From IMG/VR virus record IMGVR_UViG_3300029258_002403: a DNA stretch of 64,000 nt; one strand, 5' to 3'. The translations under genes were made by a program, and so were the position numbers. Origin of the DNA: an uncultured virus (IMG/VR IMGVR_UViG_3300029258_002403) (lineage: Duplodnaviria; Heunggongvirae; Uroviricota; Caudoviricetes). The notes beneath the pieces were generated by a model. The model had not been told where the DNA came from, did not search any database, and worked only from the letters and a program-made list of their open reading frames with translations. Position 1 is the first letter of the stretch. Every line of letters starts with the position of its first letter. This document shows, piece by piece, positions 1 to 64,000 of this stretch.

Positions 1-244
1 CCATGCGGGTGCGGATCGACCCGTCCGGGTTGAGCTTGTACTTCGGCGGCGCCGTGTGGAACCAGCTGATCCGCTCGGCTGCCTTTTGGCCGCGGAGCAT
101 ATTGCCCGCCGACTGGTGAACGAACACCGTCTCAATCTCCCGGCCGCGGATCTCGCGGTACCGACCGGGGCCCGTGGGAAGGCCATCCAGGCGCACCAGG
201 CGGGTGTGCTCCCCCTCCCACTCCGTGGTGCGCAGAATGGTCAC
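1..244 (-). CDS. Probable N-acetylmuramoyl-L-alanine amidase endolysin, N-terminal part (runs off window)
   Basis: Hand translation from GTG at 244: MTILRTTEW...IETVFVHQSAG...ERISWFH; 'VFVHQSAG' resembles the amidase_2 first Zn-His strand; follows the tail genes. Confidence 0.5.
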   Translation of the reverse strand, partial: MTILRTTEWEGEHTRLVRLDGLPTGPGRYREIRGREIETVFVHQSAGNMLRGQKAAERISWFHTAPPKYKLNPDGSIRTRM

Positions 245-429
245 TTGCTCCGCATCCCCTTTCCGGCCCCCTGGACCCCGCCGTTGCCGGAGGACAGCCC
301 CCGGGTGGCGGCGTCTTGGCGAGCCGGCTGGAGCGGGGGTGCCTTGGTGGCGTTCTGCGCCGAGCTACCCCGCCCCGTCTGGGGGAGGTTGATCTTGGCG
401 CGCTTCTCTGCTGCTGGGTCGTGGCTCAC
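241..429 (-). CDS. Small basic hypothetical protein (62 aa)
   Basis: GTG start overlaps upstream TGA (GTGA); its stop overlaps the next GTG. Confidence 0.55.
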   Translation of the reverse strand: MSHDPAAEKRAKINLPQTGRGSSAQNATKAPPLQPARQDAATRGLSSGNGGVQGAGKGMRSK

Positions 430-698
430 TTCTTCTTGCTCCCCGTGGTGGTGTTCTTTCCCTTGGACTTCTCGGCGGACTTCCCCTTGGACTTCTTGCC
501 GCTGCCGCCGGCCTTGGACTTGCCAGCGGCCCCCTTGCCGGGTGGCGGAGGTGGTCCCTTCTTGCCCGCCGCGGCCGCGGCTTTGCGGGCCGTAGACAGG
601 GCGATGGCGGTGGCCTGCTTCTTGGACTTGCCCGCCGCCATCTCCGTCTTGATGTTCTTGCCGATCGTCTTGGGGGTGTAGCCTTTCTTGAGTGGCAT
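426..698 (-). CDS. Small Lys-rich basic protein (MPLKKG... phage type)
   Basis: AGGAGG RBS; MPLKKGYTPKTIGKNIKTEMAAGKSKKQATAIAL plus K/G-rich tail. Confidence 0.75.
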   Translation of the reverse strand: MPLKKGYTPKTIGKNIKTEMAAGKSKKQATAIALSTARKAAAAAGKKGPPPPPGKGAAGKSKAGGSGKKSKGKSAEKSKGKNTTTGSKKK

Positions 699-706
699 GG
701 CGCCTC

Positions 707-2293
707 CTATCGTTGCTGAAGGATCCGGTCCCGGTACCCCACCACGGCCAAGTTGACCGCGTTGGTGGCGATGCCGCAGGCGTGGTCGAAGGTGATCGCC
801 CCCGCGGTGCCCGCCATGATGTCGAACTCGTACCGGTGCGCGTAGCTGTCCAGGGCGTTGTTGCTGTAGCCGAAGGCCACCGGTTCAACGAACACACCCG
901 CCAGGTTCTGGTTGGGCTCCTCCGCAGCGGTCATGTTGAACGTGTAGCTCTGCCCCTGGAGGAGGTTGTTGTCCAGGACCCGCACCTTGTACTCGAACGC
1001 CTCCGGGAGAACGATGGCGAACACGCCATGCACGGTGCCGTTGAGGAGGGGAGACAGGTTGCGCAAGGACCCGACCTGGCCCACCACCGACGACGCGGTC
1101 TGGGTGTCCTGGTCCTCGGGGAGCTTGGCGGTCTCCAGGATCCGCACTTGGTCCGCGCGGGTGAGCTGCTGGGTGAGCCCGGCGGGCGCCAAGGACTGGA
1201 TGTGGGTGACCGACCCCAGGTAGCTGGTGAAAGGGGTTGAACCTCCGCCCCACGTGGGGTCGTTAGGGCTCACCGACCCCGCGGGGTGAGGCCCCGTGGA
1301 CGTGCTCCCCACCGGGGCCACGTTGCTCCACATGACCACCCCGTTGATCGCGGACAGGGTGTTGCTCGGGATCCGGCCGCTCACGTCCAGGAACTCCCGG
1401 TTGAACGCCACGTCGGCGTCGTACCCCGCGGGATACGGCGGCGCGATCAGGTACGCGTAAATCACCTCGTCGGTGACGGGGTACGACTCGCCCAGGCGCC
1501 ATCCCGGGTTGCCCGGGAAGTTCGCCACCGCGATCGTCCCTGCGGGAACCTGGCTGATCGTGCCCTGGGTGCGGAACTTGATCGTGTACTCCCGAAACTG
1601 GACCGTGCCGCCGCCCGCCGCCAGGACGTTGATCCCACCCTTGTCCTTGGTGAACTCCGCCGTGAGGGTGGTGCTGTTGAATAGGGGGCGGCACAGGACC
1701 ACGTCGGTGGCGATCACGCTCGCCGCCGCGGCCGGAAGGTACACGTAGGCCAGGGGGATCTGGCCAGGGTTGCCCGGGGGGAACGCGGGGGTGGGCCCAG
1801 GGACCCCCGCGTTGACCGAGAACACCGGCTCGGGGCGGCGGATCTTGTCCACGTTGGCCGGGATGAACGTGCCCAGGGGCGGCTGGAAGATGTCCCGCGC
1901 CGACACCAACTCCGCCGTGTCACCAGGGGCCACCTCGATGCACACCCACCGGGGATTGCCCGGGTCCACGAACGCCGCCAAGTCCAGGGTGGACGTGGCC
2001 AGGGTTTCCACCTTGAGGTAGGGGCTGTCCAGGCTCGTGGGCGGGGTGTCATTCTTGAACGCCACCCCCGGGGTGATCGCCACGGTGTGGTCCACCCCCG
2101 GGTTGGCCGCCGACACCCGCAGGCCGCTCACCACGCCCGCCACCGGCACCCCGCTCTTGTACAGATCCCCGCTCAGAACCGCCGCCACCTCGTCCGTCCC
2201 CTTGGCGTGGAGGAGGGTGGTCATGTCGTTGAGGTCCGTGGACAGCAGGCGCTCACGGGTGTTGAAGATCAGGCGGCGGTTGTTGCTGGGCAT
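707..2293 (-). CDS. Tail fibre / baseplate-attached structural protein
   Basis: 528 aa; follows the baseplate wedge; N-terminal 'ERLLSTDLND...VVSGLRVSA...VAITPGVA' typical of fibre attachment domains. Confidence 0.6.
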   Translation of the reverse strand: MPSNNRRLIFNTRERLLSTDLNDMTTLLHAKGTDEVAAVLSGDLYKSGVPVAGVVSGLRVSAANPGVDHTVAITPGVAFKNDTPPTSLDSPYLKVETLATSTLDLAAFVDPGNPRWVCIEVAPGDTAELVSARDIFQPPLGTFIPANVDKIRRPEPVFSVNAGVPGPTPAFPPGNPGQIPLAYVYLPAAAASVIATDVVLCRPLFNSTTLTAEFTKDKGGINVLAAGGGTVQFREYTIKFRTQGTISQVPAGTIAVANFPGNPGWRLGESYPVTDEVIYAYLIAPPYPAGYDADVAFNREFLDVSGRIPSNTLSAINGVVMWSNVAPVGSTSTGPHPAGSVSPNDPTWGGGSTPFTSYLGSVTHIQSLAPAGLTQQLTRADQVRILETAKLPEDQDTQTASSVVGQVGSLRNLSPLLNGTVHGVFAIVLPEAFEYKVRVLDNNLLQGQSYTFNMTAAEEPNQNLAGVFVEPVAFGYSNNALDSYAHRYEFDIMAGTAGAITFDHACGIATNAVNLAVVGYRDRILQQR

Positions 2294-2295
2294 GA

Positions 2296-4239
2296 CTAGC
2301 AGGCTCCTGGGACGGTAAGGTCTTCGCGGCGGAGGAGGGTGAATCCTACGCCACCGGCTCGGATGGCGTCCACGGCGGAGTAAATCGCCGCGTACGTGGC
2401 ATAGCCGTCGATCGGGAACCCATCCATGAACCCGAACGCGCTGGGGCCGTAGTACACCTGGACCGTCTCATCGAAGAACAGCGGCCCCTCGTCCAGGAAG
2501 ATCCCGAAGTCCCCCTCGCCAAGGTACGGCGCCTTGACCAAGAACCAGCCGTATGCCTCCTGCGCGGACTGGAGGACGAGCCATGGGTCCTTGGGGAACA
2601 AGTCCCCCGCCGCGTACATATCGAACGCGGCCACGATCTCGGGCGCGAGCGCGGGGTCCAGGTCGAAGAACAGGCCGGTGAACCCCGCCCCCACGGTGTC
2701 CCCGATCGTCACATCGCACACGTCACCTCGGAAGCCGAGCGGCCGAAGGACCCGGTTGACGGCGCGGAGGATCGCGTTGGGACTCACCACGTCGGCCAGG
2801 CGGCTCACCCGGTCCCGGAACACGTCGTCGCTCTCTCCGTTCTGCTGGTACAGCCCTCGCTGGTCCCCCAGGATGAACAGGTCGTCGTCCCGGCCGCCGG
2901 TGAACGGCTCGGCCTCCACGATCTCCAGGCCCACCCCGGCCGCGGTGTAGTCGAGCAAGGTCCACTTGACCGTGCCGGTCACTGGGTCCGCCGCCTCGGC
3001 GGTGAGGGGCTGGGGGTTGTACATCACCACCCGCCCGGCTGCCGGGGGGTCCGTGACTGCCACGAACGCGTCCACCCGCGCACGGGCGTAGAACAGGTTG
3101 AGGCCGGACCCCGCAGGGGACAGGAGGGACTGCCACCCCAGGGGGATGGTCCACCGCACGTCGTACGTGCCGGCTCCTGCCGTGGGCTTGAACCCCTCCG
3201 TGGGGTCGTCAATGTCTGGGAGGGGCTGCCACGCCAGGCCGTCCCAGTATTCCCACACGATCGTCCAGTCGCCCACCCCCGGCGTGTCTAGGCGGATCTC
3301 CACCCCCGTGGTGAACTCGGTGAACCCGAAGTAGAACGCGTCCCCCACCGCAGGCACGGCGGGGAGCAGGGGAACGTCACCGATCCCGTTCTCGTTGCGC
3401 GCCTGGATGTCGTAGTCCGTGAACACGCCGCCGTCGTCCTGTAGGGCCTCCACCGTGTTGACCCGGCGCTCGTCCTCCAGGAACACCCGGCGGGGGAAGC
3501 GGCCGCTCCCCAGGGGGATCTCCAGTTCCGGCCAGTCGAACCCCACGATCCGCATGAACCGCCCCACGTTGCTGGGGGTGGCGGCGGTATCGATCCGCAC
3601 GTGGAGGCCCACGTCGGCGGGGTTGAATAGGTCGGGAATCCCGCTGTCCTGGAGGACGCTCTGGGACAGGAGCAGGATCGACCCCTCCCCCGCGGCCCGA
3701 CCGCCGGCCTGGTCCACGATGGAGATCAGATCCACGTCCAGGCCCCCCTCGGGGTTGGCCAGATGGTCCAGGTTGCCGATGAACCCCACCACCTCGCACA
3801 CGAACCGCACGGTACGGTCGTTGGTGTCCCCGGGGTTCCACACCACACGGTCCCGGTTGACGTAGAACCGGCCCCCATCCGCGGCCAGGCGCATCCGCCC
3901 GGGGTCGATCACCAGCGCATCACTGCGGTCCCCCACGCGCCGGAGGACAACGTCCCCTTGGGCGATCCCCGCCGCGCGGGCGCTGGAGGCGGGGAGGTCC
4001 GTCTGGATGGCGCTCGGGAGGTGGTACCGGGCCTGGATGGACCGGTTGGCCTTGGCGGCCACCTGGGCCCACTGGTAGGCCATGGACCGGATCAAGGCGA
4101 AGGACGGGTGGGCGTCGCCAGGGGCGTTCCCCCCGTTGAGGAACGGCTCGCTGTACTCCCGGGGGACCACCCGGCGCCACACCTCGATCAACTGCTCGGG
4201 GGTGGGGGGTCCTGCGGGCGCGGGGAGGGTCTTAGCCAT
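2296..4239 (-). CDS. Baseplate wedge protein
   Basis: 647 aa downstream of baseplate J; 'DLFILGDQRGLYQQNGESDDVFRDRV' wedge-type motif. Confidence 0.65.
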   Translation of the reverse strand: MAKTLPAPAGPPTPEQLIEVWRRVVPREYSEPFLNGGNAPGDAHPSFALIRSMAYQWAQVAAKANRSIQARYHLPSAIQTDLPASSARAAGIAQGDVVLRRVGDRSDALVIDPGRMRLAADGGRFYVNRDRVVWNPGDTNDRTVRFVCEVVGFIGNLDHLANPEGGLDVDLISIVDQAGGRAAGEGSILLLSQSVLQDSGIPDLFNPADVGLHVRIDTAATPSNVGRFMRIVGFDWPELEIPLGSGRFPRRVFLEDERRVNTVEALQDDGGVFTDYDIQARNENGIGDVPLLPAVPAVGDAFYFGFTEFTTGVEIRLDTPGVGDWTIVWEYWDGLAWQPLPDIDDPTEGFKPTAGAGTYDVRWTIPLGWQSLLSPAGSGLNLFYARARVDAFVAVTDPPAAGRVVMYNPQPLTAEAADPVTGTVKWTLLDYTAAGVGLEIVEAEPFTGGRDDDLFILGDQRGLYQQNGESDDVFRDRVSRLADVVSPNAILRAVNRVLRPLGFRGDVCDVTIGDTVGAGFTGLFFDLDPALAPEIVAAFDMYAAGDLFPKDPWLVLQSAQEAYGWFLVKAPYLGEGDFGIFLDEGPLFFDETVQVYYGPSAFGFMDGFPIDGYATYAAIYSAVDAIRAGGVGFTLLRREDLTVPGAC

Positions 4240-4552
4240 CGGTCAGGCGCCTCCCCTTGGTGAAGTTCTCCCGCCGGGCGCCCCCGCGCTCCACATGCGC
4301 GCGGAACTCCGCACGCATCTCGGCGCGTGCCCGCTCACGCTCGGCGCGGCTGATCGCGGGGCGCACTCGGGGGGTGGCGTAGGGGAGGCGGGTCTTGGGG
4401 TCGATCTCCTCCACCACCTTGTCCATGACCTTGCCGCACTCCCAGCACTCCAGGGCGCACTCGGGGTCGTCTGGGCTCGCGCCCTCGGCCACTGTGAAGT
4501 CCGTCATGGCGGCGCACCGGGGGCACCAGAATCGTCCTGCGGGAAACTCCAT
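4232..4552 (-). CDS. Zinc-ribbon protein
   Basis: CPRC...CWECG; coupled within the baseplate operon. Confidence 0.65.
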   Translation of the reverse strand: MEFPAGRFWCPRCAAMTDFTVAEGASPDDPECALECWECGKVMDKVVEEIDPKTRLPYATPRVRPAISRAERERARAEMRAEFRAHVERGGARRENFTKGRRLTDG

Positions 4553-4555
4553 GGC

Positions 4556-5662
4556 CTACCCCGTGAGGCTGATCCGATCGCGGGTGGTACGGATGACCGT
4601 GCCGGTGAGGGGCACCAAGTCCCCCGCGGGGGTGGACACGGCCCCGTTGGGCACGATCAACTGCTCGGTGTTGGACAGGACGCGCAGGATGTCTGCGTAC
4701 CGGAGGGTGGCGCCTGGGGCCAGGCCGTTGACCAGGGCGAGCACCGCGTTGGCGGCGTTCTGGAGCACCTGGGTGGTGTTGGCGCCGCTGGTGAACTGGA
4801 GGCCGCTCGCGGCGATGTTGACGAACTGGGGGACCGCCGGCACCACGCTCACGGGCACTCCCAGGGCGCGGTACTCGTCCAGGCTCCGGGCCACCTCGTC
4901 CCCCAGGGCGGCGTTGCTCTGGCCGTCCGGGTCGCTGATGTTGAGGAGGACCCGGTATCCCGGGAGGCCCGTGCTCTCCTGGAACACCTCCTCCGCACTG
5001 GCCTGGTCCACCCGCCCCACCTCCGTGGCGCCGAACTCGATCGCCTCCCGGGTGCCCCGGCGGGCGGTCACGAAAAAATCGCGGGCGCGGGCGCGTAGCT
5101 CGTCGTCCGTTTCCCGCTCGTTGCCCCCCGCGGCCACCTGGAGGTTGGTCACCGCCAGGGAACTGTCCGCCTGGGCGGTGAGCACCTGGGTGATCGTCCC
5201 TTCGCTCACGTTGCCCTCCGGCCCCGTGCGCTCGGCGGTGGCCAAGACGGTGAGCGGACCCAGGACACCCGCGCCGAAAGCCACGTCGTTGACGATGGCG
5301 AACACCACCCCATCCTCGGTGCCAAACCGGCTCCCCTCCGGGATGGTGAACCCAATGGTGCCGTCCGACCGCTGGAGGGAGAGCGTGACCACCGCGTTGG
5401 TGGCCTCCTTGCGGGTGAGTTGGTACCGGTCGTACACCCACCGGTCCAGGGCCTCCCCGCGCGACGTGGCCAGGGCAAGCTCGTTGAGGCTCACCTGGAG
5501 GTACCGCACCACCTCCTCCCCCATGGCGGCGCTGCTGTTGAGGACGGTGTTTACGTCGGACCCGTCCGTGTCGATGATGGCGCGGTCGAAGCGCGTGGGG
5601 CTCAGGAGCGCGTTGTTGCGCCCTACCAGGAACAGGTCGCGCTGGGTGGGTGCGTCCGCCAT
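4556..5662 (-). CDS. Baseplate J-like protein
   Basis: 'ATSRGEALDRW', 'TGPEGNV', 'GGNERETDDELRARA' baseplate-J motifs. Confidence 0.9.
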   Translation of the reverse strand: MADAPTQRDLFLVGRNNALLSPTRFDRAIIDTDGSDVNTVLNSSAAMGEEVVRYLQVSLNELALATSRGEALDRWVYDRYQLTRKEATNAVVTLSLQRSDGTIGFTIPEGSRFGTEDGVVFAIVNDVAFGAGVLGPLTVLATAERTGPEGNVSEGTITQVLTAQADSSLAVTNLQVAAGGNERETDDELRARARDFFVTARRGTREAIEFGATEVGRVDQASAEEVFQESTGLPGYRVLLNISDPDGQSNAALGDEVARSLDEYRALGVPVSVVPAVPQFVNIAASGLQFTSGANTTQVLQNAANAVLALVNGLAPGATLRYADILRVLSNTEQLIVPNGAVSTPAGDLVPLTGTVIRTTRDRISLTG

Positions 5663-5682
5663 CTCGGCGGCAGCTTACCACG

Positions 5683-6558
5683 TCAGGACAGGGGCTCGGA
5701 AAACAGTAGGCGCCGGGTCGTAGCGTCCCGTTGCTGGACGAACGCTGCGATGTTGACGAACGTGCCGCTCCCCGTGCGGTCCACGGACACTTCCACCCCC
5801 GCGTTCACCACGTCCGGCTCGGCCTTGATCTGCTCTGCGATCAGCCCCGCCAGTTCTTGGAGCCGTCCGGCGCGGGCCAGGGACTTCACCTTGACCCCCA
5901 CCCCGTACTCCGGGAGCCACGAGAACGCGCCGGGGTCCGTAAACACCCTGCGGTAAATCCGCTTGCGGAGGCTGGTCACCGCGTCCTGGAGGCCGATGTC
6001 CCCGTTGGCATCCTGCCGGTACACCTGGGACACCTCCCCTGGCCGGGGCTCGATGATGTAGTCGAAGTCCCGGTACCGCTCCTGCGAGATCTCCGTCACG
6101 CTCAACTGGCGGGACAGGCCTGGGGCCCGGAACTCAAACACGTTGGGCCCGGCGAACGTCTCCCCGTTGGCGCCGCAGATCGACGGGGAGATGGTCACCT
6201 CGTATCGCACCCGCGGCTGGAGTGCCGAGTCGGCGGCCACCACGATCTGGGTGGGGTCACCGTCTGGGTCCTCGCTCGCGATGGCGCTTTTGGGGAACCG
6301 GGTGGGGACGAACTCGCCCGGCGGCACCACCACGGTTCCGTCCGTGGCGGTGTAGCTCGGGTCGATGGCGGCCAGCGCGAAGTTCTCCTCATTGGTGGCG
6401 CTCGTGAACGCCTGGGGATCCAGCACTTCGGGCGGGGTGTCGAACACCACCACGAACTCCCCGTTGGACAAGGGGAGGACGCCGAGCACAGTGATCAGGC
6501 CCGGTCCCCCGAAGGGGCCAGGCCCAGTACCCAGCGGCGACTGGCCGAACGCGGTCAC
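5683..6558 (-). CDS. gp25/gpW-like baseplate protein with N-terminal Ig-like domain
   Basis: C-terminal 'SLRKRIYRRVFTDPGAFSWLPEYGVGV...IAEQIKAEPDV' is gp25-like; precedes baseplate J. Confidence 0.7.
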   Translation of the reverse strand: MTAFGQSPLGTGPGPFGGPGLITVLGVLPLSNGEFVVVFDTPPEVLDPQAFTSATNEENFALAAIDPSYTATDGTVVVPPGEFVPTRFPKSAIASEDPDGDPTQIVVAADSALQPRVRYEVTISPSICGANGETFAGPNVFEFRAPGLSRQLSVTEISQERYRDFDYIIEPRPGEVSQVYRQDANGDIGLQDAVTSLRKRIYRRVFTDPGAFSWLPEYGVGVKVKSLARAGRLQELAGLIAEQIKAEPDVVNAGVEVSVDRTGSGTFVNIAAFVQQRDATTRRLLFSEPLS

Positions 6559-6570
6559 GCGCCCAGTGTA

Positions 6571-6993
6571 CTACGGGACGGCGGTGACGGTGCCGATCGC
6601 GGCCACCAGTTCCCACGCGGGCGTGGGCGACCCCACCACGGGCATCACCGTGATCGCGGCGCCGGCCGTGTCCAGGGTGTACGATGTGTTGCCGTCGATC
6701 GGCTGGGCCAGGGTGATGGTGGTCACCTCGGTGGCCGCCGCCGATCGCTTGAAGGTGTGGGGGATGGGCTGAACCGCCTCATCGGTGAGGTCTAGGCCCA
6801 CGAACGCGTGCGCGTCGGTGGCCTCGCGGCTCACGTGGAGGTTGGCCTCGGGGTCGGCCTCCACGTCATTCCCGGCGGTGCTCCCGTCCGGTACGTCCTG
6901 GGTCTTGACCCCCACGAGGTCCCCGGCGCGGGAGGCATCCCACTTGCCGAGGCGTTCGCGGAGGGCGGGTCGTGCTTGGGTCTCTCGCGCCAT
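6571..6993 (-). CDS. Hypothetical virion protein
   Basis: 140 aa ORF within the tail module. Confidence 0.6.
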   Translation of the reverse strand: MARETQARPALRERLGKWDASRAGDLVGVKTQDVPDGSTAGNDVEADPEANLHVSREATDAHAFVGLDLTDEAVQPIPHTFKRSAAATEVTTITLAQPIDGNTSYTLDTAGAAITVMPVVGSPTPAWELVAAIGTVTAVP

Positions 6994-7031
6994 GGGAGGA
7001 GCCTACACCGCGCGCCACGGCGGTGTCGAGA

Positions 7032-7550
7032 CTAGATGGCGGTGTCCCGGTTGAAGGCCACGGGGCCTTCCGCCACGGTCTTGCGGAGCACGTCCGTCCC
7101 GTCGTTCAGTTCCAAGTCCCACACCCCGTGGTCGGGGTACAGCCGAGTCTCGTTGGCCGGGGCGGTCACGATGATCTGGCCGCTCGTGGGGGTGCCGCTG
7201 GTCTGATCCACCGCCACCGCCAGGGCCCATTCCTGGGGGTGATCTTTGGCCCGCCGAATCACCGCCCGCCCCTGGAGTCCCGTGAGCGCCTGGGGCCCGG
7301 TGCCCCGACCGTAGGGGTAGTCGGGATCCACACAACCCGCGCCGGGGGCGCCTGTCACTTCGCGGTACGCACGAAACACCCACCGCAGGCTGTCCCCCCG
7401 CTGGATCTGGAGAGGGATGATCAAGCTCGGCCCCAGGTACCCCGGGAAGTCCGCAATCCGGCCGATGGGGATCGGCACAGGCATGGGGGGCATGACCAGG
7501 CGGCGGTCGGGGAGGTACGGGCCGAACGGGGTGGGGTTGGGGTAGCTCAT
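7032..7550 (-). CDS. Putative tail/baseplate accessory protein
   Basis: 'IQRGDSLRW...GQIIVT...ETRLY...GVWDLEL...VAEGPV' resembles a beta-sandwich common in phage tail modules. Confidence 0.6.
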   Translation of the reverse strand: MSYPNPTPFGPYLPDRRLVMPPMPVPIPIGRIADFPGYLGPSLIIPLQIQRGDSLRWVFRAYREVTGAPGAGCVDPDYPYGRGTGPQALTGLQGRAVIRRAKDHPQEWALAVAVDQTSGTPTSGQIIVTAPANETRLYPDHGVWDLELNDGTDVLRKTVAEGPVAFNRDTAI

Positions 7551-7560
7551 GGCGGGGCTC

Positions 7561-8034
7561 CTACAGGAAGTTGCTGTCCCCCACGCCGTAGAAGTTGGTG
7601 CCGTCGTAGTACAGGCGGATCAGGGCGGTGGGGTCGATCGCCGGCGCGCTGCCGCCAGGCCACAGGACGTTGGCGGGCCACGTGGACCCGATCCCCACCC
7701 CCGGCCCGTTGGCGAACCGAAGGACGTAGGTGATCCCCGCTACGGCGTTGGACAACGTGAAGTCCGCGGCGCTCGCCTGGGCGCTGATGTCCAGGTGGAC
7801 GTTGCGCCCGTTGGCGAAGTCGATCGCAGTGGTGACGCTGTCCACCGTGGCGATGGCCTGGGGCCTGTCGATCGGCTCCCACGCGTTCACCGGGGGCGCC
7901 CGGTACACGTACCGCTGCCCCGTGTCCTCCAGGATGGCGAAGTCCCCATGAACGGCACCGATGCTCCCCGCGCCGATGAAGGAGGTGAGTTGGTCTGCGT
8001 TAGCGAAGGACCACGTGTTCTGCTTGCGGGACAT
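7561..8034 (-). CDS. Tail-fibre-associated protein
   Basis: 'IDFANGRN...TLSNAVAG...TWPANVLWPGGSAP...LYYDGTNFYG' fibre C-terminal-type domain. Confidence 0.6.
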   Translation of the reverse strand: MSRKQNTWSFANADQLTSFIGAGSIGAVHGDFAILEDTGQRYVYRAPPVNAWEPIDRPQAIATVDSVTTAIDFANGRNVHLDISAQASAADFTLSNAVAGITYVLRFANGPGVGIGSTWPANVLWPGGSAPAIDPTALIRLYYDGTNFYGVGDSNFL

Positions 8035-8037
8035 GGG

Positions 8038-9864
8038 CTAGCTCGCTGGGTGTCCGTCCACCACGGTGTACTCCACGTACCCGGTGTACGTGAGCGGGGG
8101 GCCAGGCGCGGCCACGTTGAGTCCTTGGAGGTAGATCGACGCGTCCGGGGCGAACACGTCCGGTCCAAACTGGATGTCGGCCCCGATGTCGGCGCTCTTG
8201 ACGATCGTCTCCACCTTGGTCCACACCCCGAACGTGTACTCCCACACCTCCTCCAGGACCCCGATGCGGGTGGGGGCAGGGGATAGCGTCTCCTCCTTAC
8301 GCGACACCACGGCGCGAATGTGGATCTTCCAGTTGGCCCCGTCTGCCGCCGGGCTCCACGTGTAGATCGGTGCTCCGATGTTGGCGTGGAACGGGACCGG
8401 AGGGTCCCCTCCGATGGGGAACAGCGTGGCGCGGCGCACACCCTTGCCATGGAACGTGTCCGTGAGGCCCAAGGGGCGGCCGCTTGGCTCCGTGGTGGGG
8501 TCGCCCAGGGGGGTGGACTCGTAGGGGTCCCAGAACAGCCAGTCTTCCAGGTTGACGAACCCGTCGTTGCCATTGGTGTTGGGCCCGGCGGCGAGCACCT
8601 CGTCCCATCGGCCACCGCCCCCCGTGTTGTACTCGGGGAGCCACAAGTCCACGAGGGGACCAGATGGCGCTGCGGGGGTGGAGTCACCGAACGCCCCATT
8701 GAGGATGGCAAAGTTCGCAGGCGGGAACCCGCTGTTGTCTTGGATCTGGAGGTCGTACAGGTCGGGGACCCCCGCGAGGTCGAACGCGAAGATTTCCGCG
8801 TCGATCGTCCACGGGGTGCCGGGTCCCCCAGGCTGGTCCGCTGCCGTCACGTTGAGGAACAGGGGGAACCCGGGCCCTTGGGGGATCAGGAGCACGGCGA
8901 TGTCGAGCAGGGCGGGAAGGGTGCCACCGGTTCCGCTGATCACGATGGGCACGGGGGCGGGGTTGGGCCCTGCGAAGGTGTCCGGCACCACAGAGAGCAC
9001 CGTCCCCGGCGGCGGCGGGGTGAAGTCCTTGACCGCCTCCCACTGGATCACCGTGTACCCGGTGAACGTCCCCGCGGGGTACGTGAGGGCGGGCGCTGGG
9101 GCAGCGGCGGTCAGGAAGTCCACGATGGAGTCATCCCCGCCCGCCAGGGTGATCTCCAGGTCCGCGGAGGGGTTGCCGAAGGGAAGGACCACGGAACACC
9201 GCCGGCCGCCGCCCGCTTCCGCGGGGGTGATCTCTGGGAGGACCAGGGACATGGGCGGGGGGAAGGGAAACGGGCCGGAGTTGATAAACACCACCCGCTC
9301 ACCGAGCGCGGGGGACAGTGTGTCCCCAGGCCCTCCCGTGAGGGCGGGGTTGGTGATGGCCTCGGTCCCGCCGCCGCTGCCGCCGATCGCCCCGGCCACG
9401 GCCTGGAGGAGGTGAAGCCACTGGTCCAAGTCCTCCCACCACCCGGTATCGTTGGGGTTGCCAGGGTTGGCCCACGCGGCCTCCCAGTTGGCCTCCACGG
9501 TCTCGGCGCTTGCGATGTACCGGGTGTTGAACGTGTCCGGGCCGATCGTGATCGGTGCGTTGCGCACCGCCACCGCCACGGTGTCCACCTCCCCGGTGAG
9601 CCCCTCGTTCACCTGGAGTTGGATCAGGTACGTCCCCTCGATGTCCGGCTCCAAGGTGGGCTGCGCGGCCACCACGTTGGACAGGACCGCGCTGGAACCG
9701 CGGGGAACAGACAGGAGGGTCCACCGCCACCCCCGCACCCCGTTGTCGTCGGCGTTGGACAGCACCACTGGATTGGCGCCGGAGAACAGTGCGATGTCGT
9801 CGCGGCTCACGCCGGGAGCACCACGCACGCCACTCTGGGTGATCACGATGTTCGCGGCGGCCAC
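8038..9864 (-). CDS. Virion protein with N-terminal PKD/Ig-like domain
   Basis: 'WRWTLLSVPRGSSAVLS...PTLEPDIEGTYLIQLQVN' PKD-like; Pro-rich. Confidence 0.65.
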   Translation of the reverse strand: MAAANIVITQSGVRGAPGVSRDDIALFSGANPVVLSNADDNGVRGWRWTLLSVPRGSSAVLSNVVAAQPTLEPDIEGTYLIQLQVNEGLTGEVDTVAVAVRNAPITIGPDTFNTRYIASAETVEANWEAAWANPGNPNDTGWWEDLDQWLHLLQAVAGAIGGSGGGTEAITNPALTGGPGDTLSPALGERVVFINSGPFPFPPPMSLVLPEITPAEAGGGRRCSVVLPFGNPSADLEITLAGGDDSIVDFLTAAAPAPALTYPAGTFTGYTVIQWEAVKDFTPPPPGTVLSVVPDTFAGPNPAPVPIVISGTGGTLPALLDIAVLLIPQGPGFPLFLNVTAADQPGGPGTPWTIDAEIFAFDLAGVPDLYDLQIQDNSGFPPANFAILNGAFGDSTPAAPSGPLVDLWLPEYNTGGGGRWDEVLAAGPNTNGNDGFVNLEDWLFWDPYESTPLGDPTTEPSGRPLGLTDTFHGKGVRRATLFPIGGDPPVPFHANIGAPIYTWSPAADGANWKIHIRAVVSRKEETLSPAPTRIGVLEEVWEYTFGVWTKVETIVKSADIGADIQFGPDVFAPDASIYLQGLNVAAPGPPLTYTGYVEYTVVDGHPAS

Positions 9865-9868
9865 GGCC

Positions 9869-10168
9869 CTACTCTACAACCGGGGGGACCATGGCGTCGA
9901 GTTCGTCGTCCACGGGTTTGCGGCGGGTAGGCTCCTCCCACCCTCCGGCGGCGATCTCCGCGCCGTGCTTGAGCCACATGGCGCCCATGATCCGCCGCAG
10001 GTGGGTGGGCACGAACCCCCGGGTGAGCACCTCCACGCACGAGTCCACTTGGGACCCCCCGATGTCCAGGTGGCCGCCGCGGTGCGCGCGGAGGAGCCGT
10101 CCGGCGATCCGCTTGACGGTGGCAAGGCGGGGAATCCAGTTCGCCCCGGGGGAGGGGGGCTCAACCAT
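9869..10168 (-). CDS. Hypothetical protein
   Basis: 99 aa; overlaps upstream stop and fills the gap. Confidence 0.45.
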   Translation of the reverse strand: MVEPPSPGANWIPRLATVKRIAGRLLRAHRGGHLDIGGSQVDSCVEVLTRGFVPTHLRRIMGAMWLKHGAEIAAGGWEEPTRRKPVDDELDAMVPPVVE

Positions 10169-11072
10169 CGGCGCAAGTGTTGAGGGATCCGTCTGCGTGC
10201 TGGGAGGTGAGCGTGCTCGGCGGGGGGACAGGGGGGAGGGTGACGGTTCCGGGCACCAGGGCGTTGACGTAGGCCGCCAACTGGCCCACGGCGGTGCCCA
10301 TGGCGGCCACCCAGGCCCAGAACGCCTGGTCGATGGTGATGTTGCTCTGAACGGGGTCCTTGATCCGCACCACCCCGTCCGCGGGCTTGGGGACCGGGGG
10401 GACCACCGTGGTGTCGAGCACCGGGGGGATCACGGTGTTGGTGTTGGGGATGGGGACGTAGTTCACCCCGGGGTCGCCAGGCGCTGCGAACCCCGCGTCG
10501 GTCACCTGTCCCCCCGTGGGAGGGGAGGTCCAGTCGGCACCCGCGCCGATGTGCGTGCGTCCTGTGAGGAGGATGTGCTCCCCAGCCAGGGTCTTGAGTT
10601 GGAGGCCGCCCCCGCTGTGAATCAGAATGTCGGCCCCGTCCCCCGTCTGGATGGCGAGAAGCTGGCCGTCCGCGGTGCGCAGGAACACGAACATGGGGGC
10701 GCTGGGGCCGGTGCTCACCCCCGCCACGCTAGGTGGGAACGGCCACGCCTGGTCGTTGCACCGCCCCACGATCACCGCGTCCCCGCCCCGCCCCTGGGGC
10801 GTGGCCACCACCACCCGCTGGCCATAGGAGATGGGGAAGTACAGGCCCCCGGTGTCCACCGCGGACAGATCTAGGCGCGCCACGATCTCGTCGCCGCTGG
10901 GGGCCAGGGTCACCTCCACGAGCACGTCCCCGTCCTGCACCCGCACGTACTCGGGGGTGAAGTCCAGGTGGCCCACCGTCCCCATGCTGATGAAGTTCTT
11001 GGGCATCCCCCGCATCCCCTCCCGTTGGCGGGACCAGTCGCGGGGCGGCGGCGCTGTGCGGTGCATGGGCAT
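10161..11072 (-). CDS. Baseplate spike (gpV-like)
   Basis: OB-fold-like 'GLYFPISYGQRVVVATPQG...AVIVG' then beta-strand region; follows the hub. Confidence 0.7.
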   Translation of the reverse strand: MPMHRTAPPPRDWSRQREGMRGMPKNFISMGTVGHLDFTPEYVRVQDGDVLVEVTLAPSGDEIVARLDLSAVDTGGLYFPISYGQRVVVATPQGRGGDAVIVGRCNDQAWPFPPSVAGVSTGPSAPMFVFLRTADGQLLAIQTGDGADILIHSGGGLQLKTLAGEHILLTGRTHIGAGADWTSPPTGGQVTDAGFAAPGDPGVNYVPIPNTNTVIPPVLDTTVVPPVPKPADGVVRIKDPVQSNITIDQAFWAWVAAMGTAVGQLAAYVNALVPGTVTLPPVPPPSTLTSQHADGSLNTCADG

Positions 11073-12995
11073 TTACAGATCCTCGATCACCGGCAGGAAC
11101 ACCTCCGCCAACTCCACGGCGGCGGGGAGGAAGTCTACGGACTGGCGGATCAGGGCGTACCGCGCGTCCAGGAAGTTGATGGCTTGGATGTCGAACTTGA
11201 ACCCGCTGTCGTACTGGAAGTCCACTGCCACCTCCCGCACGTAGAACACGGTCTGGAGGAGGTCGCTCTCCATGGCCAGGGCCAACTGGGCCGCGATCAC
11301 CGGGTCGAAGTCGTAGGTGGTGATCAGCGCCTCGATCCGCTCCGGGGTGGACAGCTTCCAGAAGTTGCCGGCCTGGGTGACATACGTGTTCTCCACGTTG
11401 TCCGGCAGGCTCGGCACGATCACGATCTCCACGGGGTCCCCGGCGCGCAGTTGGAGCATGTCAGGGGTGCCCGTGCCCCGGTTGCTCGGGAACGCGTTGA
11501 GGGAGGTGGTGGACACTTTGATCTCCATCTCCTTGCGGCCGAACTGCTCGTACAGGGACTCCGCGATCCGGTCGAGCACCTCCTGGGCGCGGTCGCTGGG
11601 GATCCGGTCTTGGAGGACCACGGTCTTGTACTCGGCGCGGTCCCCCGTCCCCAGGGGGTTGGCGCCGGCCTTGGTGGTCAGGGGGAGTTCGGGGAACCTG
11701 CTGGTGATGCTCCGCCCGGTCTTGGCCTCGGTGGCGGTGACGGCCACTCCCGTGGGGACGTTCCGGCCGTTGTAGTTGCGCACCACAGACAGGCTGTCCA
11801 CGTTGTCCCCGTAGGCGAACCGCCGCAGTTCCTGGCCGCTCTCCTTGTAGTAGGTCTTGGGGAGGTCGATCACCAACTCCGCGGGAGGGAGCGCACCCAG
11901 GGCGCCCTGGGTTTCAATGGGGGTGCGCATGTAGCAGATCAGCCCCACCCCCACGCACAGGTCCGTGACGAAATCCCAGTAGCTGATCTGCTCTTTGGCG
12001 CCGCCGCCCCGCGCCTTCTTGGCGTTGCCCTTGCTGTCAAACCAAGTGGCCCCCTTGAGTTCCCCGATCGTGGGGAGTTCCTCCCCCGTGGCGTTGACCA
12101 CCTCCAGCCCCCGCATCCCGGGGAGGCCGTACCGCTTGGCCAGGATCGGGAGTGCGTCTGCGGCCGCGGCCTGTGCGGTGGCGGCAGTGAGGTTGGCGGC
12201 GATGGCCGACTGCTTGGCGGTGAGGCGGGCGATCTCCGCGGTCACTTCAGCGCTCGGGGGTTGCTGGGCGGACAACTGGGCCAGCTTCTTGGCCACGATC
12301 CCCGCCTGGTACGTGAGCCGCCGAACATCCCGGCGCGCATCGATCCGCCCGGCCCGCTGTTCTCGCGCGTCCACGGGGAGGAACTGGGCCTGCTCGTCCC
12401 CCACCACCACGGCCTTGATCACCTCATCGATCGGCGTGGACGCGGGGATCCCCGCCAGGCCGTCAATCGGCATCTCGGTGTCGATCAGGATGGCGGTGAT
12501 GTCCCGCGCCGAGATGGTGATCGTGTCGCCCCCGTCTTGGCTCACCTCCCAGTCGTCAATGAACCCCCGGAAGATCTCGTTGCTGGTCTCCTCCAGCAGG
12601 ACGATGTCCTCCCCCGCCGGCAGGCCGTAGGTCCCCGTCTCGGGGATCAAGGTCAACTGGCTCTCGCCGCTGATCGGCCCGATCCCGTCCGCGAAGTCCT
12701 GGGGGTTCTCAAACGTGCCCGCGTAGATCTGGACCGTGGCCTGGCGGAGAACCCGGGGGTCGATCGGCAGGGCGCCGTAGGGGATGGTGACCCGCGCCTC
12801 GTCGGCCTGGCGGTACGAGTTGAGAGTCACTTGCGCGCTGATGGGGATGATCTTCTTGTCCAGGGTGACGAACCCACCCTGGTCCACGGGGTCCCCGTCA
12901 AACGTGGGTTGGGGGAGCGGCGGCGGCACCGAGATGTAGTCTTCGAACCGGAGCTGGAGGCGGATCCAGCACTGGGGGTAGAACACGTCCGCCAC
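11073..12995 (-). CDS. Baseplate hub (gpD/gp27-like)
   Basis: 'IFRGFIDDWEV...ITISARDITAILID'; lies between the LysM protein and the spike. Confidence 0.75.
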   Translation of the reverse strand: MADVFYPQCWIRLQLRFEDYISVPPPLPQPTFDGDPVDQGGFVTLDKKIIPISAQVTLNSYRQADEARVTIPYGALPIDPRVLRQATVQIYAGTFENPQDFADGIGPISGESQLTLIPETGTYGLPAGEDIVLLEETSNEIFRGFIDDWEVSQDGGDTITISARDITAILIDTEMPIDGLAGIPASTPIDEVIKAVVVGDEQAQFLPVDAREQRAGRIDARRDVRRLTYQAGIVAKKLAQLSAQQPPSAEVTAEIARLTAKQSAIAANLTAATAQAAAADALPILAKRYGLPGMRGLEVVNATGEELPTIGELKGATWFDSKGNAKKARGGGAKEQISYWDFVTDLCVGVGLICYMRTPIETQGALGALPPAELVIDLPKTYYKESGQELRRFAYGDNVDSLSVVRNYNGRNVPTGVAVTATEAKTGRSITSRFPELPLTTKAGANPLGTGDRAEYKTVVLQDRIPSDRAQEVLDRIAESLYEQFGRKEMEIKVSTTSLNAFPSNRGTGTPDMLQLRAGDPVEIVIVPSLPDNVENTYVTQAGNFWKLSTPERIEALITTYDFDPVIAAQLALAMESDLLQTVFYVREVAVDFQYDSGFKFDIQAINFLDARYALIRQSVDFLPAAVELAEVFLPVIEDL

Positions 12996-12997
12996 AG

Positions 12998-14200
12998 CTA
13001 CACCCCCTGCGCGCCGTCCAGTGCTGGAATCCTGACGATGGTCCCCCGCGGCGCGATCGACCCCTTGAGGCCGTTGAAGTCCGCGATCAAGGTCCAGTTG
13101 TTGGCGGTCCCGTAGAACTGGGTGCTCACGTCCCGCAGGGTCACGTCCTCGGGGGACGTGAACGTGCCCAGGATGTCCGGGCTCTGGAGGTCACCAAGTT
13201 GGTCCCGGGTGATCGCGGACTCCACACCCAACTTGGCCGCGTTGAAGGCGATAGCCGCGGCCGCCTCGGCAGCCAGGTTGGCGTCGTTGCTGTTGCCCCC
13301 GTCCCGGGTGGCCCCGTAGGCCGCGGGGATGGAACGGATGGTGTCGATCAAGTCCTTGCAGGCCAGGACGATCGACGTGAGTTGCTGCTGGAGGACCCCA
13401 AGCAGTTCCGCGGGGGCGAACACCAGGGACACGAACCCGTTGAGGGCGTCGATCAGCCCCGCCACCAACTGGCCGATCTTGGTGATCCGCTGGGACACCA
13501 GGGTGAGGTACCCCCGGGCGATGGCCAGGGCGGCGTTGACCGCGTTGAGGAACGCCTGGATCGCCGCCAGGATCGCCGCGAGCAGGCCCGGGGGGTCGAG
13601 CTTGGGGCGGATCTTGAGCTTGGGCGCGCTCGCGGTGTCACCGATCCACTTGAACGTGATCTCCCACCGGATGTCCTCCTCCCGGTCGTGGTCCGCTTCG
13701 AAGGCCGAGATGAACCCGTACCGCACCATGCTCCCCCACTCCACCCGCAGGAGTTGGCCCCCGCGCTGGAGGAGGAAGATCGCGTCCCGCACCACCCGGG
13801 CCCGCTTGGCGTCTCCGGGGATCGGCGTGGCGCCGCCGCTGGCGAACGACTTGCCGCCGAAGTTGGCCGACCCGGGGCGCCCCTCCGTGCTGATCCGGGG
13901 GAAGTTGACCAGGGTCACCTTGCTGTCGTCGTTGAAAAGGAACGCGTCCTTCCACATCCCGGTCATGGTGGTGTCGGTCCACGTGGGGCCGAGCACCTGG
14001 GCCTGGGCCACGGGGTTGCCGGGGAAATACTTGGTCTCCACCCGCAACTCCGCGCCCCACGGGACGCCGCGGTAGGGGAGGCTCCGGCCGCGGAACACCA
14101 TGGTCCGCCCCTCCCCCGTCACCTCCTGGATGAATAGGGGGAACGCCTGGGACGGGACGGCGTCGAGCTTGGCCAGGGCCTGGGGGTTGACCTGGACCAT
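12998..14200 (-). CDS. Tail tube initiator with C-terminal LysM-like domain
   Basis: C-terminal 'TLRDVSTQFYGTANNWTLIADFNGL...GTIVRIP'; follows the tape measure. Confidence 0.75.
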   Translation of the reverse strand: MVQVNPQALAKLDAVPSQAFPLFIQEVTGEGRTMVFRGRSLPYRGVPWGAELRVETKYFPGNPVAQAQVLGPTWTDTTMTGMWKDAFLFNDDSKVTLVNFPRISTEGRPGSANFGGKSFASGGATPIPGDAKRARVVRDAIFLLQRGGQLLRVEWGSMVRYGFISAFEADHDREEDIRWEITFKWIGDTASAPKLKIRPKLDPPGLLAAILAAIQAFLNAVNAALAIARGYLTLVSQRITKIGQLVAGLIDALNGFVSLVFAPAELLGVLQQQLTSIVLACKDLIDTIRSIPAAYGATRDGGNSNDANLAAEAAAAIAFNAAKLGVESAITRDQLGDLQSPDILGTFTSPEDVTLRDVSTQFYGTANNWTLIADFNGLKGSIAPRGTIVRIPALDGAQGV

Positions 14201-14203
14201 GGG

Positions 14204-16270
14204 CTACACCCCTTGCTCCTCCAGGGCCAGGCTGCTCGTGCGCTTCTCGATCGAGCGGTCCACCGCCCGATAGAACGCGCCGATCACTCGGTCGGGGTCT
14301 TGGTTCCGCAGGTCTTGGTGGACCACCATCTTGTGGATGTGGGTGGCGCGGCCGCCACCGCTGGGTGGCTTCTTGCCCCCCGCGCCCCCCATGGTCCCCA
14401 GGTCCATGTCCTTGTCTCCCTCCTTGCGCCACGACGCCAGGCCCTCGCGGAGCCCCTTAGTGATCCCCGCATCCGGGTCGGCGCGGGCGTTCTCAAACGC
14501 GTTGGCGTACTCGAAGAACTTGGTGGCCTCCTTGGCGTCGTCCTTCATCCCCATCACCGTCTCCTTGCTGGTGCGGTACAGGGAGTTCATCCCGTTCTGG
14601 AGGGTCTGGCTCATGTCGTCCAGGCCGATCGCGTCGGCCGCGGCCTTCATGATGCCCACGATCCCCATGATCATGGCGATCATGCCGAGCTTCACCGTCT
14701 TGGCGCCCATGATCAGCATCTTCCACACGAAGTAGAACGCGCCGATCACCCGGATGCCCGTGACCATGATCCCCATGAGGAAGTAGATGGCCTTGCCCAG
14801 GAAGTCCACCACCCCTTGGAGGAGCCCCGCCGGGCTGCTCGTGCCGAACATAGCGTTGCCCAACGCCACGAGCGCTGCCCATAGGTCATCGATCGCGTAG
14901 AACAGGGGCTCAAACGCCAGGGCCCCGGACTTCACCGCGTCCACGATGTCCTGCCAGTGGGCGATGATGTACGCAGCCACGGCGCCACCGATCGCGGCCA
15001 CACCTGCCAGGGCAAAGCCCAGGACCAGGATCGCCGGAAGCGCCCACAAGGCCGCGGCGCCCATCTGCATGATCACGGGCCAGACCTTCTGGATCCCCTG
15101 GATGGCCTTGCCCACGCCCTTGCCCACCATCCCGGCGCCCTTGAGCCCCATGCCGACCCCCACGCTGGCGATCTTGGCCTTGAGCACCATCTTCACCGCG
15201 CGTTCGAACCGATCGATGAAGTTGAATAGCTTGGTGAGGTTGTCCTGCCAGTTGTCGGCCCAGTCCTGGATCCACCGCCCCATGGGCTCCACGGCGCGGC
15301 TCACGAACATGCCGAGCTTGGACCCCAGGAACGACGCCGCCTCGCGGAGCTTGTTCATGGTCTCCCCCGTGGGGTCGAGCACTCCGCCGGTTTGGGTGAG
15401 GCCCTTGAACGTCTCCTTGAGCGCGCCGAACGTGGCGCTGGTCATCTCCTTCTTGAGAATCTGGAGGTCGGACATCATGGTGCTGGACACACCAGCCCAC
15501 GTGCCGCCGAACGCCTCGGTGGCCACCCCCAACTTCTCGGTGGCGGCGCGCACCAGTTCGAACCGCTTCTCCGGGGACAGGCGGTTGAACTCCTGGGTGA
15601 GCTTGGTGCCCAAGGCCATGTTGTCCCCGAAGTAGTCCAGGGACTTGCCCGCCTCCAGGATGGGCTTTTGGAGCACCTTCCACGTTTCGAACTCCGCACC
15701 GGCGCCGCCGGTGAGGATCCGGCTCATCTGCGCGCCGGTGGTGGCGAAGTCGCCACCCATGATCATGCCCAGGGCCAGGGACTCCTTGGACAGTTGGAGG
15801 ATGTCCTCCATGTTGTCCGTCACCGACCGGGCGCCGGGGAGCATGTTGGTGAACATCTGGCTGGCCTGCTCAAAGCTGGCCGGCGACTTGGCGGCGATGG
15901 CGAACAGGCGGTTCTGCACCACCTCGCTGATCTGGAGGTTCTTGTTGAAGTCCCCCTGCGCGTGCCCCATGAGCTGGAGGGTGGAGGCCATGCTGTACTG
16001 CATCTGCTCCAACTGCGCGTTGAACGCGAACCCCTGTTTGACCATGGCCACCAGGCCCGCTGCGCCGGCGGCTGCGGCGATCGACGCCCCGAGCTTCCCC
16101 CACAGCGCCACCGTCTGGAACGTGTTGCCGATCAGGCGGTTGCCGACGTTCTCCACCCCCTGGGACACGCGGACGATCCCGGCCGCCCACTTGTCCAGCT
16201 TGGACGCAGCGTTCCGTCCCTTCCGCGCCTCCAAGATCGCGCGGACGTGATACTCGATCCCTTGGGCCAT
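14204..16270 (-). CDS. Tape measure protein
   Basis: 688 aa, Ala/Gly-rich helical with hydrophobic segments; follows the tail chaperones. Confidence 0.85.
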   Translation of the reverse strand: MAQGIEYHVRAILEARKGRNAASKLDKWAAGIVRVSQGVENVGNRLIGNTFQTVALWGKLGASIAAAAGAAGLVAMVKQGFAFNAQLEQMQYSMASTLQLMGHAQGDFNKNLQISEVVQNRLFAIAAKSPASFEQASQMFTNMLPGARSVTDNMEDILQLSKESLALGMIMGGDFATTGAQMSRILTGGAGAEFETWKVLQKPILEAGKSLDYFGDNMALGTKLTQEFNRLSPEKRFELVRAATEKLGVATEAFGGTWAGVSSTMMSDLQILKKEMTSATFGALKETFKGLTQTGGVLDPTGETMNKLREAASFLGSKLGMFVSRAVEPMGRWIQDWADNWQDNLTKLFNFIDRFERAVKMVLKAKIASVGVGMGLKGAGMVGKGVGKAIQGIQKVWPVIMQMGAAALWALPAILVLGFALAGVAAIGGAVAAYIIAHWQDIVDAVKSGALAFEPLFYAIDDLWAALVALGNAMFGTSSPAGLLQGVVDFLGKAIYFLMGIMVTGIRVIGAFYFVWKMLIMGAKTVKLGMIAMIMGIVGIMKAAADAIGLDDMSQTLQNGMNSLYRTSKETVMGMKDDAKEATKFFEYANAFENARADPDAGITKGLREGLASWRKEGDKDMDLGTMGGAGGKKPPSGGGRATHIHKMVVHQDLRNQDPDRVIGAFYRAVDRSIEKRTSSLALEEQGV

Positions 16271-16285
16271 GGGAGCGGGCCTAGC

Positions 16286-16615
16286 CTACCACGCCCCGGA
16301 CGCCGCGGAGTTGGGGCGTGTGGGGTCGGGGTTCTCCTTTTCCAGCAGGTCCCCCAGGAGGCGGACTACCCGCACCACCTCGGAGATCGGCCAGTCCTTC
16401 ATGGTCTCGATGTCCTGGGCCCCGTACCGGGCCGCGGCCACCATGAGCTTCCACGTGTGCTGGATGTTGCGGGACCAGTCCGCCATCACCAGATCGCACC
16501 ACGTCTGGAAGGACGCGGCGTACCCCTCCAGCGGGTCACGCTGGACGGGGAAGGGGGTCACGGCCACGAGGTGGCCGTTGTCGTATCGGAGCCGCGGCGC
16601 GAAGACGTGCTCCAC
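16286..16615 (-). CDS. Tail assembly chaperone, C-terminal (gpT/E'-like) part
   Basis: 'ARYGAQDIETMKDWPISEVVRVV' between chaperone and tape measure; frame stays open upstream into the chaperone. Confidence 0.6.
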   Translation of the reverse strand: MEHVFAPRLRYDNGHLVAVTPFPVQRDPLEGYAASFQTWCDLVMADWSRNIQHTWKLMVAAARYGAQDIETMKDWPISEVVRVVRLLGDLLEKENPDPTRPNSAASGAW

Positions 16616-16637
16616 GTCGGGCTCCGGCTTGTCTGGC

Positions 16638-17066
16638 TCAGACCGCGGGCTTCCCGGCAGCCAGAAAGTTTTCCACGTCGGCCTCCTCGACCGACTGCAT
16701 CTTCATGAACGCGGCCTCCACCAGCCGGCGGCCCTTGGACCCGATCGCGTCCCACCACTTGGTGAGCTTCTCCCGGTTGTCCCGGGTGGTCCAGCCGCCG
16801 ATCTTCCAGATCGCCGCGTACAGGAGTTCGCGGCTCAGGATCGACGGGTTGTTGTTGGCCACCTTGGCGGCGTGATCCTGCTGCCGCGGGGTGATCTCGA
16901 TCATCTTGAAGGTGCGGTCCTCATCCGAGAACCCCTCCGCCGAAAAGGCGATCCCCACCATGCTGGCGGGAAGGGTGTACTCGATGTGCGGGCGGGCCTT
17001 GTCGGTGATAAGGCCGCTCGCGGCGCCGCGGTTGGGGATTCCGAGTCCGGGGTCGTTGTCACTCAT
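16638..17066 (-). CDS. Tail assembly chaperone (gpG-like)
   Basis: ATG at 17066 with AGGAG RBS; canonical position upstream of the tape measure. Confidence 0.7.
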   Translation of the reverse strand: MSDNDPGLGIPNRGAASGLITDKARPHIEYTLPASMVGIAFSAEGFSDEDRTFKMIEITPRQQDHAAKVANNNPSILSRELLYAAIWKIGGWTTRDNREKLTKWWDAIGSKGRRLVEAAFMKMQSVEEADVENFLAAGKPAV

Positions 17067-17119
17067 GGGTGTTCTCCTGGCGGTGCCCACCGTACCCCAC
17101 GCCGCCGCGGTGGCGCAAG

Positions 17120-17512
17120 ATGGACCCGATGGCACTTGATACAGACGGCGAGCGGGTGGTGGACTCCCTGGACCAGATCATCTGGGAGCGGCACCACGAC
17201 GGCCAGCAGGTCGTGAGGCAGCCTGCGCCCCCCGTGGTGGTCCAGCAGGCCAACGGGTGGGCCACTGTCCTCCTGACCCTCCAAGACCGGCGCGCTGGGG
17301 CGTGGGGACCCAGGCGGTGGGTGATCACCCGGTGGAAGCGAGACCGGGGGGCCTGGAGGCTGTACGACAAGTTCCGCCTGTCCGAGGCTGCCCTCCGGGG
17401 GCTGGTGGTCCAGGGCGCAACGGTGCTGGCCGGAGCGCGCAAGGACCCGGACGATGGGACGACGGAAAACAGTCAAGGACCGGAACAAGGACTTGCAGAT
17501 AGCCCTGCGTAG
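17120..17512 (+). CDS. Hypothetical protein (opposite-strand insert)
   Basis: No credible minus-strand gene here; natural-looking sequence, coupled to the next ORF. Confidence 0.55.
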   Translation: MDPMALDTDGERVVDSLDQIIWERHHDGQQVVRQPAPPVVVQQANGWATVLLTLQDRRAGAWGPRRWVITRWKRDRGAWRLYDKFRLSEAALRGLVVQGATVLAGARKDPDDGTTENSQGPEQGLADSPA

Positions 17513-17996
17513 GCTTGACCCCGACCAGGGCCCCCGGGCCAGGGCCAACGCACGGGAGGCCGTGCTGGACGCCCTGCGGGAACTCCGGGCCACCGTGGAC
17601 AGGGACTACCCCCACACCCGCAAGCGAAAGCCCAGGGCCAAGCTCCAGCCGGGGCACAAGGAGAACCGCCTACGGTCCCGGGGGTGGGTCCCCGTCCCCC
17701 ACAATGGCAAGTCGGCCGCCCTGGCGGCGAGCATCGGGATCAAGGCCCAGCCGGATCCTCGGGGGGTGGCGAGCCTCCAGGAGCGAGCCCGGCGGAACAA
17801 GGTCAAGGTGCCCACCGCCGCGGAGTGCAAGACCGCCGACGTGTGGGTTCCACGGTGGGTGTCGATCGCGTCCCGGGTGGGGGTGTCCAAGGCCGACGCA
17901 CTGGCCGCCAAGAAATCCCCGACCAAGCGGCGGTCCCTCCTGGCACAGGCCATGCTCACCGCCGATGACGACGACTTGGGGTTCACCACGCCGTAG
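17454..17996 (+). CDS. Basic hypothetical protein (opposite-strand insert)
   Basis: 180 aa K/R-rich, ends LLAQAMLTADDDD. Confidence 0.6.
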   Translation: MGRRKTVKDRNKDLQIALRRLDPDQGPRARANAREAVLDALRELRATVDRDYPHTRKRKPRAKLQPGHKENRLRSRGWVPVPHNGKSAALAASIGIKAQPDPRGVASLQERARRNKVKVPTAAECKTADVWVPRWVSIASRVGVSKADALAAKKSPTKRRSLLAQAMLTADDDDLGFTTP

Positions 17997-18351
17997 CGCG
18001 GGTGCTCAAGCTCGCCGCGGGGATACCCAGGCGCCGCTCCACCACCTCCAGGACGGCCTGGCCGTCGATGGGGTCGGTGGCGGTCACGTCGAGCAGGTAC
18101 CGGGGTGGCAGGCGCCCCGCGGCCTCGTAGGTGTGCAGGATCGCGTGGCCCCCGGGGAACAGGCACGACGCGGACAGGCCCCCCTCGGGGGGCTCCATCC
18201 GCGCCACTTGGGGGTCGTAAGCGGTCTGCCCGGGGCCCACCTTGTCGGCCAAGGCGATCAGCAGCGCCTCGGCTCGTTCCGCGTCCACCATGCGCACGGA
18301 GTACGCGTGCTCCACCACGGCCTCCACCCGGAACGTGTGCAGGGTGGGCAT
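17983..18351 (-). CDS. Degenerate AdoMet decarboxylase (SpeD)-fold protein
   Basis: 'GGLSASCLFPGGHAILHTYE...YLLDV' parallels SpeD 'GvSg.v.laESHisiHTwpE...vDv' but lacks ES. Confidence 0.55.
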   Translation of the reverse strand: MPTLHTFRVEAVVEHAYSVRMVDAERAEALLIALADKVGPGQTAYDPQVARMEPPEGGLSASCLFPGGHAILHTYEAAGRLPPRYLLDVTATDPIDGQAVLEVVERRLGIPAASLSTRATAW

Positions 18352-18358
18352 GGGCCGC

Positions 18359-18796
18359 CTAGATGATCTTGTAGTTGCTCGCCTTGCCGGCCAGCGTGAA
18401 CTCGATGAACTCGTTGCGGCCGCCGATGTTGAACGGCAGGTTCTCGAAGTACACGTCGGGGATCACGATCGACGGGAAATCCCCGTTGGGGAACGCGAAC
18501 GACCCGATGATGTCCACCCGCACCAGGCCGCCCGCGCGGCGCTGGGACCGGGCCACGATGGCGTCGGCCAGTTCCAGGTACGCCTGGCTGTTGGCGTGGC
18601 CGGTGAGGTTGACCCGGATCAACTTGAAGACCGAGTCCACCCGGTCGCTCGTCTCCCCCAGGTACCCCTCCTCCAGTAGCTCCTGTTCGAACTCGATCTC
18701 GGCGCTCTGGATGGTGTCGATCTGGGTTTGGAGGGCACCGTCCACCGTGATGGCGATCGATACCTCCTGGCCTTTTGCGCGTTGTGCTGCGGGCAT
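18359..18796 (-). CDS. Tail tube protein
   Basis: 145 aa beta-rich protein directly after the sheath. Confidence 0.8.
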   Translation of the reverse strand: MPAAQRAKGQEVSIAITVDGALQTQIDTIQSAEIEFEQELLEEGYLGETSDRVDSVFKLIRVNLTGHANSQAYLELADAIVARSQRRAGGLVRVDIIGSFAFPNGDFPSIVIPDVYFENLPFNIGGRNEFIEFTLAGKASNYKII

Positions 18797-18831
18797 GTTT
18801 CAGTCTCCTGCGGGTGGGCGGCGCGGCGGCC

Positions 18832-21372
18832 TTAGCTGCTGATCTCCTCCACGTTGACGGTAGTGCCAACCGTGGTGCGGAACACGATGAAGTCCATGGA
18901 TGCGAACAGGCGCACCGCGATGGAGATGATCTGGAACCCCTGGCCGCGCTGTTCCTCCGTGGTGTCGTCCACCACGTTGAAGTCCTCGATCCGGGAGGAC
19001 TCCGGCTGGTTGGCGCTCTGGAGCTGCTCCAGGAATCCGTTGAGGGTGCCCAGGAGGGCCCGCCGGCGCACGGGGGTGTTGAGCTTCTTGACGTACCCCA
19101 CCCCGATGTCGCTGAACGAGTCGATCAGGAAGTCGCCCATGAAACGGCGCTTGGCGTCCACCAGCGCGGGCTGGGTGGCCGGCTGGACCGAAGTCACGTC
19201 GCTCTGGAACACGATCCCCGCCACGCGGTCGGTGCGGGGGGCGATGATCCCGTTGGCCTTGAAGTCGATGTAGTCATCGATCGTGAGGCCGATTCCGCCC
19301 TGCTCCTTGTTGTAGGCGTCCTCCAGGCCCAGGGCGTTGAGGGGGCCGTAGTTGGTGTCGCTCAACTGCTGGCCGCGGTTCTCCTCGGGCGGCAGGATGG
19401 AACCCACGCTCGCGTAGAACCCGTCCGACCGCGCCTGGATCACCCCGTCGTCGGTGAACCCGGGGCCGCCCAGTTCCCCCTTGGCGGCGATCTCGGGGAT
19501 GAACGTGATCAGGCCGGGGAAGGCGTAGAACACCCGCTGCTCACGGCCCACGTTGCCCACCCCGACCCCGCTGGCCGCCTTGGCGTCGGCGCGGCTGGTG
19601 GCGATCGGGGGAGACACCACGGCCTTGCGGGCTCGGTGGCCCGTGGCCGTGGCCTGGAGGGCGTTGTCCCGGAGCTTCTGCATGATCCGCTCGCTGGTAC
19701 GCGCCGAGTACATGATGTTGATGTCGTGGGGGACCCCGCTCACGTCGATCGTGGTGTCGATCGCCTCCAGGTACCGCACGTCCATCTGGGCCGCGGTGAG
19801 ACGAGACAGAGCCGCCGCGTTGGTGACGGAGAACCCATCCAGGAGGGTGTCCACCAACTCCGACAGGTCACCGATGGCGGCCGTGGGGGTGGTGTCGTCG
19901 TCCACACCCGGGCGCACCTTGATGTCCAGGGCGCTGCTCTGGTTGGCGGGGACCGTGGTGTCCTCCAGGGTCACCCACAGGGCACCGCTGGTCACGTCCC
20001 GCACGCGGGTTCCTGCGGGGATCACGGTCTCCGTGCCCACGTTGGCGAACACGGTGGTCCCCGTGGTGAGCCCCAGGGCCGCAGCGCCGGTGCTCGTTCC
20101 GGCGATCAGGATGGACCCGGTGGCCGGGGTGGTGGTGGCGCAGATCCGCAGGTTGCCGTCCGGGTTGGCGTCCACGGCCACGCCCGCCAGGGCGCCCAGG
20201 ATGGACGCCACCTCGGCCTGGGTCACCAGGAGGAGGTTGGCCACGTTGCCCGTACCCACCCCCAGGGAGAACACCCCCGGGGTGGTGAGGGCAATAGTCA
20301 TGTCGCCGCCGGCCGGCTCTGCGACCACGGAGGTGGTGAACGGAACGTTCACGTCCCCCTCCACCGTCATATCGGCCACGCCGCTGGTGGCGTAGGTGAC
20401 ACCCGGGACTCCAAGCCCCTGTGCCGCGAGCAGGAGGTTGTCCCGTACCACGGCAGGGGTGTCCAGAGCGCCGGCCACGTAGGTGGCGTCGAAGTCCGTG
20501 CTCACCCCGTCGATCACCACCGTGGTGCGCAGGGTGAACGCGCCACCGCCGGTGTTGCTGTTGATCGTGACCGTGTCCAACTGCTGGACCGGAGGGAACG
20601 GGAGGCCGAAGGTGGCCACCGCGGTTCCGCCGATCACCTCGATGGTGCCACTGTACCCCTCCACCAGGGAGCGCAGTTCCAGTTCGCCGCCCACTTCGAA
20701 GGCCACGTCGGCGGCCAGGACCGCGTTGATCCGGTCCCGCACCTGGAACACGGTCTGATCGGCGGCGGTGAACGTGATCACCCGGGTGGGGCCTCCGTCC
20801 ACGCTCACCTCCAGGGTCTCGCCCCCCACGAAACCCGTGGGGTACACGCCACCCACGCCGGTGAGGATCCCCTTGGTGCCCAGGAACGTGCCGGTGACCG
20901 GCGCTGCGCCGTCCACCGAGATGTCCACGGTGTCGCCGTTGACCAGTTCGAACGGCCCTCGGCCGCCCACCACGCACGCCAGGCGGCTGAAGGACACGGT
21001 CCCGGGGGAGTTGTCCACCCGCACCAGGATCAGGCCGCTGAACCGCTTGTTGCGCAGGGCGATGAACCCGTTGCCGTTCCAGAAGTTGTCGGTGTCGGAT
21101 CCGGCCGACTTGGCGGCCACTGGGAGCTGGTTGGTCTCCCCGTTGTAGGTGTGGCCGAAGCCCCCGAAGGTGGCCTCCAGGTCACTCCCGCCGAACACGC
21201 GGAGGGGGGTGTTGACCGGGCCGCGTTCGAACTCCCCGATGACTGCCGTGACGCCCACACCCGCGCCCAGGGGCGCAGCGGGAGGGGGAATGTCGATCGT
21301 GTTGACGCTCTCGATGTTCCCGAGGATGTTGAAGCCGGGGAACTGAACGAATACGCGCTTGAATCCTGCCAT
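18832..21372 (-). CDS. Tail sheath protein
   Basis: 'TAVIGEFERGPVNTPLRV..DLEATFG' N-terminus; 'RRFMGDFL...LNGFLEQL...IEDFNV..MDFIVF' C-terminus. Confidence 0.9.
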   Translation of the reverse strand: MAGFKRVFVQFPGFNILGNIESVNTIDIPPPAAPLGAGVGVTAVIGEFERGPVNTPLRVFGGSDLEATFGGFGHTYNGETNQLPVAAKSAGSDTDNFWNGNGFIALRNKRFSGLILVRVDNSPGTVSFSRLACVVGGRGPFELVNGDTVDISVDGAAPVTGTFLGTKGILTGVGGVYPTGFVGGETLEVSVDGGPTRVITFTAADQTVFQVRDRINAVLAADVAFEVGGELELRSLVEGYSGTIEVIGGTAVATFGLPFPPVQQLDTVTINSNTGGGAFTLRTTVVIDGVSTDFDATYVAGALDTPAVVRDNLLLAAQGLGVPGVTYATSGVADMTVEGDVNVPFTTSVVAEPAGGDMTIALTTPGVFSLGVGTGNVANLLLVTQAEVASILGALAGVAVDANPDGNLRICATTTPATGSILIAGTSTGAAALGLTTGTTVFANVGTETVIPAGTRVRDVTSGALWVTLEDTTVPANQSSALDIKVRPGVDDDTTPTAAIGDLSELVDTLLDGFSVTNAAALSRLTAAQMDVRYLEAIDTTIDVSGVPHDINIMYSARTSERIMQKLRDNALQATATGHRARKAVVSPPIATSRADAKAASGVGVGNVGREQRVFYAFPGLITFIPEIAAKGELGGPGFTDDGVIQARSDGFYASVGSILPPEENRGQQLSDTNYGPLNALGLEDAYNKEQGGIGLTIDDYIDFKANGIIAPRTDRVAGIVFQSDVTSVQPATQPALVDAKRRFMGDFLIDSFSDIGVGYVKKLNTPVRRRALLGTLNGFLEQLQSANQPESSRIEDFNVVDDTTEEQRGQGFQIISIAVRLFASMDFIVFRTTVGTTVNVEEISS

Positions 21373-21453
21373 GGTGGGGTGTCTCCTGCTGGGTCGGGTG
21401 GGGCGCCGCCGGCAAGTCTAACCCAGCACGGCGCCGCCTGTCGCGTCAAGTGC

Positions 21454-22197
21454 TCACGTGGCCTGTACGTCGATCCGCGGCACAAGGAGGGTGGCGGGCG
21501 CCTGGACCAGTTTGACCAACTGGATGTCGGCGTCGAAGCGGGCCACCAGGGGCCAGATCTTCTGCCGGGCATCCGTGGGGTTGTCCTGGTAGGCCACGTC
21601 TCGCAGTGAGAACCGCGCCACCCGGTCAAAGTATTCGGGGACGGTGACCCGCCGCCCTCCGCGCTCGTCGTCGGGCTCTGCGATGAACGCGTTGATCATC
21701 TCCCGGCGCACCGCGGCCCGCTCGTCCTTGTGGGCCACCCAGAACACCACCTGGATCGTGGTGGACACCTCCCCCAGATGGCGGAGGACCGTCCCCTCCC
21801 CGTACACCCCCACGGTGTCCTCCAGCAGTTGGCGGCCACTCAGGGGACCCGCCAACTCGATGTCCTGCGCGTCCGGGGCCATCACGGTGGCGCTGGGGAC
21901 GGGGACTTGGTCGTCCTCCGTGTCCGGCCAGTCCAGGAACACCCGTTCCACCCGCATCTCGTTGGCCTCCACCCGCCGGTCCTCCAGGAGGGCCTTGCGG
22001 TCGATCGTGGTGAACGTGAGGCTGGTGAGGATGTCCGCCATGCCCACCTGGAGGGCGGTGAGGTCGTCCACGAACAGGCGGGGGGACAGCCCCTCGTTCT
22101 GGCCCGGGGGGATGATCTGGCGGACACCGTCGTGCTCCCCATCCCATGGAACGGTGGTGCCGTCCGCGTTCTCGTGCTGGTGGTGCTGGTCAGTCAT
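21454..22197 (-). CDS. Putative tail terminator/neck protein
   Basis: 247 aa immediately upstream of the sheath. Confidence 0.55.
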   Translation of the reverse strand: MTDQHHQHENADGTTVPWDGEHDGVRQIIPPGQNEGLSPRLFVDDLTALQVGMADILTSLTFTTIDRKALLEDRRVEANEMRVERVFLDWPDTEDDQVPVPSATVMAPDAQDIELAGPLSGRQLLEDTVGVYGEGTVLRHLGEVSTTIQVVFWVAHKDERAAVRREMINAFIAEPDDERGGRRVTVPEYFDRVARFSLRDVAYQDNPTDARQKIWPLVARFDADIQLVKLVQAPATLLVPRIDVQAT

Positions 22198-22898
22198 GGG
22201 GTGAGCTTCTTGAGGGCCTTGCCCAGTTGGCGGTTGATCTCGCGCTTGGCGTACTTCTGGATCCGCGGCATGGTGCGCAGGAGAACGTACCGCCCCTGCG
22301 TCCCCCGCTTACCGATGGCCCGCGCCACCATCCAGGCGAACGCCTCCTGGTGCTCAGCCTTTCGGAGGGCGGCCTTGCTTGGCTTCTTGGCCCCCTTGGG
22401 CTTCTTGGGGGCTTGGGGTCCGCCCCCGCTCCCCGTGGGACCGTACTTGGCGGCCAGATCTCGCTGGGCCTTGTCGGCCGCCCTTTGACCGGGGGACTTC
22501 TTCTTGGCGCTCCCTTTGCGCTTCTTGCCCTGGCCCTTCTTGACCACCTTCCCCTGCTTGTCAAACTTGAACCGCTTGATCTTGACCCACTCCAGGATGG
22601 GTTCCAGGGGCGGCATCTTGCCGGGGCGGCGGCCCACCTCCACGAAGATCGAGTGCCGGGCGCTGTTGCCCAGGACGGCGCCGGTCTTGGTCTTCTTGAT
22701 CTCCCACGCTTGATCGTAGGTCCCATGGGCGATCGGCTTGGGGCTGGTCTGGCGGGTGGTCCGTCGAACCGCGCCCAGGCCGAACTCCGCGGTCTTGACC
22801 ATGGCGATCCGCACCGCGTTGCCCGTGGCCATGTCCAGCTTGTTGGCCGCGGCCCGCATCCGGCTGGGATGGGGAAGGGTGATCCGCTTGTACGCCAT
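22194..22898 (-). CDS. HK97 gp10-like tail completion protein with Lys-rich insertion
   Basis: 'GTYDQAW...NSARHSIFVEVGRRPGKMPP...ILEWV...ARAIGKRGT'. Confidence 0.7.
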   Translation of the reverse strand: MAYKRITLPHPSRMRAAANKLDMATGNAVRIAMVKTAEFGLGAVRRTTRQTSPKPIAHGTYDQAWEIKKTKTGAVLGNSARHSIFVEVGRRPGKMPPLEPILEWVKIKRFKFDKQGKVVKKGQGKKRKGSAKKKSPGQRAADKAQRDLAAKYGPTGSGGGPQAPKKPKGAKKPSKAALRKAEHQEAFAWMVARAIGKRGTQGRYVLLRTMPRIQKYAKREINRQLGKALKKLTP

Positions 22899-22901
22899 CC
22901 A

Positions 22902-23621
22902 TCACGTCCGCAGGGTCCCGCGCCTACGCCTGCGGAGACGCGCGGGCTTGAAGGTGTTGTCCCTGTCCGGGGTGTCCGGTCCCGGCGCGGCAGCCCGGGG
23001 GTGATTCTGGGACCCGATCACCATGAAATACTGGAACTGCTCCCCGTCCAGGTAGGGGATGGCGGTGGGGGTGAACCGCCCGGGGTTGATCGGCGGCGTA
23101 CCTACGCACCGACCGATCTGCTGGACCTCGTAGAAGAACTCCACCCCCGGAGGTGGGTCGGCGCCGTCGATCTTGCCCAGGAGGGTGGCCTGGTCCACTT
23201 GGACCGGGGAGATCTCGGACAGGAGGAGGTCCCCTTGGTCCTGCATCCCCGCCTCCGTCAACTCCCAGTCCAGGTCGTTGAACGTGCTCACCTGGACCGG
23301 GGTCAACTCCAACTCCCGGTAGATCTTGGTGAACCGCTGGCGGCCGTCTCGCTCCCACCACACCAGGCGCACCCGGTACGGCCGAAGGCCGAGGTCGTGC
23401 TGGATCTTGCGGGCCGAGTCCACCGCGTCCTGAAGGCACACCCCCAGGCTGTTGGCGTACTCCTCGTCCGTGATCGGGACGTTGGCCGGTCCTGGGGCGC
23501 ACACCCCTGGGGCGGGGACCACTGCCCCCGTGACGGGATCAACGATGGCGCCGCACGCCCCGCAGGGCGCGCCCGGGGTGACTGCCCCCGGTGCGCCGCA
23601 AGCGGAGCAGCACGACATCAT
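22902..23621 (-). CDS. Putative head-closure protein with Cys-rich N-terminus
   Basis: ATGA overlap at 23621; CSACG/CGACG; neck-region position. Confidence 0.55.
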   Translation of the reverse strand: MMSCCSACGAPGAVTPGAPCGACGAIVDPVTGAVVPAPGVCAPGPANVPITDEEYANSLGVCLQDAVDSARKIQHDLGLRPYRVRLVWWERDGRQRFTKIYRELELTPVQVSTFNDLDWELTEAGMQDQGDLLLSEISPVQVDQATLLGKIDGADPPPGVEFFYEVQQIGRCVGTPPINPGRFTPTAIPYLDGEQFQYFMVIGSQNHPRAAAPGPDTPDRDNTFKPARLRRRRRGTLRT

Positions 23622-24115
23622 CCGCCTCCGAGGGGCTTGACCAGGATCCGGTACTCGCCGCCCGCCGGGCCGCCCGCGGCTGCGGACACCCGGAAGGCGA
23701 ACTGGTTCTGCGCTCCACCGATCCCAGGGAGGCGGGCCACGATGGCGGCGGGGAGGGTGAACGACCACGCCGTGAGAGGGGTGGTGGGGTCCTCCACCGC
23801 CATGATGTGTGGCGCGCGGTCGTTGTAGTCACCGCTGAACTGGACCACCTCCACCACGTCCACGTCCACGGACACACCCGCGGGGACCTGCACGTTCCCG
23901 TCTGCGTCCACTGCCACCACGGCTACAGCGCACCCCTTGGCGGGGCGGCCGGGGAGGTTGGGCACCTGGAAGGCCCGGGAAGGATTCCCGGCCCCGTCCA
24001 GGAGGCGGGGGTCCTGGGTGGCAACCCAGTCCGGGTCAGGCGCGAACCCGTCCACCGCGATCTGGCGGGCCACGATCCACTCGTTGTAGCGGGGGGTGTC
24101 TCCTGCCAGTCCCAT
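23618..24115 (-). CDS. Hypothetical virion protein
   Basis: 165 aa in the neck region. Confidence 0.6.
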   Translation of the reverse strand: MGLAGDTPRYNEWIVARQIAVDGFAPDPDWVATQDPRLLDGAGNPSRAFQVPNLPGRPAKGCAVAVVAVDADGNVQVPAGVSVDVDVVEVVQFSGDYNDRAPHIMAVEDPTTPLTAWSFTLPAAIVARLPGIGGAQNQFAFRVSAAAGGPAGGEYRILVKPLGGG

Positions 24116-24117
24116 GA

Positions 24118-24339
24118 TCAGTCACGCGTCCCGTCGATCAGGTCCATCACGTCCGCCTTGGTGCGGGCGTCCTGGTAGTCCGCGACCCCGTTGTCCTGGC
24201 ACCACGCGTCCAGTTCCACCCGCTTCCAGTCCTCGGAGGGGTCCCCCTCCGGGTACGGCCGCGGCGGCGGATCGTCGGTGGCGGGCGCGGGATCGGGCGC
24301 GCCCTTGGTGCGGATGATGCAGTTGGTGTTGACGGGCAC
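24118..24339 (-). CDS. Small HeH/Rho-N-like domain protein
   Basis: 'EDWKRVELDAWCQDNGV...TKADVMDLI'; AGGAG RBS. Confidence 0.6.
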   Translation of the reverse strand: MPVNTNCIIRTKGAPDPAPATDDPPPRPYPEGDPSEDWKRVELDAWCQDNGVADYQDARTKADVMDLIDGTRD

Positions 24340-24348
24340 GGGGTTCTC

Positions 24349-24753
24349 CTACGATGGGTTGATGACGACGTACTCGCCGCCGACGCGCTGGTGCTTTTTG
24401 CTGAACGGGTTTTTGTTGACGCCGAAGATGTCCACGAGGGCGTCGGTCCAGTAGTCGTACTGGTCCTCCAGGGCCTCAAGCTCCTCCGGCCCCCGGAGGA
24501 TCACCCCGCCCACCGACACCGCCTGGAGGCGCTTCTTGGCGTCCATGATCTGGCGCTCAATGCACTCGCATTGATGGAGCACCTCCCTGAACTTGGGCTC
24601 GGCCTCCGGGACGATGTCGTTCATGGCGGCCTCCAGGAGGTACGCGGGATGCCCGGCCGCGGGGAACCCCAGGGCCAGCGCCGCGCCGGCGGCGATGTTG
24701 GGGAACCCCAGGTGATACCGGGTCCGTGCGCGTTCTTCCTGGGTGAGTGCCAT
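24349..24753 (-). CDS. Head-tail adaptor
   Basis: 'MALTQEERARTRYHLG' helical 134 aa after the capsid genes. Confidence 0.65.
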   Translation of the reverse strand: MALTQEERARTRYHLGFPNIAAGAALALGFPAAGHPAYLLEAAMNDIVPEAEPKFREVLHQCECIERQIMDAKKRLQAVSVGGVILRGPEELEALEDQYDYWTDALVDIFGVNKNPFSKKHQRVGGEYVVINPS

Positions 24754-24756
24754 GGG

Positions 24757-25305
24757 TTACCCTCCTGCGGCGATTGCCTCGGCTCGTGCAGCGGCCATCC
24801 GGGCCTCGGCGCTCTCGATCTGCGCCTTGGCCAACTGTCCCTCGGCCTCGGCGGCCGCGAGCCGAGCGGCGTGCTCGGCCTTGAGCTTGGCGATCTGGGC
24901 CGCCTGGTCCTGGGGGATCCCCACCTTGAGTCCGTGGCGCACGTAGTCCACGAGGTGGGGCACGTGGTCCGCGCGGACGATTGCCCCCTTGCGGAACTGG
25001 CTGTTGGCGCTCTTGGCCCAGTCCTCCAGGATCTCCAGGCGGGCATAGGGGTTGTCCTGGACCATCCCCGCCAAGGCGTCGGCGTTGAGGGCGCGGAGTT
25101 CCGCGGGAGCCGCCACCTCCATGATCTCCAGGCGGGTGGAGTTGGCCGTCACCACGTTGGTGAGGTGCTCCACCTTGCTGGTCAGGGTGGTCACTTGGTC
25201 GCGGAGCGCGGCCAGTTCGGTGTCCTTGGCGTCCATGGCGGTTCGGAGTTCTGCCACCTGCTCCTTGAGAGGGGCGGGCTTGCTGGTCTTGGGGTCGTTG
25301 GGCAT
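24757..25305 (-). CDS. Coiled-coil hypothetical protein
   Basis: AGGAGG RBS before ATG 25305. Confidence 0.65.
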   Translation of the reverse strand: MPNDPKTSKPAPLKEQVAELRTAMDAKDTELAALRDQVTTLTSKVEHLTNVVTANSTRLEIMEVAAPAELRALNADALAGMVQDNPYARLEILEDWAKSANSQFRKGAIVRADHVPHLVDYVRHGLKVGIPQDQAAQIAKLKAEHAARLAAAEAEGQLAKAQIESAEARMAAARAEAIAAGG

Positions 25306-25337
25306 TGGTGTCCTCCTGGCGCGCACAGTCTACCAGG

Positions 25338-25377
25338 AAAACGAAGCCCCCGGCACGCGGGGCGTGGCGGGGGCTCG
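25338..25377 (-). terminator. Probable intrinsic terminator
   Basis: GC hairpin agccccc..gggggct followed by T-run on the minus strand. Confidence 0.5.
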
Positions 25378-25403
25378 GTCTGAAGGAGGGAAGGGCGAGG
25401 AGC

Positions 25404-25607
25404 CTACTGCTCGGTGGAGCCGCCCCCGGCCTTCATGGGACCGGTGGCCGCCGCGTGACCTTGGCCTGGGTGCTTCTCCCCCTTGGGGGCGGTGTTGCTC
25501 CCCTTCTGGGGAAGGACGCTGCCCAGGGAAGTGCCCCCCGGCGCGGACGGGCCACACTCGTTGCGGCACAGGCTGTTGGTCTTGTGGACGGGCTGCTTCT
25601 TGGGCAT
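25404..25607 (-). CDS. Small basic hypothetical protein
   Basis: GGAGG RBS; 67 aa K/G-rich. Confidence 0.55.
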   Translation of the reverse strand: MPKKQPVHKTNSLCRNECGPSAPGGTSLGSVLPQKGSNTAPKGEKHPGQGHAAATGPMKAGGGSTEQ

Positions 25608-25670
25608 CTGCGTGTTCCTCCGGGTTGAACCCTACCACACCCGGTGAGGTGAGAGCCGCGGCGGCGAGGC

Positions 25671-26096
25671 TTAGGGCCCCGCCTCCTCGGCCATGAGGGC
25701 CTTGAAGTTGGGGGGGAGGAGGTTGGCCACCATCTCGCACTCCGTCACCGCGTCGGCGGCGTTGAAGTTGACGGTGGGGATCCCGTTGGCGTCGTAGGCA
25801 ACCTGCGCCTCGCCGGCCGCGGGAGCGCCAGCCACGATGGTCTTGTCACCGGGGGCGCCACCAGCGGTGACGTTGACCCGGACCACCTCGCCGGCGAACC
25901 CGGTCTTGGCGGCGGCGTCACCCAGGGCGCCGGTCGTGTCGGCGGCCACGGCCACGGCGGTCACATTGGCGTCGCGGGCCACGGGGGGAAGGTTGGACTC
26001 CAGCGCGGAACGGAGCGCGGGGGCGATGACCCGAAGCTGGTCCAGGTAGTCCGTGGGGGAGTGCTTGTCGATCTGTGCGCTGCGCGGGTTGGCCAT
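25671..26096 (-). CDS. Putative capsid decoration protein
   Basis: 141 aa Ala-rich protein directly after the major capsid gene. Confidence 0.5.
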   Translation of the reverse strand: MANPRSAQIDKHSPTDYLDQLRVIAPALRSALESNLPPVARDANVTAVAVAADTTGALGDAAAKTGFAGEVVRVNVTAGGAPGDKTIVAGAPAAGEAQVAYDANGIPTVNFNAADAVTECEMVANLLPPNFKALMAEEAGP

Positions 26097-26134
26097 GTCT
26101 CTGTCTCCTGCGGGAGGGTGGGGGTTCTACCCCC

Positions 26135-26165
26135 AAAGCCCCGTGCGGCGAACCGCTACGGGGCT
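26135..26165 (-). terminator. Probable terminator after the capsid gene
   Basis: agccccgt-gcgg-cgaa-ccgc-tacggggct hairpin then TTT on the minus strand. Confidence 0.5.
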
Positions 26166-26187
26166 GGGGTCGATCAGGGGTTGAGGA

Positions 26188-27603
26188 CTAGTCCTCCGAC
26201 CCGCTCTCGATCACGATGGCCCGCTTGTACCGGCCGCCGGTCTGGCCGCCGAGCAGGTCCGTGGGGACGCCCCAGTCACCACTCCAGGACCAGGACTGGG
26301 AGACCTGCTGCTGGAGGCGGTCCTGCGGGGCGCGGATGATGTACCGGATCCGCTCGGTGCTGATCTGGATCCCGTTGTTGACCACCGAGAACTGGCCCAC
26401 CTTGCCCACGTACCCGGCCTCGGTGAGGTAGTCGCTCTCCTCATCGATCCACTTCTCCATGATGGAGCCGCCGCCGGTGATGATCGTGCGGATCACGCCC
26501 ACGCCCGCGGCGTTGCGGACCTCGCCGTAGTGCTCGGGGCTGGCCAGAGCCGAACCCGCGGACAGGGGGCGGCTCCCCACCAGACCAGCGCCCTGGAGGG
26601 GGTCGCTGTTGAACACGTTGGGGCTCTCGTTGTTGGTGAAGAAGATCGCACCCAGGAGGCGCCCGATGGCGAACTCGGCGTAGCGCAGACCGTCCGGCAC
26701 CCCCTGGTTGAGGCGCTGGAACTCGTTGTCGTTGTAGATCTGCGACTCGGCCACCGGGTCCAGGTGGACGTGGTAGTACCCGTCCGCGTGGGTGGGCACC
26801 CGGTTGCGCCGGAGGATGGCAATGGCCTGGCGGATCTCCTTGAGGGAAAGAGCCGACACGGCGGTGAGGCCGTCCACGGTGGCGGCACCACCCACCCGGA
26901 TGATCCGGGGAGCGTCCACGGCCAGGACGCGAGCGCCTGCCAGGAACGTGGTGGCCGCGGCCAGGGTGAGGGTACCCGGGCCGAAGGGGTTGTTGGGATC
27001 GGCGGGGGCGGCCGCGATCACGTTGTGGGTTCCCGCCACGCCGCTGATCCGCACCACCTTGGGGTTGCCGCCGCTGATCGGGACCTCCTGGCCGTTGACG
27101 ATCGTGGTGGTGAACCCGTTGAGGCTCGCGACCACGAGGGTGGCGGAAGGTGCACCGGCATTGTCGGTCACCGTGTCCCCGCCGGTGTAGGCGCAGAACA
27201 GGCGGTTACGGGCCACCCGGTTGAGGCTCTGGCCAGCCTGGAGGCCCAGGGTCTTGGCGTTGCGAGCGAAGATCGGCGCCAGGCTGGTGCGGCTCGACGG
27301 CATGTGGGTGTCCATCGAGTCGCCGTACTGCTCGGCGCGGACGCTCCACTGTTCGAACGACGGCTGCTTGGGCGTGGGATCCGTCCCGGGGGTGAGCGGC
27401 TTCACGGCCGGGGGCAGCAAGCTGCTCCGGGTGAAGATCTGCGAATCGCCCACGTTGATCTCCCACTTCTCGGGCATGGCTTCCTCGCGGAACAGGAGCT
27501 GCGGGAACAGAGCGTCCCGAAACTCGCGCGCCAGGGTGTTGTCCTGCACGATGGGGTCGAGGAAAGCGAGGGGCGGAAGAATGGATCCGAGTCCGGCGGC
27601 CAT
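26188..27603 (-). CDS. Major capsid protein (HK97 fold, N4-gp56-like)
   Basis: 471 aa after the scaffold; 'PLTPGTDPT...EQYG...LGLQAGQSLNRVARN', 'DGYYHVHLDP', 'QDRLQQ..SQSW'. Confidence 0.85.
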   Translation of the reverse strand: MAAGLGSILPPLAFLDPIVQDNTLAREFRDALFPQLLFREEAMPEKWEINVGDSQIFTRSSLLPPAVKPLTPGTDPTPKQPSFEQWSVRAEQYGDSMDTHMPSSRTSLAPIFARNAKTLGLQAGQSLNRVARNRLFCAYTGGDTVTDNAGAPSATLVVASLNGFTTTIVNGQEVPISGGNPKVVRISGVAGTHNVIAAAPADPNNPFGPGTLTLAAATTFLAGARVLAVDAPRIIRVGGAATVDGLTAVSALSLKEIRQAIAILRRNRVPTHADGYYHVHLDPVAESQIYNDNEFQRLNQGVPDGLRYAEFAIGRLLGAIFFTNNESPNVFNSDPLQGAGLVGSRPLSAGSALASPEHYGEVRNAAGVGVIRTIITGGGSIMEKWIDEESDYLTEAGYVGKVGQFSVVNNGIQISTERIRYIIRAPQDRLQQQVSQSWSWSGDWGVPTDLLGGQTGGRYKRAIVIESGSED

Positions 27604-27665
27604 GGTGTGTGTCTCCTTGTGTCAGTCGTTCGCGCGGGGCGGTTGAGTGCCCCTGGGTGGGGCCG

Positions 27666-28463
27666 CTAGTGGAGGTTGTGTTGCCTCCGCTTGTACTCCT
27701 CATACTCTGCGCGGCTCATTTTCATGGTGTCAACCCCCTGGGACGGCTTTTCCCCCGCGGCCGGCGTAGCAGTCGGCTTTGGGGCGCTGGGCGCCGTTGA
27801 AGGGGCAGGCACGGGCGCCGGGGGTGCCGGCGTGGGATCGGGCGCGGGGGCGCTGGCGGGGGTCGCGGCGGTTTTCACCAGCCACGGGCTGTCCGCGAGC
27901 ACCTTCTTGACGGCGGCGCTCATGGACAGGCCGTCGTCGTCGGCGCAGGCCTTGAACGCCTGGTACCGAAGGTACTCCACCGCCTTGGCGTCCTGGAGTT
28001 GAGTCCCCTCGCTCACCAGGACGTTGGCCAGGTCTCGTTCCATGGCCGCCTCGGTAGCGGTGGCCTCGGCCTTGGTGGCGCGAGCTTCCAGGTCGGCCTT
28101 CTCCGCCTTGAGCCGTTCCACCTCGTCCATCTTGGCCCGTTCGGCCGCCACGCGTGCCGCTTCAGCTTCGGCCTCCCGGGCTTCCTTGGCGGCCTTCTTG
28201 GCAGCCTTGGCGATCTCCGCCTGGATCTCCGGGGTCTGGAGCAGTTCGCTCACCGGGGGGGTGCGCGGGGTGGGGGCAGGTGCAGGTTCCGGCGACGGAG
28301 CAGGTGGGGTCGCGCTCTCGGGGGCTGGACCAGTGGGGGGAGTAGGGGTGGGTCCCGGCTGGGACTGCGGCGCACCCGGTGCGTGCCCGCTCTCCCCAGC
28401 GCCGGGTTCGGTGGCGGGCAGGGGTGCGGGGTTGCTTGGCGTGGCGTGAGTCGGGTTGGTCAT
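27666..28463 (-). CDS. Capsid scaffolding protein
   Basis: Pro-rich linker, coiled coil, 'MKMSRAEYEEYKR' C-terminus; precedes the capsid gene. Confidence 0.8.
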   Translation of the reverse strand: MTNPTHATPSNPAPLPATEPGAGESGHAPGAPQSQPGPTPTPPTGPAPESATPPAPSPEPAPAPTPRTPPVSELLQTPEIQAEIAKAAKKAAKEAREAEAEAARVAAERAKMDEVERLKAEKADLEARATKAEATATEAAMERDLANVLVSEGTQLQDAKAVEYLRYQAFKACADDDGLSMSAAVKKVLADSPWLVKTAATPASAPAPDPTPAPPAPVPAPSTAPSAPKPTATPAAGEKPSQGVDTMKMSRAEYEEYKRRQHNLH

Positions 28464-28538
28464 GTCGGAGTCCTCCTGGCGGGGGCAAGACTAGCGCTAC
28501 GGCCGCGCAAAAGGCAAGGGTGTTTGGAGCGCCCTCCC

Positions 28539-28844
28539 CTACCCGTATGCCTGATCGTGATCCTGGCACGCGGCGTCCAGGGCATCCACCGGGTCGGCGG
28601 ACTCCCCGTCTGGTAGGCCGTGGCCCACCCCGCAGTATTCCCCGTGCCGGAAAGAACCCACCAACGCCTCCAGTGCCTTGGTGGGCTTGGCGTGCCACCC
28701 CAGCGCAACCCGCAGGGCGAACACAGCCCATACCTTCCGGGCTGCACGACGAGTGGACCGGGACTGCTTCCGGTCCCGCGCGATGGACCACGCGATCCTG
28801 CACAGACGGCGGTCGGCGGCTCGGCGGTCACGCCAGGTGCTCAC
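28539..28844 (-). CDS. Small protein with phospholipase A2-like motif
   Basis: 'EYCGVG...PVDALDAACQDHDQAY'; GTGA overlap with the upstream gene. Confidence 0.6.
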   Translation of the reverse strand: MSTWRDRRAADRRLCRIAWSIARDRKQSRSTRRAARKVWAVFALRVALGWHAKPTKALEALVGSFRHGEYCGVGHGLPDGESADPVDALDAACQDHDQAYG

Positions 28845-30181
28845 TGGCCCGCCCCGTTTTCATCGATCGCGTACACCGACGCGTTGGCGTACTCCCCACC
28901 GTAGGGGATGTCGTGCCGCAAATGGATCTTGACCCGTGTGCCGTTGGCTCCCACCAGCAGGCGCGCCGCGGCCTCCTCGTAGGGCCACCGCCAAGTGAAC
29001 CAGTCCACGGTCATGCCGCGGCTGTTGGCGCCGCCCACCTTGGCCATCAACGGGTAGGCGCGCTGGCTCTCCACGATGAAGTCCCGCACCACCTTGTACT
29101 CGTGAATATCCGCGCTCACGTCCAAGTACGCGTCGTCCTGGAGGGGGAGGCCCACCCCGGCCTTGAACTGCTCCACCGTGACCCCCTGGGACGCGGCTGC
29201 GGCCGCGTAGAACGGTGCGGCGTCGGCCTCCCGGCTGGCCAAGATCATGGTCCCGGGCAGACCAGTGAGTCCCAGCCCTGCCATGGCAGCCGGTGTGATC
29301 CCTATGGCCGCGGCCTCCTGGTCCAACTCCCCGATCGCAGCAGCGGCCGCCGCCAAGATCTGCGGCACGAAACACACCGAGTCCCGCATCACCACGTCCA
29401 TCGACGCGTTGATCTCCACCGCGAGCAGGTGCAACTGGTGACCGACATCCGGTGTGATGTACCAGGCGCTGGACACCGCGTCGCTCCAGTCGCATGTGAC
29501 CACCCCTGCCGGTGGGGACTTGAAGGTGATCGTGCCGGTGGCGTAGTCGCAAGTCCAGTCACCCGCGGCGAACGGGTTGGGCCGAGTGGACCCGTCCGGG
29601 AGCACGTGGGGGTCGGCCTCGTAGTCCGCCCACCCGAACTCCTCCTCGGGCACCTCCACCCCGTCCACGTACACACGCAGGCGCATGTCCGCCAGGCGAC
29701 GCTCCTGCGTGATCTTGCCATGGGTTACGTCCACCACCCCGTAGGTGACTCCGGTGATCCGGTACACCCCGCCACCCTGGTCGGCTGGCACGTGTGCGGT
29801 GTGGCGCACGCTGTCCGTGTGCCACGTGGTGGGGTCCGTCCAGTTGACGGAGTAGTCCTCGTAACTGGTCCCGTCCCGCGGCCGGACCTCCACCCGTAGC
29901 TTACCGTTGACCACGTCCGGCTCGGCCGACACCGCCGGGATCCCAGTGTGGTCGTTGACTACCTGCTGGACAAGGATCCGCTCAGCGGGTGGCACTTCGG
30001 CGCGGTAGGTGATCGTCCCCACGTCGTTGGTGCTCCCACCGGACACCCCGTCCAGAGCCTTGGTGACCGCAAGCCCCCGCAGGGCGTCGTCCAACGAGGC
30101 GGGGTCCAGTCGGGCGAACTTGGTGTCCGCCGCAATCGAGAACGTGAGCACGGTGCCTTCGGGGTTCCATTCCATGGCCAT
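28841..30181 (-). CDS. Hypothetical virion protein
   Basis: 446 aa in the head-fibre cluster. Confidence 0.6.
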   Translation of the reverse strand: MAMEWNPEGTVLTFSIAADTKFARLDPASLDDALRGLAVTKALDGVSGGSTNDVGTITYRAEVPPAERILVQQVVNDHTGIPAVSAEPDVVNGKLRVEVRPRDGTSYEDYSVNWTDPTTWHTDSVRHTAHVPADQGGGVYRITGVTYGVVDVTHGKITQERRLADMRLRVYVDGVEVPEEEFGWADYEADPHVLPDGSTRPNPFAAGDWTCDYATGTITFKSPPAGVVTCDWSDAVSSAWYITPDVGHQLHLLAVEINASMDVVMRDSVCFVPQILAAAAAAIGELDQEAAAIGITPAAMAGLGLTGLPGTMILASREADAAPFYAAAAASQGVTVEQFKAGVGLPLQDDAYLDVSADIHEYKVVRDFIVESQRAYPLMAKVGGANSRGMTVDWFTWRWPYEEAAARLLVGANGTRVKIHLRHDIPYGGEYANASVYAIDENGAGQ

Positions 30182-30840
30182 CAGTCAGCCCTCCACAGGA
30201 AGAACCGCGAGCGCAGGCACGAAGCCGTCCCCGCACCAGTCACGCGGCGGAACTGGGACAGGAGGTTGTGGGGACCCACGGCCAGGGCCACGTCCAGGAT
30301 CTCGGTGTACGTCACCTCCCCCAAGGCCCCCGCGCCGGGGCGGACTGCACCGCCGGCGAAGGGGATACCGTCCAGGCTGATCAGCCCCTCCACCCGGGTT
30401 TGGTTGTTGTCGCCCCCCACGGTGATCTGGGCCAGGATCAGAAACTGCCCCGCCTCGGCCACCGTGAAGTCGAAGTCCAGGTGGTCCACGAACGTGGTGC
30501 CCGTGGTGAACAGGTCGTCCAGGCGGGAGGCCCGGTGGATCTCCTTGCCGAACACCGCCCCCGGCACCGCCGCCTCGTTGAGGGTAGGCGCGGGGTAGTT
30601 GCCGGACAGGGCGCCGCCGGCCGAACCGAACGGAGACGCCGAGATCTCCAACCACGCGCCGCCATCCCACACCTGGGGACGCACGGCGCCGCCGTCGATC
30701 AGCCAGAACAGATCGCCTGGCTCGCTGCCCGCGGCGGGCCGCTGGGCGAGGGTGCCGAATCCCCACACCTCGATCTCCGAGAGGATCTCGATGGGCAACC
30801 CCGTGGCAGGGTCCGTGTAGATCAGGCGACGGTCGGGCAC
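30181..30840 (-). CDS. Fibre-like virion protein
   Basis: 'AGGALSGNYPAPTL' fibre repeat followed by a jelly-roll-like C-terminus. Confidence 0.6.
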   Translation of the reverse strand: MPDRRLIYTDPATGLPIEILSEIEVWGFGTLAQRPAAGSEPGDLFWLIDGGAVRPQVWDGGAWLEISASPFGSAGGALSGNYPAPTLNEAAVPGAVFGKEIHRASRLDDLFTTGTTFVDHLDFDFTVAEAGQFLILAQITVGGDNNQTRVEGLISLDGIPFAGGAVRPGAGALGEVTYTEILDVALAVGPHNLLSQFRRVTGAGTASCLRSRFFLWRAD

Positions 30841-30849
30841 GACCGCTCC

Positions 30850-32955
30850 TTATGGCGTGCGCGAGAGGTACTGCGGCTGGTAGATGATGGTCGGCGTGGT
30901 GGTGACACCGTCCGCGCCTTGGAGGTAACCCAGGAGGAACCGGGTGGTGCCACTCCCCGTGGGCGGGGTAAGGGTGGCCAACCCCGGAGTGCCACTCACG
31001 TACACCGGCCGCCGGTTGTTCGCCCCTGCGGGCGCCACCGCGAACCGAACCGGCACCAGGCAGCCCGGCACGGTGACCACGTCCACGTCGGCGCCGGCGC
31101 CTGCCGATCGAAGGGCGATCCCCACGGACAGACCATCCAGTGCCGCCGCGCTCGCGTCGGCCTGCTCCACCTCCCCGGAGGCGTTGAGGGTGAGAACGTC
31201 ACCCGCGGTCACGGCCGGGGTAGCGGTGAGGCGGACCCCCGCGGTGCCCTGGACGTTGAGGAACGTCCCAGTGACCAACTGCTCGGCGCCGCTGGTGCTG
31301 TCCGCGGTGAAGAAGTCCGTACCACCCGCCGACAGAGTGGCCGCGGCGGCCTGTCCGGTGGCCACGTTCATGTCCAGCGTGGTGCTGGTCAGGTCGATCT
31401 CGTCGTCGGCCGCCACTAGGACGTTGCCCGTACCCGCGCCGGCGTTGGTGGCCGACAGGGTGAGGTCCGTGGCAGAGCCGCTGTTGCCGGCGACCGTTAG
31501 GTTGCTCGACGCGGTGGCGTCCAGGGACAAGGACTGGGCGTCGATCTCCGCGGCGCCGGTGATGTCGGCGTCCAGGGAGGCCCCGTCGATGTCCACCACC
31601 GCGTTGGCGTTGAGGACCACATTGCCGCCGGGGGCCTGCACCGTGGCGTTGTTGGCGGTGGCCGACAGGGTGGCACCCGTGGCGCCGGTGAGCCCGAGGG
31701 TGGTGCCCGCGTCGATGGTCGTGGCGGCGGTGGAGTCCATGTCCACCGTGGCGCCGTCCAAGTCCAGGGTGGCGCCGCTCGTGATCGCGGCATCGCCCGT
31801 GGTGTCCACGTCCAGGGTGGCGCCGTTGATGTCCACGACGGTGTTCGCCGTGATGTCCACCTCGCCCGCCGGGGCGGTGATCTGGGCCTGCCCCGCCGTG
31901 GCGGTCATTGTCGCTCCGGTGCCGCCGGTCAGGCCCAGGGTGGTACCCGCGTCCAAGGTGGCCGCCCCGCTCGCGTCCAGGTCCAGGGTGGTCCCGTCGA
32001 TGTCCACCAAGTCGGCAGCGGACAGGATCACGTCGGAACCCGCGCCCGTGGCCGCCAGGGTGAGGTTGCCGTTGGCCACCGACAGGTTGCTTGCCGCCGT
32101 GCCGTCGATCGAGAACCCATTGGCCCCGGTCATCTGCACGTCGAACACCGACACGTCGAAGTCGGCCACCGTGTCCACGTTCAGGCCGCCGGTGGCGGTG
32201 ATGATGAACGCCTCGGTGCCGCCGATGGTGACCGAGCCGTTCGCCGCGTCGGTGGTGATCGTGTTGCCTGCCTGGTAGTTGGGGTCCAAGCCCGCCGCGC
32301 CGCCGCCAAGGGCGGTGAAGGTGAGGGGGGTGCCCGTAGGGCTGGATCCGCCGGCCGCGGACTCCCACACGCCGCTGGCGTTGGCCCGCAGGATCGACAC
32401 CGTGTCCAGCTTGGTGATCGTGCCCTGCGCCGTGGCGTCGGCCGTGAAGTCCGTCTGCGTGAAGCTCTCTTGGGCGGCGGTGACCCCCACGCCGCGGATC
32501 TCCAGGGCGGTCCCCACGTGGGACAGCACCTCATACAGCCCGTCGTTGCCGGGATCCGCCGCGCCGCTGATCTGGATGAAGTCCCCCGTCGAGAACGTGT
32601 TGCTCCCTGCGGTGGTCACCACGGGGTTGCTAGTGGCTAGCACGCCCGCCACAAACGCGCCGTTCACGGTGTCACTGGTGACGCTCGGCAGGACGTTGAC
32701 CACCAGGCCGCCAGTCTTGGCCACCGGGTTGGTGTACCCATTGTTGAGGTATGGGTAGCCGTCCTGGATCAGCACGCGCTCCTCGTCGGTGGCCGTGAGG
32801 GTGCCGTTGATGGTCAGGTTGGCGTTGATCGTGGTGTCCCGGTTGAGCGTCAAGGGGACGTTCAACTCCAGGGTGTCCGCCGAAGGATCGAGAACCCGCG
32901 TGAGGAACGGGTCGGCGGGGTCGAGAATCTGAACTGCGTCTGTGAGGGCGGCCAT
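30850..32955 (-). CDS. Long head-fibre-like protein with beta-repeat shaft
   Basis: T/A/G/D repeats (e.g. 'DAGTTLGLTG.TGAT' twice); C-terminal capsid-cement-like domain. Confidence 0.65.
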   Translation of the reverse strand: MAALTDAVQILDPADPFLTRVLDPSADTLELNVPLTLNRDTTINANLTINGTLTATDEERVLIQDGYPYLNNGYTNPVAKTGGLVVNVLPSVTSDTVNGAFVAGVLATSNPVVTTAGSNTFSTGDFIQISGAADPGNDGLYEVLSHVGTALEIRGVGVTAAQESFTQTDFTADATAQGTITKLDTVSILRANASGVWESAAGGSSPTGTPLTFTALGGGAAGLDPNYQAGNTITTDAANGSVTIGGTEAFIITATGGLNVDTVADFDVSVFDVQMTGANGFSIDGTAASNLSVANGNLTLAATGAGSDVILSAADLVDIDGTTLDLDASGAATLDAGTTLGLTGGTGATMTATAGQAQITAPAGEVDITANTVVDINGATLDVDTTGDAAITSGATLDLDGATVDMDSTAATTIDAGTTLGLTGATGATLSATANNATVQAPGGNVVLNANAVVDIDGASLDADITGAAEIDAQSLSLDATASSNLTVAGNSGSATDLTLSATNAGAGTGNVLVAADDEIDLTSTTLDMNVATGQAAAATLSAGGTDFFTADSTSGAEQLVTGTFLNVQGTAGVRLTATPAVTAGDVLTLNASGEVEQADASAAALDGLSVGIALRSAGAGADVDVVTVPGCLVPVRFAVAPAGANNRRPVYVSGTPGLATLTPPTGSGTTRFLLGYLQGADGVTTTPTIIYQPQYLSRTP

Positions 32956-32965
32956 GGTGTGTCTC

Positions 32966-33814
32966 CTACGGGCGGCGGCTGATGTACTGGGGCTGATACA
33001 GGATCGGCGGCGTGGCGGACAATCCGTCCGCGCCTTGGAGGATACCTACCAAGTACCGCACGCGACCAGCGGAAGAAACGTCCGGCGGCGTAAGGGTCAC
33101 CTGCCCCGGTGTGTCGTCCAGGAACACTGGTCGCCGCTGGGAAGACGCCGGCGGCGCGGCGGCGAACCTGGCAGGGACCACCTGGGCGTGAACCTCATGG
33201 ACCAGGACGGCGGCACCTGCCAAGGCACCCACCGCTGCGATTCCCGCGGGCTGCCACAGGCCGCTAGCGAAGGTGGCGTCCGCAGGGCGCACCTGGCCTA
33301 CCACCGTGTCCAAAGCCACCACGTCCCCCGCGGCGATAGCAACCGCGGCCACCCGGGTGACGGGGGTGAGTCCCCCTCCTCCTGTCCCGGCGCCCCCAGA
33401 CAGAACCCACTCCCCCCGGGTCTGGTCCCACAGGAGGGTCACGTCCCCGCCAGGAGCCACCAGCACCGTCGCGCCGGCCCCACGGGCGGACCCCGGGGGT
33501 AGGGCCACCGCAGCCTGGGTTGGGCTCAGCCGGACGCGCTGGCCGTCGTAGGTCCCGGGCCGCATCACCGGGTTGCCCAGGGTGATGGCCGAGGGGTGGT
33601 CCAGGAAGTACACGCTGTCCCCTGCGGGGTTGGGGAGTGGCTCCCCGTCCCTGTCCTCCCCGGGAGCCGGGAGCACGTCACCGTTCCGGGCGCTCACGCT
33701 GAACGGGCGTAGACCCTGAAGGGTCTTGGCCTGGGTGGCCTTCCACTCCCCGATCTGGTCCAGGATGGACGGGGCGGTGGTCCGCAGGTCGATCTTGTCC
33801 AGCACCAGGCTCAT
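32966..33814 (-). CDS. Head-fibre/cement-like protein, paralogous C-terminus to 30850..32955
   Basis: 'AIAAGDVV...VRPADA...AGIA' and shared 'LQGADG...P.I.YQPQY.SR.P' end. Confidence 0.65.
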   Translation of the reverse strand: MSLVLDKIDLRTTAPSILDQIGEWKATQAKTLQGLRPFSVSARNGDVLPAPGEDRDGEPLPNPAGDSVYFLDHPSAITLGNPVMRPGTYDGQRVRLSPTQAAVALPPGSARGAGATVLVAPGGDVTLLWDQTRGEWVLSGGAGTGGGGLTPVTRVAAVAIAAGDVVALDTVVGQVRPADATFASGLWQPAGIAAVGALAGAAVLVHEVHAQVVPARFAAAPPASSQRRPVFLDDTPGQVTLTPPDVSSAGRVRYLVGILQGADGLSATPPILYQPQYISRRP

Positions 33815-34290
33815 GCGGTCCTCCGGCGAAGGTAGGGGGTGACGGTGATCCCCCCGATGGCCGATGCCGCCACCGAGATAGCCACCCCGCTGGGGGCGGG
33901 CACCAGGAGGGCCCCGTTCCCGGCGTCGTCTTCCAGGTCCAGGCGGCGGAAGGCCGGGCCCCCATCGGCGATCTCAATCTCCCGGAGAAGCACCGAGGCC
34001 GCACCTTGGGAGGTGTAGATCCGAAGGGTGTAGTCCGCGCCGGCCAGGAGGCTCACCCCCAGGGCCAGGATCTCCGTGGGAAACACCTGGGGCCAGTACG
34101 TGTCCGCGCCGATCGCGGAGGTAGGGTCCCGCCCGGCCGGGGAACCGTACAGCTCGGTGCCGGGAGCGGTGATCACCCCCCAGGAGAAGGTGGGCCCCTC
34201 CTGGACAGGGCACGACAACGCCTCCCGCAGCAGGCGTGCATCCTGCGGCGCGAGGCGGTCGTTGAACAGATCCGCGGGCAGGTTGCGCAC
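33811..34290 (-). CDS. Hypothetical virion protein
   Basis: 159 aa, coupled. Confidence 0.55.
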   Translation of the reverse strand: MRNLPADLFNDRLAPQDARLLREALSCPVQEGPTFSWGVITAPGTELYGSPAGRDPTSAIGADTYWPQVFPTEILALGVSLLAGADYTLRIYTSQGAASVLLREIEIADGGPAFRRLDLEDDAGNGALLVPAPSGVAISVAASAIGGITVTPYLRRRTA

Positions 34291-34512
34291 CTACTCGGCG
34301 TCCCCTCCCGCCGCGGCGTCGTTCCCTTCGGCCTCGGGCTCCGGCATGGGGACCACCTTGAGCGCGTCCAGTTCCGCCTGGAGCGCGTCCTTCTGCGCCA
34401 GTTCGGCCTGGATCAGGTTGATGGCGTTCTGGAGGGCCACGTGATCCTCCCGTGTTCCCTTGTAGGCGCGGCACGCGTTGTCCAGGAACTTGATCGCTTG
34501 CTGTCGGGTCAT
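34291..34512 (-). CDS. Small coiled-coil protein
   Basis: 73 aa with RBS. Confidence 0.6.
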   Translation of the reverse strand: MTRQQAIKFLDNACRAYKGTREDHVALQNAINLIQAELAQKDALQAELDALKVVPMPEPEAEGNDAAAGGDAE

Positions 34513-34533
34513 GGTCCCCCCTTGCGACTTGAC

Positions 34534-34941
34534 CTACGCCTCGTCACCCGCGCACAGCCATTCGAACTCGCCGGCGCCCTCCACGGTGACCCCCGTGATG
34601 AACTCGTCGTCGGCCGGGACCAGGACGAGCATCCCGTTCTTGTTGGCCGCGGCCACGGGGTACACCGTGGCCCCCTGGGCGTCGTGGGTCACCGTCACGT
34701 CGAAGGGACCCCCGGCCAGGGCCTTGAAGTACAGGAACCGCCCCTGGAGGTTGGCCGGGAACGGAAGGGGGTCGGGACCGGGGTCTACCGCGGCCCGCTG
34801 CTGGCTGATCTCCAAGTCCGCCGCCAAGGGGAACTTGTTGGTGTACCCGCTCCCCGGGGCGGTGGATCCGCCGGGGCAGGTGCCGGAGTCCAGGCGCACG
34901 TCGAGCGCCAGGTCAACGTCCAGGGAGATCTTCGCCGCCAT
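34534..34941 (-). CDS. Hypothetical protein, first gene of the structural block
   Basis: ATG 34941 lies 6 nt after TATAGT. Confidence 0.6.
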   Translation of the reverse strand: MAAKISLDVDLALDVRLDSGTCPGGSTAPGSGYTNKFPLAADLEISQQRAAVDPGPDPLPFPANLQGRFLYFKALAGGPFDVTVTHDAQGATVYPVAAANKNGMLVLVPADDEFITGVTVEGAGEFEWLCAGDEA

Positions 34942-34947
34942 GGGCGG

Positions 34948-34957
34948 ACTATACACC
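34948..34957 (-). promoter_or_regulatory. Putative -10 element (leaderless promoter)
   Basis: GGTG-TATAGT-6 nt-ATG, no Shine-Dalgarno. Confidence 0.45.
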
Positions 34958-34978
34958 ACGGCGCCCCCGGGTTGGCCA

Positions 34979-35266
34979 CTACTCCGCGGAGGGCCGCTCA
35001 CGGTGCCGTGCAGCCAGGACCACCACGATGATCACCACGTCCAGGACGGTGGTCACCGCGTAGGCGATCAAGGCCTGGGGAGCCAGGAGCTTTTCCGTGT
35101 ACACCCACCCTCCCAGGTTGGCGGCGGCGAACAGGACCCAGGACAGAACGGACACCCCCGTGGTGTCCCCCTGGCGGGCCGCTCGGATCGCTGCGGCCAA
35201 CGCGGCGGCCGTGGCGGTGGGGAGAACTACGGCGGGGACCCACCCGGCGATGTCGGCGGCAGTCAT
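34979..35266 (-). CDS. 3-TM membrane protein, PQ-loop/SemiSWEET-like
   Basis: 'IAGWV..VLP...GDTTGVSVLSWVLFAAANLGGWVY...LIAYAVTTVLDVVII'. Confidence 0.5.
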   Translation of the reverse strand: MTAADIAGWVPAVVLPTATAAALAAAIRAARQGDTTGVSVLSWVLFAAANLGGWVYTEKLLAPQALIAYAVTTVLDVVIIVVVLAARHRERPSAE

Positions 35267-35323
35267 CCCCACCACCCTACCCCACCGAGTGCTGGCGAAC
35301 ATCGTCGTCCGCCCAGTTGGGCG

Positions 35324-35623
35324 TCAGTCGTCGTCCTCCACCATGGCGGCCACTTCCACCGCGCGGATCGCGTCCCGGATGTCGGGGAGAGCCGCGGCCA
35401 CCACGTCCAGGGCAGCCACCTCGTCGGCAGCCCACTGGCGCATGTAGGGCTCCTCCACTTGGATCCGGGTCCGCTCGGAGTCGTACCGCCCCTCCCCCAC
35501 GGGGTACACGGTCACCCGGAACCGAGGGGCCGCTCCCCCGTTGGGGGTGGGGACGAACACCTTGTCGATCCGGAGGCCCAGGGTGATCGACTCGGCCACC
35601 GGCAACTTGGCGCCCTTGGTCAC
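35324..35623 (-). CDS. Hypothetical protein (ends VAAMVEDDD)
   Basis: GTGA overlap with the upstream gene. Confidence 0.6.
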   Translation of the reverse strand: MTKGAKLPVAESITLGLRIDKVFVPTPNGGAAPRFRVTVYPVGEGRYDSERTRIQVEEPYMRQWAADEVAALDVVAAALPDIRDAIRAVEVAAMVEDDD

Positions 35624-36003
35624 TGGTCGCCCTCCAGCATTGCCGCGGCGGCGTACCCCATGGTGGGGGGGTCGTCGGGCGCGCCGGGGGGCTCCCCCAT
35701 GGCCCCGATCCCCCACCCCAACTCGATGGCGGCACGGGCATCCAGTTGGATCAACCCCCGGGTGCCAGGGTTGCGCATCATGTACGCCACCCCCTCGTGG
35801 GGGTCCCGGAAGTAGGGCGGGGCCCGGTGCGCCCCCAGGGCGGCGCGGCCGTCGAACCTGTCCTTCCAGTAGGTCCGGGTCCGGCCCCCGGCGTACACCA
35901 GGCTGTTGACCTCCCCGCTGTCCGGGCGGGGCATCCAGGCCATGATCACCACGGGGGTGTCCCCGTTGAGAGTGTCCTCGCTGATCCTGCTCACCCCCAC
36001 CAC
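35620..36003 (-). CDS. Hypothetical protein (ends AAAAMLEGDQ)
   Basis: Coupled ORF. Confidence 0.6.
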   Translation of the reverse strand: MVGVSRISEDTLNGDTPVVIMAWMPRPDSGEVNSLVYAGGRTRTYWKDRFDGRAALGAHRAPPYFRDPHEGVAYMMRNPGTRGLIQLDARAAIELGWGIGAMGEPPGAPDDPPTMGYAAAAMLEGDQ

Positions 36004-36567
36004 TTACGCGGCGACACGAGCCCTGTGCTCGGTGGCCGCGTTGCGGAGGATGGCCTTGGTGTACCGGTACACGTGGTCCCTGCGGAGGCCCTTGAGGGCG
36101 TAGTTCTCCCACAGCACTCGGGGGCGGTCCTCGATGTACGCGTCCACGGCCTTGTCGCTGGCCCCCATGCTGATCATGGCCCGCACCGACTCGCAGTAGG
36201 CCTGGACCTCGATGGCCCACCGCCACCGAGTCCAGAACACGTACCGGGTGCGGAACTTGGTCGGCTCCCACCACCGCCACTGGCGGGCGTGGAACAGCTC
36301 GTGAGCCAGCAGCCGCGCCTTGGGGAACGGCTTGTAGTTCTGGGCCCCAGTCCCCAAGCGCAACTCCCGGTAGTACGTGGTGGACATCCGAGACAGGCGC
36401 CCCCAGTGGCTCGACTTGTTCTCGATCCGCAGCCCCAGGCGCTTGGCCTCGGCCTCGTACCGTGCCACCAACTCCTCGGGGGAGCGGTGGCGGTCCAGGT
36501 ACTTGTCTCGCAAGCGGTCGTCCTCCGCCAGGCGGCGGTCACTTCGGCGGATCTTGATCAGTCCCAT
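36004..36567 (-). CDS. HExxH zincin-like metallopeptidase
   Basis: 'LLAHELFHARQW...EVQAY'. Confidence 0.65.
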   Translation of the reverse strand: MGLIKIRRSDRRLAEDDRLRDKYLDRHRSPEELVARYEAEAKRLGLRIENKSSHWGRLSRMSTTYYRELRLGTGAQNYKPFPKARLLAHELFHARQWRWWEPTKFRTRYVFWTRWRWAIEVQAYCESVRAMISMGASDKAVDAYIEDRPRVLWENYALKGLRRDHVYRYTKAILRNAATEHRARVAA

Positions 36568-36790
36568 GGTGGTCCCTTGGACACGGAGGATACTCCCCCA
36601 AGGGGCACGGTGGCGACAAGGACCCCCGCCCCCCGCACGTGGGGCACGTATCCCGGGAAAACCCCACCCCCGCGAGCCCCCGGAGGTCCACCCGCAGGGT
36701 TTGCATGATCTCCGGGGGGAGGACTTCGATCACCCGCCCTGAACCCCCGCACGTGGGGCACGCGGGAGGGCTAGTCCTGGCACGTGGCAT
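36539..36790 (-). CDS. CxxCxGxG zinc-finger protein
   Basis: CPTCGGSG and CPTCGGRG. Confidence 0.55.
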   Translation of the reverse strand: MPRARTSPPACPTCGGSGRVIEVLPPEIMQTLRVDLRGLAGVGFSRDTCPTCGGRGSLSPPCPLGEYPPCPRDHHGTDQDPPK

Positions 36791-37052
36791 CGGTGGTCTT
36801 AGGGGGCGGCACCCGCCACCACGTGTGATCCGGGCCCACGTACACCTGATTGCGCTCCTCCACCGTCCGACCATCGCGCCCCCGCACGGCCTCAAAGCAC
36901 TCCACCATGAGCGCATCCCGCCCGTTGGCGGTGGTGGGGGTGATGCTCCCGATCCGGTACACCGGCCCCATCAAGGCAGGCGCGGCCAAGTCGCCGCGCA
37001 CCAGCGCGGTTCCCGGAACAAGCTCTGCCTCCACGATCATGCGGACGCGCAT
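36771..37052 (-). CDS. Hypothetical (SH3-like) protein
   Basis: GGAGG RBS, 93 aa. Confidence 0.6.
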   Translation of the reverse strand: MRVRMIVEAELVPGTALVRGDLAAPALMGPVYRIGSITPTTANGRDALMVECFEAVRGRDGRTVEERNQVYVGPDHTWWRVPPPKTTDATCQD

Positions 37053-37213
37053 ACCACCTCCTCCGGGGGTGTGCCAACTGCGCCGGGTGGAGTGAGCAGA
37101 TTGAAGGACGGTGGAGGTGGCGGTGTTTTGCAGTGGTCCATGGGCCGATCAGCCTATCACCGCGTCCACCAGGAGGGTGGGCCCGTTGAGGACGCACGTG
37201 GTGGGGTGCCCTT

Positions 37214-37690
37214 TCACGCCCCCGCCTCCTGGTCGGGCTCGTCCTCCGGCGGCCACGTCCCGTGGGCCAGCACGTGGTCAAGCATGTCCGCGAAAGCGCG
37301 GGCCGCCCCGCTCAACTCTGGGTGCCCCGCATTGAGGTGATCCCTATCCGCCTTGCGCCACGACGCCACCAGGCGTTCCAGGGGCGGGGTGGGAACCGTG
37401 GCGGTGGGGTCCACCAAGGCCAACTCCCGGATGCACACCGCGGCGTCGGGGCGGAACAAGGCCCCCAGCCCCGTGGCGATCTCCACCGCCAAGATCCCGT
37501 CGTCTCCCCCCTCGTACCCCGGGTACGTCTGGACCATCCACGCCCCGCGCCCCCATGCCTCCTGCGGAGTCCATGGGAACCGCATCTGGACCACGGCCTG
37601 GTCGGGGTTCTCGATCCACACCACGGCCCCGGGCATGGCGTCTCGGAGGGTGTCGCTGAACTCGTCTGGTCGGGTGACGCGAACGTCCAT
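37214..37690 (-). CDS. Hypothetical protein
   Basis: About 158 aa, natural-looking. Confidence 0.6.
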   Translation of the reverse strand: MDVRVTRPDEFSDTLRDAMPGAVVWIENPDQAVVQMRFPWTPQEAWGRGAWMVQTYPGYEGGDDGILAVEIATGLGALFRPDAAVCIRELALVDPTATVPTPPLERLVASWRKADRDHLNAGHPELSGAARAFADMLDHVLAHGTWPPEDEPDQEAGA

Positions 37691-37706
37691 ACCCACACCC
37701 TTGCGC

Positions 37707-38132
37707 CTAGTCGTGCGACACGGAAAGGGCGTCGCCCGTGATCGTCACGTCCGCCACCGCCACCGCGGCCACCCCATCCACGTCGGCAAGGGCCTTGGCT
37801 ACTTCGGCCGCGGTGTAGGGGACCGGGCCCAGGTCGGCCATGGACGACTCGGGGTCGTTGGCCAAAAGCCACTCCGCGGCGGCGTCCTGGTCGGCCCATC
37901 CCGTCCCATCGCACGTGGAGCACAAGGTCATGCTGGCCTGGGCGCGAAACCGACGAGCCACCACGTCCTGGGGGGTGGTGGTGGAACGAACGTCCGGGGT
38001 GACCCCGGTCCCCTCACAGCAAGGGCACTCCACCCGGCCCACGGCGCGCTTGGCCGCGGCGATCTCCGCCGACAAGGCCGTTTCCAGGACGGCCTTCAGC
38101 CGCTGGCGTGTTTGGTCTGGGGTCTGTTCCAT
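37707..38132 (-). CDS. Zinc-finger protein with sheath/baseplate-like C-terminal fragment
   Basis: CPCCEGTG, CSTCDGTG, AAAEWLL, then YTAAEVAKALADVDGVAAV. Confidence 0.65.
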   Translation of the reverse strand: MEQTPDQTRQRLKAVLETALSAEIAAAKRAVGRVECPCCEGTGVTPDVRSTTTPQDVVARRFRAQASMTLCSTCDGTGWADQDAAAEWLLANDPESSMADLGPVPYTAAEVAKALADVDGVAAVAVADVTITGDALSVSHD

Positions 38133-38350
38133 TGGGGAGCCACGTCCTCGATGTCATCGTACACCGCCTCGGCCTCGGCCTCGGGGTGCGTTCCGCAGTA
38201 AGGGCACGGCGCGCCGTCGTCCGGCTTGTAGTGCAGGGGAAACCCTGGTGAGGCAGAACACCACCTCCACCCCGGCGGGGGTTTGATCGGATCCCAGATC
38301 AACTGGTTGCCGTCCGCATCGTAGGCGTACACCCGCCCGGGGACCGCCAT
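38096..38350 (-). CDS. Small Cys/His protein
   Basis: TGATG overlap; CPYCG. Confidence 0.55.
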   Translation of the reverse strand: MAVPGRVYAYDADGNQLIWDPIKPPPGWRWCSASPGFPLHYKPDDGAPCPYCGTHPEAEAEAVYDDIEDVAPQWNRPQTKHASG

Positions 38351-38595
38351 CAGTCCCCTCCCTCCAGCATGGACTTGCTGGCGGCCAGTTTGAGCGCCGC
38401 GGCGATCACCTCGGCCCCATCGTACCCCAGCCGCAGGGTGAGCTTTACGGTAGGTTCTGCGCTGGCCGGGGCAGTAAGGGCCAGTTGATCCACCTGGACC
38501 CCGCTGTCCGCGCCCTTCTCCACCACGAACGCCACCGCGGCCCGAAGGCGGGCGTCCTGCTCCTTGCGGGTGATGGTCTTCTTCTTGGGGGGCAT
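38350..38595 (-). CDS. Hypothetical protein (ends AASKSMLEGGD)
   Basis: TGATG overlaps on both sides. Confidence 0.65.
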   Translation of the reverse strand: MPPKKKTITRKEQDARLRAAVAFVVEKGADSGVQVDQLALTAPASAEPTVKLTLRLGYDGAEVIAAALKLAASKSMLEGGD

Positions 38596-38909
38596 CAATC
38601 TTCCCCCAGGAGGCGCTGGGCGCACTCCTCCGCGGTGGTGAGGATCTTCCACTCCACCTTGACCCCCGCGGCTCGGCGGGCGTCCACGGCTCGGCGGGCT
38701 TTCTCGATCCACCGCCGGTCCATGGCCGACGCGTTGGGAGCCTCCACCACCACGTGGACCACCCCGCCAAGGAAAACCTCCTTGACCGCGTAGGCCCGGA
38801 AGAACCCCGCGGCCACCCCACCATCCAGGAGCTTGGCCAGGTCGGCCCGGGTGAGGGCGTCGTCGTCGGCCGCCACCACGAACTCGGCCAGTTCCGGCCA
38901 GTCACTCAT
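38595..38909 (-). CDS. Hypothetical protein (ends CAQRLLGED)
   Basis: Coupled ORF. Confidence 0.6.
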   Translation of the reverse strand: MSDWPELAEFVVAADDDALTRADLAKLLDGGVAAGFFRAYAVKEVFLGGVVHVVVEAPNASAMDRRWIEKARRAVDARRAAGVKVEWKILTTAEECAQRLLGED

Positions 38910-39078
38910 GTTGATCATCCACCCCTCCCTTGGCCACCACGGACACGGCCCCCAGAAGCCCCAGGGCGGCCACCACGAACACCACCCACGCAGGCCACCA
39001 CTGCTGACCCACCCACGCGGCGGCAAAGGCCAGGACCACCCACACCACCACCCACACCAACGCGCGGCCGCGGGTCAT
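38902..39078 (-). CDS. Small 2-TM membrane protein
   Basis: 'ALVWVVVWVVLAFAAAWV...WVVFVVAALGLLGAV'. Confidence 0.6.
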   Translation of the reverse strand: MTRGRALVWVVVWVVLAFAAAWVGQQWWPAWVVFVVAALGLLGAVSVVAKGGVDDQHE

Positions 39079-39458
39079 CCCGGGTTCTCCATGAGCCACG
39101 CGGCGGCCTTGGCCTTCAAGATCCGCCGCCGGCCGCGGCACAGGTCGCACTTCTCCACCATGTTGGTGTTCATCCACGTGGCAGGGTCCCCGTACTCCGC
39201 CCCGTACTCGTCGTCGTGGTCCCACTCCGCCATCTGGGCCTCTACGGAGAACGGGTCGTAGTCCCGGTCGTAGTCGTCGTCGTTGTCGGCGGCCACCCCC
39301 GCCACCATCTGGCGAAGGCGGCGGACGGCGTCCTCCCCCGCGGGAGGGCGCTCCGTGCTGGGGTTCATGATCGACCCCTTCTCCACCTGGAGGCCTGTCC
39401 CACCGCACGACGGGCACAGAACGAACTCCGCGGCAAGCACCCGGCGGTGATCCGTCAC
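39075..39458 (-). CDS. Zinc-finger protein with acidic insert
   Basis: CPSCGGTG...CDLCRG, ends AAAWLMENPG. Confidence 0.65.
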   Translation of the reverse strand: MTDHRRVLAAEFVLCPSCGGTGLQVEKGSIMNPSTERPPAGEDAVRRLRQMVAGVAADNDDDYDRDYDPFSVEAQMAEWDHDDEYGAEYGDPATWMNTNMVEKCDLCRGRRRILKAKAAAWLMENPG

Positions 39459-40111
39459 GCCCCCTCCACCCGGTGGACCTCCACCCGCACCTTGACAGGC
39501 CGGGCCGTGGTCCTCCACGACGGGTGGCCGCCCCGCACCAGCTTGCACCGCTCCCTGGCCAGGTCCCGGGTGTCGAAGGTGGCCACGGGAGGCATGTCCC
39601 CTCGCCCATGGCGGGGCCCCAGGGGGTCCCCAGGGGAGTCGAAGTAGAACCGACCGGCCAGGAACGGCTTGTCCACCGCCTTGCCGTTCTTCCAGTAGGT
39701 GATCTCCACAGCCCACCGCACCTCCGCGCGGGCCAGGGACGGAACCCCCGCCGCCGCCGTCTTGGCCCGGGTCTTGGCGGCCTTGCTCAACTCGGCGGCC
39801 CTGTCCTTGACGGCCCGTTCGGCACGTAAGCGGCGGCGGTCGGCCACCAACTTGGCCAACGTCCCCTTGCGTGCGGTGATCCACTGGCACCCCGGCCCCC
39901 CGTAGTACCCCACCCGCACGTCCGTGGCTTTGGGGTCCCCTTGGATCCGGTACCGCACATTGTTGGGGGTGGTGTCCTGGCCCTTCCACCGGATGGGGTC
40001 GTCGCCGCTCCCCAGGTAGTCGTCCAGTTCTGCGAACGCCGTGCTCGCGTTCATCTTCTCCGGGGCCAGATGCTCGATCTGGTCGTACCGATCCCAGTGT
40101 CGCCGCGCCAT
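39455..40111 (-). CDS. Hypothetical protein
   Basis: TGATG overlap; 218 aa. Confidence 0.6.
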   Translation of the reverse strand: MARRHWDRYDQIEHLAPEKMNASTAFAELDDYLGSGDDPIRWKGQDTTPNNVRYRIQGDPKATDVRVGYYGGPGCQWITARKGTLAKLVADRRRLRAERAVKDRAAELSKAAKTRAKTAAAGVPSLARAEVRWAVEITYWKNGKAVDKPFLAGRFYFDSPGDPLGPRHGRGDMPPVATFDTRDLARERCKLVRGGHPSWRTTARPVKVRVEVHRVEGA

Positions 40112-40383
40112 CAGTAGTTGTCCCTCACCACCCGCGGCCCCTGGGCGCAGTTGGGTTGCTGTACGGGGGCGCCCAGGGAGGCCACCACGTCGGCGCAGAA
40201 CTCCCGCCCCTCCTCCGTGATCCGCCACTGGTAGGCGCACGTGGGGTTGATCGACACCAGCCCCCTGGCCGCCAGCCGTTTGGCCGCCGCGTTGTACCCG
40301 TTGACCGGGTGATTGTCGTGCCCCTCGGCGGCGCACTTCCACAACGCCACCAGGAGGACCAAGTCGTTGATGCAGTGGGTCAT
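40111..40383 (-). CDS. Small winged-helix-like protein
   Basis: 'AAAKRLAARGLV...WRITEEGREF'. Confidence 0.6.
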   Translation of the reverse strand: MTHCINDLVLLVALWKCAAEGHDNHPVNGYNAAAKRLAARGLVSINPTCAYQWRITEEGREFCADVVASLGAPVQQPNCAQGPRVVRDNY

Positions 40384-40622
40384 GCGCGGCTCACGATCAC
40401 CCGGGCCCGCACGGGCTGGGAGCCGTACACGTACTCGTCGGGGTTCACCTGGGCGGCCGACTCGGCGGCCACCCGGCTCACGAGCACCCCCCGCTTGACC
40501 AGGCGCCGGATGGCAGCCCGGTGTTCCCGGGGGGCGGGTTGGGGCTTGTGGGGGGTGGTGTTGGCGTCCACCCACGCCAGGGCCGCGGCTTCTTCGGCCG
40601 CACGTCGTTCTCTCTTGGACAT
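40380..40622 (-). CDS. Small winged-helix-like protein
   Basis: 'AAIRRLVKRGVLV'. Confidence 0.55.
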   Translation of the reverse strand: MSKRERRAAEEAAALAWVDANTTPHKPQPAPREHRAAIRRLVKRGVLVSRVAAESAAQVNPDEYVYGSQPVRARVIVSRA

Positions 40623-40627
40623 ACCCC

Positions 40628-40975
40628 CTACTTGCGCGGGTCCTGGCCATTCCGTACTGCGTTCTGCGCCGCCGCGGTGTCCCGGAGCACCTTTTCGGCG
40701 GCGGCCACCAACCCCAGGATGTCCCGGGCCCCCTCGTGGTCCAGGTTCACCTTCCCCTCCAGGGTCACCAGCCGCCGGCGGCTGAACTTGGCCACCAGCT
40801 CCCCCAGGACCAGGAGGGCCATGTCCCGCTGGTCGCACGCGGCTTCGTTCATGGCCGACACCCGCTCCAGGCGGCCGGTGATCTCCTGGCACGCGGCCAG
40901 GGCCTGCTCGGCCACCTCCAGGTACTCCTTGGCCAGGATCCGGTACTTGGCGGCCTCGTGGGTGAAGTCAGTCAT
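40628..40975 (-). CDS. Helical hypothetical protein
   Basis: 115 aa, coupled. Confidence 0.6.
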   Translation of the reverse strand: MTDFTHEAAKYRILAKEYLEVAEQALAACQEITGRLERVSAMNEAACDQRDMALLVLGELVAKFSRRRLVTLEGKVNLDHEGARDILGLVAAAEKVLRDTAAAQNAVRNGQDPRK

Positions 40976-41210
40976 CGTCGGTCAGCAGTTCGTTGGCAGC
41001 CAGGTTTACGATAGGGTGGAGGGACCCGCTCCAGCCTGCCCGACACGCGGCCATCACGTCCACTCGGTTGAGCCCCCCGCACAGGGGGCACGCGGCCATC
41101 CCGCGGTTCTTGCCGATCGGCGGGCCGGGGACTTGGCCCCTCCCCTGGCACTGGGGACAGGTGGCGGTACCGCGCCCCGTGGCGCGTGTGCCCGCAAGTC
41201 CCCTGCGCAC
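40968..41210 (-). CDS. CxxCxGxG zinc-finger protein
   Basis: CPQCQGRG, CPLCGG; ends LAANELLTDDD. Confidence 0.6.
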   Translation of the reverse strand: MRRGLAGTRATGRGTATCPQCQGRGQVPGPPIGKNRGMAACPLCGGLNRVDVMAACRAGWSGSLHPIVNLAANELLTDDD

Positions 41211-41675
41211 CTACACCCCGCTGCCGCGGCGGTGGTCCGGGGCTTCACTCCCGGGGATCGTGGTTTGGACAGGCTGGCCCCTGGTCTCGGCGGCCACCTT
41301 GAGCACCCGCCGCATGGATCGGTTGACGCTCTTGGCGGCCTTGGTCCCCGTCCCGAACACACACCCCACGGCGTACTCCCCCTCCACCCGCACGGCGTAG
41401 GTGTACCCCCCGGCCACGGTCTTGAGGTGGAACGGGTCGGCGGGGTTGGCCCACGGCTTGCCGGGGGCGTAGGCCACGGCCTGTTCCACCGCGTCCTGTA
41501 GCCACTGGCCCCGGCCGATCCTGTCCCCGTGGAACCCCTTGCCGGGCCCGTCCCACAGCACCACGTGGGTTACCCCGTCGAGCCGCCGCAGATTGTCCAT
41601 CTGCTTGAGGACCAGATGGTGGATGGGCGGGCCGCCGCCGCTGGGGTCGGTGGTGCGGAGCTTGAAGGACGGCAT
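41211..41675 (-). CDS. Roadblock/LC7-like protein
   Basis: 'MDNLRRLDGVTHVVLWDGPG...YTYAVRVEGEYAVGCVF...VNRSMRRV'. Confidence 0.45.
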   Translation of the reverse strand: MPSFKLRTTDPSGGGPPIHHLVLKQMDNLRRLDGVTHVVLWDGPGKGFHGDRIGRGQWLQDAVEQAVAYAPGKPWANPADPFHLKTVAGGYTYAVRVEGEYAVGCVFGTGTKAAKSVNRSMRRVLKVAAETRGQPVQTTIPGSEAPDHRRGSGV

Positions 41676-41914
41676 CAGTACACCTCCCCCCGGACTACCG
41701 GCGCGGTTGAGCGCGCAGGTACGCGCACCACTTTGCTGGGATGGGGGACGGTGATCGGGGACAGGGCCCCGCCCAGGGGGCTCACGTACAGGCTCGCCTC
41801 CCTGGCGTCGAGCACCTTGCATGGAGTCCACGGGTCCCCGGGCCGAGGGGCACCCCCGGTTCCGCGGAACACCCCGGCCCACACCTCCACTGTGTCGTCG
41901 GCACGAACGGTCAT
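41675..41914 (-). CDS. Small hypothetical protein
   Basis: 79 aa, coupled. Confidence 0.55.
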   Translation of the reverse strand: MTVRADDTVEVWAGVFRGTGGAPRPGDPWTPCKVLDAREASLYVSPLGGALSPITVPHPSKVVRVPARSTAPVVRGEVY

Positions 41915-41938
41915 GTCTCACACTAGCGCGATCCCCGG

Positions 41939-42229
41939 CTAGTCGTCCATGTCCAGCAGCTCCTGCGCGGTGGGGCGCCGGAGATCCACGGCGGGGCAGT
42001 AGTACCGTCCCCCGCTGTCGAACCCGCCCACCAGGGCGCTCTTGGACAAGTCCTGGGACAGCACCATCCACGTGGCCGACCCGTCGTGCCGCGGCCCCCG
42101 GCCACCGTCCCGGTTGGGGGCGCACGCCCGGAGGACCGTCACGGGGATCGCCTTCCAGTCCCCGAACAGGATGGGGACCATCAGGGTGGTCCCGTTGGCC
42201 GCAGCGGCGGCCACCTCCTCGTCGGTCAC
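41939..42229 (-). CDS. Hypothetical protein (ends LRRPTAQELLDMDD)
   Basis: GTGA overlap. Confidence 0.6.
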   Translation of the reverse strand: MTDEEVAAAAANGTTLMVPILFGDWKAIPVTVLRACAPNRDGGRGPRHDGSATWMVLSQDLSKSALVGGFDSGGRYYCPAVDLRRPTAQELLDMDD

Positions 42230-42519
42230 GTCCACAACCCCGTGAAGTCCGGGATGGAGATCCACGCCGGGGCCGGCGGGGCCTGGACTTCCCCGGTGAG
42301 CAACTCGGCCGCGGTGGCTAGGCGGATGTCCGCGAAGTTCCGGTTGAAGATCCGGGTCCCCAACTGGACCCGCCCGTACCGCTCCCCAAACCGGGGGACG
42401 CACACGTCCAGGGTGTCCATCACCCGAAAGTCCAGCGCCTCCCCCTGCGGGGTGTAGCGCACGTAACTCACCACGGGGAGGTTGTCCTCCACGGCGCGCC
42501 TGAACTCCGCCTCAGTCAT
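42226..42519 (-). CDS. Hypothetical protein (IRLATAAELL)
   Basis: GGAGG RBS. Confidence 0.6.
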   Translation of the reverse strand: MTEAEFRRAVEDNLPVVSYVRYTPQGEALDFRVMDTLDVCVPRFGERYGRVQLGTRIFNRNFADIRLATAAELLTGEVQAPPAPAWISIPDFTGLWT

Positions 42520-42805
42520 GGTCCTCCACCATGGCCTTGGCGGCCGCGTTGGCGTACTCCTCCCGAAGGGCCAGGAGCTTCCCCCACCGAGCGCACGGGA
42601 GGCACCGGGACCCATCCCCGGCACACTGGCAGTCGTGGGCCATGGCGATCTCCAGGGCCTCCCCGATCCGGGGATCGCACAGGACCCGGATGGCCGCGTC
42701 TCGCTCCTGCTCGGCCTTGGTGAGGGCGGACTCCAAGCCCTGGGCGGCGCGGCCCCCCAGGGGGTTGGCGTCCCTGGCCACATCTCGCACTGTCCGTTTA
42801 GTCAT
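42512..42805 (-). CDS. Hypothetical protein (ends AAAKAMVEDHD)
   Basis: CQC...CLPC. Confidence 0.6.
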   Translation of the reverse strand: MTKRTVRDVARDANPLGGRAAQGLESALTKAEQERDAAIRVLCDPRIGEALEIAMAHDCQCAGDGSRCLPCARWGKLLALREEYANAAAKAMVEDHD

Positions 42806-43190
42806 CGGCCACCAGCAGTTCCGCGGCGGTCAGCCGCCGCACGTGTTGTCCTTCCACGTGCCCCCGCCCGCTGTGATGCACGTCCTTGTACCGATCCCCC
42901 GCCCCGGGGACCAACTTGGCGGCCAGGATGAACTCCACCACCACCTCGTGGCAGGTCCGATTGTGGGCCATGGACCGCACGCTCACGTCCACCATGGTGG
43001 CGGGGACCCACTCCCGCATGGGCACCGTGGTGATCGTGCTCGCAGGGCTCGACGCGGTGAACCACCCCATGGGGTCGAACGCCACCGCGTCCTTGCGCTC
43101 CAGGTGGACCATCACCACCTCCCCCCGAAGGGCCAAGTCCCGCAGGGTCTCGGCACGTTCAAGCACCTCCCGCGCGATGTCACCCCGCAT
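42798..43190 (-). CDS. Hypothetical protein (ends VRRLTAAELLVADD)
   Basis: GGAGG RBS. Confidence 0.6.
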   Translation of the reverse strand: MRGDIAREVLERAETLRDLALRGEVVMVHLERKDAVAFDPMGWFTASSPASTITTVPMREWVPATMVDVSVRSMAHNRTCHEVVVEFILAAKLVPGAGDRYKDVHHSGRGHVEGQHVRRLTAAELLVADD

Positions 43191-43440
43191 GAGGGTCCTC
43201 CCAGGGGAGAGAGTCGTACTCGCAGTCATCGGGCGGGTCCAGGTGGCGTTCCAGGTAGCAATCGCGCCACGCCTTGGCCACAGCCCGCGCCTGGTCCCGC
43301 TCCGCGGTGAGGGCCTCCTCCTGGTCCAAGATCCACCGGAGAGCAGACGCCTCCTGGGCGTCATACGATCCCCCATAGCGAGCCTTGAGGTGGGCCAACC
43401 GGCGCTCCAGGAACTGCCGCCGTTCCGATCGCTTGGTCAT
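43180..43440 (-). CDS. Hypothetical protein
   Basis: ATGA overlap. Confidence 0.6.
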   Translation of the reverse strand: MTKRSERRQFLERRLAHLKARYGGSYDAQEASALRWILDQEEALTAERDQARAVAKAWRDCYLERHLDPPDDCEYDSLPWEDPHAG

Positions 43441-43700
43441 GGGCCCTCCACGAGCAGGTCGGCGGCGGTGGCCACCCGCACTTGGTCCGGCCACAGCCAG
43501 AAGTGGCCACTCGCCACAGCGCTCGGAACGTCCCCCCGGAACGGGAGGGACGTGCCCCCCAGGGTGTCCGCCCCCTTGACATACTTCACCACCATCCCGG
43601 CGTTGGTCCCCTCCCGCATGACGAACAGGGCCCCCTGTGCGGCCAGGCGCACCACGTCTCGCCGTTGGAGCGGGAGCGAAGTTACCGGTTGATCAGCCAC
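43437..43700 (-). CDS. Hypothetical protein (ends VRVATAADLLVEGP)
   Basis: Coupled ORF. Confidence 0.55.
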   Translation of the reverse strand: MADQPVTSLPLQRRDVVRLAAQGALFVMREGTNAGMVVKYVKGADTLGGTSLPFRGDVPSAVASGHFWLWPDQVRVATAADLLVEGP

Positions 43701-43945
43701 TGGGCGGCCTCCCCCTTGGTCACGGTCTTGTATCCTTGGCACAGTGGACACTTGCGCTGCTCCCCCGTCCGTGTGTACTCCCACGCGGCGGCGCGGCGGA
43801 TCGCCTCGTCGGGTTGGACGGGGCCGCCCCGCGCCGCGTGTGCGTCTCGGATCCACCCCGCATCGAAGTCGCACCAGGGGGCGCCATTGTTCTGGGTGTC
43901 CCCTGTCCCGTAACACCCCGGGCACTCGATCCGGTGGTCATCCAT
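43682..43945 (-). CDS. CxxCxGxG zinc-finger protein
   Basis: CPGCYGTG, CPLCQG; ends EAAQWLINR. Confidence 0.65.
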   Translation of the reverse strand: MDDHRIECPGCYGTGDTQNNGAPWCDFDAGWIRDAHAARGGPVQPDEAIRRAAAWEYTRTGEQRKCPLCQGYKTVTKGEAAQWLINR

Positions 43946-44246
43946 CGTCCCCCTCCACCATCACCTTGGCCGCGGCGGCCTGGAGGACCGCGTCCCAGTC
44001 GTGGCCCCCGTACTTCTGGGCCAGGCGGCACAGGTCGGCTAGCACCCGCACGTTGTGCAGGGTGGTGTGGATCTCGGCACGGACCATGGTCCCCCGATGC
44101 TCCCGGACGGCCATGCCCACAGGGGTGTGCTCCTCCGCGTAGTCGTGTTCCATGGACAGGGTGTGGATCCCCGCCCACCGAAGGGCGTCCAGGAGGTCGT
44201 GGTACTCGTCGGCCCCGGCCGGGGGCTCGGAACTACGGCGAGCCAT
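43938..44246 (-). CDS. Hypothetical protein (ends AAAAKVMVEGDDG)
   Basis: Coupled ORF. Confidence 0.6.
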   Translation of the reverse strand: MARRSSEPPAGADEYHDLLDALRWAGIHTLSMEHDYAEEHTPVGMAVREHRGTMVRAEIHTTLHNVRVLADLCRLAQKYGGHDWDAVLQAAAAKVMVEGDDG

Positions 44247-44454
44247 GGCCCTCCTTGGCGGCCGCGTCGGCGCTCACGATCTCGTCGTACCGCTCCTCCG
44301 GGCTGTGCAAGGTGGACCCCAGAACCCGCTCCACCAAGGCGATCCCCGCGGCCCGCTCCTCGGCCGACCCCTTGGGGGCGGTGCCGTAGCACCAGGCCAA
44401 ATACCGCAGGCTCCGGTTGTTGGGGTCCAGGTACCGCCGCTTAGGTGGGGTCAT
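44233..44454 (-). CDS. Hypothetical protein
   Basis: 73 aa. Confidence 0.55.
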   Translation of the reverse strand: MTPPKRRYLDPNNRSLRYLAWCYGTAPKGSAEERAAGIALVERVLGSTLHSPEERYDEIVSADAAAKEGHGSP

Positions 44455-44719
44455 CGGGGGCCTCCAGGAGCTTCTTGGCCACGTACGCCTTGACCGCGGC
44501 GGCCAGGGTCTCCATGCCGTCCCCCCACACCCGAACGGTAAGGCGCGTTTCCAACTCCGCCTCCGGGGCCGCGCTCCCCAGGGCCTCGATGTGGGTCACG
44601 TCCACCCCGGCGGCCGGGCCGAACTCCACCAAGGTGGCCAAGGCGGCGGACTGATCCCGCCTCTTGGCACGGGACGCGGCCATCTCCCGGCGGTGGCGGG
44701 CTGCTGGGTCCTCTGCCAT
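44441..44719 (-). CDS. Hypothetical protein (ends VAKKLLEAPDDPT)
   Basis: TGATG overlap. Confidence 0.6.
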   Translation of the reverse strand: MAEDPAARHRREMAASRAKRRDQSAALATLVEFGPAAGVDVTHIEALGSAAPEAELETRLTVRVWGDGMETLAAAVKAYVAKKLLEAPDDPT

Positions 44720-45261
44720 CACCCGCCCCCCATGGCCCGGAGGAGGGCCTTGGCGCAGTCCTGGACGGGGTACCCCTGGGGCGGGTGGTACCGCCACACG
44801 TGGCGGGCCCCCAGGCCGTCCGGGTCGTCCGCCAGGGCGCCAAGGAACTCCCGGTCCAAGGTGTACCCCGGCCACGTCACCACCCGGGAGGCCCACACGT
44901 CCAGGGGGACGGGGTCGGGGAGCCCCGGGCGGGGGAGGATCGCGGTGGACCGCAGGAGAACGGCCGCCTCATCCACCACCCGGATCGCCCCCATGGCGTC
45001 GTTGGTGGCCCGCTCCCCGTAGTCGCCCCCCACGATCTCCATGAGGGCCGCGGCGGTGGCCTCCAACTCGGCCAGGTTGTACCCGAACTGGATGTGGCCG
45101 GCGGCCACCACATTCCCCCCGGTGTGCTCCCAGGGGACCTGCGCGTCGGGCTTGCCCTGGTTGCGCCTGTCCGCGCGGGACCAGTACAGGGCGTCAAACA
45201 CCTTCATGCGCAGGTCGGCGGGGATCAGGACTCGCCTCTCGGCCAGTTTCATGGTCTTCAC
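44719..45261 (-). CDS. Hypothetical protein
   Basis: GTGA overlap. Confidence 0.6.
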   Translation of the reverse strand: MKTMKLAERRVLIPADLRMKVFDALYWSRADRRNQGKPDAQVPWEHTGGNVVAAGHIQFGYNLAELEATAAALMEIVGGDYGERATNDAMGAIRVVDEAAVLLRSTAILPRPGLPDPVPLDVWASRVVTWPGYTLDREFLGALADDPDGLGARHVWRYHPPQGYPVQDCAKALLRAMGGG

Positions 45262-45827
45262 TGTCCCCCCTTGAGCATGGCGTCGGCCTTTGTGTTGGCG
45301 GGGACCAGGGCCACCAAGGCGTTGACCTGCGCCGGGGTCATGGTGATCTCGGCCTTGCGGTCGTTCCAGTTGCGGTCCACGTGCTCCCCGATCAGCATCC
45401 CCACCAACTCGGCGGCGGCATTGGCCGCGTCCCGGTAGCCCGCCTTGGCGTCCTGCTTGATCTGCCGAGCGGCGTGCTCGGCCTCCTCCACGGTGGCGTC
45501 CCCTTCGGCGTACTGGATCAGGCCCAGGCTCACGCTGGTGGGCGCCCCCCACGTCCCGCTTTCGTGCCACTGCTCGATGATGGCGTGAGGGGCGGGGTCC
45601 TTGGCCCTGGACTTCCGCCTGCGCTCATCCCGGGTGAACGTCACCACCTTCCTCTCGCGCCTCCCGGTCTGGGGGTTCCACTTGTGGCGGATCTCGCAGT
45701 CCTCGTCGGCCTTGACGATCCGAATCCGCACACGGGGGGCACCCTTGCGGGCCGGGGCCAGGGAGCAGATCCGGCCGGGGGTGAGCTTCTCCTGCTTGCG
45801 CTTCCAGTTGGTGGTGGTCTTCGGCAT
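45258..45827 (-). CDS. Hypothetical basic protein
   Basis: ATG 45827, ends KADAMLKGGQ. Confidence 0.6.
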   Translation of the reverse strand: MPKTTTNWKRKQEKLTPGRICSLAPARKGAPRVRIRIVKADEDCEIRHKWNPQTGRRERKVVTFTRDERRRKSRAKDPAPHAIIEQWHESGTWGAPTSVSLGLIQYAEGDATVEEAEHAARQIKQDAKAGYRDAANAAAELVGMLIGEHVDRNWNDRKAEITMTPAQVNALVALVPANTKADAMLKGGQ

Positions 45828-45858
45828 GTAGGGTTCTTGCGCCGCTGGGAAAGGGTGG

Positions 45859-46299
45859 TCACCGGCCGCCCCGGGCCGCCGAACTGTAGAACCGGAGGCG
45901 AACTCGGAACCGCTCGTCGTCCTCTCCCGGGCGGCGGGTGGCCCCGTATGCCTGGGCCAACCTGTCCAGGCCACTCCCGTGGGCCGTGTTGATCGCGGCG
46001 AACGCCGTGGTCCCGTCCCCGTCCTCCTCCAGCATGGCCTGGGCCGCCAGGGGGCGGACGGCCGCGGCCACCTCGGGGCGCACAACCCCCGCCCCCCGGC
46101 ACCAGGGGCATAGGCGGCTCAAGCCGTGGAACTTGACGTAGGGCCACCCCCGGCACCAGGGGCACACCTCCGTGTCCGCGGCCGTCCGCTGGCGCCGGTT
46201 GCGCTCGTTGCACCGGCTCCAGTCCCAGTCCGGGGCCTCGGGGTAGAACGCCCCGGCCACGATCCGGTGGTCGGCCCGGATGGGAAGGGGGCCGCTCAC
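45859..46299 (-). CDS. Zinc-finger protein with baseplate-like C-terminal fragment
   Basis: CPWCRG twice, AAQAMLEEDGD, then TAHGSGLDRLAQAYGATRRPGEDDERFRVRL. Confidence 0.65.
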   Translation of the reverse strand: MSGPLPIRADHRIVAGAFYPEAPDWDWSRCNERNRRQRTAADTEVCPWCRGWPYVKFHGLSRLCPWCRGAGVVRPEVAAAVRPLAAQAMLEEDGDGTTAFAAINTAHGSGLDRLAQAYGATRRPGEDDERFRVRLRFYSSAARGGR

Positions 46300-46631
46300 T
46301 GGTCGGCGCTCCCGTCCAGCATGGCCGCGGCGGCCCGGCCCGGGGTCACCCACCGAACCCCCAGGCAGCAGGAGCAGTCGTTGTAGGCCACGGGGGGCAA
46401 GTCCACCCGCCGAATCACCCCCGTCCCGGCGCAGTACCCGCAGGCGTGTTTCCCCAGGCTCGGACTGGCCAGGCGGCCGGTCCCGTCACACGCCACGCAC
46501 GGGACGTACCCGCACACGGGGCACAGGACATCGGCGGCCGCGGGGGTGGTGTCAGCGGCCGCGGCGGCGGCTTCCCCGCCGGGGGAAGGGTGTTCCGAAG
46601 GGGCTTGGGAACGGGCTTCCGACTTGGGCAC
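46296..46631 (-). CDS. CxxCxGxG zinc-finger protein
   Basis: Four CxxC pairs; ends AAAAMLDGSADQ. Confidence 0.65.
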   Translation of the reverse strand: MPKSEARSQAPSEHPSPGGEAAAAAADTTPAAADVLCPVCGYVPCVACDGTGRLASPSLGKHACGYCAGTGVIRRVDLPPVAYNDCSCCLGVRWVTPGRAAAAMLDGSADQ

Positions 46632-46637
46632 GGTGTT

Positions 46638-47108
46638 CTACTTCTTTCGCGCGCGCGATGGAGTTCGGGTGAGCCACCGGGCCATCCTGGGGAAACGGTC
46701 CAAAACGGCCTCCAGCAGGTTGCCAAGGCCCTTCCCCACGTGGTCGTGGTCGTGGACCACCCGGCGCTTGGCGGGGGCGGGGTCCAGGTGGACCTTGCCC
46801 ATGTCGTCCACCACCACGTGGTACGGGATCTCCCCTGCCGCCCTGGCGGCTCGTTCCATGGCTTGGTTGAACTGGCGGGCGGACTTCCCTGCTTGGCGGA
46901 CCCCCTGAACGGCGTAGGTGTGCCAGGCGATCCCCGCGGGGTAGCTCACCTCGGGGCGGGGATCGTCGTCGTCCCCATGTTCCAGGAGCCACTGGGCCGC
47001 CTGTTCGGGTGTGCATTGGCCTACGTCCAGGCAGCAGGGGCACGACTCGGCGTTGTAGTTGCGGAGTTCCGGGGTGCAGGCCGGGCACGGCACGAGGTTG
47101 TGGGTCAT
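46638..47108 (-). CDS. Zinc-finger protein with appended C-terminal segment
   Basis: CPAC, CPCC, QAAQWLLEHGDDDD plus about 105 aa. Confidence 0.65.
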   Translation of the reverse strand: MTHNLVPCPACTPELRNYNAESCPCCLDVGQCTPEQAAQWLLEHGDDDDPRPEVSYPAGIAWHTYAVQGVRQAGKSARQFNQAMERAARAAGEIPYHVVVDDMGKVHLDPAPAKRRVVHDHDHVGKGLGNLLEAVLDRFPRMARWLTRTPSRARKK

Positions 47109-47542
47109 GGGCCCTCCTTAGCGGCGTCGATCGCGCGGGTGAAGGCGTCCACCAGGCGGTCAGGGTCCACGCTGGTCCCCACCTCCGTGTTGATGGTGAT
47201 CCGGTGGATGCGCGGGTGGAGGAACCCCTCCAGTTCCGGGTCGGCGGCCAGGATGGCGGCGGCCGCGGCGCCGGGGGAGCACCGCCCTTCTCCCCCGCAC
47301 GTGGGGCACGTGCGCTGGTAGTGCCACGTCCCCTGGGGCATGTACCGCCGGGGTGTCCCGTCCTTGGACAGCCACGCGTCGGCGTCCTCCCGGGAGCATG
47401 ACTCCGTGCATTGCTCCCCCCTCCCGGCGCCGCACGTGGGGCACTCGTGGACCAGGGCGCGCTGGTGAGGGGAGAGCACGTCCCGGTTGGGGTGGTGACT
47501 CAAGTCGCACGTGGGGCACGTCACCAGGGCGGGGTCAGTCAT
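47105..47542 (-). CDS. Zinc-finger protein with tape-measure-like C-terminal fragment
   Basis: CPTC three times, AAAAAILAADPE, then IHRITI...DPDRLVDAFTRAID. Confidence 0.65.
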   Translation of the reverse strand: MTDPALVTCPTCDLSHHPNRDVLSPHQRALVHECPTCGAGRGEQCTESCSREDADAWLSKDGTPRRYMPQGTWHYQRTCPTCGGEGRCSPGAAAAAILAADPELEGFLHPRIHRITINTEVGTSVDPDRLVDAFTRAIDAAKEGP

Positions 47543-47774
47543 CGGTGGCGCACCTGCACTGGATGTGGAGGGGAGGGGTCCCGAAGGGAGACCCCACTGG
47601 CTCGTCGGCCGCCAGTAGGGCCGCGGCCACGTGATTGCGGTACGCGGCGGCGTCCTCCGGGGGAACTCGGCCGTACCCTGCGCACTCGTCGCACGGCAGG
47701 GGAGGGTCGTAGGTCCCGGGCTCGGCCCGCCCGCCGTGGCAGTGAGGGCAGGTGACCAGGGTGGAATCAGGCAT
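47535..47774 (-). CDS. Zinc-finger protein ending in a gpF-like PPLHxxCRC motif
   Basis: CPHCHG, CDECAGYG, AAALLAADE, PPLHIQCRC. Confidence 0.65.
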   Translation of the reverse strand: MPDSTLVTCPHCHGGRAEPGTYDPPLPCDECAGYGRVPPEDAAAYRNHVAAALLAADEPVGSPFGTPPLHIQCRCATDD

Positions 47775-48117
47775 CGTCTTCCTCCATGAGGCGGCGGTAC
47801 ATCTCCGGGTGGATGGCCACCGTCGCGGGAACCGGGACCGGTTTGGCGTTTCGAAGGATCTCCGCGGCCCGGCGGACATCGGCGGCGGTGAGGGCCCCGG
47901 GGGTGGGGTCGTCTTCCAGGATCAGGGCCGCGGCGGCCTTGTCGGGGGTGGTGTGGCCGGCGCCGTCGCACACAGGGCACAGACCCGTCCCGTGGCACGC
48001 AGGGCACTCCACCCACCCGCTGCTGCTCACGGCCTGCTTGCCCGTGCCGTCGCACGCCCTGCACCGCACGGTCTCCCCGTGGCACAGAGGGCACGGGACT
48101 TGGCGTTCTCCGTCCAC
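47767..48117 (-). CDS. Zinc-finger protein with capsid-like C-terminal fragment
   Basis: Four CxxCxG, AAAALILEDD, then ALTAADVRRAAEILRNAKPVP..VAIHP. Confidence 0.65.
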   Translation of the reverse strand: MDGERQVPCPLCHGETVRCRACDGTGKQAVSSSGWVECPACHGTGLCPVCDGAGHTTPDKAAAALILEDDPTPGALTAADVRRAAEILRNAKPVPVPATVAIHPEMYRRLMEEDDA

Positions 48118-48148
48118 GTCCCAACCTAGCGCGGCGGGACCGCGGTCG

Positions 48149-48610
48149 TCACGGGGGGATCGTGGCGGGGATGTAGATGTCGGTGACCTGCCGGGGCGGC
48201 CCCGTGAGCTTGCGGAACGTGCCCCGGAGGCGGCGGTTGGCGTCGTTGTCGGGGTTGGTCCCGATGGGGCCGCTCGCGCCCAGGGTGTCCGGGACCGGAA
48301 CGTCCGCCAGGGTGCGTGCCTGGATCGTCTCCACGGGGACCCGGCGCAGAGCGTCCTGGGCGGTCATCTTCTCCACGTCCTCCCCCCGAAGGCCCTGCTC
48401 GCGATAGAACCGCTCGATGTCGATCGCCTCCTGGTCGTTCACCTCCGCCCCCAAGGCGCCGGTGACCCGGGTGATGGGGATGGTGAGCGCGCCGACCCAC
48501 GTGGGCGGGGTGGGGTCCACCGACACGTCCATGGCCTTGCCGGCCGGGCCGTCGAAGTACCACTGCACGGTGCGGGTGCGGATCTCGGATAGCGAGACAA
48601 CGGCGGCCAT
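48149..48610 (-). CDS. Hypothetical protein
   Basis: 153 aa; TGG-TAGAAT 9 nt upstream of ATG. Confidence 0.6.
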   Translation of the reverse strand: MAAVVSLSEIRTRTVQWYFDGPAGKAMDVSVDPTPPTWVGALTIPITRVTGALGAEVNDQEAIDIERFYREQGLRGEDVEKMTAQDALRRVPVETIQARTLADVPVPDTLGASGPIGTNPDNDANRRLRGTFRKLTGPPRQVTDIYIPATIPP

Positions 48611-48634
48611 AGGCCGCCGATTCTACCACGGGAG

Positions 48635-48937
48635 TCACCCGTTGAGGAGGGCCCTGGCCCCAACGTCCCGGGGGACCGTCTTGGCCCCCTGGCACAGTGA
48701 GCACGGGACGTTGCCCCTCCCCCCGCAGTTGGGGCAGTCGTGGGACCCCTTGGGGTCCTCCCCGTCCCCCTGGCACTCCCTGCACACCTCCGTGCCGAAG
48801 GCGTAGTCCTTGGCACCCCCGCAGTCCTGGCAGGGGACCATCACCCGACGACCCCCCTCCAGGGTGGGGTGCTGTCCATGCTCGTCGCAGCGGTGGCAGC
48901 GTCCCCAGCAGGCCGGACAGGGGACCCGGTCAGTCAT
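48635..48937 (-). CDS. Multi-CxxCxGxG zinc-finger protein
   Basis: Six CxxC pairs; ends GARALLNG. Confidence 0.65.
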   Translation of the reverse strand: MTDRVPCPACWGRCHRCDEHGQHPTLEGGRRVMVPCQDCGGAKDYAFGTEVCRECQGDGEDPKGSHDCPNCGGRGNVPCSLCQGAKTVPRDVGARALLNG

Positions 48938-49298
48938 GGTCCCCTTGTCGGGCCGTCCACACCGGCAGGCCGGTGCGCAGGGCCTCCTGGCGTGCCTGGG
49001 ACACGACCCGGAGCCTCCCATCCCAGTCCGCCCCCGGGGGGTCGTCCTGGTCCATGAGCCACTGGGCGGCCTGGGCCCTGGTGACGGTCCCTTCCCCGTG
49101 GAGTTCTCCGCACAGGTCACACGCGGCGAACCCTGTGCCGCCGCAGGCGCCACACCACCCCTGGCTGTCCTCCGGGTCCCCGAACCCGGACCCGTCGCAG
49201 TAGGGGCAGGTGGCGCTTTGGGCCACGTCGGCGCAGGCGGGGCACTGGATGGCCTCCTGGGCGGCAAGCACGTCGGCCGCGGTAGTGTCGTCGGTCAT
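48930..49298 (-). CDS. Zinc-finger protein with DnaB-like C-terminal motif
   Basis: Four CxxC, QAAQWLMDQDD, then QEALRTGLPVWTARQ. Confidence 0.65.
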   Translation of the reverse strand: MTDDTTAADVLAAQEAIQCPACADVAQSATCPYCDGSGFGDPEDSQGWCGACGGTGFAACDLCGELHGEGTVTRAQAAQWLMDQDDPPGADWDGRLRVVSQARQEALRTGLPVWTARQGDHD

Positions 49299-49330
49299 AC
49301 CCCCCCTCTATCGCCGCGCGCCCAAGGCGT

Positions 49331-49370
49331 AAAGAAACCCGCCGACCTACCAGGGGGCGGGTCGGCGGGT
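49331..49370 (-). terminator. Intrinsic terminator
   Basis: cccgccgacc...ggtcggcggg inverted repeat followed by TTTCTTT on the minus strand. Confidence 0.65.
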
Positions 49371-49392
49371 GGCCGGGGGGCGGGGTGGCGGC

Positions 49393-50304
49393 CTAGTCCT
49401 CGTGGGCCAGGAGGAGGGCGTTGGCGCAGTCCATGTCGTACCGGGCGGCGAAGCGGACCAACTGGGACCCACGGGGGACCCGGTAGGTGAGTTCCACGAA
49501 CGTGGACCCGCACCCGTCGTCCACCTTCTTGCGGTCGGTGACCCGGATGAACCCCCGGTTCTCCAGGGCTCGGATGGCGCCGCTCTGGGCCCGGGTGACC
49601 CCCTCGATCCGGCCGCGGCGGAACTGGCGGGTGGACGACGGTGCCCGAAGGACCCCCCGGCCCATGGCGATCAGCATCTCCCGCGCGGCGGCGTTGAGCT
49701 TGGACCACACCGCCTCGGGGTCCACCCCCTGGGGGATCGACCCGATGGGCTTGTGCATGATGCGGAGGCACCACGCCATCTGCTCGGCGCGGGGGGACAT
49801 GCCGTACAGGTACACCCGGCTGCCGTTGTAGTCCCCCGTGGTGGACTTGTAGTGCTCATACGTGGCCGTCACCGAGCCGCGGAGGAGGCCGTCGTCCAGG
49901 AGGGACTTGTACCCGTGGATCAGCGCCGACCCCTCGCCCTGGTACTTGCCCCGGCTGTTGACCTGGCACTGCCAGTAATCGGGGGCGTACCCCATGGGGG
50001 ACTCCTCGTTACGGTAGCGCCACCCCTGGACCTTGGACAACGCGTCCACGAGGGCCTTGCGGCGGCCCTTGGACAACTTGAAGGCGGCAGTGGCCGCCGC
50101 CTCCCAGGAGTCAAACCCGTCGTCGGTGTCCGCGAGCCAGGCAAGGCCCTCGTTCTGGGCGGCATCACCCCACTCCGCGCGGACTTGGTCGGCGTTGAGG
50201 AACCCGCGCGCGATCACGAACCCGCAGTCCCCAAGGGGTGGGAGGTCGGCGGCTGACCGGCCATCGAGGAAGGTGAGTGTGGTGGTGGTGGTGGTGGTGG
50301 TCAT
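49393..50304 (-). CDS. Hypothetical protein, poly-Thr N-terminus, C-terminal wHTH-like region
   Basis: MTTTTTTTT; 'QSGAIRALENRGFIRV'. Confidence 0.65.
   Translation of the reverse strand: MTTTTTTTTLTFLDGRSAADLPPLGDCGFVIARGFLNADQVRAEWGDAAQNEGLAWLADTDDGFDSWEAAATAAFKLSKGRRKALVDALSKVQGWRYRNEESPMGYAPDYWQCQVNSRGKYQGEGSALIHGYKSLLDDGLLRGSVTATYEHYKSTTGDYNGSRVYLYGMSPRAEQMAWCLRIMHKPIGSIPQGVDPEAVWSKLNAAAREMLIAMGRGVLRAPSSTRQFRRGRIEGVTRAQSGAIRALENRGFIRVTDRKKVDDGCGSTFVELTYRVPRGSQLVRFAARYDMDCANALLLAHED
50281..50301. repeat. (GGT)7 / (ACC)7 trinucleotide repeat after the start codon
   Basis: Read directly. Confidence 0.85.
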
Positions 50305-50355
50305 CGGTCTGTCCTGTCGTTCTTGCGTGGTGTGGTGGTGGGTGTGGTGGGTGGA

Positions 50356-50652
50356 CTACTTCTCGCCGGTGGCCAGGTACCGGCACGCGGCGGCGGGGTT
50401 GTCGAAGGACGCGGACGTGCCCATGCCGGACCCCATGGGGCCGGTGTACCGGTACACGTGCCAGGTTCCCCCCGTGCAGGACATCTTGCCCAGGGGACGC
50501 AGGCCGTCCCGCTCGCTCACGTCCCAGCAGGGGGAGGTGGGGGAACCGGGAAGGCGGCGGACACGGTCAGCGGTGGAGCCGTGAGCGCGGAGGAGGGACT
50601 TGAGGGTGGTACCGGTGGGCATGGTGGTGGTGGTGGTGGTGGTGGTGGTCAT
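50356..50652 (-). CDS. Hypothetical protein, poly-Thr N-terminus
   Basis: AGGAG RBS; MTTTTTTTTTM. Confidence 0.6.
   Translation of the reverse strand: MTTTTTTTTTMPTGTTLKSLLRAHGSTADRVRRLPGSPTSPCWDVSERDGLRPLGKMSCTGGTWHVYRYTGPMGSGMGTSASFDNPAAACRYLATGEK
50623..50649. repeat. (GGT)9 / (ACC)9 trinucleotide repeat after the start codon
   Basis: Read directly. Confidence 0.85.
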
Positions 50653-50725
50653 GGGTCTGTCTCCTGCGGGGGTGTCTCCCCCCGTCCCCATGGTGACCCG
50701 GCGGTCCTGGCACGTCTATCTATTT

Positions 50726-50740
50726 GGTGAAAATAACCGA
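50726..50740 (-). promoter_or_regulatory. Conserved 15-bp upstream element, copy 1
   Basis: ggtgaaaataaccga; 13/15 identical to 52166..52180. Confidence 0.45.
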
Positions 50741-50921
50741 TTCTGTGGCCAACCCCTGCGCCGACCTGCGCCCCCGCGCGCCGGGCCCCGGGTGGGGGTC
50801 CCACCTTCCCCTTCCGACCAGGGCAGGGCCCCGCACGCCACGATGGGGGGTCTGCGTGGTCGTTGGCTAGGTGCTGGCGAGCCCACCCCCAGGACTCCCG
50901 GAACTTGTGAGGGTGAGCACA

Positions 50922-50951
50922 GAAAAGCCCCCCGGGGGTGACCCGGGGGGC
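50922..50951 (-). terminator. Intrinsic terminator
   Basis: gccccccggg-ggtga-cccggggggc followed by TTTTCT on the minus strand. Confidence 0.7.
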
Positions 50952-50980
50952 AGGGGTGTGACCGTGTAGGTCAGGAGGCT

Positions 50981-52090
50981 CTAGTTGGCGCCAAGTCGGG
51001 CGTCCAGCTCGGCCACCACGGCGGGGTCCGGGGTGAACCCCTCCGGGAGCCGGGCGAGCCGCTTGCGGAGGTAGGACGTGGAGCACTCGATCGCGGCGGC
51101 CACCTGCTCCTTGTCCTTGCCGGCGTCCAGTTGGGACTTGGCCCACCCGAACAGATCGTCGGGCTTGCCCCGCTTGCGTCCGTCACCGTTGGACTTGGAC
51201 CGCTTGGTGCGGCTGGTGGCGATCCGGTCGGCCATGGCGCCGAGCAGGGTGCCGATCTCCGCGAGCAGGGGGTCGTTGGCGGCGGCGATCTTCTCCTGGA
51301 CCGCGGCGGCGGCGGCAACCAGGGGGTCCACGTCGGTGCCCTTGGGCGGCGGCGGGATCTTGAACCCCTCCTGGGGACCATCCCCTTCCCGGACCACCAC
51401 GGGGGCCGTGGGGGCCTTCCCCTTCTTCTTGGGGGCCTTGGGCCGCGGCGCGGGGGTGGGGTCCACCTCCGGGGCGGGGGTGGGGGCACCAGCGGCGGCC
51501 GGGGTCACGAGCCACACGTCGTCCGTTCCCACCTTCTCGATGGCCTTGGCGGCGCGGCCCTCCACCAACTCGGCGTGGAGGACCGACCCCTCGTCCGCGG
51601 CGGCGGCGGTGACCCGGTATCGGGCCTTGGCGCGGCGGCCCGTTTTGATCACGTCCCCCACCACCAACTGCACGGCGGCGTACTTCCCCGCGGGGCGGTC
51701 ATCCGCGGCAGGAGTGTCGTCAGCGTCCGGGGTGGGCTCCGGCGCGGGGGTGTCGTCGGCGGGGGGCGTCACCTGGCCCACGGGGTTGATCGTGAGGAGG
51801 TCGGCGTCGGCGTTGGGGCCGTGGCGGTCCATCCACGCGTCGATCGCCCCGTCCGGGTCGCCGTCCCACTGGGCGGGGAGGCTCCAGGACCCCTCCGACA
51901 TCACGGCGCCGGCCCGGAGCAGGCACGTCTCGGCGGCGGCGCGGCCCTCCGGGGTCTCGCCCAGTTCGAAGAAGATCGCCACGTCGTTGGCCGTCACGGC
52001 GTACTCCTCGGCCACGTACTCGATCAGGAGGCGAGCGGAGGGTCCGGTGAGGGTGGGGAGGGCGGGGGTGGTGTTGGTGTTCTCGGTCAT
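50981..52090 (-). CDS. Multidomain protein with C-terminal HTH
   Basis: ATG 52090 with AAGGA RBS; 'KEQVAAAIECSTSYLRKRL'. Confidence 0.65.
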   Translation of the reverse strand: MTENTNTTPALPTLTGPSARLLIEYVAEEYAVTANDVAIFFELGETPEGRAAAETCLLRAGAVMSEGSWSLPAQWDGDPDGAIDAWMDRHGPNADADLLTINPVGQVTPPADDTPAPEPTPDADDTPAADDRPAGKYAAVQLVVGDVIKTGRRAKARYRVTAAAADEGSVLHAELVEGRAAKAIEKVGTDDVWLVTPAAAGAPTPAPEVDPTPAPRPKAPKKKGKAPTAPVVVREGDGPQEGFKIPPPPKGTDVDPLVAAAAAVQEKIAAANDPLLAEIGTLLGAMADRIATSRTKRSKSNGDGRKRGKPDDLFGWAKSQLDAGKDKEQVAAAIECSTSYLRKRLARLPEGFTPDPAVVAELDARLGAN

Positions 52091-52165
52091 CGTTCTGTCC
52101 TTGTCTCCCGGGGTCCTCCCCCGGGGTTCCAAGTATCCCCTAGCGCCGCCGCCCGACAAGAAACC

Positions 52166-52180
52166 GGTGAAATCAACCGA
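52166..52180 (-). promoter_or_regulatory. Conserved 15-bp upstream element, copy 2
   Basis: ggtgaaatcaaccga upstream of TTGTCG..GATACT on the minus strand. Confidence 0.45.
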
Positions 52181-52317
52181 ACACCGGGGCCGCCCGTCCA
52201 GGCGCCCCCAGGGGGTGCGGGGTGGGACCGGGGCCGACCCCCTCCACCACCATGAGGTGCGCAAAACGCGCACTTTTGTGGGTGTCCCGCGGACACCACG
52301 GCGCGCCGCAGCGGACC

Positions 52318-52890
52318 TCACCCGCGCGGGTGAGCGAGCGCCAGGAACTCGGCCCGCACCTTGGGGTCGTCGCGGAACTTGCCCAGGAGGGCCGAGGACA
52401 CCATGGCCACGTCGGTCTTGTGGACCCCGCGGGTGGTCATGCACTGGTGCTGCGCGCGGATCACCACACCCACGCCCAGGGGGTTGAGCGCCTCCTGGAT
52501 CGTGTCCGCGATCTGACGGGTGAGCTTCTCCTGGATCTGGAGGCGCTTGGCGAACGCGTCCACCACCCGCGCCAGCTTGGAGATCCCCACCACCCGGTCG
52601 CGCGGCAGGTAGGCCACCGTGGCGGTGCCGATGATCGGCACGATGTGATGCTCGCAGTAGGACTCCAGGCGGATGTCCGTGAGCACCACCATCTCGTCGT
52701 AGCTCTCGGTCTCCTCAAAGGTCTTGGCCAGCATGGCGGCCGGATCGGCGTCGTACCCCCCGAAGAACTCCTCGTAGGACCGAACCACGCGATCTGGCGT
52801 CCCGACAAGTCCCTCCCGGTCGGGGTCGTCCCCCGCCCAGCGGATCAGAGTGCGGACTGCGGCTTCGGCTTCTTGGCGGCTGGGCTTCAT
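52318..52890 (-). CDS. folE: GTP cyclohydrolase I
   Basis: '[11 protein letters not shown]', 'SYCEHHIVP', 'GISKLARVV', 'RLQIQEKLT', 'HQCMTTRGV'. Confidence 0.95.
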
Positions 52891-53576
52891 GGAACTCCGG
52901 TGATCTTGTGGGTCTGGAGGGACAGGCGCCACTCCGGGAAGGCTTGGCAGTACGCCGCGGCGCGGCGGATGTTGTCCACGTTGAGGACGGAGACCCCCAC
53001 GGCGTGGGGGACGGCCTCCGGGCTCACGAACAGGTGGTCGAACCCCGCGGTGATCTCCGCGTACTCCTGGGGGTTGTAGCTGGGGACCACCACCTTCAAC
53101 TCCGTGCCGCGGCGGATCACGATCCGGTCGGGGGGAGTCTTGGGGCTCACGCACACGTGGTCCACACCCTCCCGCACCCCGTGGGGGACCTTGGGGGCCA
53201 CGGTGCCGTTGGTCTCCACCGCCAGGATGGCGTCGGGGTACGCGCCCCGGAGGGCTTGGATCAGCTCGCGGTCGATCTGGAGGAACGGCTCGCCCCCGGT
53301 GATCACGATCAACGGCGGAGGGTCCATGCCTGCGTCCTGGGCCGCCAGGACCACCCGGTCGGCCACCTCCGCGGCGGTGAGGGTGTCACCCCCCACAAAG
53401 TCCGTGTCGCAGAACACTGGGCACTTGGCCCCGTTGCGCTCCGCATCTCTGGCGCGGTCCTTGTCCAGGCCATTCCACAAGTTGCACCCCGCGAACCGAA
53501 GGAACACCGACGCGCGGCCGGCGTGGAGGCCTTCCCCCTGGAGAGTGGCGAACACCTCCTTGACCCGGTAGGTCAC
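52887..53576 (-). CDS. queE: 7-carboxy-7-deazaguanine synthase (radical SAM)
   Basis: '[10 protein letters not shown]', 'FLRFAGCNL...CDTDF', 'ITGGEP', 'ETNGT', 'SLQTHK'. Confidence 0.93.
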
Positions 53577-53809
53577 GCGCCCCCCTTGGTCACCTTGGCG
53601 CCGATGATCACCAGGGTGTCCTCGCCGTCCCGGTCGAACGTGTCGTCGGGGTCGTTGTCGATCCACTGGTCCAGGGCGTCCCACTGATCTGCGGGAAGGG
53701 ACAGGTGGTAGTACCCGTCGTCCGCAGGGGTCACCTTGCGGCTCCGCAGACCCGCGACTTGGCGCCGGATCTCGCGGAAGCCGTTGGCCGCAGGGGACTC
53801 GTTCTCCAT
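53573..53809 (-). CDS. Small protein containing a major-capsid-like fragment
   Basis: REIRRQVAGLRSRKVTPADDGYYHLSL is 13/27 identical to the capsid protein. Confidence 0.65.
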   Translation of the reverse strand: MENESPAANGFREIRRQVAGLRSRKVTPADDGYYHLSLPADQWDALDQWIDNDPDDTFDRDGEDTLVIIGAKVTKGGA

Positions 53810-53810
53810 G

Positions 53811-54278
53811 TCATGCACTCCCATCCAGGTACTCCTTGGGCGCCCGGAACTGGGCGCTGTTGGTGCCGTGCTCGCGGCACTCCACCATGGCGATCTTGAC
53901 GCGGGGGTAAGCGCCGTTCTTGCGGAGCCACTGGTCCACGTGGCGCCACACGTACTCCGCGAACGCCTCACACCCTACCGCCGGAAGGACAGACAGGTCC
54001 ACCACCCCCTCGGGGAGGCCGCGGATCGCCGCCAAGGCGGGGTCGTCGGCAGCCAGGACGAGCTTGTGGTCGAAGGTGTCCTCCAGCCACTTCTTGACCT
54101 CCTTGAGGGCGCCGAAGTCCATCACCCAGTTCTTGTCGTCCAGGGTGGCGCTGTGGAACTCCAGGTGGAACCCCAGCGCGTACCCGTGGATCAGGGAGCA
54201 GTGGGAGTGCGTGGCGCGCCACTGGCGGAACGCGCAACTCCACCCGGGGGTGTAGGTCTTGGTCGAGACGTAGGGCAT
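53811..54278 (-). CDS. queD: 6-carboxytetrahydropterin synthase
   Basis: 'HCSLIHGY', 'WVMDFGALKEVKKWLEDTFDHK', 'GCEAFA', 'EHGTNSA'. Confidence 0.9.
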   Translation of the reverse strand: MPYVSTKTYTPGWSCAFRQWRATHSHCSLIHGYALGFHLEFHSATLDDKNWVMDFGALKEVKKWLEDTFDHKLVLAADDPALAAIRGLPEGVVDLSVLPAVGCEAFAEYVWRHVDQWLRKNGAYPRVKIAMVECREHGTNSAQFRAPKEYLDGSA

Positions 54279-54299
54279 GGGGCTCCTGGCGCGGCGATC

Positions 54300-54755
54300 C
54301 TACAACGGGTCGCGGCTCACGGTGTAGTAGGTCATCCCCGGGTTGTGGCCGATCTTGTCCCGCACCCCCATGACCCCCAGGCGGATCGCCAGGAGGCGGA
54401 AGCACGCCACCTCCCCGTCCGCGGTGAGGCGGGAGGTGTCCCCGCGGATAGCGCCGGGGGCGTTGTACTTGAGGCAGGACTCGTGGGCCCACCCGTCGAA
54501 CAGGTCGAACATGGCCTGCGCCACCTGTTCGTTGGTCCCCGGATCCCGGAACGGCGCGGCGGTGGCCTCCTGAATCGCGGCCTCCATGGGCTCCACGGTG
54601 TCCCGGAACGCGGGGAACCCCACCTCCGCCAGGGTCTGGAACGTCACCTCCACCGTGCCGTAGTGGCGGTGCCCCTTGAGCTTCATGGCGGAGTTGAGGT
54701 TGTGGAACTCCAGGCCCAGGGGGCCCACCGTGATCGTCTCCAGCCTACGTCCCAC
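54300..54755 (-). CDS. Second T-fold (QueD-like) protein with HRH motif
   Basis: 'LKGHRHYGTVEV', 'TNEQVAQAMFD'; adjacent to queD. Confidence 0.55.
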   Translation of the reverse strand: MGRRLETITVGPLGLEFHNLNSAMKLKGHRHYGTVEVTFQTLAEVGFPAFRDTVEPMEAAIQEATAAPFRDPGTNEQVAQAMFDLFDGWAHESCLKYNAPGAIRGDTSRLTADGEVACFRLLAIRLGVMGVRDKIGHNPGMTYYTVSRDPL

Positions 54756-55758
54756 GCGCGGCCTCCCTTTCCTTGTCGAGCGCGTCCAGGCGCGCCATCT
54801 CCTTGCGCCACCGGAACCGCAGTTTGCGTTCCAAGGCCATGTACCACTCGATCTCGGCGCGGAGGTGTTGGTGGGTGCCGCCGCGGACGGACATCTTGCC
54901 GTACACCTTCCAGTTGCCGAAGGCGCACGGGGCCGTCTCCCAGTTGCTCGCGTCCGCGCTGTGGAACGGGAACCGCATGAGGATCTCCTCGCTCGCGATC
55001 CCGAACGCGTGGATCTTGTGGGGCCACGCGCGGGCGAACACCTGCTCGATGAACTTGATCTTGCGCGCCTTGTGGAGTCCCACCATGCCCCCCACCGCGA
55101 ACTTGGGGTAGCGCTTGACCTCCTGGACCACCTCCCAGGGCTCCCCGATGTGCATGGTGGGGATCACGGGGATCCCCTGGCGCACCATCTCCTCACAGTT
55201 GCGCAGGGACGCCTCGGGATCCCCGATCACGTCCAGGCCGAACACCTCCGTGAGCTTGGGGTCCTCCTCCAGGAGCCGGGCGCACGTGTCGATGTACTCC
55301 TGGAGGTCGATGGTGACCCCGCTGTTGGCCGCCGAGTAGGCGCCGCTGTCCATCACCCAGTCCCGAAACCCCATGCGGTGGCGGTGCTTGAGGAACCCGG
55401 ACAGGTAGAAGTACGACACCAGCACCGCGGGCTCCTCCCCTTGATCCGGGGCCAGGCCCATGACCGTGCGCTCGCTGGTGACCAGCGCCATACGCATGGT
55501 TGGACTGTCCGCAGCCGCGGGGCCGCGGGCCTGGGTGCCGGTGATCGCGTGATTCACGTTGGACCCCAGGGCGAACCGGACGTTTGGCGCCTCCCCCTGG
55601 GGAGCACGGGGAGGGAAGGCGCGGACGGTGCGATCCATGGTGCGGTCGTTGACCGCCATTCGGACAGTGGGGCTGTCCTCACTAGGCATGAACCCCCCGA
55701 AGGCCTTGACCGTGCGCGCGGGGTCGGTGATCCCCACCGCCAGGCGCACGGTGGTCAT
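54745..55758 (-). CDS. TGT/DpdA-like DNA 7-deazaguanine transglycosylase
   Basis: 'VMDSGAYSA', 'LDVIGD', 'IPTMH', 'AVGG', 'KIHAFG', 'SADASNW'; beside que genes. Confidence 0.75.
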   Translation of the reverse strand: MTTVRLAVGITDPARTVKAFGGFMPSEDSPTVRMAVNDRTMDRTVRAFPPRAPQGEAPNVRFALGSNVNHAITGTQARGPAAADSPTMRMALVTSERTVMGLAPDQGEEPAVLVSYFYLSGFLKHRHRMGFRDWVMDSGAYSAANSGVTIDLQEYIDTCARLLEEDPKLTEVFGLDVIGDPEASLRNCEEMVRQGIPVIPTMHIGEPWEVVQEVKRYPKFAVGGMVGLHKARKIKFIEQVFARAWPHKIHAFGIASEEILMRFPFHSADASNWETAPCAFGNWKVYGKMSVRGGTHQHLRAEIEWYMALERKLRFRWRKEMARLDALDKEREAARGT

Positions 55759-56453
55759 GCACTGGCGGCCTCCCGCGCCGCGGCGGTCTTGGTGCGCGCC
55801 GCGTCCACGAGGTCGTCACCGTCCCACCCCGGGCCCAGGAGGGTGTCCAGTTCCTCCTTTTGGTCCGGGGACAGGAGGACCTTCCACGCCTTGACCCCGT
55901 TGCGGCCCCCCACCTCGGCAGGCTCGCCACCGATGGCGTCCTCGGACTTGCCGTCGTCCCCCGCGGGGTCGGCGTCCGGGTCCACGTCCGGGGTCTGGAA
56001 CTCCGCGTTCATGAGGGGTTCCAGTTCGTAGTCCTCCCACCCCAGACCCGCGGTGCCCCACCCCGCGGCGTCCAGGTCCGCGAAACGGCCCACCAACTCC
56101 TCGTAGTCCCACTCCGCCAACTCGGCGGTGCGATTGTCGGCCAGGCCGTAGGCGATGGCGTCCGCCTCCGTGTCGAAGGTGCGGACGTTGGCGGCGATGT
56201 GGGTCCACCCCAGGGCCAGGGCCGCGTCCACCGTCCCGTTGCCGGCGATCACGATGTCGCGGCCGCCCTGCTCCTCGGTCTGGCGCCACACCACGATGCA
56301 CTTGGCCTGCCCCGACTGGCGCAAGCTGGCCATGGTGGCCTCCCGGTTGCGCTGGTTGTGCTTCCGGGCGTTCTTGGGGTCCAAAGTGAGCCCCGCGATC
56401 GGGACCGCGAGGGGACGTAGTGACTCGTTGATGTACTCGTGTTGTGCGGGCAC
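55755..56453 (-). CDS. ParB/Srx-like N-terminal domain protein
   Basis: 'DPKNARKH', 'VIAGNGTVDAALALGW', 'LADNRTAELAEWD'; AGGAGG RBS. Confidence 0.8.
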   Translation of the reverse strand: MPAQHEYINESLRPLAVPIAGLTLDPKNARKHNQRNREATMASLRQSGQAKCIVVWRQTEEQGGRDIVIAGNGTVDAALALGWTHIAANVRTFDTEADAIAYGLADNRTAELAEWDYEELVGRFADLDAAGWGTAGLGWEDYELEPLMNAEFQTPDVDPDADPAGDDGKSEDAIGGEPAEVGGRNGVKAWKVLLSPDQKEELDTLLGPGWDGDDLVDAARTKTAAAREAASA

Positions 56454-56487
56454 GGTTCCTCCTGGCACGGGCCGCCGCGCGTTTGGT

Positions 56488-56844
56488 CTACTTGGACCGC
56501 TTCTTGCTGCGCTTCCGTGTCTCGCCTTGGCCGGTGGCCTTATCGGCCATGGCAGCGGCCGATTCCAACTTCTCGGGGGGCGGAGCGTCCGGTTCCAGGA
56601 CCACGGGCTCCGGCTCCATGACCACGGGGGTGGCCTTGGGGAACACCTCCTTGTGGATGGCCGGCACGTCCAGGGTCTGGCCCATCTTGCCGCCGCTCCG
56701 TCCATCTACGAACACCACGCACTTGCCCCCGGCGCTCACGGGGCACCGGACGGCTGCGCCGTCATAGGTGGCCCACACGCCGCCCTCGGCGTCGATCTCG
56801 TGGTTGGGTACGTCGGGGATGGGTCGTCGTTCGGGTGTGGGCAT
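56488..56844 (-). CDS. NUMOD4-like domain protein
   Basis: 'RRPIPDVPNHEIDAEGGVW'; GGAGGA RBS. Confidence 0.5.
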   Translation of the reverse strand: MPTPERRPIPDVPNHEIDAEGGVWATYDGAAVRCPVSAGGKCVVFVDGRSGGKMGQTLDVPAIHKEVFPKATPVVMEPEPVVLEPDAPPPEKLESAAAMADKATGQGETRKRSKKRSK

Positions 56845-56858
56845 GGTGTGTCGTCCTC

Positions 56859-57209
56859 CTATACCCCCAGCGCCCCGCCGACCGCGCGACCCAGCACCTT
56901 GGCGGCGCGGAGTCCCAGGTCTTCGAGCGCGTCCAGGAGTTCCGCGCGCCGGCGAGCGATACCAGCGAGTTGCTCGGTGGTGCCGTCCCGGTAGGCGCGC
57001 CATTCCTCGGGGGACATCATGGCCACGATCTCCTGCTTGGCGCGGAATGTGTCCCCCCTCTTGAGGGCGCGGAAGATGTCCGCGGCCTCGTCCTTGGCCA
57101 GGCCGACGAGGTGGTCCTTGTTCTCGTCCCACCAGCGGCCAGCTACGCCGCGGAGTTCACCCGCGACCGACTCCCAGAGTTCCCGGGTGATCAGATCCCC
57201 GACGCTCAC
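56859..57209 (-). CDS. Helical hypothetical protein
   Basis: GTGA overlap. Confidence 0.6.
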   Translation of the reverse strand: MSVGDLITRELWESVAGELRGVAGRWWDENKDHLVGLAKDEAADIFRALKRGDTFRAKQEIVAMMSPEEWRAYRDGTTEQLAGIARRRAELLDALEDLGLRAAKVLGRAVGGALGV

Positions 57210-57481
57210 TGGCCGCCGCCTTCCTCACCGCCATCGGCGGCGGGGGCGTCGTCGCAGTCCTCACCCTTGACGATCGCGTCGATGCACTCGGCCTGCTTGG
57301 CCATGGCGTCCAGGTCGTCCTGCGTACACTTGCCGTTGCCGTACCCGTCCGCCTCACAGGACGCGGCCACGGCCTTGGTCTGGACGTGGTGATCTTCCGC
57401 GGGGTGGCGGAGAGTCTTCTTGAGGCAACCCCCCAGGGGGAGGAGCAGGACCGCGAGCAGGACCAGGGAGGCACGACGCAT
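57206..57481 (-). CDS. Putative lipoprotein
   Basis: MRRASLVLLAVLLLPLGG-C lipobox. Confidence 0.65.
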   Translation of the reverse strand: MRRASLVLLAVLLLPLGGCLKKTLRHPAEDHHVQTKAVAASCEADGYGNGKCTQDDLDAMAKQAECIDAIVKGEDCDDAPAADGGEEGGGQ

Positions 57482-57520
57482 GGTGGCAGTGTGCCCCACC
57501 CCCGGGGTGCCCGTCCAGTC

Positions 57521-57964
57521 CTACTCCACCGTGCGGATCCTGCGTGCGTAGTCCGCCAGGAGGAGGGCGTCGGCGGTGGCATGGACCACCTTGGCCCCCG
57601 GGAACAACTGCTGGGCGCGGGCCTTGGTGACGTTCTTGTCCCCCTTGGACCGGCAGGACATGGCCCCCTGCCACTTGGCGGGGGTCACCAGTTCGTACCG
57701 CACCCCGGCCGCCGCCAGGGCCATCTCGCAGTGGCCGAACGACATGCCGAACTTGAAGGTGCTCGCCACCCCCTGCTTGGGCATGGCGCTCACCTTCTCC
57801 AGCACGGCGAACGAGATCTCCGCGCGGTGGCGGTCGAGCCACTCCCACACGTCGCGCAGGGTGTTGTCCAGGCGGATCACCTCCACCAGACCCCCGTCCC
57901 CGTCCACCACCGCCATGGCGCCGGACTTGCCAGGGTCCACCCCCAGGTAGTTCACCGGGGCCAC
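57521..57964 (-). CDS. ruvC: RuvC-like Holliday junction resolvase (start may be 57955)
   Basis: 'LGVDPGKSGA', 'LEKVSAMPKQGVASTFKFG', 'PAKWQ', 'ADALLLA'. Confidence 0.85.
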   Translation of the reverse strand: MAPVNYLGVDPGKSGAMAVVDGDGGLVEVIRLDNTLRDVWEWLDRHRAEISFAVLEKVSAMPKQGVASTFKFGMSFGHCEMALAAAGVRYELVTPAKWQGAMSCRSKGDKNVTKARAQQLFPGAKVVHATADALLLADYARRIRTVE

Positions 57965-58041
57965 ACCCCCAGGATAGCCAGGCCGGTCACCAGCGCCAAG
58001 GCCACCCGGAGCATGAGCCGGTCATCCGAGGGGACTACCAC
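57952..58041 (-). CDS. Possible 29-aa single-TM peptide
   Basis: Hand translation MVVPSDDRLMLRVALALVTGLAILGVWPR; AAGGA RBS; overlaps both neighbours. Confidence 0.35.
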   Translation of the reverse strand: MVVPSDDRLMLRVALALVTGLAILGVWPR

Positions 58042-58784
58042 CGGGCGTCCTTGTCTGGGTCAGCTCGGCGGCGGAAGTCCTCCAGTGTGGGGCGCACCGC
58101 CAGACTGTCCGAGCAGTTGCCGTGCTTTTGGCACCGGGTCCGCCAGTCCGTGAGCCCCGCTCGGAGGCGCCGCCACTTGGGGACGTGCTTGTGCCAGGCC
58201 GCCTCCACCTTGGTCCTGTCCTTGCCGTACCCGGCCCAGGCGTGGCGCACGTCCTCGCTGGTGCAGGGTGTTCGCTCGGAGATCTCCTCGGCGCGGAGGG
58301 CCTTGGATTCCCGGTTGTAGTGGCGGCGGCACACCTGGCGCGCTCGGATCGCGGCGCGGAGGGCCGACCACAAGGGCACGTCCAGGATCTCCGGGGGGAC
58401 GCACGCCCCCAAGTCGTGGAGGGCGTACCCGGCCACCTGGCCGTGATTGCCCCGGGTGGCCAGGTCCACGGGGTGATCCTCGATCCCCCAGTAGAACGGG
58501 CACCACTGGGGCAGGCGGCCCCGCTCCATGAGCTTGGGGAGGATGTGGGCCCCAGTCCACCCGTCCCGGCTGTGGATCCCCACCGGCCGCGTGCAACCGC
58601 CGCTCTCCACCAGGCACAGGTCTGTGACAATCCCGTCCGGGATGTCTTCGAACACCGCGTCCACGAACAGGCTGGACTCCATGGGGTCCATGGGGTCCAC
58701 CAGCGCCGGTGCGTCGGCCGGGAGGCCGGACAGGGCGCCGGGAGTGATGAAAAGGGCGAGCAGCCATGCGTAGAGCTGTTCCAT
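58035..58784 (-). CDS. Exported protein, possibly lysozyme/transglycosylase-like
   Basis: N-terminal hydrophobic signal; 'LCLVESGG' resembles the SLT catalytic ES motif. Confidence 0.45.
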   Translation of the reverse strand: MEQLYAWLLALFITPGALSGLPADAPALVDPMDPMESSLFVDAVFEDIPDGIVTDLCLVESGGCTRPVGIHSRDGWTGAHILPKLMERGRLPQWCPFYWGIEDHPVDLATRGNHGQVAGYALHDLGACVPPEILDVPLWSALRAAIRARQVCRRHYNRESKALRAEEISERTPCTSEDVRHAWAGYGKDRTKVEAAWHKHVPKWRRLRAGLTDWRTRCQKHGNCSDSLAVRPTLEDFRRRADPDKDARW

Positions 58785-58808
58785 AAGCCGGTGACCCTAC
58801 CTAGCGCG

Positions 58809-60515
58809 TCACACGCGGGCAAGGACCCCCTGGGTCACGTGCCAGTGCTCGCGAGCCACGGCGCGGAGCGCCTGGGCGGCCTGGTGCGCGATCACCACCA
58901 CGGTGCGGTCCTGGGCCAGTTCCCCCACGGCGGCAGATACCCGGGCCACCCCGTCCGCGTCCAAGGCGTCAAAGATCTCGTCGCAGAAGATCGTGCTGTG
59001 ACGTTCCCCACGCGCCGCCTCGGCCACTTGGGCTAGGGCAAACATCAGGGCCACGTCCACACGACGACGCTCTCCGCCGCTGGCAGACGCGTACCCGCGC
59101 CCGCCATCACCCGCCAGGGCCTCGGCCTCGGCCACCGCAGCGTCGTCGTCCTCCAGAAGGGCGGCGGCCTGGGTGTTGTGGTCCGTCTCGATGGACAAGG
59201 CCACTTGATCCTTGACCCCGCCGTCCTTCTTGGTGCCGTAGGGGCGAAGGACCAGGCGGAGGTTGCCGTGGCAGATCCGGCCGAGCCACGCGTTGGCGGC
59301 CGCCTCGATGGCGGAGATCGTCTTGCCCAGGAGGTGTGCCCGCACCCCCTTGGTCCCCAAGGTTTTGACGGCGGCCTTGAGGTTGACGAGCGCCGCGGCG
59401 GTGGTCTCGGCCTGGACTTCCAGGGCGGCCTGTTCCTGCTTGGCGGCGATCAGGTCGGCCGTGGCCTGGGCCCGTTGGTCCTCCAGGCCGTCACGGTGGG
59501 ACTTCTCCCGGTCGTAGGCAGCGGCGGCAGCGGCCGCGGTGGCGGCCTTGTCGATCTCGGTGGACAGGTCGGCCTGCTCCCGGCGGAGATCGGCCAGGTC
59601 GGCCTCCAGGTCGGCCACCGCGTTCTGGATCTCCTGCTCCTTGGCGGCAGCAGCGGCCTCGGCCTTGGCCACCGCGTCCTCCAAGGACGCGCGGAGGTCG
59701 TCCCCGATCGGCTGGCCGCACGTGGGGCAGTTGGCCGCGGACAAGCGGTCCCGCTGGCGGCGAGCGTCCATGGCCGCGGCCTTGGCGTCCCGGCCCGTCC
59801 CCTCCACCTTGCGGATCTCCTGGGACCGTTCCCGGATGTCCCGGGTGGTCTGGGTCTGGAGGTCCCGCAGGCTCGACGCTGCATCCGGGTCGTAGTCAGG
59901 GGGTGGTCCCAGGTCCCCATCGGGTGGGACCAAGCCAGCGAGACGCGTGCGGATCCCCGCCACCCTCTCCTGGACCACCCGGAGGTCTGCCCCCACCCCC
60001 GCGGCGTCCTTCTCCAGGGTGCGGAGGTCAGCCAGGGCGGCACGGTACGCACCCTCCAGGCCCCCAGCCCCCGTGAGGGCTTCGATCATGCGCTTGCGGT
60101 CGGCATCAGTGGCCATGGTGAAGTTGGCCGCGTCCTGGCTGGACAGGACACACGACCGGCGCCACTGGTCGAACGACCCGAACTTGGCGTCCAGTTCGGC
60201 CTGGGCCTTGGTGGTGCTGTCGTGCTTGGGGCCGTTGTCCCACTTGACCTTGACCCGCCCCTTGGGGGTGCGGCGGTACAGGACGCCCCCCACCCGGACG
60301 GCGGCGCTGATCTTGGACGGGTCCAGAAGCCCCTCGTTCCACAACGGCGCCCCTCGGAGGGTCTTGCCCCACACTGTGAGGGGCACCGCCTCGATCAGGG
60401 TGCTCTTGCCGCTCCCGTTGTCCCCGGTGACCAGGACCACCCCAGTGTCGGGGAGGGTGAGGGTGGTACGAGAATGGCGGGTTACGCCGCGGAGGTAGAT
60501 CTCGGAAACACGCAT
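58809..60515 (-). CDS. sbcC: SbcC/Rad50-like ATPase
   Basis: GDNGSGKST Walker A, CPTCG zinc hook, coiled coils, SGGE signature, 'FCDEIFDALD'. Confidence 0.9.
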   Translation of the reverse strand: MRVSEIYLRGVTRHSRTTLTLPDTGVVLVTGDNGSGKSTLIEAVPLTVWGKTLRGAPLWNEGLLDPSKISAAVRVGGVLYRRTPKGRVKVKWDNGPKHDSTTKAQAELDAKFGSFDQWRRSCVLSSQDAANFTMATDADRKRMIEALTGAGGLEGAYRAALADLRTLEKDAAGVGADLRVVQERVAGIRTRLAGLVPPDGDLGPPPDYDPDAASSLRDLQTQTTRDIRERSQEIRKVEGTGRDAKAAAMDARRQRDRLSAANCPTCGQPIGDDLRASLEDAVAKAEAAAAAKEQEIQNAVADLEADLADLRREQADLSTEIDKAATAAAAAAAYDREKSHRDGLEDQRAQATADLIAAKQEQAALEVQAETTAAALVNLKAAVKTLGTKGVRAHLLGKTISAIEAAANAWLGRICHGNLRLVLRPYGTKKDGGVKDQVALSIETDHNTQAAALLEDDDAAVAEAEALAGDGGRGYASASGGERRRVDVALMFALAQVAEAARGERHSTIFCDEIFDALDADGVARVSAAVGELAQDRTVVVIAHQAAQALRAVAREHWHVTQGVLARV

Positions 60516-60847
60516 CAGTCTGTGCGGAGCGCGGCCTTGTAGTCGGACACGATCTGGCGGCCAGGCCGCACGTCCATCCGGGGGTCGCGGTCGATCAGAT
60601 CTAGCGCGCTCTCCAGTGTGGCGGAAAGGCGGTCGGCGTGAAACCGCAGGAGGTGGAACTCCCGAACGATCGGCGCCAAGACGGGGTCCGTCTGACATCG
60701 GTGGCGGGCCGCGGCCACCTCCAGGTTGTGGGCGAACACGAGGTACCGGGGGACCCCCTGGTCCCGATCCGCCGCGTCCTGGTAGCACGCGCGGACCACC
60801 GCCGGGGGCAGACCGAAGGGACGATCGGGGGTGTGTTCCATGGCCAC
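60515..60847 (-). CDS. Hypothetical protein
   Basis: Coupled between sbcD and sbcC. Confidence 0.55.
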   Translation of the reverse strand: MAMEHTPDRPFGLPPAVVRACYQDAADRDQGVPRYLVFAHNLEVAAARHRCQTDPVLAPIVREFHLLRFHADRLSATLESALDLIDRDPRMDVRPGRQIVSDYKAALRTD

Positions 60848-62022
60848 TAGACTACCCCCTCCGCGGTGACGTAGTGGCGCACCAGGCGGAGAACCTCATC
60901 CCGGTCGGGATCCCCCTCAAAGGGGGCCATGCCCACGTACTCCGCCACGGCTCGTTCCACCGTCTCCGCATCCCGGGCGCTCATGGCCGCCGACTCGATC
61001 CGGCGCCGAACATCCTCCGAGTCCACCACCACCTCGTACCCCGCCGGGTGGGCGTCGCTCTCCGCGAACGCAGCGTTGACGGCGGCCACCGCATCCGGGC
61101 TCGCCACGATCTGGACGTACACCTGATTGCCCGACCCTCGGTGGGTGTCACTGGCGGCCGTGATCGCGTCCCGGACGTTGGCGGTCTTGACGAACCGGGG
61201 GCCGTGGATCACCTCCCGTCGTAGGCGCTCCCCGGGGGCGCTGGCGCTGTCCCACGTGATCAAGGACCCGTAGGGGTCGCGCCCCGGGTCCAGTTGGCGG
61301 ACGGTGGATGGGTTGTCCCACCCTGTAGGGCACAGCGCGCCCACCTGCATGATCTCCAGGCCGTTGTCGAACCTCCACGACCGGTGCTCGTGCCAGTCCC
61401 CGGCCAGGACCGACGAGAACCCCCACTCGTTGGCGATCTCCGCCAGGGTGTTCACGTCGATGGCCCCCTCCGCGCCCGCGAGCCACGGGGGAGTCCGGGC
61501 ATCTTTGATCCCCATGTGCAGGACCAAAAGCGCTCCCTCCGGCCACCCGGCGCCCACGTCCGTGTAGGCCAGAGCCGCACGGATCACGTCCTCGGCCTTC
61601 CCGGGGGCGTAGGGGACCAGGACCACCGCGGCGCCATCCTGGGACAGCACCTTGGGACGGTCCACCACGTCGGCCACCGGGGCCATGGGTCCCAAGGCGT
61701 GGTCCCCCTGCGTCTCGCTCCCGTGCTCGTGATTCCCCAGGACCAACTGGCCCCAGTGGTCCCCCGGGCCATAGTCCTCGTTGGCCCCCTCCTTGGACAG
61801 CGCCGCCTGGGCCATGGCCACGATCTGGGGCGGGACGTGGAGGCTGTCGAACAGGTCCCCCGCGCACACGAACAGGTTGGCCCCGTCCATCCTGGCGCGG
61901 GACACGGCGCGGGAAAACACCGCCCCGGTTAGTTGGCCGCGGCGGTTGATCCCCGCCACCACCTCCCCGCCGTGGCGGCGGTGATTGGCTACATGCACGT
62001 CGGCTACGGTTGCGACTCTCAC
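60847..62022 (-). CDS. sbcD: SbcD/Mre11-like metallophosphoesterase nuclease
   Basis: 'ADVH', 'AGDLFD', 'GNHE', 'GDWH'; GTGA overlap with recA. Confidence 0.88.
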   Translation of the reverse strand: MRVATVADVHVANHRRHGGEVVAGINRRGQLTGAVFSRAVSRARMDGANLFVCAGDLFDSLHVPPQIVAMAQAALSKEGANEDYGPGDHWGQLVLGNHEHGSETQGDHALGPMAPVADVVDRPKVLSQDGAAVVLVPYAPGKAEDVIRAALAYTDVGAGWPEGALLVLHMGIKDARTPPWLAGAEGAIDVNTLAEIANEWGFSSVLAGDWHEHRSWRFDNGLEIMQVGALCPTGWDNPSTVRQLDPGRDPYGSLITWDSASAPGERLRREVIHGPRFVKTANVRDAITAASDTHRGSGNQVYVQIVASPDAVAAVNAAFAESDAHPAGYEVVVDSEDVRRRIESAAMSARDAETVERAVAEYVGMAPFEGDPDRDEVLRLVRHYVTAEGVV

Positions 62023-63029
62023 ACCCCTACCTTGCGCACCTTCCGTCGGATCGCTTCCATGATCTTGGGGTGCTCTCGGAGGTACGTGATGGCGTTGGCG
62101 CGCCCCTGGGCCACGTTCTCCCCCTTGTAGGCGTAGAAACTGCCCTTCTTGTCCATCACCCCGGCGATCACGGCGGCGTCGATCACTTCCGCGGCCTGGT
62201 CGATCCCCACCCCGAACGCAATGTCGAACTCGGCCTCCTGGAACGGCCGCGCCACCTTGTTCTTGACCACCTTGACCTTGGTCTTCATGGCCACGGTCTG
62301 CTCCCCGCTCTTGACCGCGGAGATCCGGCGCACCTCCAGGCGCACGCTGGAGTAGAACTTGAGGGCGTTGCCGCCGCTGGTGGTGGTGGGGGAGCCGAAG
62401 AACTTGCCCACCTTGGACCGGGTCTGGTTGATGAACAGGACCAGGGTGCCGTTCTTGGACGTGGCTGCGGTGAGGCGGCGCATCACCTTGGACATCATGC
62501 GCGCCTGGAGGGCCATGGACTGGTCCTCGATCTCCCCGTCCAGTTCCGCCTTGGGGGTGAGGGCGGCCACGCTGTCCACCACCACCACGCCGAACCCCCC
62601 GGTGCGCACCACCATGTCCACCACACCCAGCGCCATCTCGCCGTAATCCGGCTGCGAGATCAGGAGGTCGTCGGTGTTGACCCCGATGGCCTCCGCGTAC
62701 ACGGGGTCCAGGGCGTGCTCGGCGTCCACGAACGCGGCGGGCAGGCCGAGCCGTTGCGCCTCCGCGATCACGTGGAGGCACAGGGTGGTCTTGCCGCTCG
62801 ACTCCGGGCCGTACACCTCCACGATCCGCCCCCGTGGAAGGCCGCCCACGCCGATGGCGTCGTCCAGGCCCATGGACCCGGTGCTGATCACGTCGTGCTT
62901 GAAGTCGGACGCGGAACCCAGGCGCCGGGCCGCCTCCCCGCCATACTTGGCCTGGATGGCATCCAGGGCGGAGGTGAGGGGGCTGTCCGCGGTGGCGGCG
63001 GGTTTGGGGTCTTTCTTTTTCCGTGGCAT
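62019..63029 (-). CDS. recA: RecA recombinase
   Basis: 'GLPRGRIVEVYGPESSGKTT', 'DAEHALDP', 'DSVAAL', 'GGNALKFYSSVRL'. Confidence 0.97.
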   Translation of the reverse strand: MPRKKKDPKPAATADSPLTSALDAIQAKYGGEAARRLGSASDFKHDVISTGSMGLDDAIGVGGLPRGRIVEVYGPESSGKTTLCLHVIAEAQRLGLPAAFVDAEHALDPVYAEAIGVNTDDLLISQPDYGEMALGVVDMVVRTGGFGVVVVDSVAALTPKAELDGEIEDQSMALQARMMSKVMRRLTAATSKNGTLVLFINQTRSKVGKFFGSPTTTSGGNALKFYSSVRLEVRRISAVKSGEQTVAMKTKVKVVKNKVARPFQEAEFDIAFGVGIDQAAEVIDAAVIAGVMDKKGSFYAYKGENVAQGRANAITYLREHPKIMEAIRRKVRKVGV

Positions 63030-63140
63030 GGTCGGTCCTCAAAAGGCGCCGCGCCCCCGGGGGCAAGAACGGTCCCCGTGGCGCGACTGCGGGTGTTGTT
63101 TCAATGCAAGGGACACCGCCCGCTGGTCCCCAGGCTCCCC

Positions 63141-64000
63141 CTAGAACTGGAGTTCGTCTTCCTCGTCGCGCTCCACCGCGGTGGTGTCCACGTAGTCCCC
63201 GGCGGACGGGCCCTGGGGCTCCCGCGCGGGTTGGCGGCGCTCACGTCGGGGAGCGGACCCAGCCGTGCCGTCACCCACGGCACGGGTACCCCCGTCCTTC
63301 TCGGTGCCGTCCGGGTTGAGCATCACCGGGCTCATGGCGTCACCGCGCAGGATGGCAGCCATCTGTGCGGGGGTGGGCACCTTGACGTACTCCCGGAGGT
63401 CGTGCTGGCCATTGATCCACGCTAGGGCCACCTGGGGGTCCTCCGCCAACGGGGTGGGGCGGATGTCCGCCTGGAACGCGTAGGACGTTCCCTGGCGGCC
63501 GCTCCCCTCCTTGGTGATGATCAGATCGAACCCGTTGGGCCCGGGGGTCACCAAGTTGCGCCGAGCGCGGCCGACCATGAGGCCGCGGATCTTCTCGTAC
63601 TGGGACTTCCCCTTCCACTTGCCGTAGGGGTAGGACACCTCGTAGATCAGAGGGCCCGCCGCCTCGTGGTCCCGGTTGATCACGTTCATCAGGACCCGGT
63701 GCTTAGCCTCCATGTCCTTGGCCAACTCCTGGTCCAAGGCGTCCTGACTCGCCTTGAGCCGCGCCGCCTCGGCGCAGATCGGGCACGGCTCCCCCTTCAT
63801 CTTGCGGGGGCACGGCACGCTCACGTACTGGCCCGGGTCGTCGGGGCGCTCATAGAAGTGCTTCCACAGGACAAAGAACGGCTCCGGCTTGGCGCCGTTG
63901 TCCGCGAACCACTGCTGCCACGCCATGGGCGGGGGCAGGATCCGCACCACGTTCTCCCCCTGGGAGACGGTGAAGAACACGCTGGCCTCAGCAGCCGCGG
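63141..64000 (-). CDS. gp32-like single-stranded DNA-binding protein (5' end outside window)
   Basis: 'VRILPP...KHF...CP...CPIC', 'GFDLIITKEGSG..TSY', acidic tail ending ELQF. Confidence 0.75.
   Translation of the reverse strand, partial: AAAEASVFFTVSQGENVVRILPPPMAWQQWFADNGAKPEPFFVLWKHFYERPDDPGQYVSVPCPRKMKGEPCPICAEAARLKASQDALDQELAKDMEAKHRVLMNVINRDHEAAGPLIYEVSYPYGKWKGKSQYEKIRGLMVGRARRNLVTPGPNGFDLIITKEGSGRQGTSYAFQADIRPTPLAEDPQVALAWINGQHDLREYVKVPTPAQMAAILRGDAMSPVMLNPDGTEKDGGTRAVGDGTAGSAPRRERRQPAREPQGPSAGDYVDTTAVERDEEDELQF

What the first reader, a model, noticed from the sequence alone, without database searches (positions are those of the whole stretch)
37707..49298. Candidate decoy/mimic system: zinc-finger scaffolds carrying fragments of essential phage proteins
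Seen: seven small genes share one architecture: CxxC(xGxG) knuckles, an 'AAxxLL/AAxAML'-acidic helix, then an unrelated tail. Four tails align by eye to this phage's own proteins: tape measure (47105), major capsid (47767), baseplate (45859), sheath (37707). Two match family motifs: gpF head morphogenesis (47535) and DnaB helicase (48930). One is ambiguous (46638). Sibling genes (46296, 43682, 48635, 39075) stop right after the helix, so the tail looks like swappable cargo. A stand-alone capsid fragment also sits at 53573. Established: bacterial defence sensors detect conserved phage proteins (Avs: terminase/portal; CapRel: capsid; DSR2: tail tube). Inference: the chimeras may display trigger epitopes to titrate immune sensors, poison assembly of competing phages, or reflect a gene-birth hotspot. 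I know of no description of such a cassette, but have not searched.
Basis: partly seen in the sequence, partly recalled or inferred. Interest (0 to 1): 0.92.

Follow-up and report, generated by a model that had tools for sequence, protein, structure and literature searches.

The report
Zinc-ribbon phage genes carrying virion-protein fragments
A phage carries a tandem family of small zinc-binding proteins, several of which end in short copies of conserved pieces of tail, baseplate and capsid proteins; the pattern is real but smaller than first claimed, and what it is for is untested.

Summary
The window is a ~70% GC myovirus-like phage contig with all its genes on the minus strand. Between 36.5 and 49.3 kb lie 13 small paralogs, not 7+4. 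Each has DnaJ-CRD/anti-TRAP-like CxxC(xGxG) zinc knuckles. In 12 of 13 an 'AAxWLL'-acidic helix follows.

Of the seven tails:
- Two pass shuffle/HMM controls: 47105 carries the conserved tape-measure C-terminal motif, and 45859 carries a baseplate-J N-terminal motif of a foreign J lineage.
- 47535 (MuF HxxCRC motif) has short, consistent support.
- 47767 (capsid) has weak support, which becomes clear only in a relative's homologous tail.
- 37707 (sheath), 48930 (DnaB) and 46638 fail.
- The tails of 37707 and, weakly, 48930 recur in other phages.

The stand-alone capsid fragment at 53573 is supported.

A related phage (L029) fuses the 45859-type scaffold to other modules instead: a second zinc module, a marginal sheath-like segment and the capsid-like module.

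My reading: a lineage-specific, translationally coupled array of small zinc-ribbon protein binders. It is remodelled by in-frame fusion at overlapping stop/start junctions, and some tails derive from virion-protein motifs. A decoy or assembly-mimic function is possible but untested.

The parts
36539..36790 (-). zinc-ribbon paralog (83 aa), two CPTCGGxG knuckles, no AAxxLL helix
   Evidence: Pfam DnaJ_CXXCXGXG 24.0 bits, below cut-off; alignment
37707..38132 (-). zinc ribbon + helix (AAAEWLL) + 46-aa tail. The tail is not sheath-like but is homologous to the tail of P0066 from another phage.
   Evidence: own-proteome shuffle test p 0.48; tail vs P0066 tail SW 55 vs maximum 53 in 500 shuffles; tail profile finds no virion protein
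39075..39458 (-). tail-less sibling, ends AAAWLMENPG*
40968..41210 (-). tail-less sibling, ends AANELLTDDD*
   Evidence: Pfam Zn_ribbon_4, sub-threshold
43682..43945 (-). tail-less sibling, ends EAAQWLINR*; ortholog P0126 in another phage
   Evidence: SW 174 vs shuffle maximum 54
45859..46299 (-). zinc ribbon + helix (LAAQAML) + 50-aa tail (45862-46011) carrying the baseplate-J N-terminal motif GxxLDxLAxxYGAxRxxGExDERFRxR
   Evidence: PHROG 1160 E 9.5e-6, 5857 E 3.2e-4, 7378 E 6.4e-4; tblastn to Wolbachia phage WO protein J, 58% over 31 aa; SW 96; Atlas feature hits to Baseplate_J_N clusters, score 0.80, a lead only
46296..46631 (-). tail-less sibling, ends AAAAMLDGSADQ*
   Evidence: blastp E 4e-7 to 47767
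46638..47108 (-). zinc knuckles + helix (AAQWLL) + 107-aa tail with no detectable relative; a variable patch at residues 107-114 in strain variants
   Evidence: no hits; compensated frameshift keeps the frame
47105..47542 (-). two zinc modules + helix (AAAAIL) + 42-aa tail (47108-47233) carrying the conserved tape-measure C-terminal motif IH+..(V/I)..DPDR(V/L)(I/V).AF.RA(V/I)D
   Evidence: SW 63 vs maximum 57 in 300 shuffles; HMM of 8 foreign tape-measure C-termini gives 14.6 bits vs at most 5.7 in 2000 shuffles
47535..47774 (-). zinc ribbon + helix (AAALL) + 20-aa tail ending PPLHIQCRCATDD, which resembles the C-terminal motif of the MuF/head-morphogenesis family
   Evidence: 7 of 7 PHROG hits at E 0.04-0.4 are head-morphogenesis or minor-head families; no Pfam MuF hit
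47767..48117 (-). zinc ribbons + helix (AAAALIL, model helix 58-68) + 45-aa tail (47770-47904); the tail is conserved in L029 and weakly capsid-like
   Evidence: AF2 pLDDT 85.7; tail vs L029 tail SW 77; hhalign vs capsid family P 0.003; own-capsid tests negative
48635..48937 (-). tail-less sibling with several knuckles, ends ARALLNG*
48930..49298 (-). zinc ribbons + helix (AAQWLM) + 33-aa tail; no DnaB signal; a weakly similar tail occurs in P0122
   Evidence: nothing; SW 31 vs shuffle mean 19.4, maximum 37; blastp P0122 vs 48930 E 4e-9
53573..53818 (-). stand-alone small protein between QueD and QueE whose residues 10-42 copy a conserved major-capsid segment (capsid residues 249-281)
   Evidence: SW 67 vs maximum 59 in 300 shuffles; z 6.4; HMM of 4 foreign capsid proteins gives 11.5 bits vs at most 6.0 in 2000 shuffles
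14204..16270 (-). putative tape measure protein; residues 645-675 are the counterpart of the 47105 tail
   Evidence: Pfam TMP_3, sub-threshold; position after tube and chaperone-sized genes; C-terminal motif invariant in 9 homologs
26188..27603 (-). major capsid protein; residues 249-281 are the counterpart of 53573 and of the 47767-type tail
   Evidence: PHROG 1357 E 1.6e-19; tblastn to annotated capsid genes
4556..5662 (-). this phage's own baseplate J-like protein; not significantly similar to the 45859 tail
   Evidence: Pfam Baseplate_J E 5e-31; SW 43-51, p 0.07-0.18
18832..21372 (-). putative tail sheath. No window tail matches it, but residues 41-68 marginally match a segment of the L029 fusion protein.
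   Evidence: PHROG 23 E 5e-4; SW 62, reached by 2 of 400 shuffles; sheath-N HMM 6.6 bits vs at most 4.1 in 2000 shuffles

Best explanation
WHAT IT IS. A lineage-specific tandem expansion of small stand-alone zinc-ribbon proteins. Each has DnaJ cysteine-rich-domain / anti-TRAP / BSD2-like knuckles followed by one amphipathic helix. The genes lie in a co-directional, translationally coupled block between the DNA-metabolism genes and the virion genes.

HOW IT CHANGES. New members arise by duplication and by in-frame fusion or fission with neighbouring small modules. The break point is the overlapping stop/start junction, where '...LLxEDD*' is encoded over ATGA or ATGACTGA. This is why tail-less and tail-bearing forms coexist, and why the same scaffold carries different tails in a related phage.

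WHERE THE TAILS COME FROM. Some fused or neighbouring modules are short, diverged copies of the most conserved segments of virion proteins: the tape-measure C-terminus, the baseplate-J N-terminus, a capsid helix-strand segment and, less surely, the MuF HxxCRC motif. The other tails are unrelated small modules that are themselves conserved between phages.

HOW IT LIKELY WORKS (inferred, not shown). Like anti-TRAP and BSD2, these proteins probably act as small zinc-stabilised protein binders made before or during assembly. Members carrying a virion-derived motif would then have affinity for whatever partner that motif normally contacts.
For: SHOWN
- 13 paralogs with invariant Cys columns.
- Sub-threshold Pfam hits to DnaJ_CXXCXGXG, Anti-TRAP, BSD2_CRD and Lar.
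- AF2 model with pLDDT 85.7 and a helix right after the last knuckle.
- Foldseek top hits are DnaJ zinc domains, BSD2 and anti-TRAP (E 3.5e-3 to 1).
- 25 of 40 junctions in the block overlap, 15 of them as 4- or 8-nt ATGA/ATGxxTGA overlaps.
- Tape-measure, J and capsid motifs pass shuffle/HMM controls.
- L029 has the 45859-type scaffold fused in frame to other modules.
- 47105 itself contains two zinc modules, and 47767's tail ends in its own '...RRLMEEDDA*' terminus.
- Homologous scaffolds with and without tails occur in other phages: P0066, P0100, P0122, P0126.
- Tail conservation between the window and L029 (about 38%) lies within the range of clear orthologs (27-57%).
- Strain variants keep the reading frames: a 6-nt insertion in 48930, a 3-nt insertion in 45258, a compensated frameshift in 46638, and 37 substitutions with no indel over 47965-49194.
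- 0 of 10 more distant relatives (sheath 33-51% identical; 3 at least 90% complete) hold the family.

FROM A PAPER
- Anti-TRAP is a zinc ribbon plus a C-terminal helix and binds its target protein (passages of PMC10327191).
Against: - Every family assignment of the scaffold is below Pfam's curated cut-offs, and the Foldseek E-values are weak.
- The virion-derived matches are only 20-35 residues long. MuF, the 47767 tail and the L029 sheath-like segment are marginal.
- Gene starts are my own codon-bias calls.
- No expression, metal-binding or interaction data exist.
- Only one related locus (L029, cut at its contig end) shows an alternative fusion.
- The helix motif also ends many non-zinc proteins of the block, which this account does not explain.
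Confidence: 0.5

Rival explanations
1. Assembly-interface mimics. The virion-derived tails occupy the docking sites normally used by the tape-measure C-terminus, the J N-terminus, the capsid segment and MuF. They would either hold the phage's own assembly intermediates in check, as a chaperone or cap like BSD2 on RbcL, or poison the assembly of co-infecting relatives, tailocins or other contractile systems.
For: - The copied segments are the most conserved parts of their source proteins. The tape-measure C-terminal motif is invariant in 9 homologs that are otherwise 39-54% identical.
- All supported sources are virion-assembly proteins.
- The J-like and MuF-like pieces resemble foreign lineages rather than this phage's own proteins.
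- The relative L029 carries capsid-like and marginally sheath-like pieces on the same scaffold family.
Against: - No interaction was tested successfully.
- The motifs are diverged: 6 of 17 invariant tape-measure C-terminal positions are kept.
- Three of seven tails have no virion counterpart.
- Structural families have the best profiles, so there is a detection bias towards finding them.
Confidence: 0.15
2. Immune decoys. The tails display epitopes of conserved phage proteins to saturate host sensors that fire on tape measure, baseplate, capsid or portal-associated proteins.
For: - The same anatomical facts as above.
- From recall, not from any call: defence sensors are known to recognise conserved structural proteins.
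- The genes lie upstream of the late genes in the direction of transcription.
Against: - A decoy for a sensor of this phage's own proteins should resemble them. The J-like and MuF-like tails do not, and the 47767 tail fails against the phage's own capsid.
- The host and its defence systems are unknown.
- In 4 literature searches and passages of two reviews, the decoys described are DNA or nucleotide mimics, not structural-protein fragments.
Confidence: 0.07
3. Virion address tags. The virion-derived motif targets the zinc-ribbon module into the head or tail as a minor packaged component, to be delivered into the next host. From recall, MuF-fused toxin domains are thought to work this way.
For: - From general knowledge, the MuF, tape-measure C-terminal and capsid segments are all parts that contact the inside of the particle.
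- The scaffold is small and zinc-stabilised.
Against: No virion proteomics exist, and most members lack such a motif. This reading is pure inference.
Confidence: 0.08
4. Non-functional mosaic debris. Scraps of structural genes landed by illegitimate recombination in a permissive block of small genes and were read through by chance.
For: - The tail-bearing genes have a low codon-bias score (0.16-0.38 per codon, against about 0.5-0.7 for long genes).
- The pieces are diverged.
- One tail (46638) carries a hypervariable patch.
- Scaffold-tail pairs differ between relatives.
Against: - The 47767-type, 37707-type and (weakly) 48930-type tails are recognisable in other phages whose true orthologs are only 27-57% identical.
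- Frames are kept in strain variants.
- Phage genomes rarely keep neutral DNA (general knowledge).
Confidence: 0.15

Closest known systems
Anti-TRAP (Bacillus rtpA/yczA product; Pfam PF15777)
   Same: A small stand-alone protein with a zinc ribbon bearing a DnaJ-like CxxCxGxG knuckle, followed directly by one C-terminal helix. It acts by binding another protein (passages of PMC10327191). Anti-TRAP is the best Pfam hit of 47767 (24.3 bits) and appears among the Foldseek hits (3LD0, 2BX9).
   Different: Scores are below Pfam's cut-off of 32 bits. The phage proteins have 2-5 knuckle pairs, variable inserts and, in seven cases, a further tail. Trimerisation through the helix is not shown, and nothing links them to TRAP.
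DnaJ cysteine-rich domain and BSD2 (Rubisco assembly factor)
   Same: The same knuckle motif and fold class. The top Foldseek hits are 2CTT, 7ZHS, 6EKB and 1EXK (E 3.5e-3 to 3e-2, probability 0.96-0.99). BSD2 is a stand-alone CRD that caps an assembly intermediate (entry titles).
   Different: There is no J domain and no DnaJ C-terminal domains. All Pfam scores are below the cut-off in the window proteins. TM-scores are low (0.2-0.44).
Lar-like restriction-alleviation zinc ribbons and the Q-lambda zinc ribbon
   Same: Small phage zinc ribbons. The hits are weak: P0122 to Lar 23.2 bits, 37707 to Q-like PHROGs at E 2e-5, and Q-lambda among the Foldseek hits.
   Different: All hits are sub-threshold and cover the knuckles only. 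There is no evidence for either function.
Baseplate J / gp47 / gp6 family (N-terminal domain)
   Same: The 45859 tail has the N-terminal J motif.
   Different: Only about 35 residues are present. The central and C-terminal J domains are absent, and the piece is fused to a zinc ribbon in a non-structural gene block.
Phage anti-defence decoys and mimics (e.g. the Ocr DNA mimic)
   Same: The idea of a phage protein that imitates something the host machinery recognises (passages of PMC12409349).
   Different: The decoys described in the texts I read imitate DNA or signalling nucleotides, not fragments of structural proteins. No binding to any defence protein is shown here.

Membership tests
Anti-TRAP (PF15777) | Score at or above Pfam's gathering cut-off (32 bits) | tested here: not met
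   Best score is 24.3 bits for 47767; the others score 9-19 bits.
Anti-TRAP (PF15777) | Zinc ribbon with four Cys, including a CxxCxGxG knuckle, followed directly by a C-terminal helix | tested here: met
   Invariant Cys columns and a helix in 12 of 13 members; AF2 model helix at residues 58-68 after the last knuckle.
Anti-TRAP (PF15777) | Homotrimer through a three-helix bundle | not testable with these tools
   Needs SEC-MALS, native mass spectrometry or a structure. The one co-folding attempt is recorded under Tried and rejected.
DnaJ cysteine-rich domain (PF00684) | Score at or above the cut-off (32.7 bits) | tested here: not met
   Best scores are 24.0 bits (36539) and 22.3 bits (47767) in the window, and 28.0 and 27.8 bits in relatives P0100 and P0122.
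DnaJ cysteine-rich domain (PF00684) | Embedded between a J domain and DnaJ C-terminal domains | tested here: not met
   No DnaJ or DnaJ_C hit in any member; the proteins are 79-156 aa.
DnaJ cysteine-rich domain (PF00684) | Fold similarity to solved CRDs | tested here: inconclusive
   Foldseek top hits are CRDs (probability 0.96-0.99), but E is 3.5e-3 or worse and TM is 0.2-0.33.
Baseplate J | N-terminal motif | tested here: met
   45859 tail: PHROG E 9.5e-6, 3.2e-4 and 6.4e-4 at profile positions about 56-103; Wolbachia phage WO protein J, 58% over 31 aa.
Baseplate J | Central and C-terminal domains (full Pfam Baseplate_J) | tested here: not met
   No Baseplate_J hit at E up to 10; the tail is 50 aa.
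Tape measure protein | Conserved C-terminal motif of this tape-measure lineage | tested here: met
   47105 tail scores 14.6 bits against an HMM of 8 foreign homologs, vs at most 5.7 in 2000 shuffles.
Tape measure protein | Long helical body of hundreds of residues | tested here: not met
   The match covers 29-32 residues only.
HK97-like major capsid protein | Full capsid fold or family profile | tested here: not met
   53573 matches profile positions 252-280 only. 47767 fails the HMM (-2.4 bits). Linocin_M18 reaches only E 0.17-0.24 on the L029 tail.
MuF / SPP1 gp7 head morphogenesis | MuF domain | tested here: not met
   No Pfam hit. Only the last 12-20 residues of 47535 match the ends of 7 PHROG profiles, at E 0.04-0.4.
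DnaB helicase (claimed for 48930) | Any DnaB motif | tested here: not met
   No Pfam or PHROG hit at E up to 10.
Tail sheath (claimed for 37707) | Similarity to the window's sheath or to the sheath family | tested here: not met
   Tail shuffle test p 0.48. No early window protein appears in the sheath-N HMM search.
Anti-defence decoy | Binds and blocks a host defence protein | not testable with these tools
   The host is unknown and no sensor is identified.

The most novel reading that the evidence does not exclude
This phage lineage has turned a small zinc-ribbon fold into a display platform for the docking motifs of virion proteins: the tape-measure C-terminus, the baseplate-J N-terminus, a capsid helix-strand, the MuF terminus and, in a relative, the sheath N-terminus. 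The resulting cassette of interface mimics would be remodelled by gene fusion. It would control or sabotage the assembly of contractile-tail particles (the phage's own, competitors' or host tailocins), or blind host sensors of those proteins.
Probability: 0.17. Interest if true: 0.85.

Novelty: new variant of a known kind. Interest (0 to 1): 0.6.

Why it matters
Small cysteine-knuckle genes are common but unexplained in phage genomes. Here one such family offers a handle. Some members carry recognisable copies of the best-conserved segments of four virion proteins, and the scaffold-tail combinations differ between two related phages.

If the tails bind the partners of their source proteins, this would be a natural system of assembly-interface mimics or trigger decoys. 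That is a counter-measure or competition strategy not described in the texts I could search. It would also supply ready-made peptides that mark assembly interfaces.

If they do not bind, the locus still documents how overlapping stop/start junctions let phages build new small proteins by in-frame fusion.

Tried and rejected
SEARCHES THAT FOUND NOTHING USEFUL
- Megablast of 37000-50000 against phage records: no match.
- tblastn of 47105 and 53573 against phage records: no match.
- The search for related loci with 48149: none. With 49393: only a 99% identical variant that ends before the array.
- The search for homologous proteins with 47105: only itself and a 99% identical fragment.
- G001 and G004 are the same virus as the window, so they give no independent information.
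- G002 (capsid 79%, tape measure 45% identical) has a different early region with a single zinc-ribbon gene and no tail.
- L030 and L031 (weak hits of P0126) hold no family member.
- The long metagenome relatives (e.g. L013, 84 kb) could not be read beyond the tape-measure gene.
- The search for related loci would not take alignment A2.

TESTS THAT GAVE NOTHING
- Pfam at E up to 10 on the full proteins: no MuF, DnaB, tape measure, capsid or sheath family.
- Internal start codons behind the helix, which would mean separate tail genes: none convincing.
- Co-folding of three copies of 47767 (complex prediction): verdict 'no answer', score 0.01 against a mark of 0.42. This is not evidence either way.
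- Expression: no RNA holder listed among 10 runs.
- pN/pS on the tails: not computable, because the variant table was cut (162 rows not shown).
- Atlas look-up of 53573: no usable hit.
- Earlier scan notes: none for this genome; a second look-up failed on word count.

DNA-LEVEL EXPLANATION OF THE HELIX MOTIF
- Rejected for the AAxxLL part, because its codons vary synonymously (CTT, TTG, CTC, CTA, CTG; GCC, GCG).
- Accepted for the terminal E-(D/G)-x-D-D*, which is encoded over the next gene's Shine-Dalgarno sequence and the ATGACTGA overlap.

LITERATURE
- Four full-text searches and 'find' passages in two reviews turned up no description of zinc-ribbon proteins carrying structural-protein fragments.
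- I saw only listings, abstract starts and those passages. Subscription journals are not covered.

Full report
**Context**

- The window has 66-72% G+C throughout. By third-position G+C and a codon model trained on its long ORFs, essentially all confident genes lie on the minus strand.
- Read in the direction of transcription, the order is:
  - DNA metabolism: gp32-like SSB, RecA/UvsX, SbcCD, RuvC, ParB.
  - A 7-deazaguanine cluster: DpdA-like, QueD, QueE, FolE.
  - A block of about 42 small genes (50.6 to 35.3 kb).
  - Virion genes: scaffold, major capsid 26188-27603, putative sheath 18832-21372, tube, putative tape measure 14204-16270, baseplate J 4556-5662.
- It is a myovirus-like phage with no close annotated relative. 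The best capsid match is 34% identical (Streptomyces phage Kromp).
- G001 and G004 are the same virus. Identical proteins occur on contigs up to 93.5 kb.
- The DNA is found in sediment and seawater metagenome runs.

**The architecture is real**

- Their alignment has four invariant Cys columns. Two Gly and one Ala of the helix are kept in at least 90% of rows. The consensus is CPxCxGxG...CPxCxGxGxVxPxxAAxxLLxxD.
- 12 of 13 have the helix. Five stop 2-7 residues after it and seven run on into a tail.
- Pfam gives only sub-threshold hits, to DnaJ_CXXCXGXG, Anti-TRAP, BSD2_CRD, GRXCR1-2_C and Lar.
- An AF2 model of 47767, built on a 17-row alignment, has mean pLDDT 85.7. It shows beta-hairpin knuckles and a helix at residues 58-68 directly behind the last knuckle.
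- Foldseek's best PDB matches are DnaJ zinc domains, BSD2 and anti-TRAP, with weak statistics: E 3.5e-3 to 1 and TM 0.2-0.44.
- Anti-TRAP has the same layout, a zinc ribbon followed by a C-terminal helix that forms a three-helix bundle (passages of PMC10327191).

**The helix motif**

- The pattern [AT]A..[LMI][LMVI] occurs 26 times in 4,823 residues of the 41 early proteins scored (5.4 per 1000). In 41 late proteins it occurs 6 times in 10,918 residues (0.55 per 1000), and in 18 replication proteins 5 times in 4,085 (1.2 per 1000).
- The last residues of the tail-less forms, (L/M/V)-E-(D/G)-x-D-D*, are encoded over the next gene's Shine-Dalgarno sequence and its overlapping start. 25 of 40 junctions overlap, 15 of them as ATGA/GTGA or ATGxxTGA.
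- The AAxxLL part is not explained that way, because its codons vary synonymously.
- The tail-bearing forms continue from the same '...DD' with Pro/Gly-rich linkers. This is what loss of the overlapped stop would give.

**The tails against this phage's own proteins**

- All-against-all blastp of 100 window proteins gave two hits of small proteins to late proteins that later held up under shuffle controls. These were 47105 to tape-measure residues 645-675 (37.5% over 32 aa, E 8e-4) and 53573 to capsid residues 250-281 (43.8% over 32 aa, E 5e-5).
- Smith-Waterman with composition-matched shuffles against all window proteins (300 shuffles) confirmed these two: 63 vs maximum 57, and 67 vs maximum 59.
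- The same test rejected the others: 45859 (best hit is indeed baseplate J, but p 0.18), 47767 (p 0.91), 37707 (p 0.48), 46638, 47535 and 48930.
- A systematic scan of 47 small proteins against 41 late proteins (150 shuffles each) gave the same answer. 2 of 47 beat every shuffle (z 6.4 and 3.7), and the rest look like the null.

**The tails against families**

- *47105 (tape measure).*
  - The tape-measure C-terminus is the most conserved part of that protein in 9 homologs.
  - An HMM built from the 8 foreign ones scores the 47105 tail at 14.6 bits.
  - That makes it the only non-tape-measure protein of 100 above noise, and the score is above all 2000 shuffles (at most 5.7 bits).
- *53573 (capsid).* An HMM of four foreign capsid proteins scores it at 11.5 bits (shuffles at most 6.0), at the conserved segment lkElR..v..lRr..vP....g.Yh.
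- *45859 (baseplate J).*
  - The tail alone hits 8 PHROG families, of which 4 are annotated baseplate or wedge proteins, 2 virion structural and 2 unknown. All hits fall at profile positions about 50-100, and the top three are baseplate families (E 9.5e-6, 3.2e-4, 6.4e-4).
  - It also matches Wolbachia phage WO protein J.
  - The ESM Atlas's nearest named clusters carry Baseplate_J_N (score 0.80, a lead only).
  - The phage's own J belongs to another PHROG (phrog_6), so this piece is foreign.
- *47535 (MuF).*
  - The last 30 residues give 7 PHROG hits, all head-morphogenesis or minor-head families, each weak (E 0.04-0.4) and covering 12-20 residues.
  - The name 'PPLHxxCRC MuF motif' itself is from recall.
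- *37707, 48930, 46638.* No family was found for these tails.

**Relatives**

- A profile of the 13 paralogs run against 1.84 billion representatives found 917 proteins at E up to 1e-3. Most of the best 150 are long multi-knuckle proteins.
- Among the small ones, several carry the same scaffold and helix:
  - P0100 (80 aa) ends right after '...AAAWLLTAGED'.
  - P0126 is an ortholog of 43682 (SW 174).
  - P0066 has a tail homologous to 37707's (55 vs maximum 53 in 500 shuffles).
  - P0122 has a tail weakly like 48930's (31, not above the shuffle maximum of 37).
- So at least the 37707 tail is a conserved module of its own, not a sheath scrap.
- P0122 led to L029, a 19.5 kb contig of a related phage (69% G+C). 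Its orthologs are 27-57% identical to the window's: SbcC 47%, ParB 49%, 49393 27%, 48149 28%.
- In L029 one ORF (11052-11951, cut near the contig end) contains, in frame, five parts:
  1. An ortholog of the 45859 scaffold (SW 118 vs shuffle maximum 53), without the J tail.
  2. A second zinc module most like 48930, 47767 and 47535.
  3. A segment matching residues 41-68 of the window's sheath (SW 62, reached by 2 of 400 shuffles).
  4. Another 'EEAHELLVEDD' helix.
  5. A module homologous to the 47767 tail (SW 77), whose best late-protein match is the window's capsid residues 251-270 (50, above all 400 shuffles).
- An HMM of 41 foreign sheath N-termini scores the L029 protein at 6.6 bits. That is above 2000 shuffles (at most 4.1) but only E 0.82 for that search, so it is marginal.
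- A two-sequence profile of the 47767-type tail aligns to the capsid family at residues 248-294 with P 0.003 and probability 11%. Pfam's encapsulin shell family Linocin_M18 is a weak hit to the L029 tail (E 0.17-0.24).
- I therefore rate 'capsid-like' for 47767 as weakly supported.
- None of 10 more distant relatives holds the family at E up to 0.1. Their sheaths are 33-51% identical and 3 are at least 90% complete. G002 holds one tail-less member. The expansion is lineage-specific.

**Selection**

- Contigs of four further metagenome runs carry strain variants.
- Those visible keep the reading frames:
  - a 6-nt insertion in 48930;
  - a 3-nt insertion in 45258;
  - a one-base deletion and insertion 6 nt apart in the 46638 tail, which changes 8 residues but keeps the ORF;
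  - one contig with 37 substitutions and no indel over 47965-49194;
  - 45859 nearly unchanged.
- The variant table was cut, so pN/pS could not be computed.

**Reading**

- *Shown:*
  - a translationally coupled paralog array of anti-TRAP/DnaJ-CRD-like zinc ribbons;
  - motif-sized copies of tape measure, baseplate J and capsid, and less surely MuF, on or beside that scaffold;
  - different scaffold-tail combinations in a relative.
- *Inferred:*
  - fusion and fission at the overlapping junctions generate the chimeras;
  - the proteins act as small protein binders;
  - virion-derived tails confer affinity for assembly partners.
- The decoy, poison and packaging readings are open, and none is excluded. 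The J-like and MuF-like pieces are foreign rather than self-like, which fits competition or acquisition better than a decoy for sensors of this phage's own proteins.

**Limits**

- The matches are 20-35 residues long.
- Several hypotheses were tested, so p values near 0.005 are only suggestive.
- Gene starts are my own calls.
- Only one informative relative locus was reachable.

Noticed in passing
window 35324-50652 (minus strand): The helix motif is not confined to the zinc-ribbon genes. A PSSM built only from the 12 zinc-family helices was scanned over the other proteins. In 9 of 28 other early proteins its best match lies 11-15 residues from the C-terminus (e.g. ...TAAELLVADD*...AAKAMVEDHD*...TAQELLDMDD*). 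The same is true of only 1 of 59 late or replication proteins. At least two further paralog groups share it: 41939/42226/42798/43437 and 38350/44441. The L029 proteins also end this way. The terminal acidic residues follow from SD and start overlap; the AAxxLL part is unexplained.
   Followed up: partly
window 32966-33814 and 30850-32955 (minus strand): The C-terminal 173 residues of the 282-aa protein are 43% identical to the C-terminus of the neighbouring 701-aa protein (blastp E 1e-29). Both end ...YQPQY(L/I)SR(T/R)P*. This is a partial duplication of a large head-module protein of unknown family.
   Followed up: no
window 28539-28844 (minus strand): A small ORF between the 446-aa head-module protein and the scaffold carries YCGxGxG...LDxxCxxHDxxY. 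It has sub-threshold hits to phospholipase A2 families (Pfam E 4e-4 and 2e-3).
   Followed up: partly
window 52318-55758 (minus strand): A 7-deazaguanine DNA-modification cluster: FolE (E 1e-71), QueE-like radical SAM, QueD (E 2e-17) and a DpdA/TGT-like protein (PHROG E 3e-31), followed by a ParB-like gene. The capsid-motif gene 53573 sits between QueD and QueE.
   Followed up: no
window 50277-50304 and 50620-50652: Two adjacent genes (49393-50304 and 50356-50652) start with runs of 8-10 threonines (MTTTTTTTT...). The read-laying tool skipped repeats at 50268-50310 and 50613-50660.
   Followed up: no
L029 10601-11014 vs window 48149-48610: The homolog of 48149 (28% identical, E 1e-18) lies on the opposite strand in L029, inside the zinc-ribbon block. 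This is a local inversion between relatives.
   Followed up: no
G002 (L008, L009, L025): Strong mosaicism. Against the window, G002's capsid protein is 79% identical, its sheath 68% and its tape measure 45%, and the early region is unrelated.
   Followed up: partly
window 38096-38349 (minus strand): A probable 84-aa gene missed by my caller (MAVPGRVYAYDADG...). It starts at a TGATG junction with 38350-38595, carries a single CPYC, and overlaps the start of 37707-38132 by 37 nt.
   Followed up: no
window 36004-36567 (minus strand): A 187-aa protein with an HELFH (HExxH-type) motif and no Pfam or PHROG hit. It may be a small metallopeptidase.
   Followed up: no
window 46764-46833: A hypervariable patch in the 46638 tail in run X5. 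There are 10 substitutions plus a compensating 1-nt deletion and insertion within 26 nt, changing residues 107-114.
   Followed up: partly

Follow-up and report, generated by a model that had tools for sequence, protein, structure and literature searches.

A small gene related to the capsid A-domain, apparently inserted between queD and queE of an uncultured tailed phage, with a possible role as a capsid mimic

The uncultured virus IMGVR_UViG_3300029258_002403 raises the question of why a phage should carry, in the middle of an operon for DNA modification, a short open reading frame that resembles part of its own major capsid protein, and of what the product of that frame may do. Here we analysed the whole 64,000-nt stretch of DNA (hereafter the window), which has a G+C content of 69% and in which every confidently coding frame is on the minus strand. 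The window belongs to a tailed phage, and few sequenced phages are related to it. Its capsid protein matches seven GenBank phage records, the best being Streptomyces phage Kromp at 34% identity, and no PHROG family could be found for most of the 48 further window proteins searched. IMG/VR contains near-identical contigs, as do metagenomes from sediment and seawater.

The small gene, here termed P0001 (53573..53809, minus strand; 78 aa plus stop), lies approximately 26 kb away from the capsid gene, within an operon at 52318..56705 on the minus strand that was annotated from Pfam and PHROGs. In order of transcription this operon encodes a ParB-like protein (55755-56705), a DpdA-like protein (54745-55758), ORF151 (54300-54755), queD (53811..54278), P0001, queE (52887..53576) and folE (52318-52890), all on the same strand. 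The gene directly upstream of P0001, queD, is 6-carboxytetrahydropterin synthase-like (Pfam PTPS, E 1.9e-17; PHROG QueD-like, E 1.6e-40), and the gene directly downstream, queE, is radical-SAM CDG synthase-like (PHROG QueE-like, E 2e-25), its homologues aligning from residue 1. Terminator-like hairpins follow folE at 52196-52164, and a search of 52000-57500 for sigma-70-like promoter sites returned none. DNA-hypermodification operons of this kind are described as protecting phages from restriction (PMC6884629, PMC10516641).

P0001 is fitted closely to both of its neighbours. Its ATG at 53809 lies 1 nt downstream of the queD stop codon TGA, and at its other end its TGA (53575-53573) overlaps with the GTG that starts queE (53576-53574), giving GTGA. 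The original prediction of a 78-aa frame coupled to queE is therefore confirmed, as the translation of 53573-53809 on the minus strand is as had been quoted and the TGA/GTG overlap is present. An alternative in-frame ATG at 53824 would extend the product to 83 aa. Two Shine-Dalgarno-like sites can be read from the sequence between 53818 and 53837 on the minus strand: AAGGAG (53837-53832) lies 7 nt upstream of the ATG at 53824, and GGGAG (53822-53818) lies 8 nt upstream of the ATG at 53809. The 83-aa form is the one called in a public metagenome (P0003), which is 99% identical to P0001 and differs by one residue, A8G, in the unstructured N-terminus.

Syntenic cassettes elsewhere carry no gene at this position. 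Mycobacterium phage Hilltopfarm has the order ParB-like, 45-aa ORF, DpdA-like, ORF151 homologue, QueD, QueE and FolE, and its QueD (2468-2938) abuts QueE (2938-3657) with no P0001. A viral contig with all six cassette genes (L015) also lacks P0001, and its QueD (2595-3026) overlaps QueE (3001-3627). Nor is there an intervening gene in locus L013 (queD 3543-4004, queE 3983-4720), in L027, where the queD-queE gap is ~5 nt, or in L021/L022, where it is ~17 nt. The original prediction had proposed conservation in related phages as a check, and in all of these cassettes queD is followed by queE without another gene in between. Given that queD abuts or overlaps queE in these cassettes, comparison of gene order indicates that P0001 is an insertion specific to one phage lineage. 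The same cassettes argue that P0001 is not a general component of the pathway, since the 7-deazaguanine gene clusters of Hilltopfarm, L015, L013, L027 and L021/L022 all do without it. Moreover, P0001 shows no homology to the proteins of 7-deazaguanine synthesis (FolE, QueD, QueE, QueC, DpdA, DpdL/M/N). P0001 is not a step of this synthesis.

The junctions also suggest how the insertion may have arisen. An imperfect 7-nt direct repeat flanks the insert, with GCATGAC at the queD/P0001 junction (53810..53816, minus strand) and GCGTGAC at the P0001/queE junction (53572..53578, minus strand), and excision of one repeat together with the insert (238 nt between copies) would restore a canonical ATGA overlap of queD and queE. 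This footprint, together with boundaries that exactly fit translational coupling on both sides, is what might be expected of a relic, that is, a piece of capsid gene inserted by illegitimate recombination whose frame has been kept solely so that queE is translated, the peptide itself being idle. The restriction of P0001 to one phage population and a capsid similarity limited to ~32 residues would also fit a relic. We nevertheless consider an idle relic distinctly unlikely, as a relay of translation needs a mere open frame and P0001 has considerably more than that. Its G+C content by codon position is 0.68/0.44/0.90, and the neighbouring genes are alike. Its codon-usage log-odds, trained on 16 well-supported window genes, reach 0.654 bits per codon in frame compared to -0.96 and -1.18 in the other frames; in control windows of 78 codons, real genes scored 0.59 +/- 0.31 and off-frame windows -1.08 +/- 0.24. 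Both halves are coding-like, and the half without capsid similarity scores higher (1.03, with a GC3 of 1.00).

Variation between copies of the phage likewise suits a real gene. A contig 99.75% identical to the window differs from it at 20 of 8,075 positions, only one of which falls in P0001, a synonymous change at P28 (CCT>CCC). The same variant recurs in two runs belonging to different studies, and one of the contigs concerned bridges queE, P0001 and queD. Across the contigs of the four runs compared, which are short pieces of the same phage, this was the one P0001 difference in the parts that they cover. A decaying duplicate, which had been named beforehand as an outcome that would count against the prediction, is thus not what we see, given gene-like codon usage and a sole DNA polymorphism among the compared copies that is synonymous. 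Judged from these sequence features, P0001 is a genuine protein-coding gene.

The resemblance to the capsid protein was then quantified. The major capsid protein gene (26188..27603, minus strand) encodes 471 aa with an HK97 fold, and residues 7-41 of P0001 (53687..53791, minus strand), comprising a helix followed by a strand with the motif DGYYH, correspond to capsid residues 250-284 (26752..26856, minus strand) by BLASTP and hhalign; the HMM search supports this core of P0001, and the capsid model supports the matched capsid segment. BLASTP aligned P0001 to capsid residues 250-281 without gaps, with 14/32 identities (32.0 bits, pairwise E 8e-7), and the ungapped alignment with 13/27 identities that had first drawn attention to the locus is real and forms the inner part of this longer match. 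The Smith-Waterman score of 67 was reached by none of 20,000 shuffles of P0001 and none of 5,000 shuffles of the capsid (maximum 57), with a Gumbel p of ~1e-5. A search of P0001 against the window proteome (76 called proteins, 18,096 aa) found the capsid with an E of 2.9e-5 by BLASTP and 5.5e-5 by phmmer, the second-best protein scoring 20 bits (E 0.45). An alignment of 30 capsids gave an hhalign probability of 94.5% (E 7.5e-8) for P0001 residues 10-41 against capsid residues 253-284. The pairwise significance that the original prediction had left to be computed is therefore borne out by shuffles, by proteome search and by profile. Similarity to the profile of the HK97-fold capsid family (PHROG 1357-like) is confined to positions ~253-284; alignment of P0001 past residue 41 was rejected as gapped and of low confidence, being either global or at an hhalign mact of 0.01. 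We also observed that a DG pair at P0001 residues 61-62 coincides, ungapped, with another at capsid residues 304-305.

A helix followed by a strand with D, G and an aromatic residue is a common motif, and a small frame, whether real or spurious, could come to resemble the capsid by chance or convergence with no relationship to it. We regard this as very unlikely, as the use of a family profile raises the score. An HMM of 120 capsid homologues matched P0001 residues 12-41 with 20.0 bits (conditional E 1.2e-8), whereas the best of 5,000 shuffles reached 7.0 bits. A six-frame control is also clean: over all 953 open frames that encode 30 aa or more (116,182 aa in all), the HMM found only the capsid itself (792 bits) and the P0001 frame (19.0 bits, E 2.2e-5), the third-ranked frame scoring 4.0 bits. 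Apparently unrelated pairs of window proteins compared all-against-all score up to ~30 bits at most, and chance further has to account for secondary structure that falls in the same register and for the prominence of HK97-fold shells in a structural search, both described below.

At the level of DNA, the original prediction had pointed to a 15-mer shared with the capsid gene. This 15-mer, which encodes DGYYH on the minus strand, does occur exactly twice in the window, at 26770-26784 and at 53705..53719. As a sign of DNA-level copying it fails, since two DGYYH pentapeptides written under the codon bias of this phage would have all 15 bases identical with a probability of 0.23. The shared 15-mer is a by-product of codon bias and carries no independent evidence. 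The same codon is used at 9 of the 14 identical residues, 8.5 being expected, and DNA identity between P0001 and the capsid gene is 57/105 nt, which is saturated. Taken together, these values leave no trace in the sequence of recent copying from the capsid gene.

Of 119 capsid homologues, 117 are matched by P0001 at this same segment. The capsid of the phage itself comes only 26th of the 119, at 32.0 bits; among the better matches are P0092 (36.6 bits) and P0064 (16/28 identities). Judging from this ranking, P0001 is no fresh duplicate of the resident gene. Saturated DNA similarity and the low rank of the resident capsid imply that the event was old or that the sequence evolves fast, which again speaks against the idle relic considered above.

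Structure prediction extends the comparison. From the single sequence, AlphaFold gave a model of P0001 with a pLDDT of 85.1 and a pTM of 0.68 (four of five models with a pLDDT of at least 79.7), and a fold of this confidence is also more than an idle peptide would require. The model contains H6-23, E34-38, H40-51, E65-68 and E71-75. The capsid model, built from a 30-sequence alignment (pLDDT 76.7), shows an HK97 fold with ~30 elements and, by Foldseek, matches KHP40, LME-1, P-SCSP1u, GP4, Pam1 and Pan3 (E 1.5e-9); by sequence, the capsid profile found no solved relatives among PDB sequences. Solved relatives by fold include those of Ralstonia phage GP4 (8h89), cyanophages Pan3 (9vye) and Pam1 (7eel), and HK97 gp5 (1ohg). 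Mapping of the segment on to the predicted capsid, another of the checks proposed at the outset, placed it at H254-266, E277-281 and the start of helix H283-290, so that the predicted elements of P0001 and capsid follow in the same order and the same register at an offset of 243.

Foldseek searches of the P0001 model against PDB and BFVD returned nothing at E<=0.001. Among the non-significant rows the T7 capsid ranked 2nd (TM 0.51) and the LME-1 capsid 25th, and the best BFVD row was an 80-aa viral protein (E 0.073). A search independent of Foldseek, over 48,161 PDB representatives, had an HK97-fold capsid or an encapsulin in each of its top 9 rows, and, going by the titles of the entries, HK97-fold shells made up 29 of the best 50 rows against a base rate of ~134/48,161. 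Between 58 and 74 of the 78 residues of the P0001 model were aligned in the HK97-shell rows. In HK97 gp5 the aligned part was residues 249-318, which we take to be the A-domain. The A-domain of HK97 gp5 forms the centre of capsomers.

Pairwise, profile and six-frame statistics, secondary structure in register and the ranking of the structural search thus uphold the original prediction insofar as it placed a capsid-derived miniprotein within a DNA-modification operon. P0001 shares with the A-domain of HK97-fold capsids the profile match at 253-284 and the order and register of helix, strand and helix. In contrast to these capsids, it has no N-arm, E-loop, P-domain or spine helix and is therefore unable to build a shell; it is also strongly acidic and is encoded in an early-type DNA-modification operon. 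With 78 aa and five elements compared to the 471 aa and ~30 elements of the capsid, it does not have a complete HK97 fold. P0001 is a homologue of a capsid sub-domain and not a capsid protein. That it is at once a real gene, a homologue of the capsid A-domain and a lineage-specific insertion we consider highly probable.

Across 120 capsids, the 12-aa core at capsid residues 269-280 (VPxHxDGYYHVH) ranks 20th of 460 windows for conservation, and the full 32-aa matched window comes only 137th of 440. Conservation peaks at capsid residues 409-445, and on the basis of this ranking the idea that it is highest in the matched segment was discarded. P0001 has the majority residue of the family in 14 of 35 aligned columns. 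Among these columns, 11 reach a conservation of 80% or more; P0001 agrees with the family in 6 of them and departs from it in the other 5, including P270, H280 and P283. The charge of the segment has also changed, with 16 acidic and 9 basic residues in P0001 (pI 4.39) compared to 9 and 8 in the equivalent capsid segment (pI 6.3), and the acidic gain is concentrated in residues 39-64.

These changes would suit an exapted fold, by which we mean that P0001 descends from the capsid A-domain and now has a function independent of its resemblance to the capsid. It could, for example, be a small acidic protein that inhibits a DNA-binding, restriction or defence enzyme of the host, or an accessory factor of QueD, QueE or DpdA. 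The gain in acidity, the loss of the near-invariant residues P270, H280 and P283, and the position of the gene, embedded and translationally coupled within an anti-restriction hypermodification operon, all speak for such a function. On the other hand, syntenic cassettes without a gene at this position show that it is not a general component of the pathway, P0001 falls in no Pfam, PHROG, NCBIfam or Atlas family, and acidity alone is a weak indicator. We therefore regard exaptation of this sort as possible but on the whole unlikely.

Searches for further copies of P0001 gave little. A word-indexed set of 5.8 billion proteins contained only P0003. Full HMMER over 1.84 billion representatives found only P0003 and two long repeat proteins; the latter were rejected as spurious, as their scores come from repeats of short stretches (8 in one protein and 5 in the other). 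In GenBank phages, tblastn with P0001 returned 12 records, all with E>=3, and IMG/VR contained one 100% copy. When P0001 was searched by tblastn against 23 loci (L001-L023), only identical copies and the capsid were found. A search of the 5.8-billion set for stand-alone short copies of capsid residues 240-330 yielded 17 candidates, none with E<=0.001. On the 68-kb contig (G002, 78% complete) of a relative whose capsid is 79% identical, neither queE nor a second capsid-like frame was found. Within Pfam nothing exceeded the cut-off, and the WCX family (E 0.097, 13.5 bits against a cut-off of 23.9) was rejected as an identity for P0001. PHROGs (capsid families included) and NCBIfam gave no family match, and the ESM Atlas gave no usable one. 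A search of PDB sequences returned only antibody heavy chains (E 0.018), which we took as a chance match. In these searches P0001 is thus an ORFan confined to one phage population. The absence of homologues says little here, however, since the conserved QueE of the same operon has one locus at 100% identity and then none above 49% (15 viral and 80 metagenome loci kept).

What may such a protein do? Bacterial immunity is reported to include sensors that read capsid, tail-tube, portal and terminase proteins directly (PMC11087589, PMC9712102, PMC3014915, PMC13601566). CapRel is described as being directly triggered by capsid proteins (PMC9712102), and a 29-residue piece of T4 gp23 as enough to activate Lit (PMC3014915). 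Against this background we favour the following model. P0001 would be translated in relay, from a start 1 nt past the queD stop to a stop that overlaps the queE start, and would yield a diverged, free-standing core of the A-domain consisting of a helix, the DGYYH strand, a second helix and a short hairpin. Given its location in a DNA-modification operon, it is probably made early, before the late capsid gene is expressed and in isolation from the other parts of the capsid protein. The product may then, in soluble form, imitate the A-domain as it occurs in unassembled capsid protein and occupy a factor that recognises this part. The favoured target would be a host sensor that is otherwise triggered by newly made capsid protein, and binding would be competitive and non-activating, as with DSAD1 at DSR2. 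Less likely, the target may be the capsid protein of the phage itself or of a competitor, whose assembly would be modulated or poisoned.

Several known systems resemble parts of this model. DSAD1 of phage SPbeta and the monomeric tail tube compete for DSR2 (PMC11087589); as proposed for P0001, DSAD1 is a small protein that sits at the site where a sensor reads a virion protein, without activating it. DSAD1 is known from experiment and structures, and the account of it in PMC11087589 on which we draw does not describe homology to the tail tube, whereas P0001 is known from sequence and is a homologue of the putative trigger. In T4, the ATPase domain of TerL has a stand-alone homologue, vs.8, which engages Avs2, a sensor of terminase; the authors of that work suggest that such proteins may be anti-defence (PMC13601566). 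Like P0001, vs.8 is a lineage-restricted, free-standing copy of one domain of a conserved virion-assembly protein of a kind known to trigger immunity. Unlike P0001, it is derived from the terminase, has kept its Walker motifs and is reported to be toxic with EcAvs2, that is, an activator; P0001 is also far smaller (PMC13601566).

Two further comparisons concern the capsid itself. Gol of T4 gp23 is a capsid piece of ~29 residues, from a conserved region, that is read by a defence (PMC3014915), yet it lies within the capsid gene and activates Lit. Pieces of the Gol type lie in conserved regions, as described in the same source, and the P0001 core, while well conserved over its 12 aa, is not the most conserved region of the capsid. 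Ccm of SaPIbov5 is a capsid homologue encoded outside the phage structural operon that interferes with capsid assembly (PMC8569155). As described there, Ccm is homologous to the helper capsid protein in full, and this satellite-encoded protein co-assembles into shells; P0001, in contrast, is a phage-encoded sub-domain of 78 aa. None of the publications returned by our literature searches described a stand-alone mini-gene for a capsid A-domain.

A number of observations weaken the reading of P0001 as a mimic. Both vs.8 and Gol are activators, and therefore an early fragment of capsid could harm the phage and not protect it. The confident similarity spans only ~32 of the 78 residues, 5 of 11 conserved columns are lost and the matched window is only moderately conserved. 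In addition, P0001 is an ORFan and the chance match to antibodies was of similar length. Weighing these points, we put the probability that P0001 works as a mimic of the capsid A-domain, with its function included, at roughly one in three (0.35). A decoy for a capsid-sensing defence, as the original prediction had it, is plausible. The most specific version, in which one transcript with the genes for anti-restriction hypermodification delivers an early mimic of the trigger that pre-loads and silences a host sensor of the capsid, we would call doubtful.

The locus bears on how phages may escape the sensing of virion proteins while leaving essential structural proteins unchanged. If P0001 is made early and co-transcribed with anti-restriction genes, then a diverged copy of a domain of the type that is sensed would be a simple means of escape. 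Even if the decoy is wrong, the locus would be a clean case of a structural-protein sub-domain giving rise to a new small gene. Moreover, the insertion has left a visible footprint in a conserved operon, which makes this locus useful for understanding the origins of phage ORFans.

The major capsid family carries a His-rich, nearly invariant motif, VPxHxDGYYHVHLDP, at residues 269-283 (window 26755-26799, minus strand). V269, P270, D274, G275, H278 and H280 are invariant across 30 capsid sequences, and the columns of the motif are 85-100% conserved across 120 sequences. The conserved histidines sit on an A-domain strand, and H278 is the only one of them that is retained in P0001, the 78-aa capsid-like ORF between queD and queE. 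A search of PDB sequences also returned a likeness between residues 17-76 of P0001 and the FR3-CDR3-FR4 segment of antibody heavy chains (E 0.018), with the pattern VTPAD..YY......G..TLV......TKG. We regard this as a chance look-alike, and it serves as an example of how a 60-residue chance match can arise in a large database.

Paralogous genes were found elsewhere in the window. The adjacent minus-strand genes at 30850-32955 and 32966-33814 carry a common module in their C-terminal parts, where 173 aa align at 43% identity (109 bits, E 1e-29), and no PHROG family was found for either. Moreover, an all-against-all comparison of the window proteins linked four small proteins as loosely related paralogues, all encoded on the minus strand (47767-48117, 48930-49298, 37707-38132 and 46638-47108), with scores of 38.9 bits (E 1.5e-7), 30.0 bits (E 2.7e-4) and 27.3 bits (E 0.003) and no family match in Pfam or PHROGs. 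As to the host, a capsid homologue (P0006) that is 79-80% identical carries the source label of a Croceicoccus sp. metagenome-assembled genome and the window has near-identical counterparts in metagenomes from sediment and seawater, which together give only a hint of an alphaproteobacterial, aquatic host.

The flank of the deazaguanine operon is variable. Of the 20 differences that separate the window from the otherwise 99.75%-identical contig carrying locus L002, 18 lie within 51739-52210, a stretch that takes in the beginning of the next gene as well as the spacer downstream of folE with its terminator-like hairpins. Identity between the two falls to 96.3% below 51735, with 14 gap openings. 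The region 51735-52210 and beyond is a local variation hot spot beside the operon. Upstream lies a recombination and replication module (57521-63980, minus strand; Pfam and PHROGs) encoding a RusA-like resolvase (phrog_1770), a 659-aa SMC/RecN-like ATPase, RecA (Pfam E 3e-114) and a gp32-like single-strand DNA-binding protein, and this neighbourhood places the operon among the early or middle genes.

Within the operon itself (52318-56705, minus strand) folE, queD, queE and a DpdA-like gene are present. QueC was not found in the 66 minus-strand frames scanned across the window, 18 of them against Pfam and 59 against PHROGs, with 11 frames in both sets. According to PMC10516641, when phages have DpdA, FolE, QueD and QueE and lack QueC, a QueD paralogue, DpdL, is present and their DNA contains 7-deazaguanine. 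A candidate for such a DpdL-like partner of DpdA is ORF151 (54300-54755, minus strand; 151 aa), which directly follows DpdA and has no family match in Pfam, PHROG or NCBIfam. Seven Mycobacterium phage records, Typha, Hilltopfarm and Bipper among them, have a homologue of 35-37% identity in the position just behind DpdA, and the position is also kept in L015, a viral contig with the same cassette minus P0001. The three homologues have in common M-x-L-K-x-H-x-H (MKLKGHRH in the window), which recalls the CxxxHGH motif of QueD and the LxxxHRHxF motif of DpdL as given in that paper; BLASTP of ORF151 against the window QueD was not significant (E 0.23). With no QueC among the frames scanned, the product of the window phage may be dDG or dCDG, and not dPreQ0.
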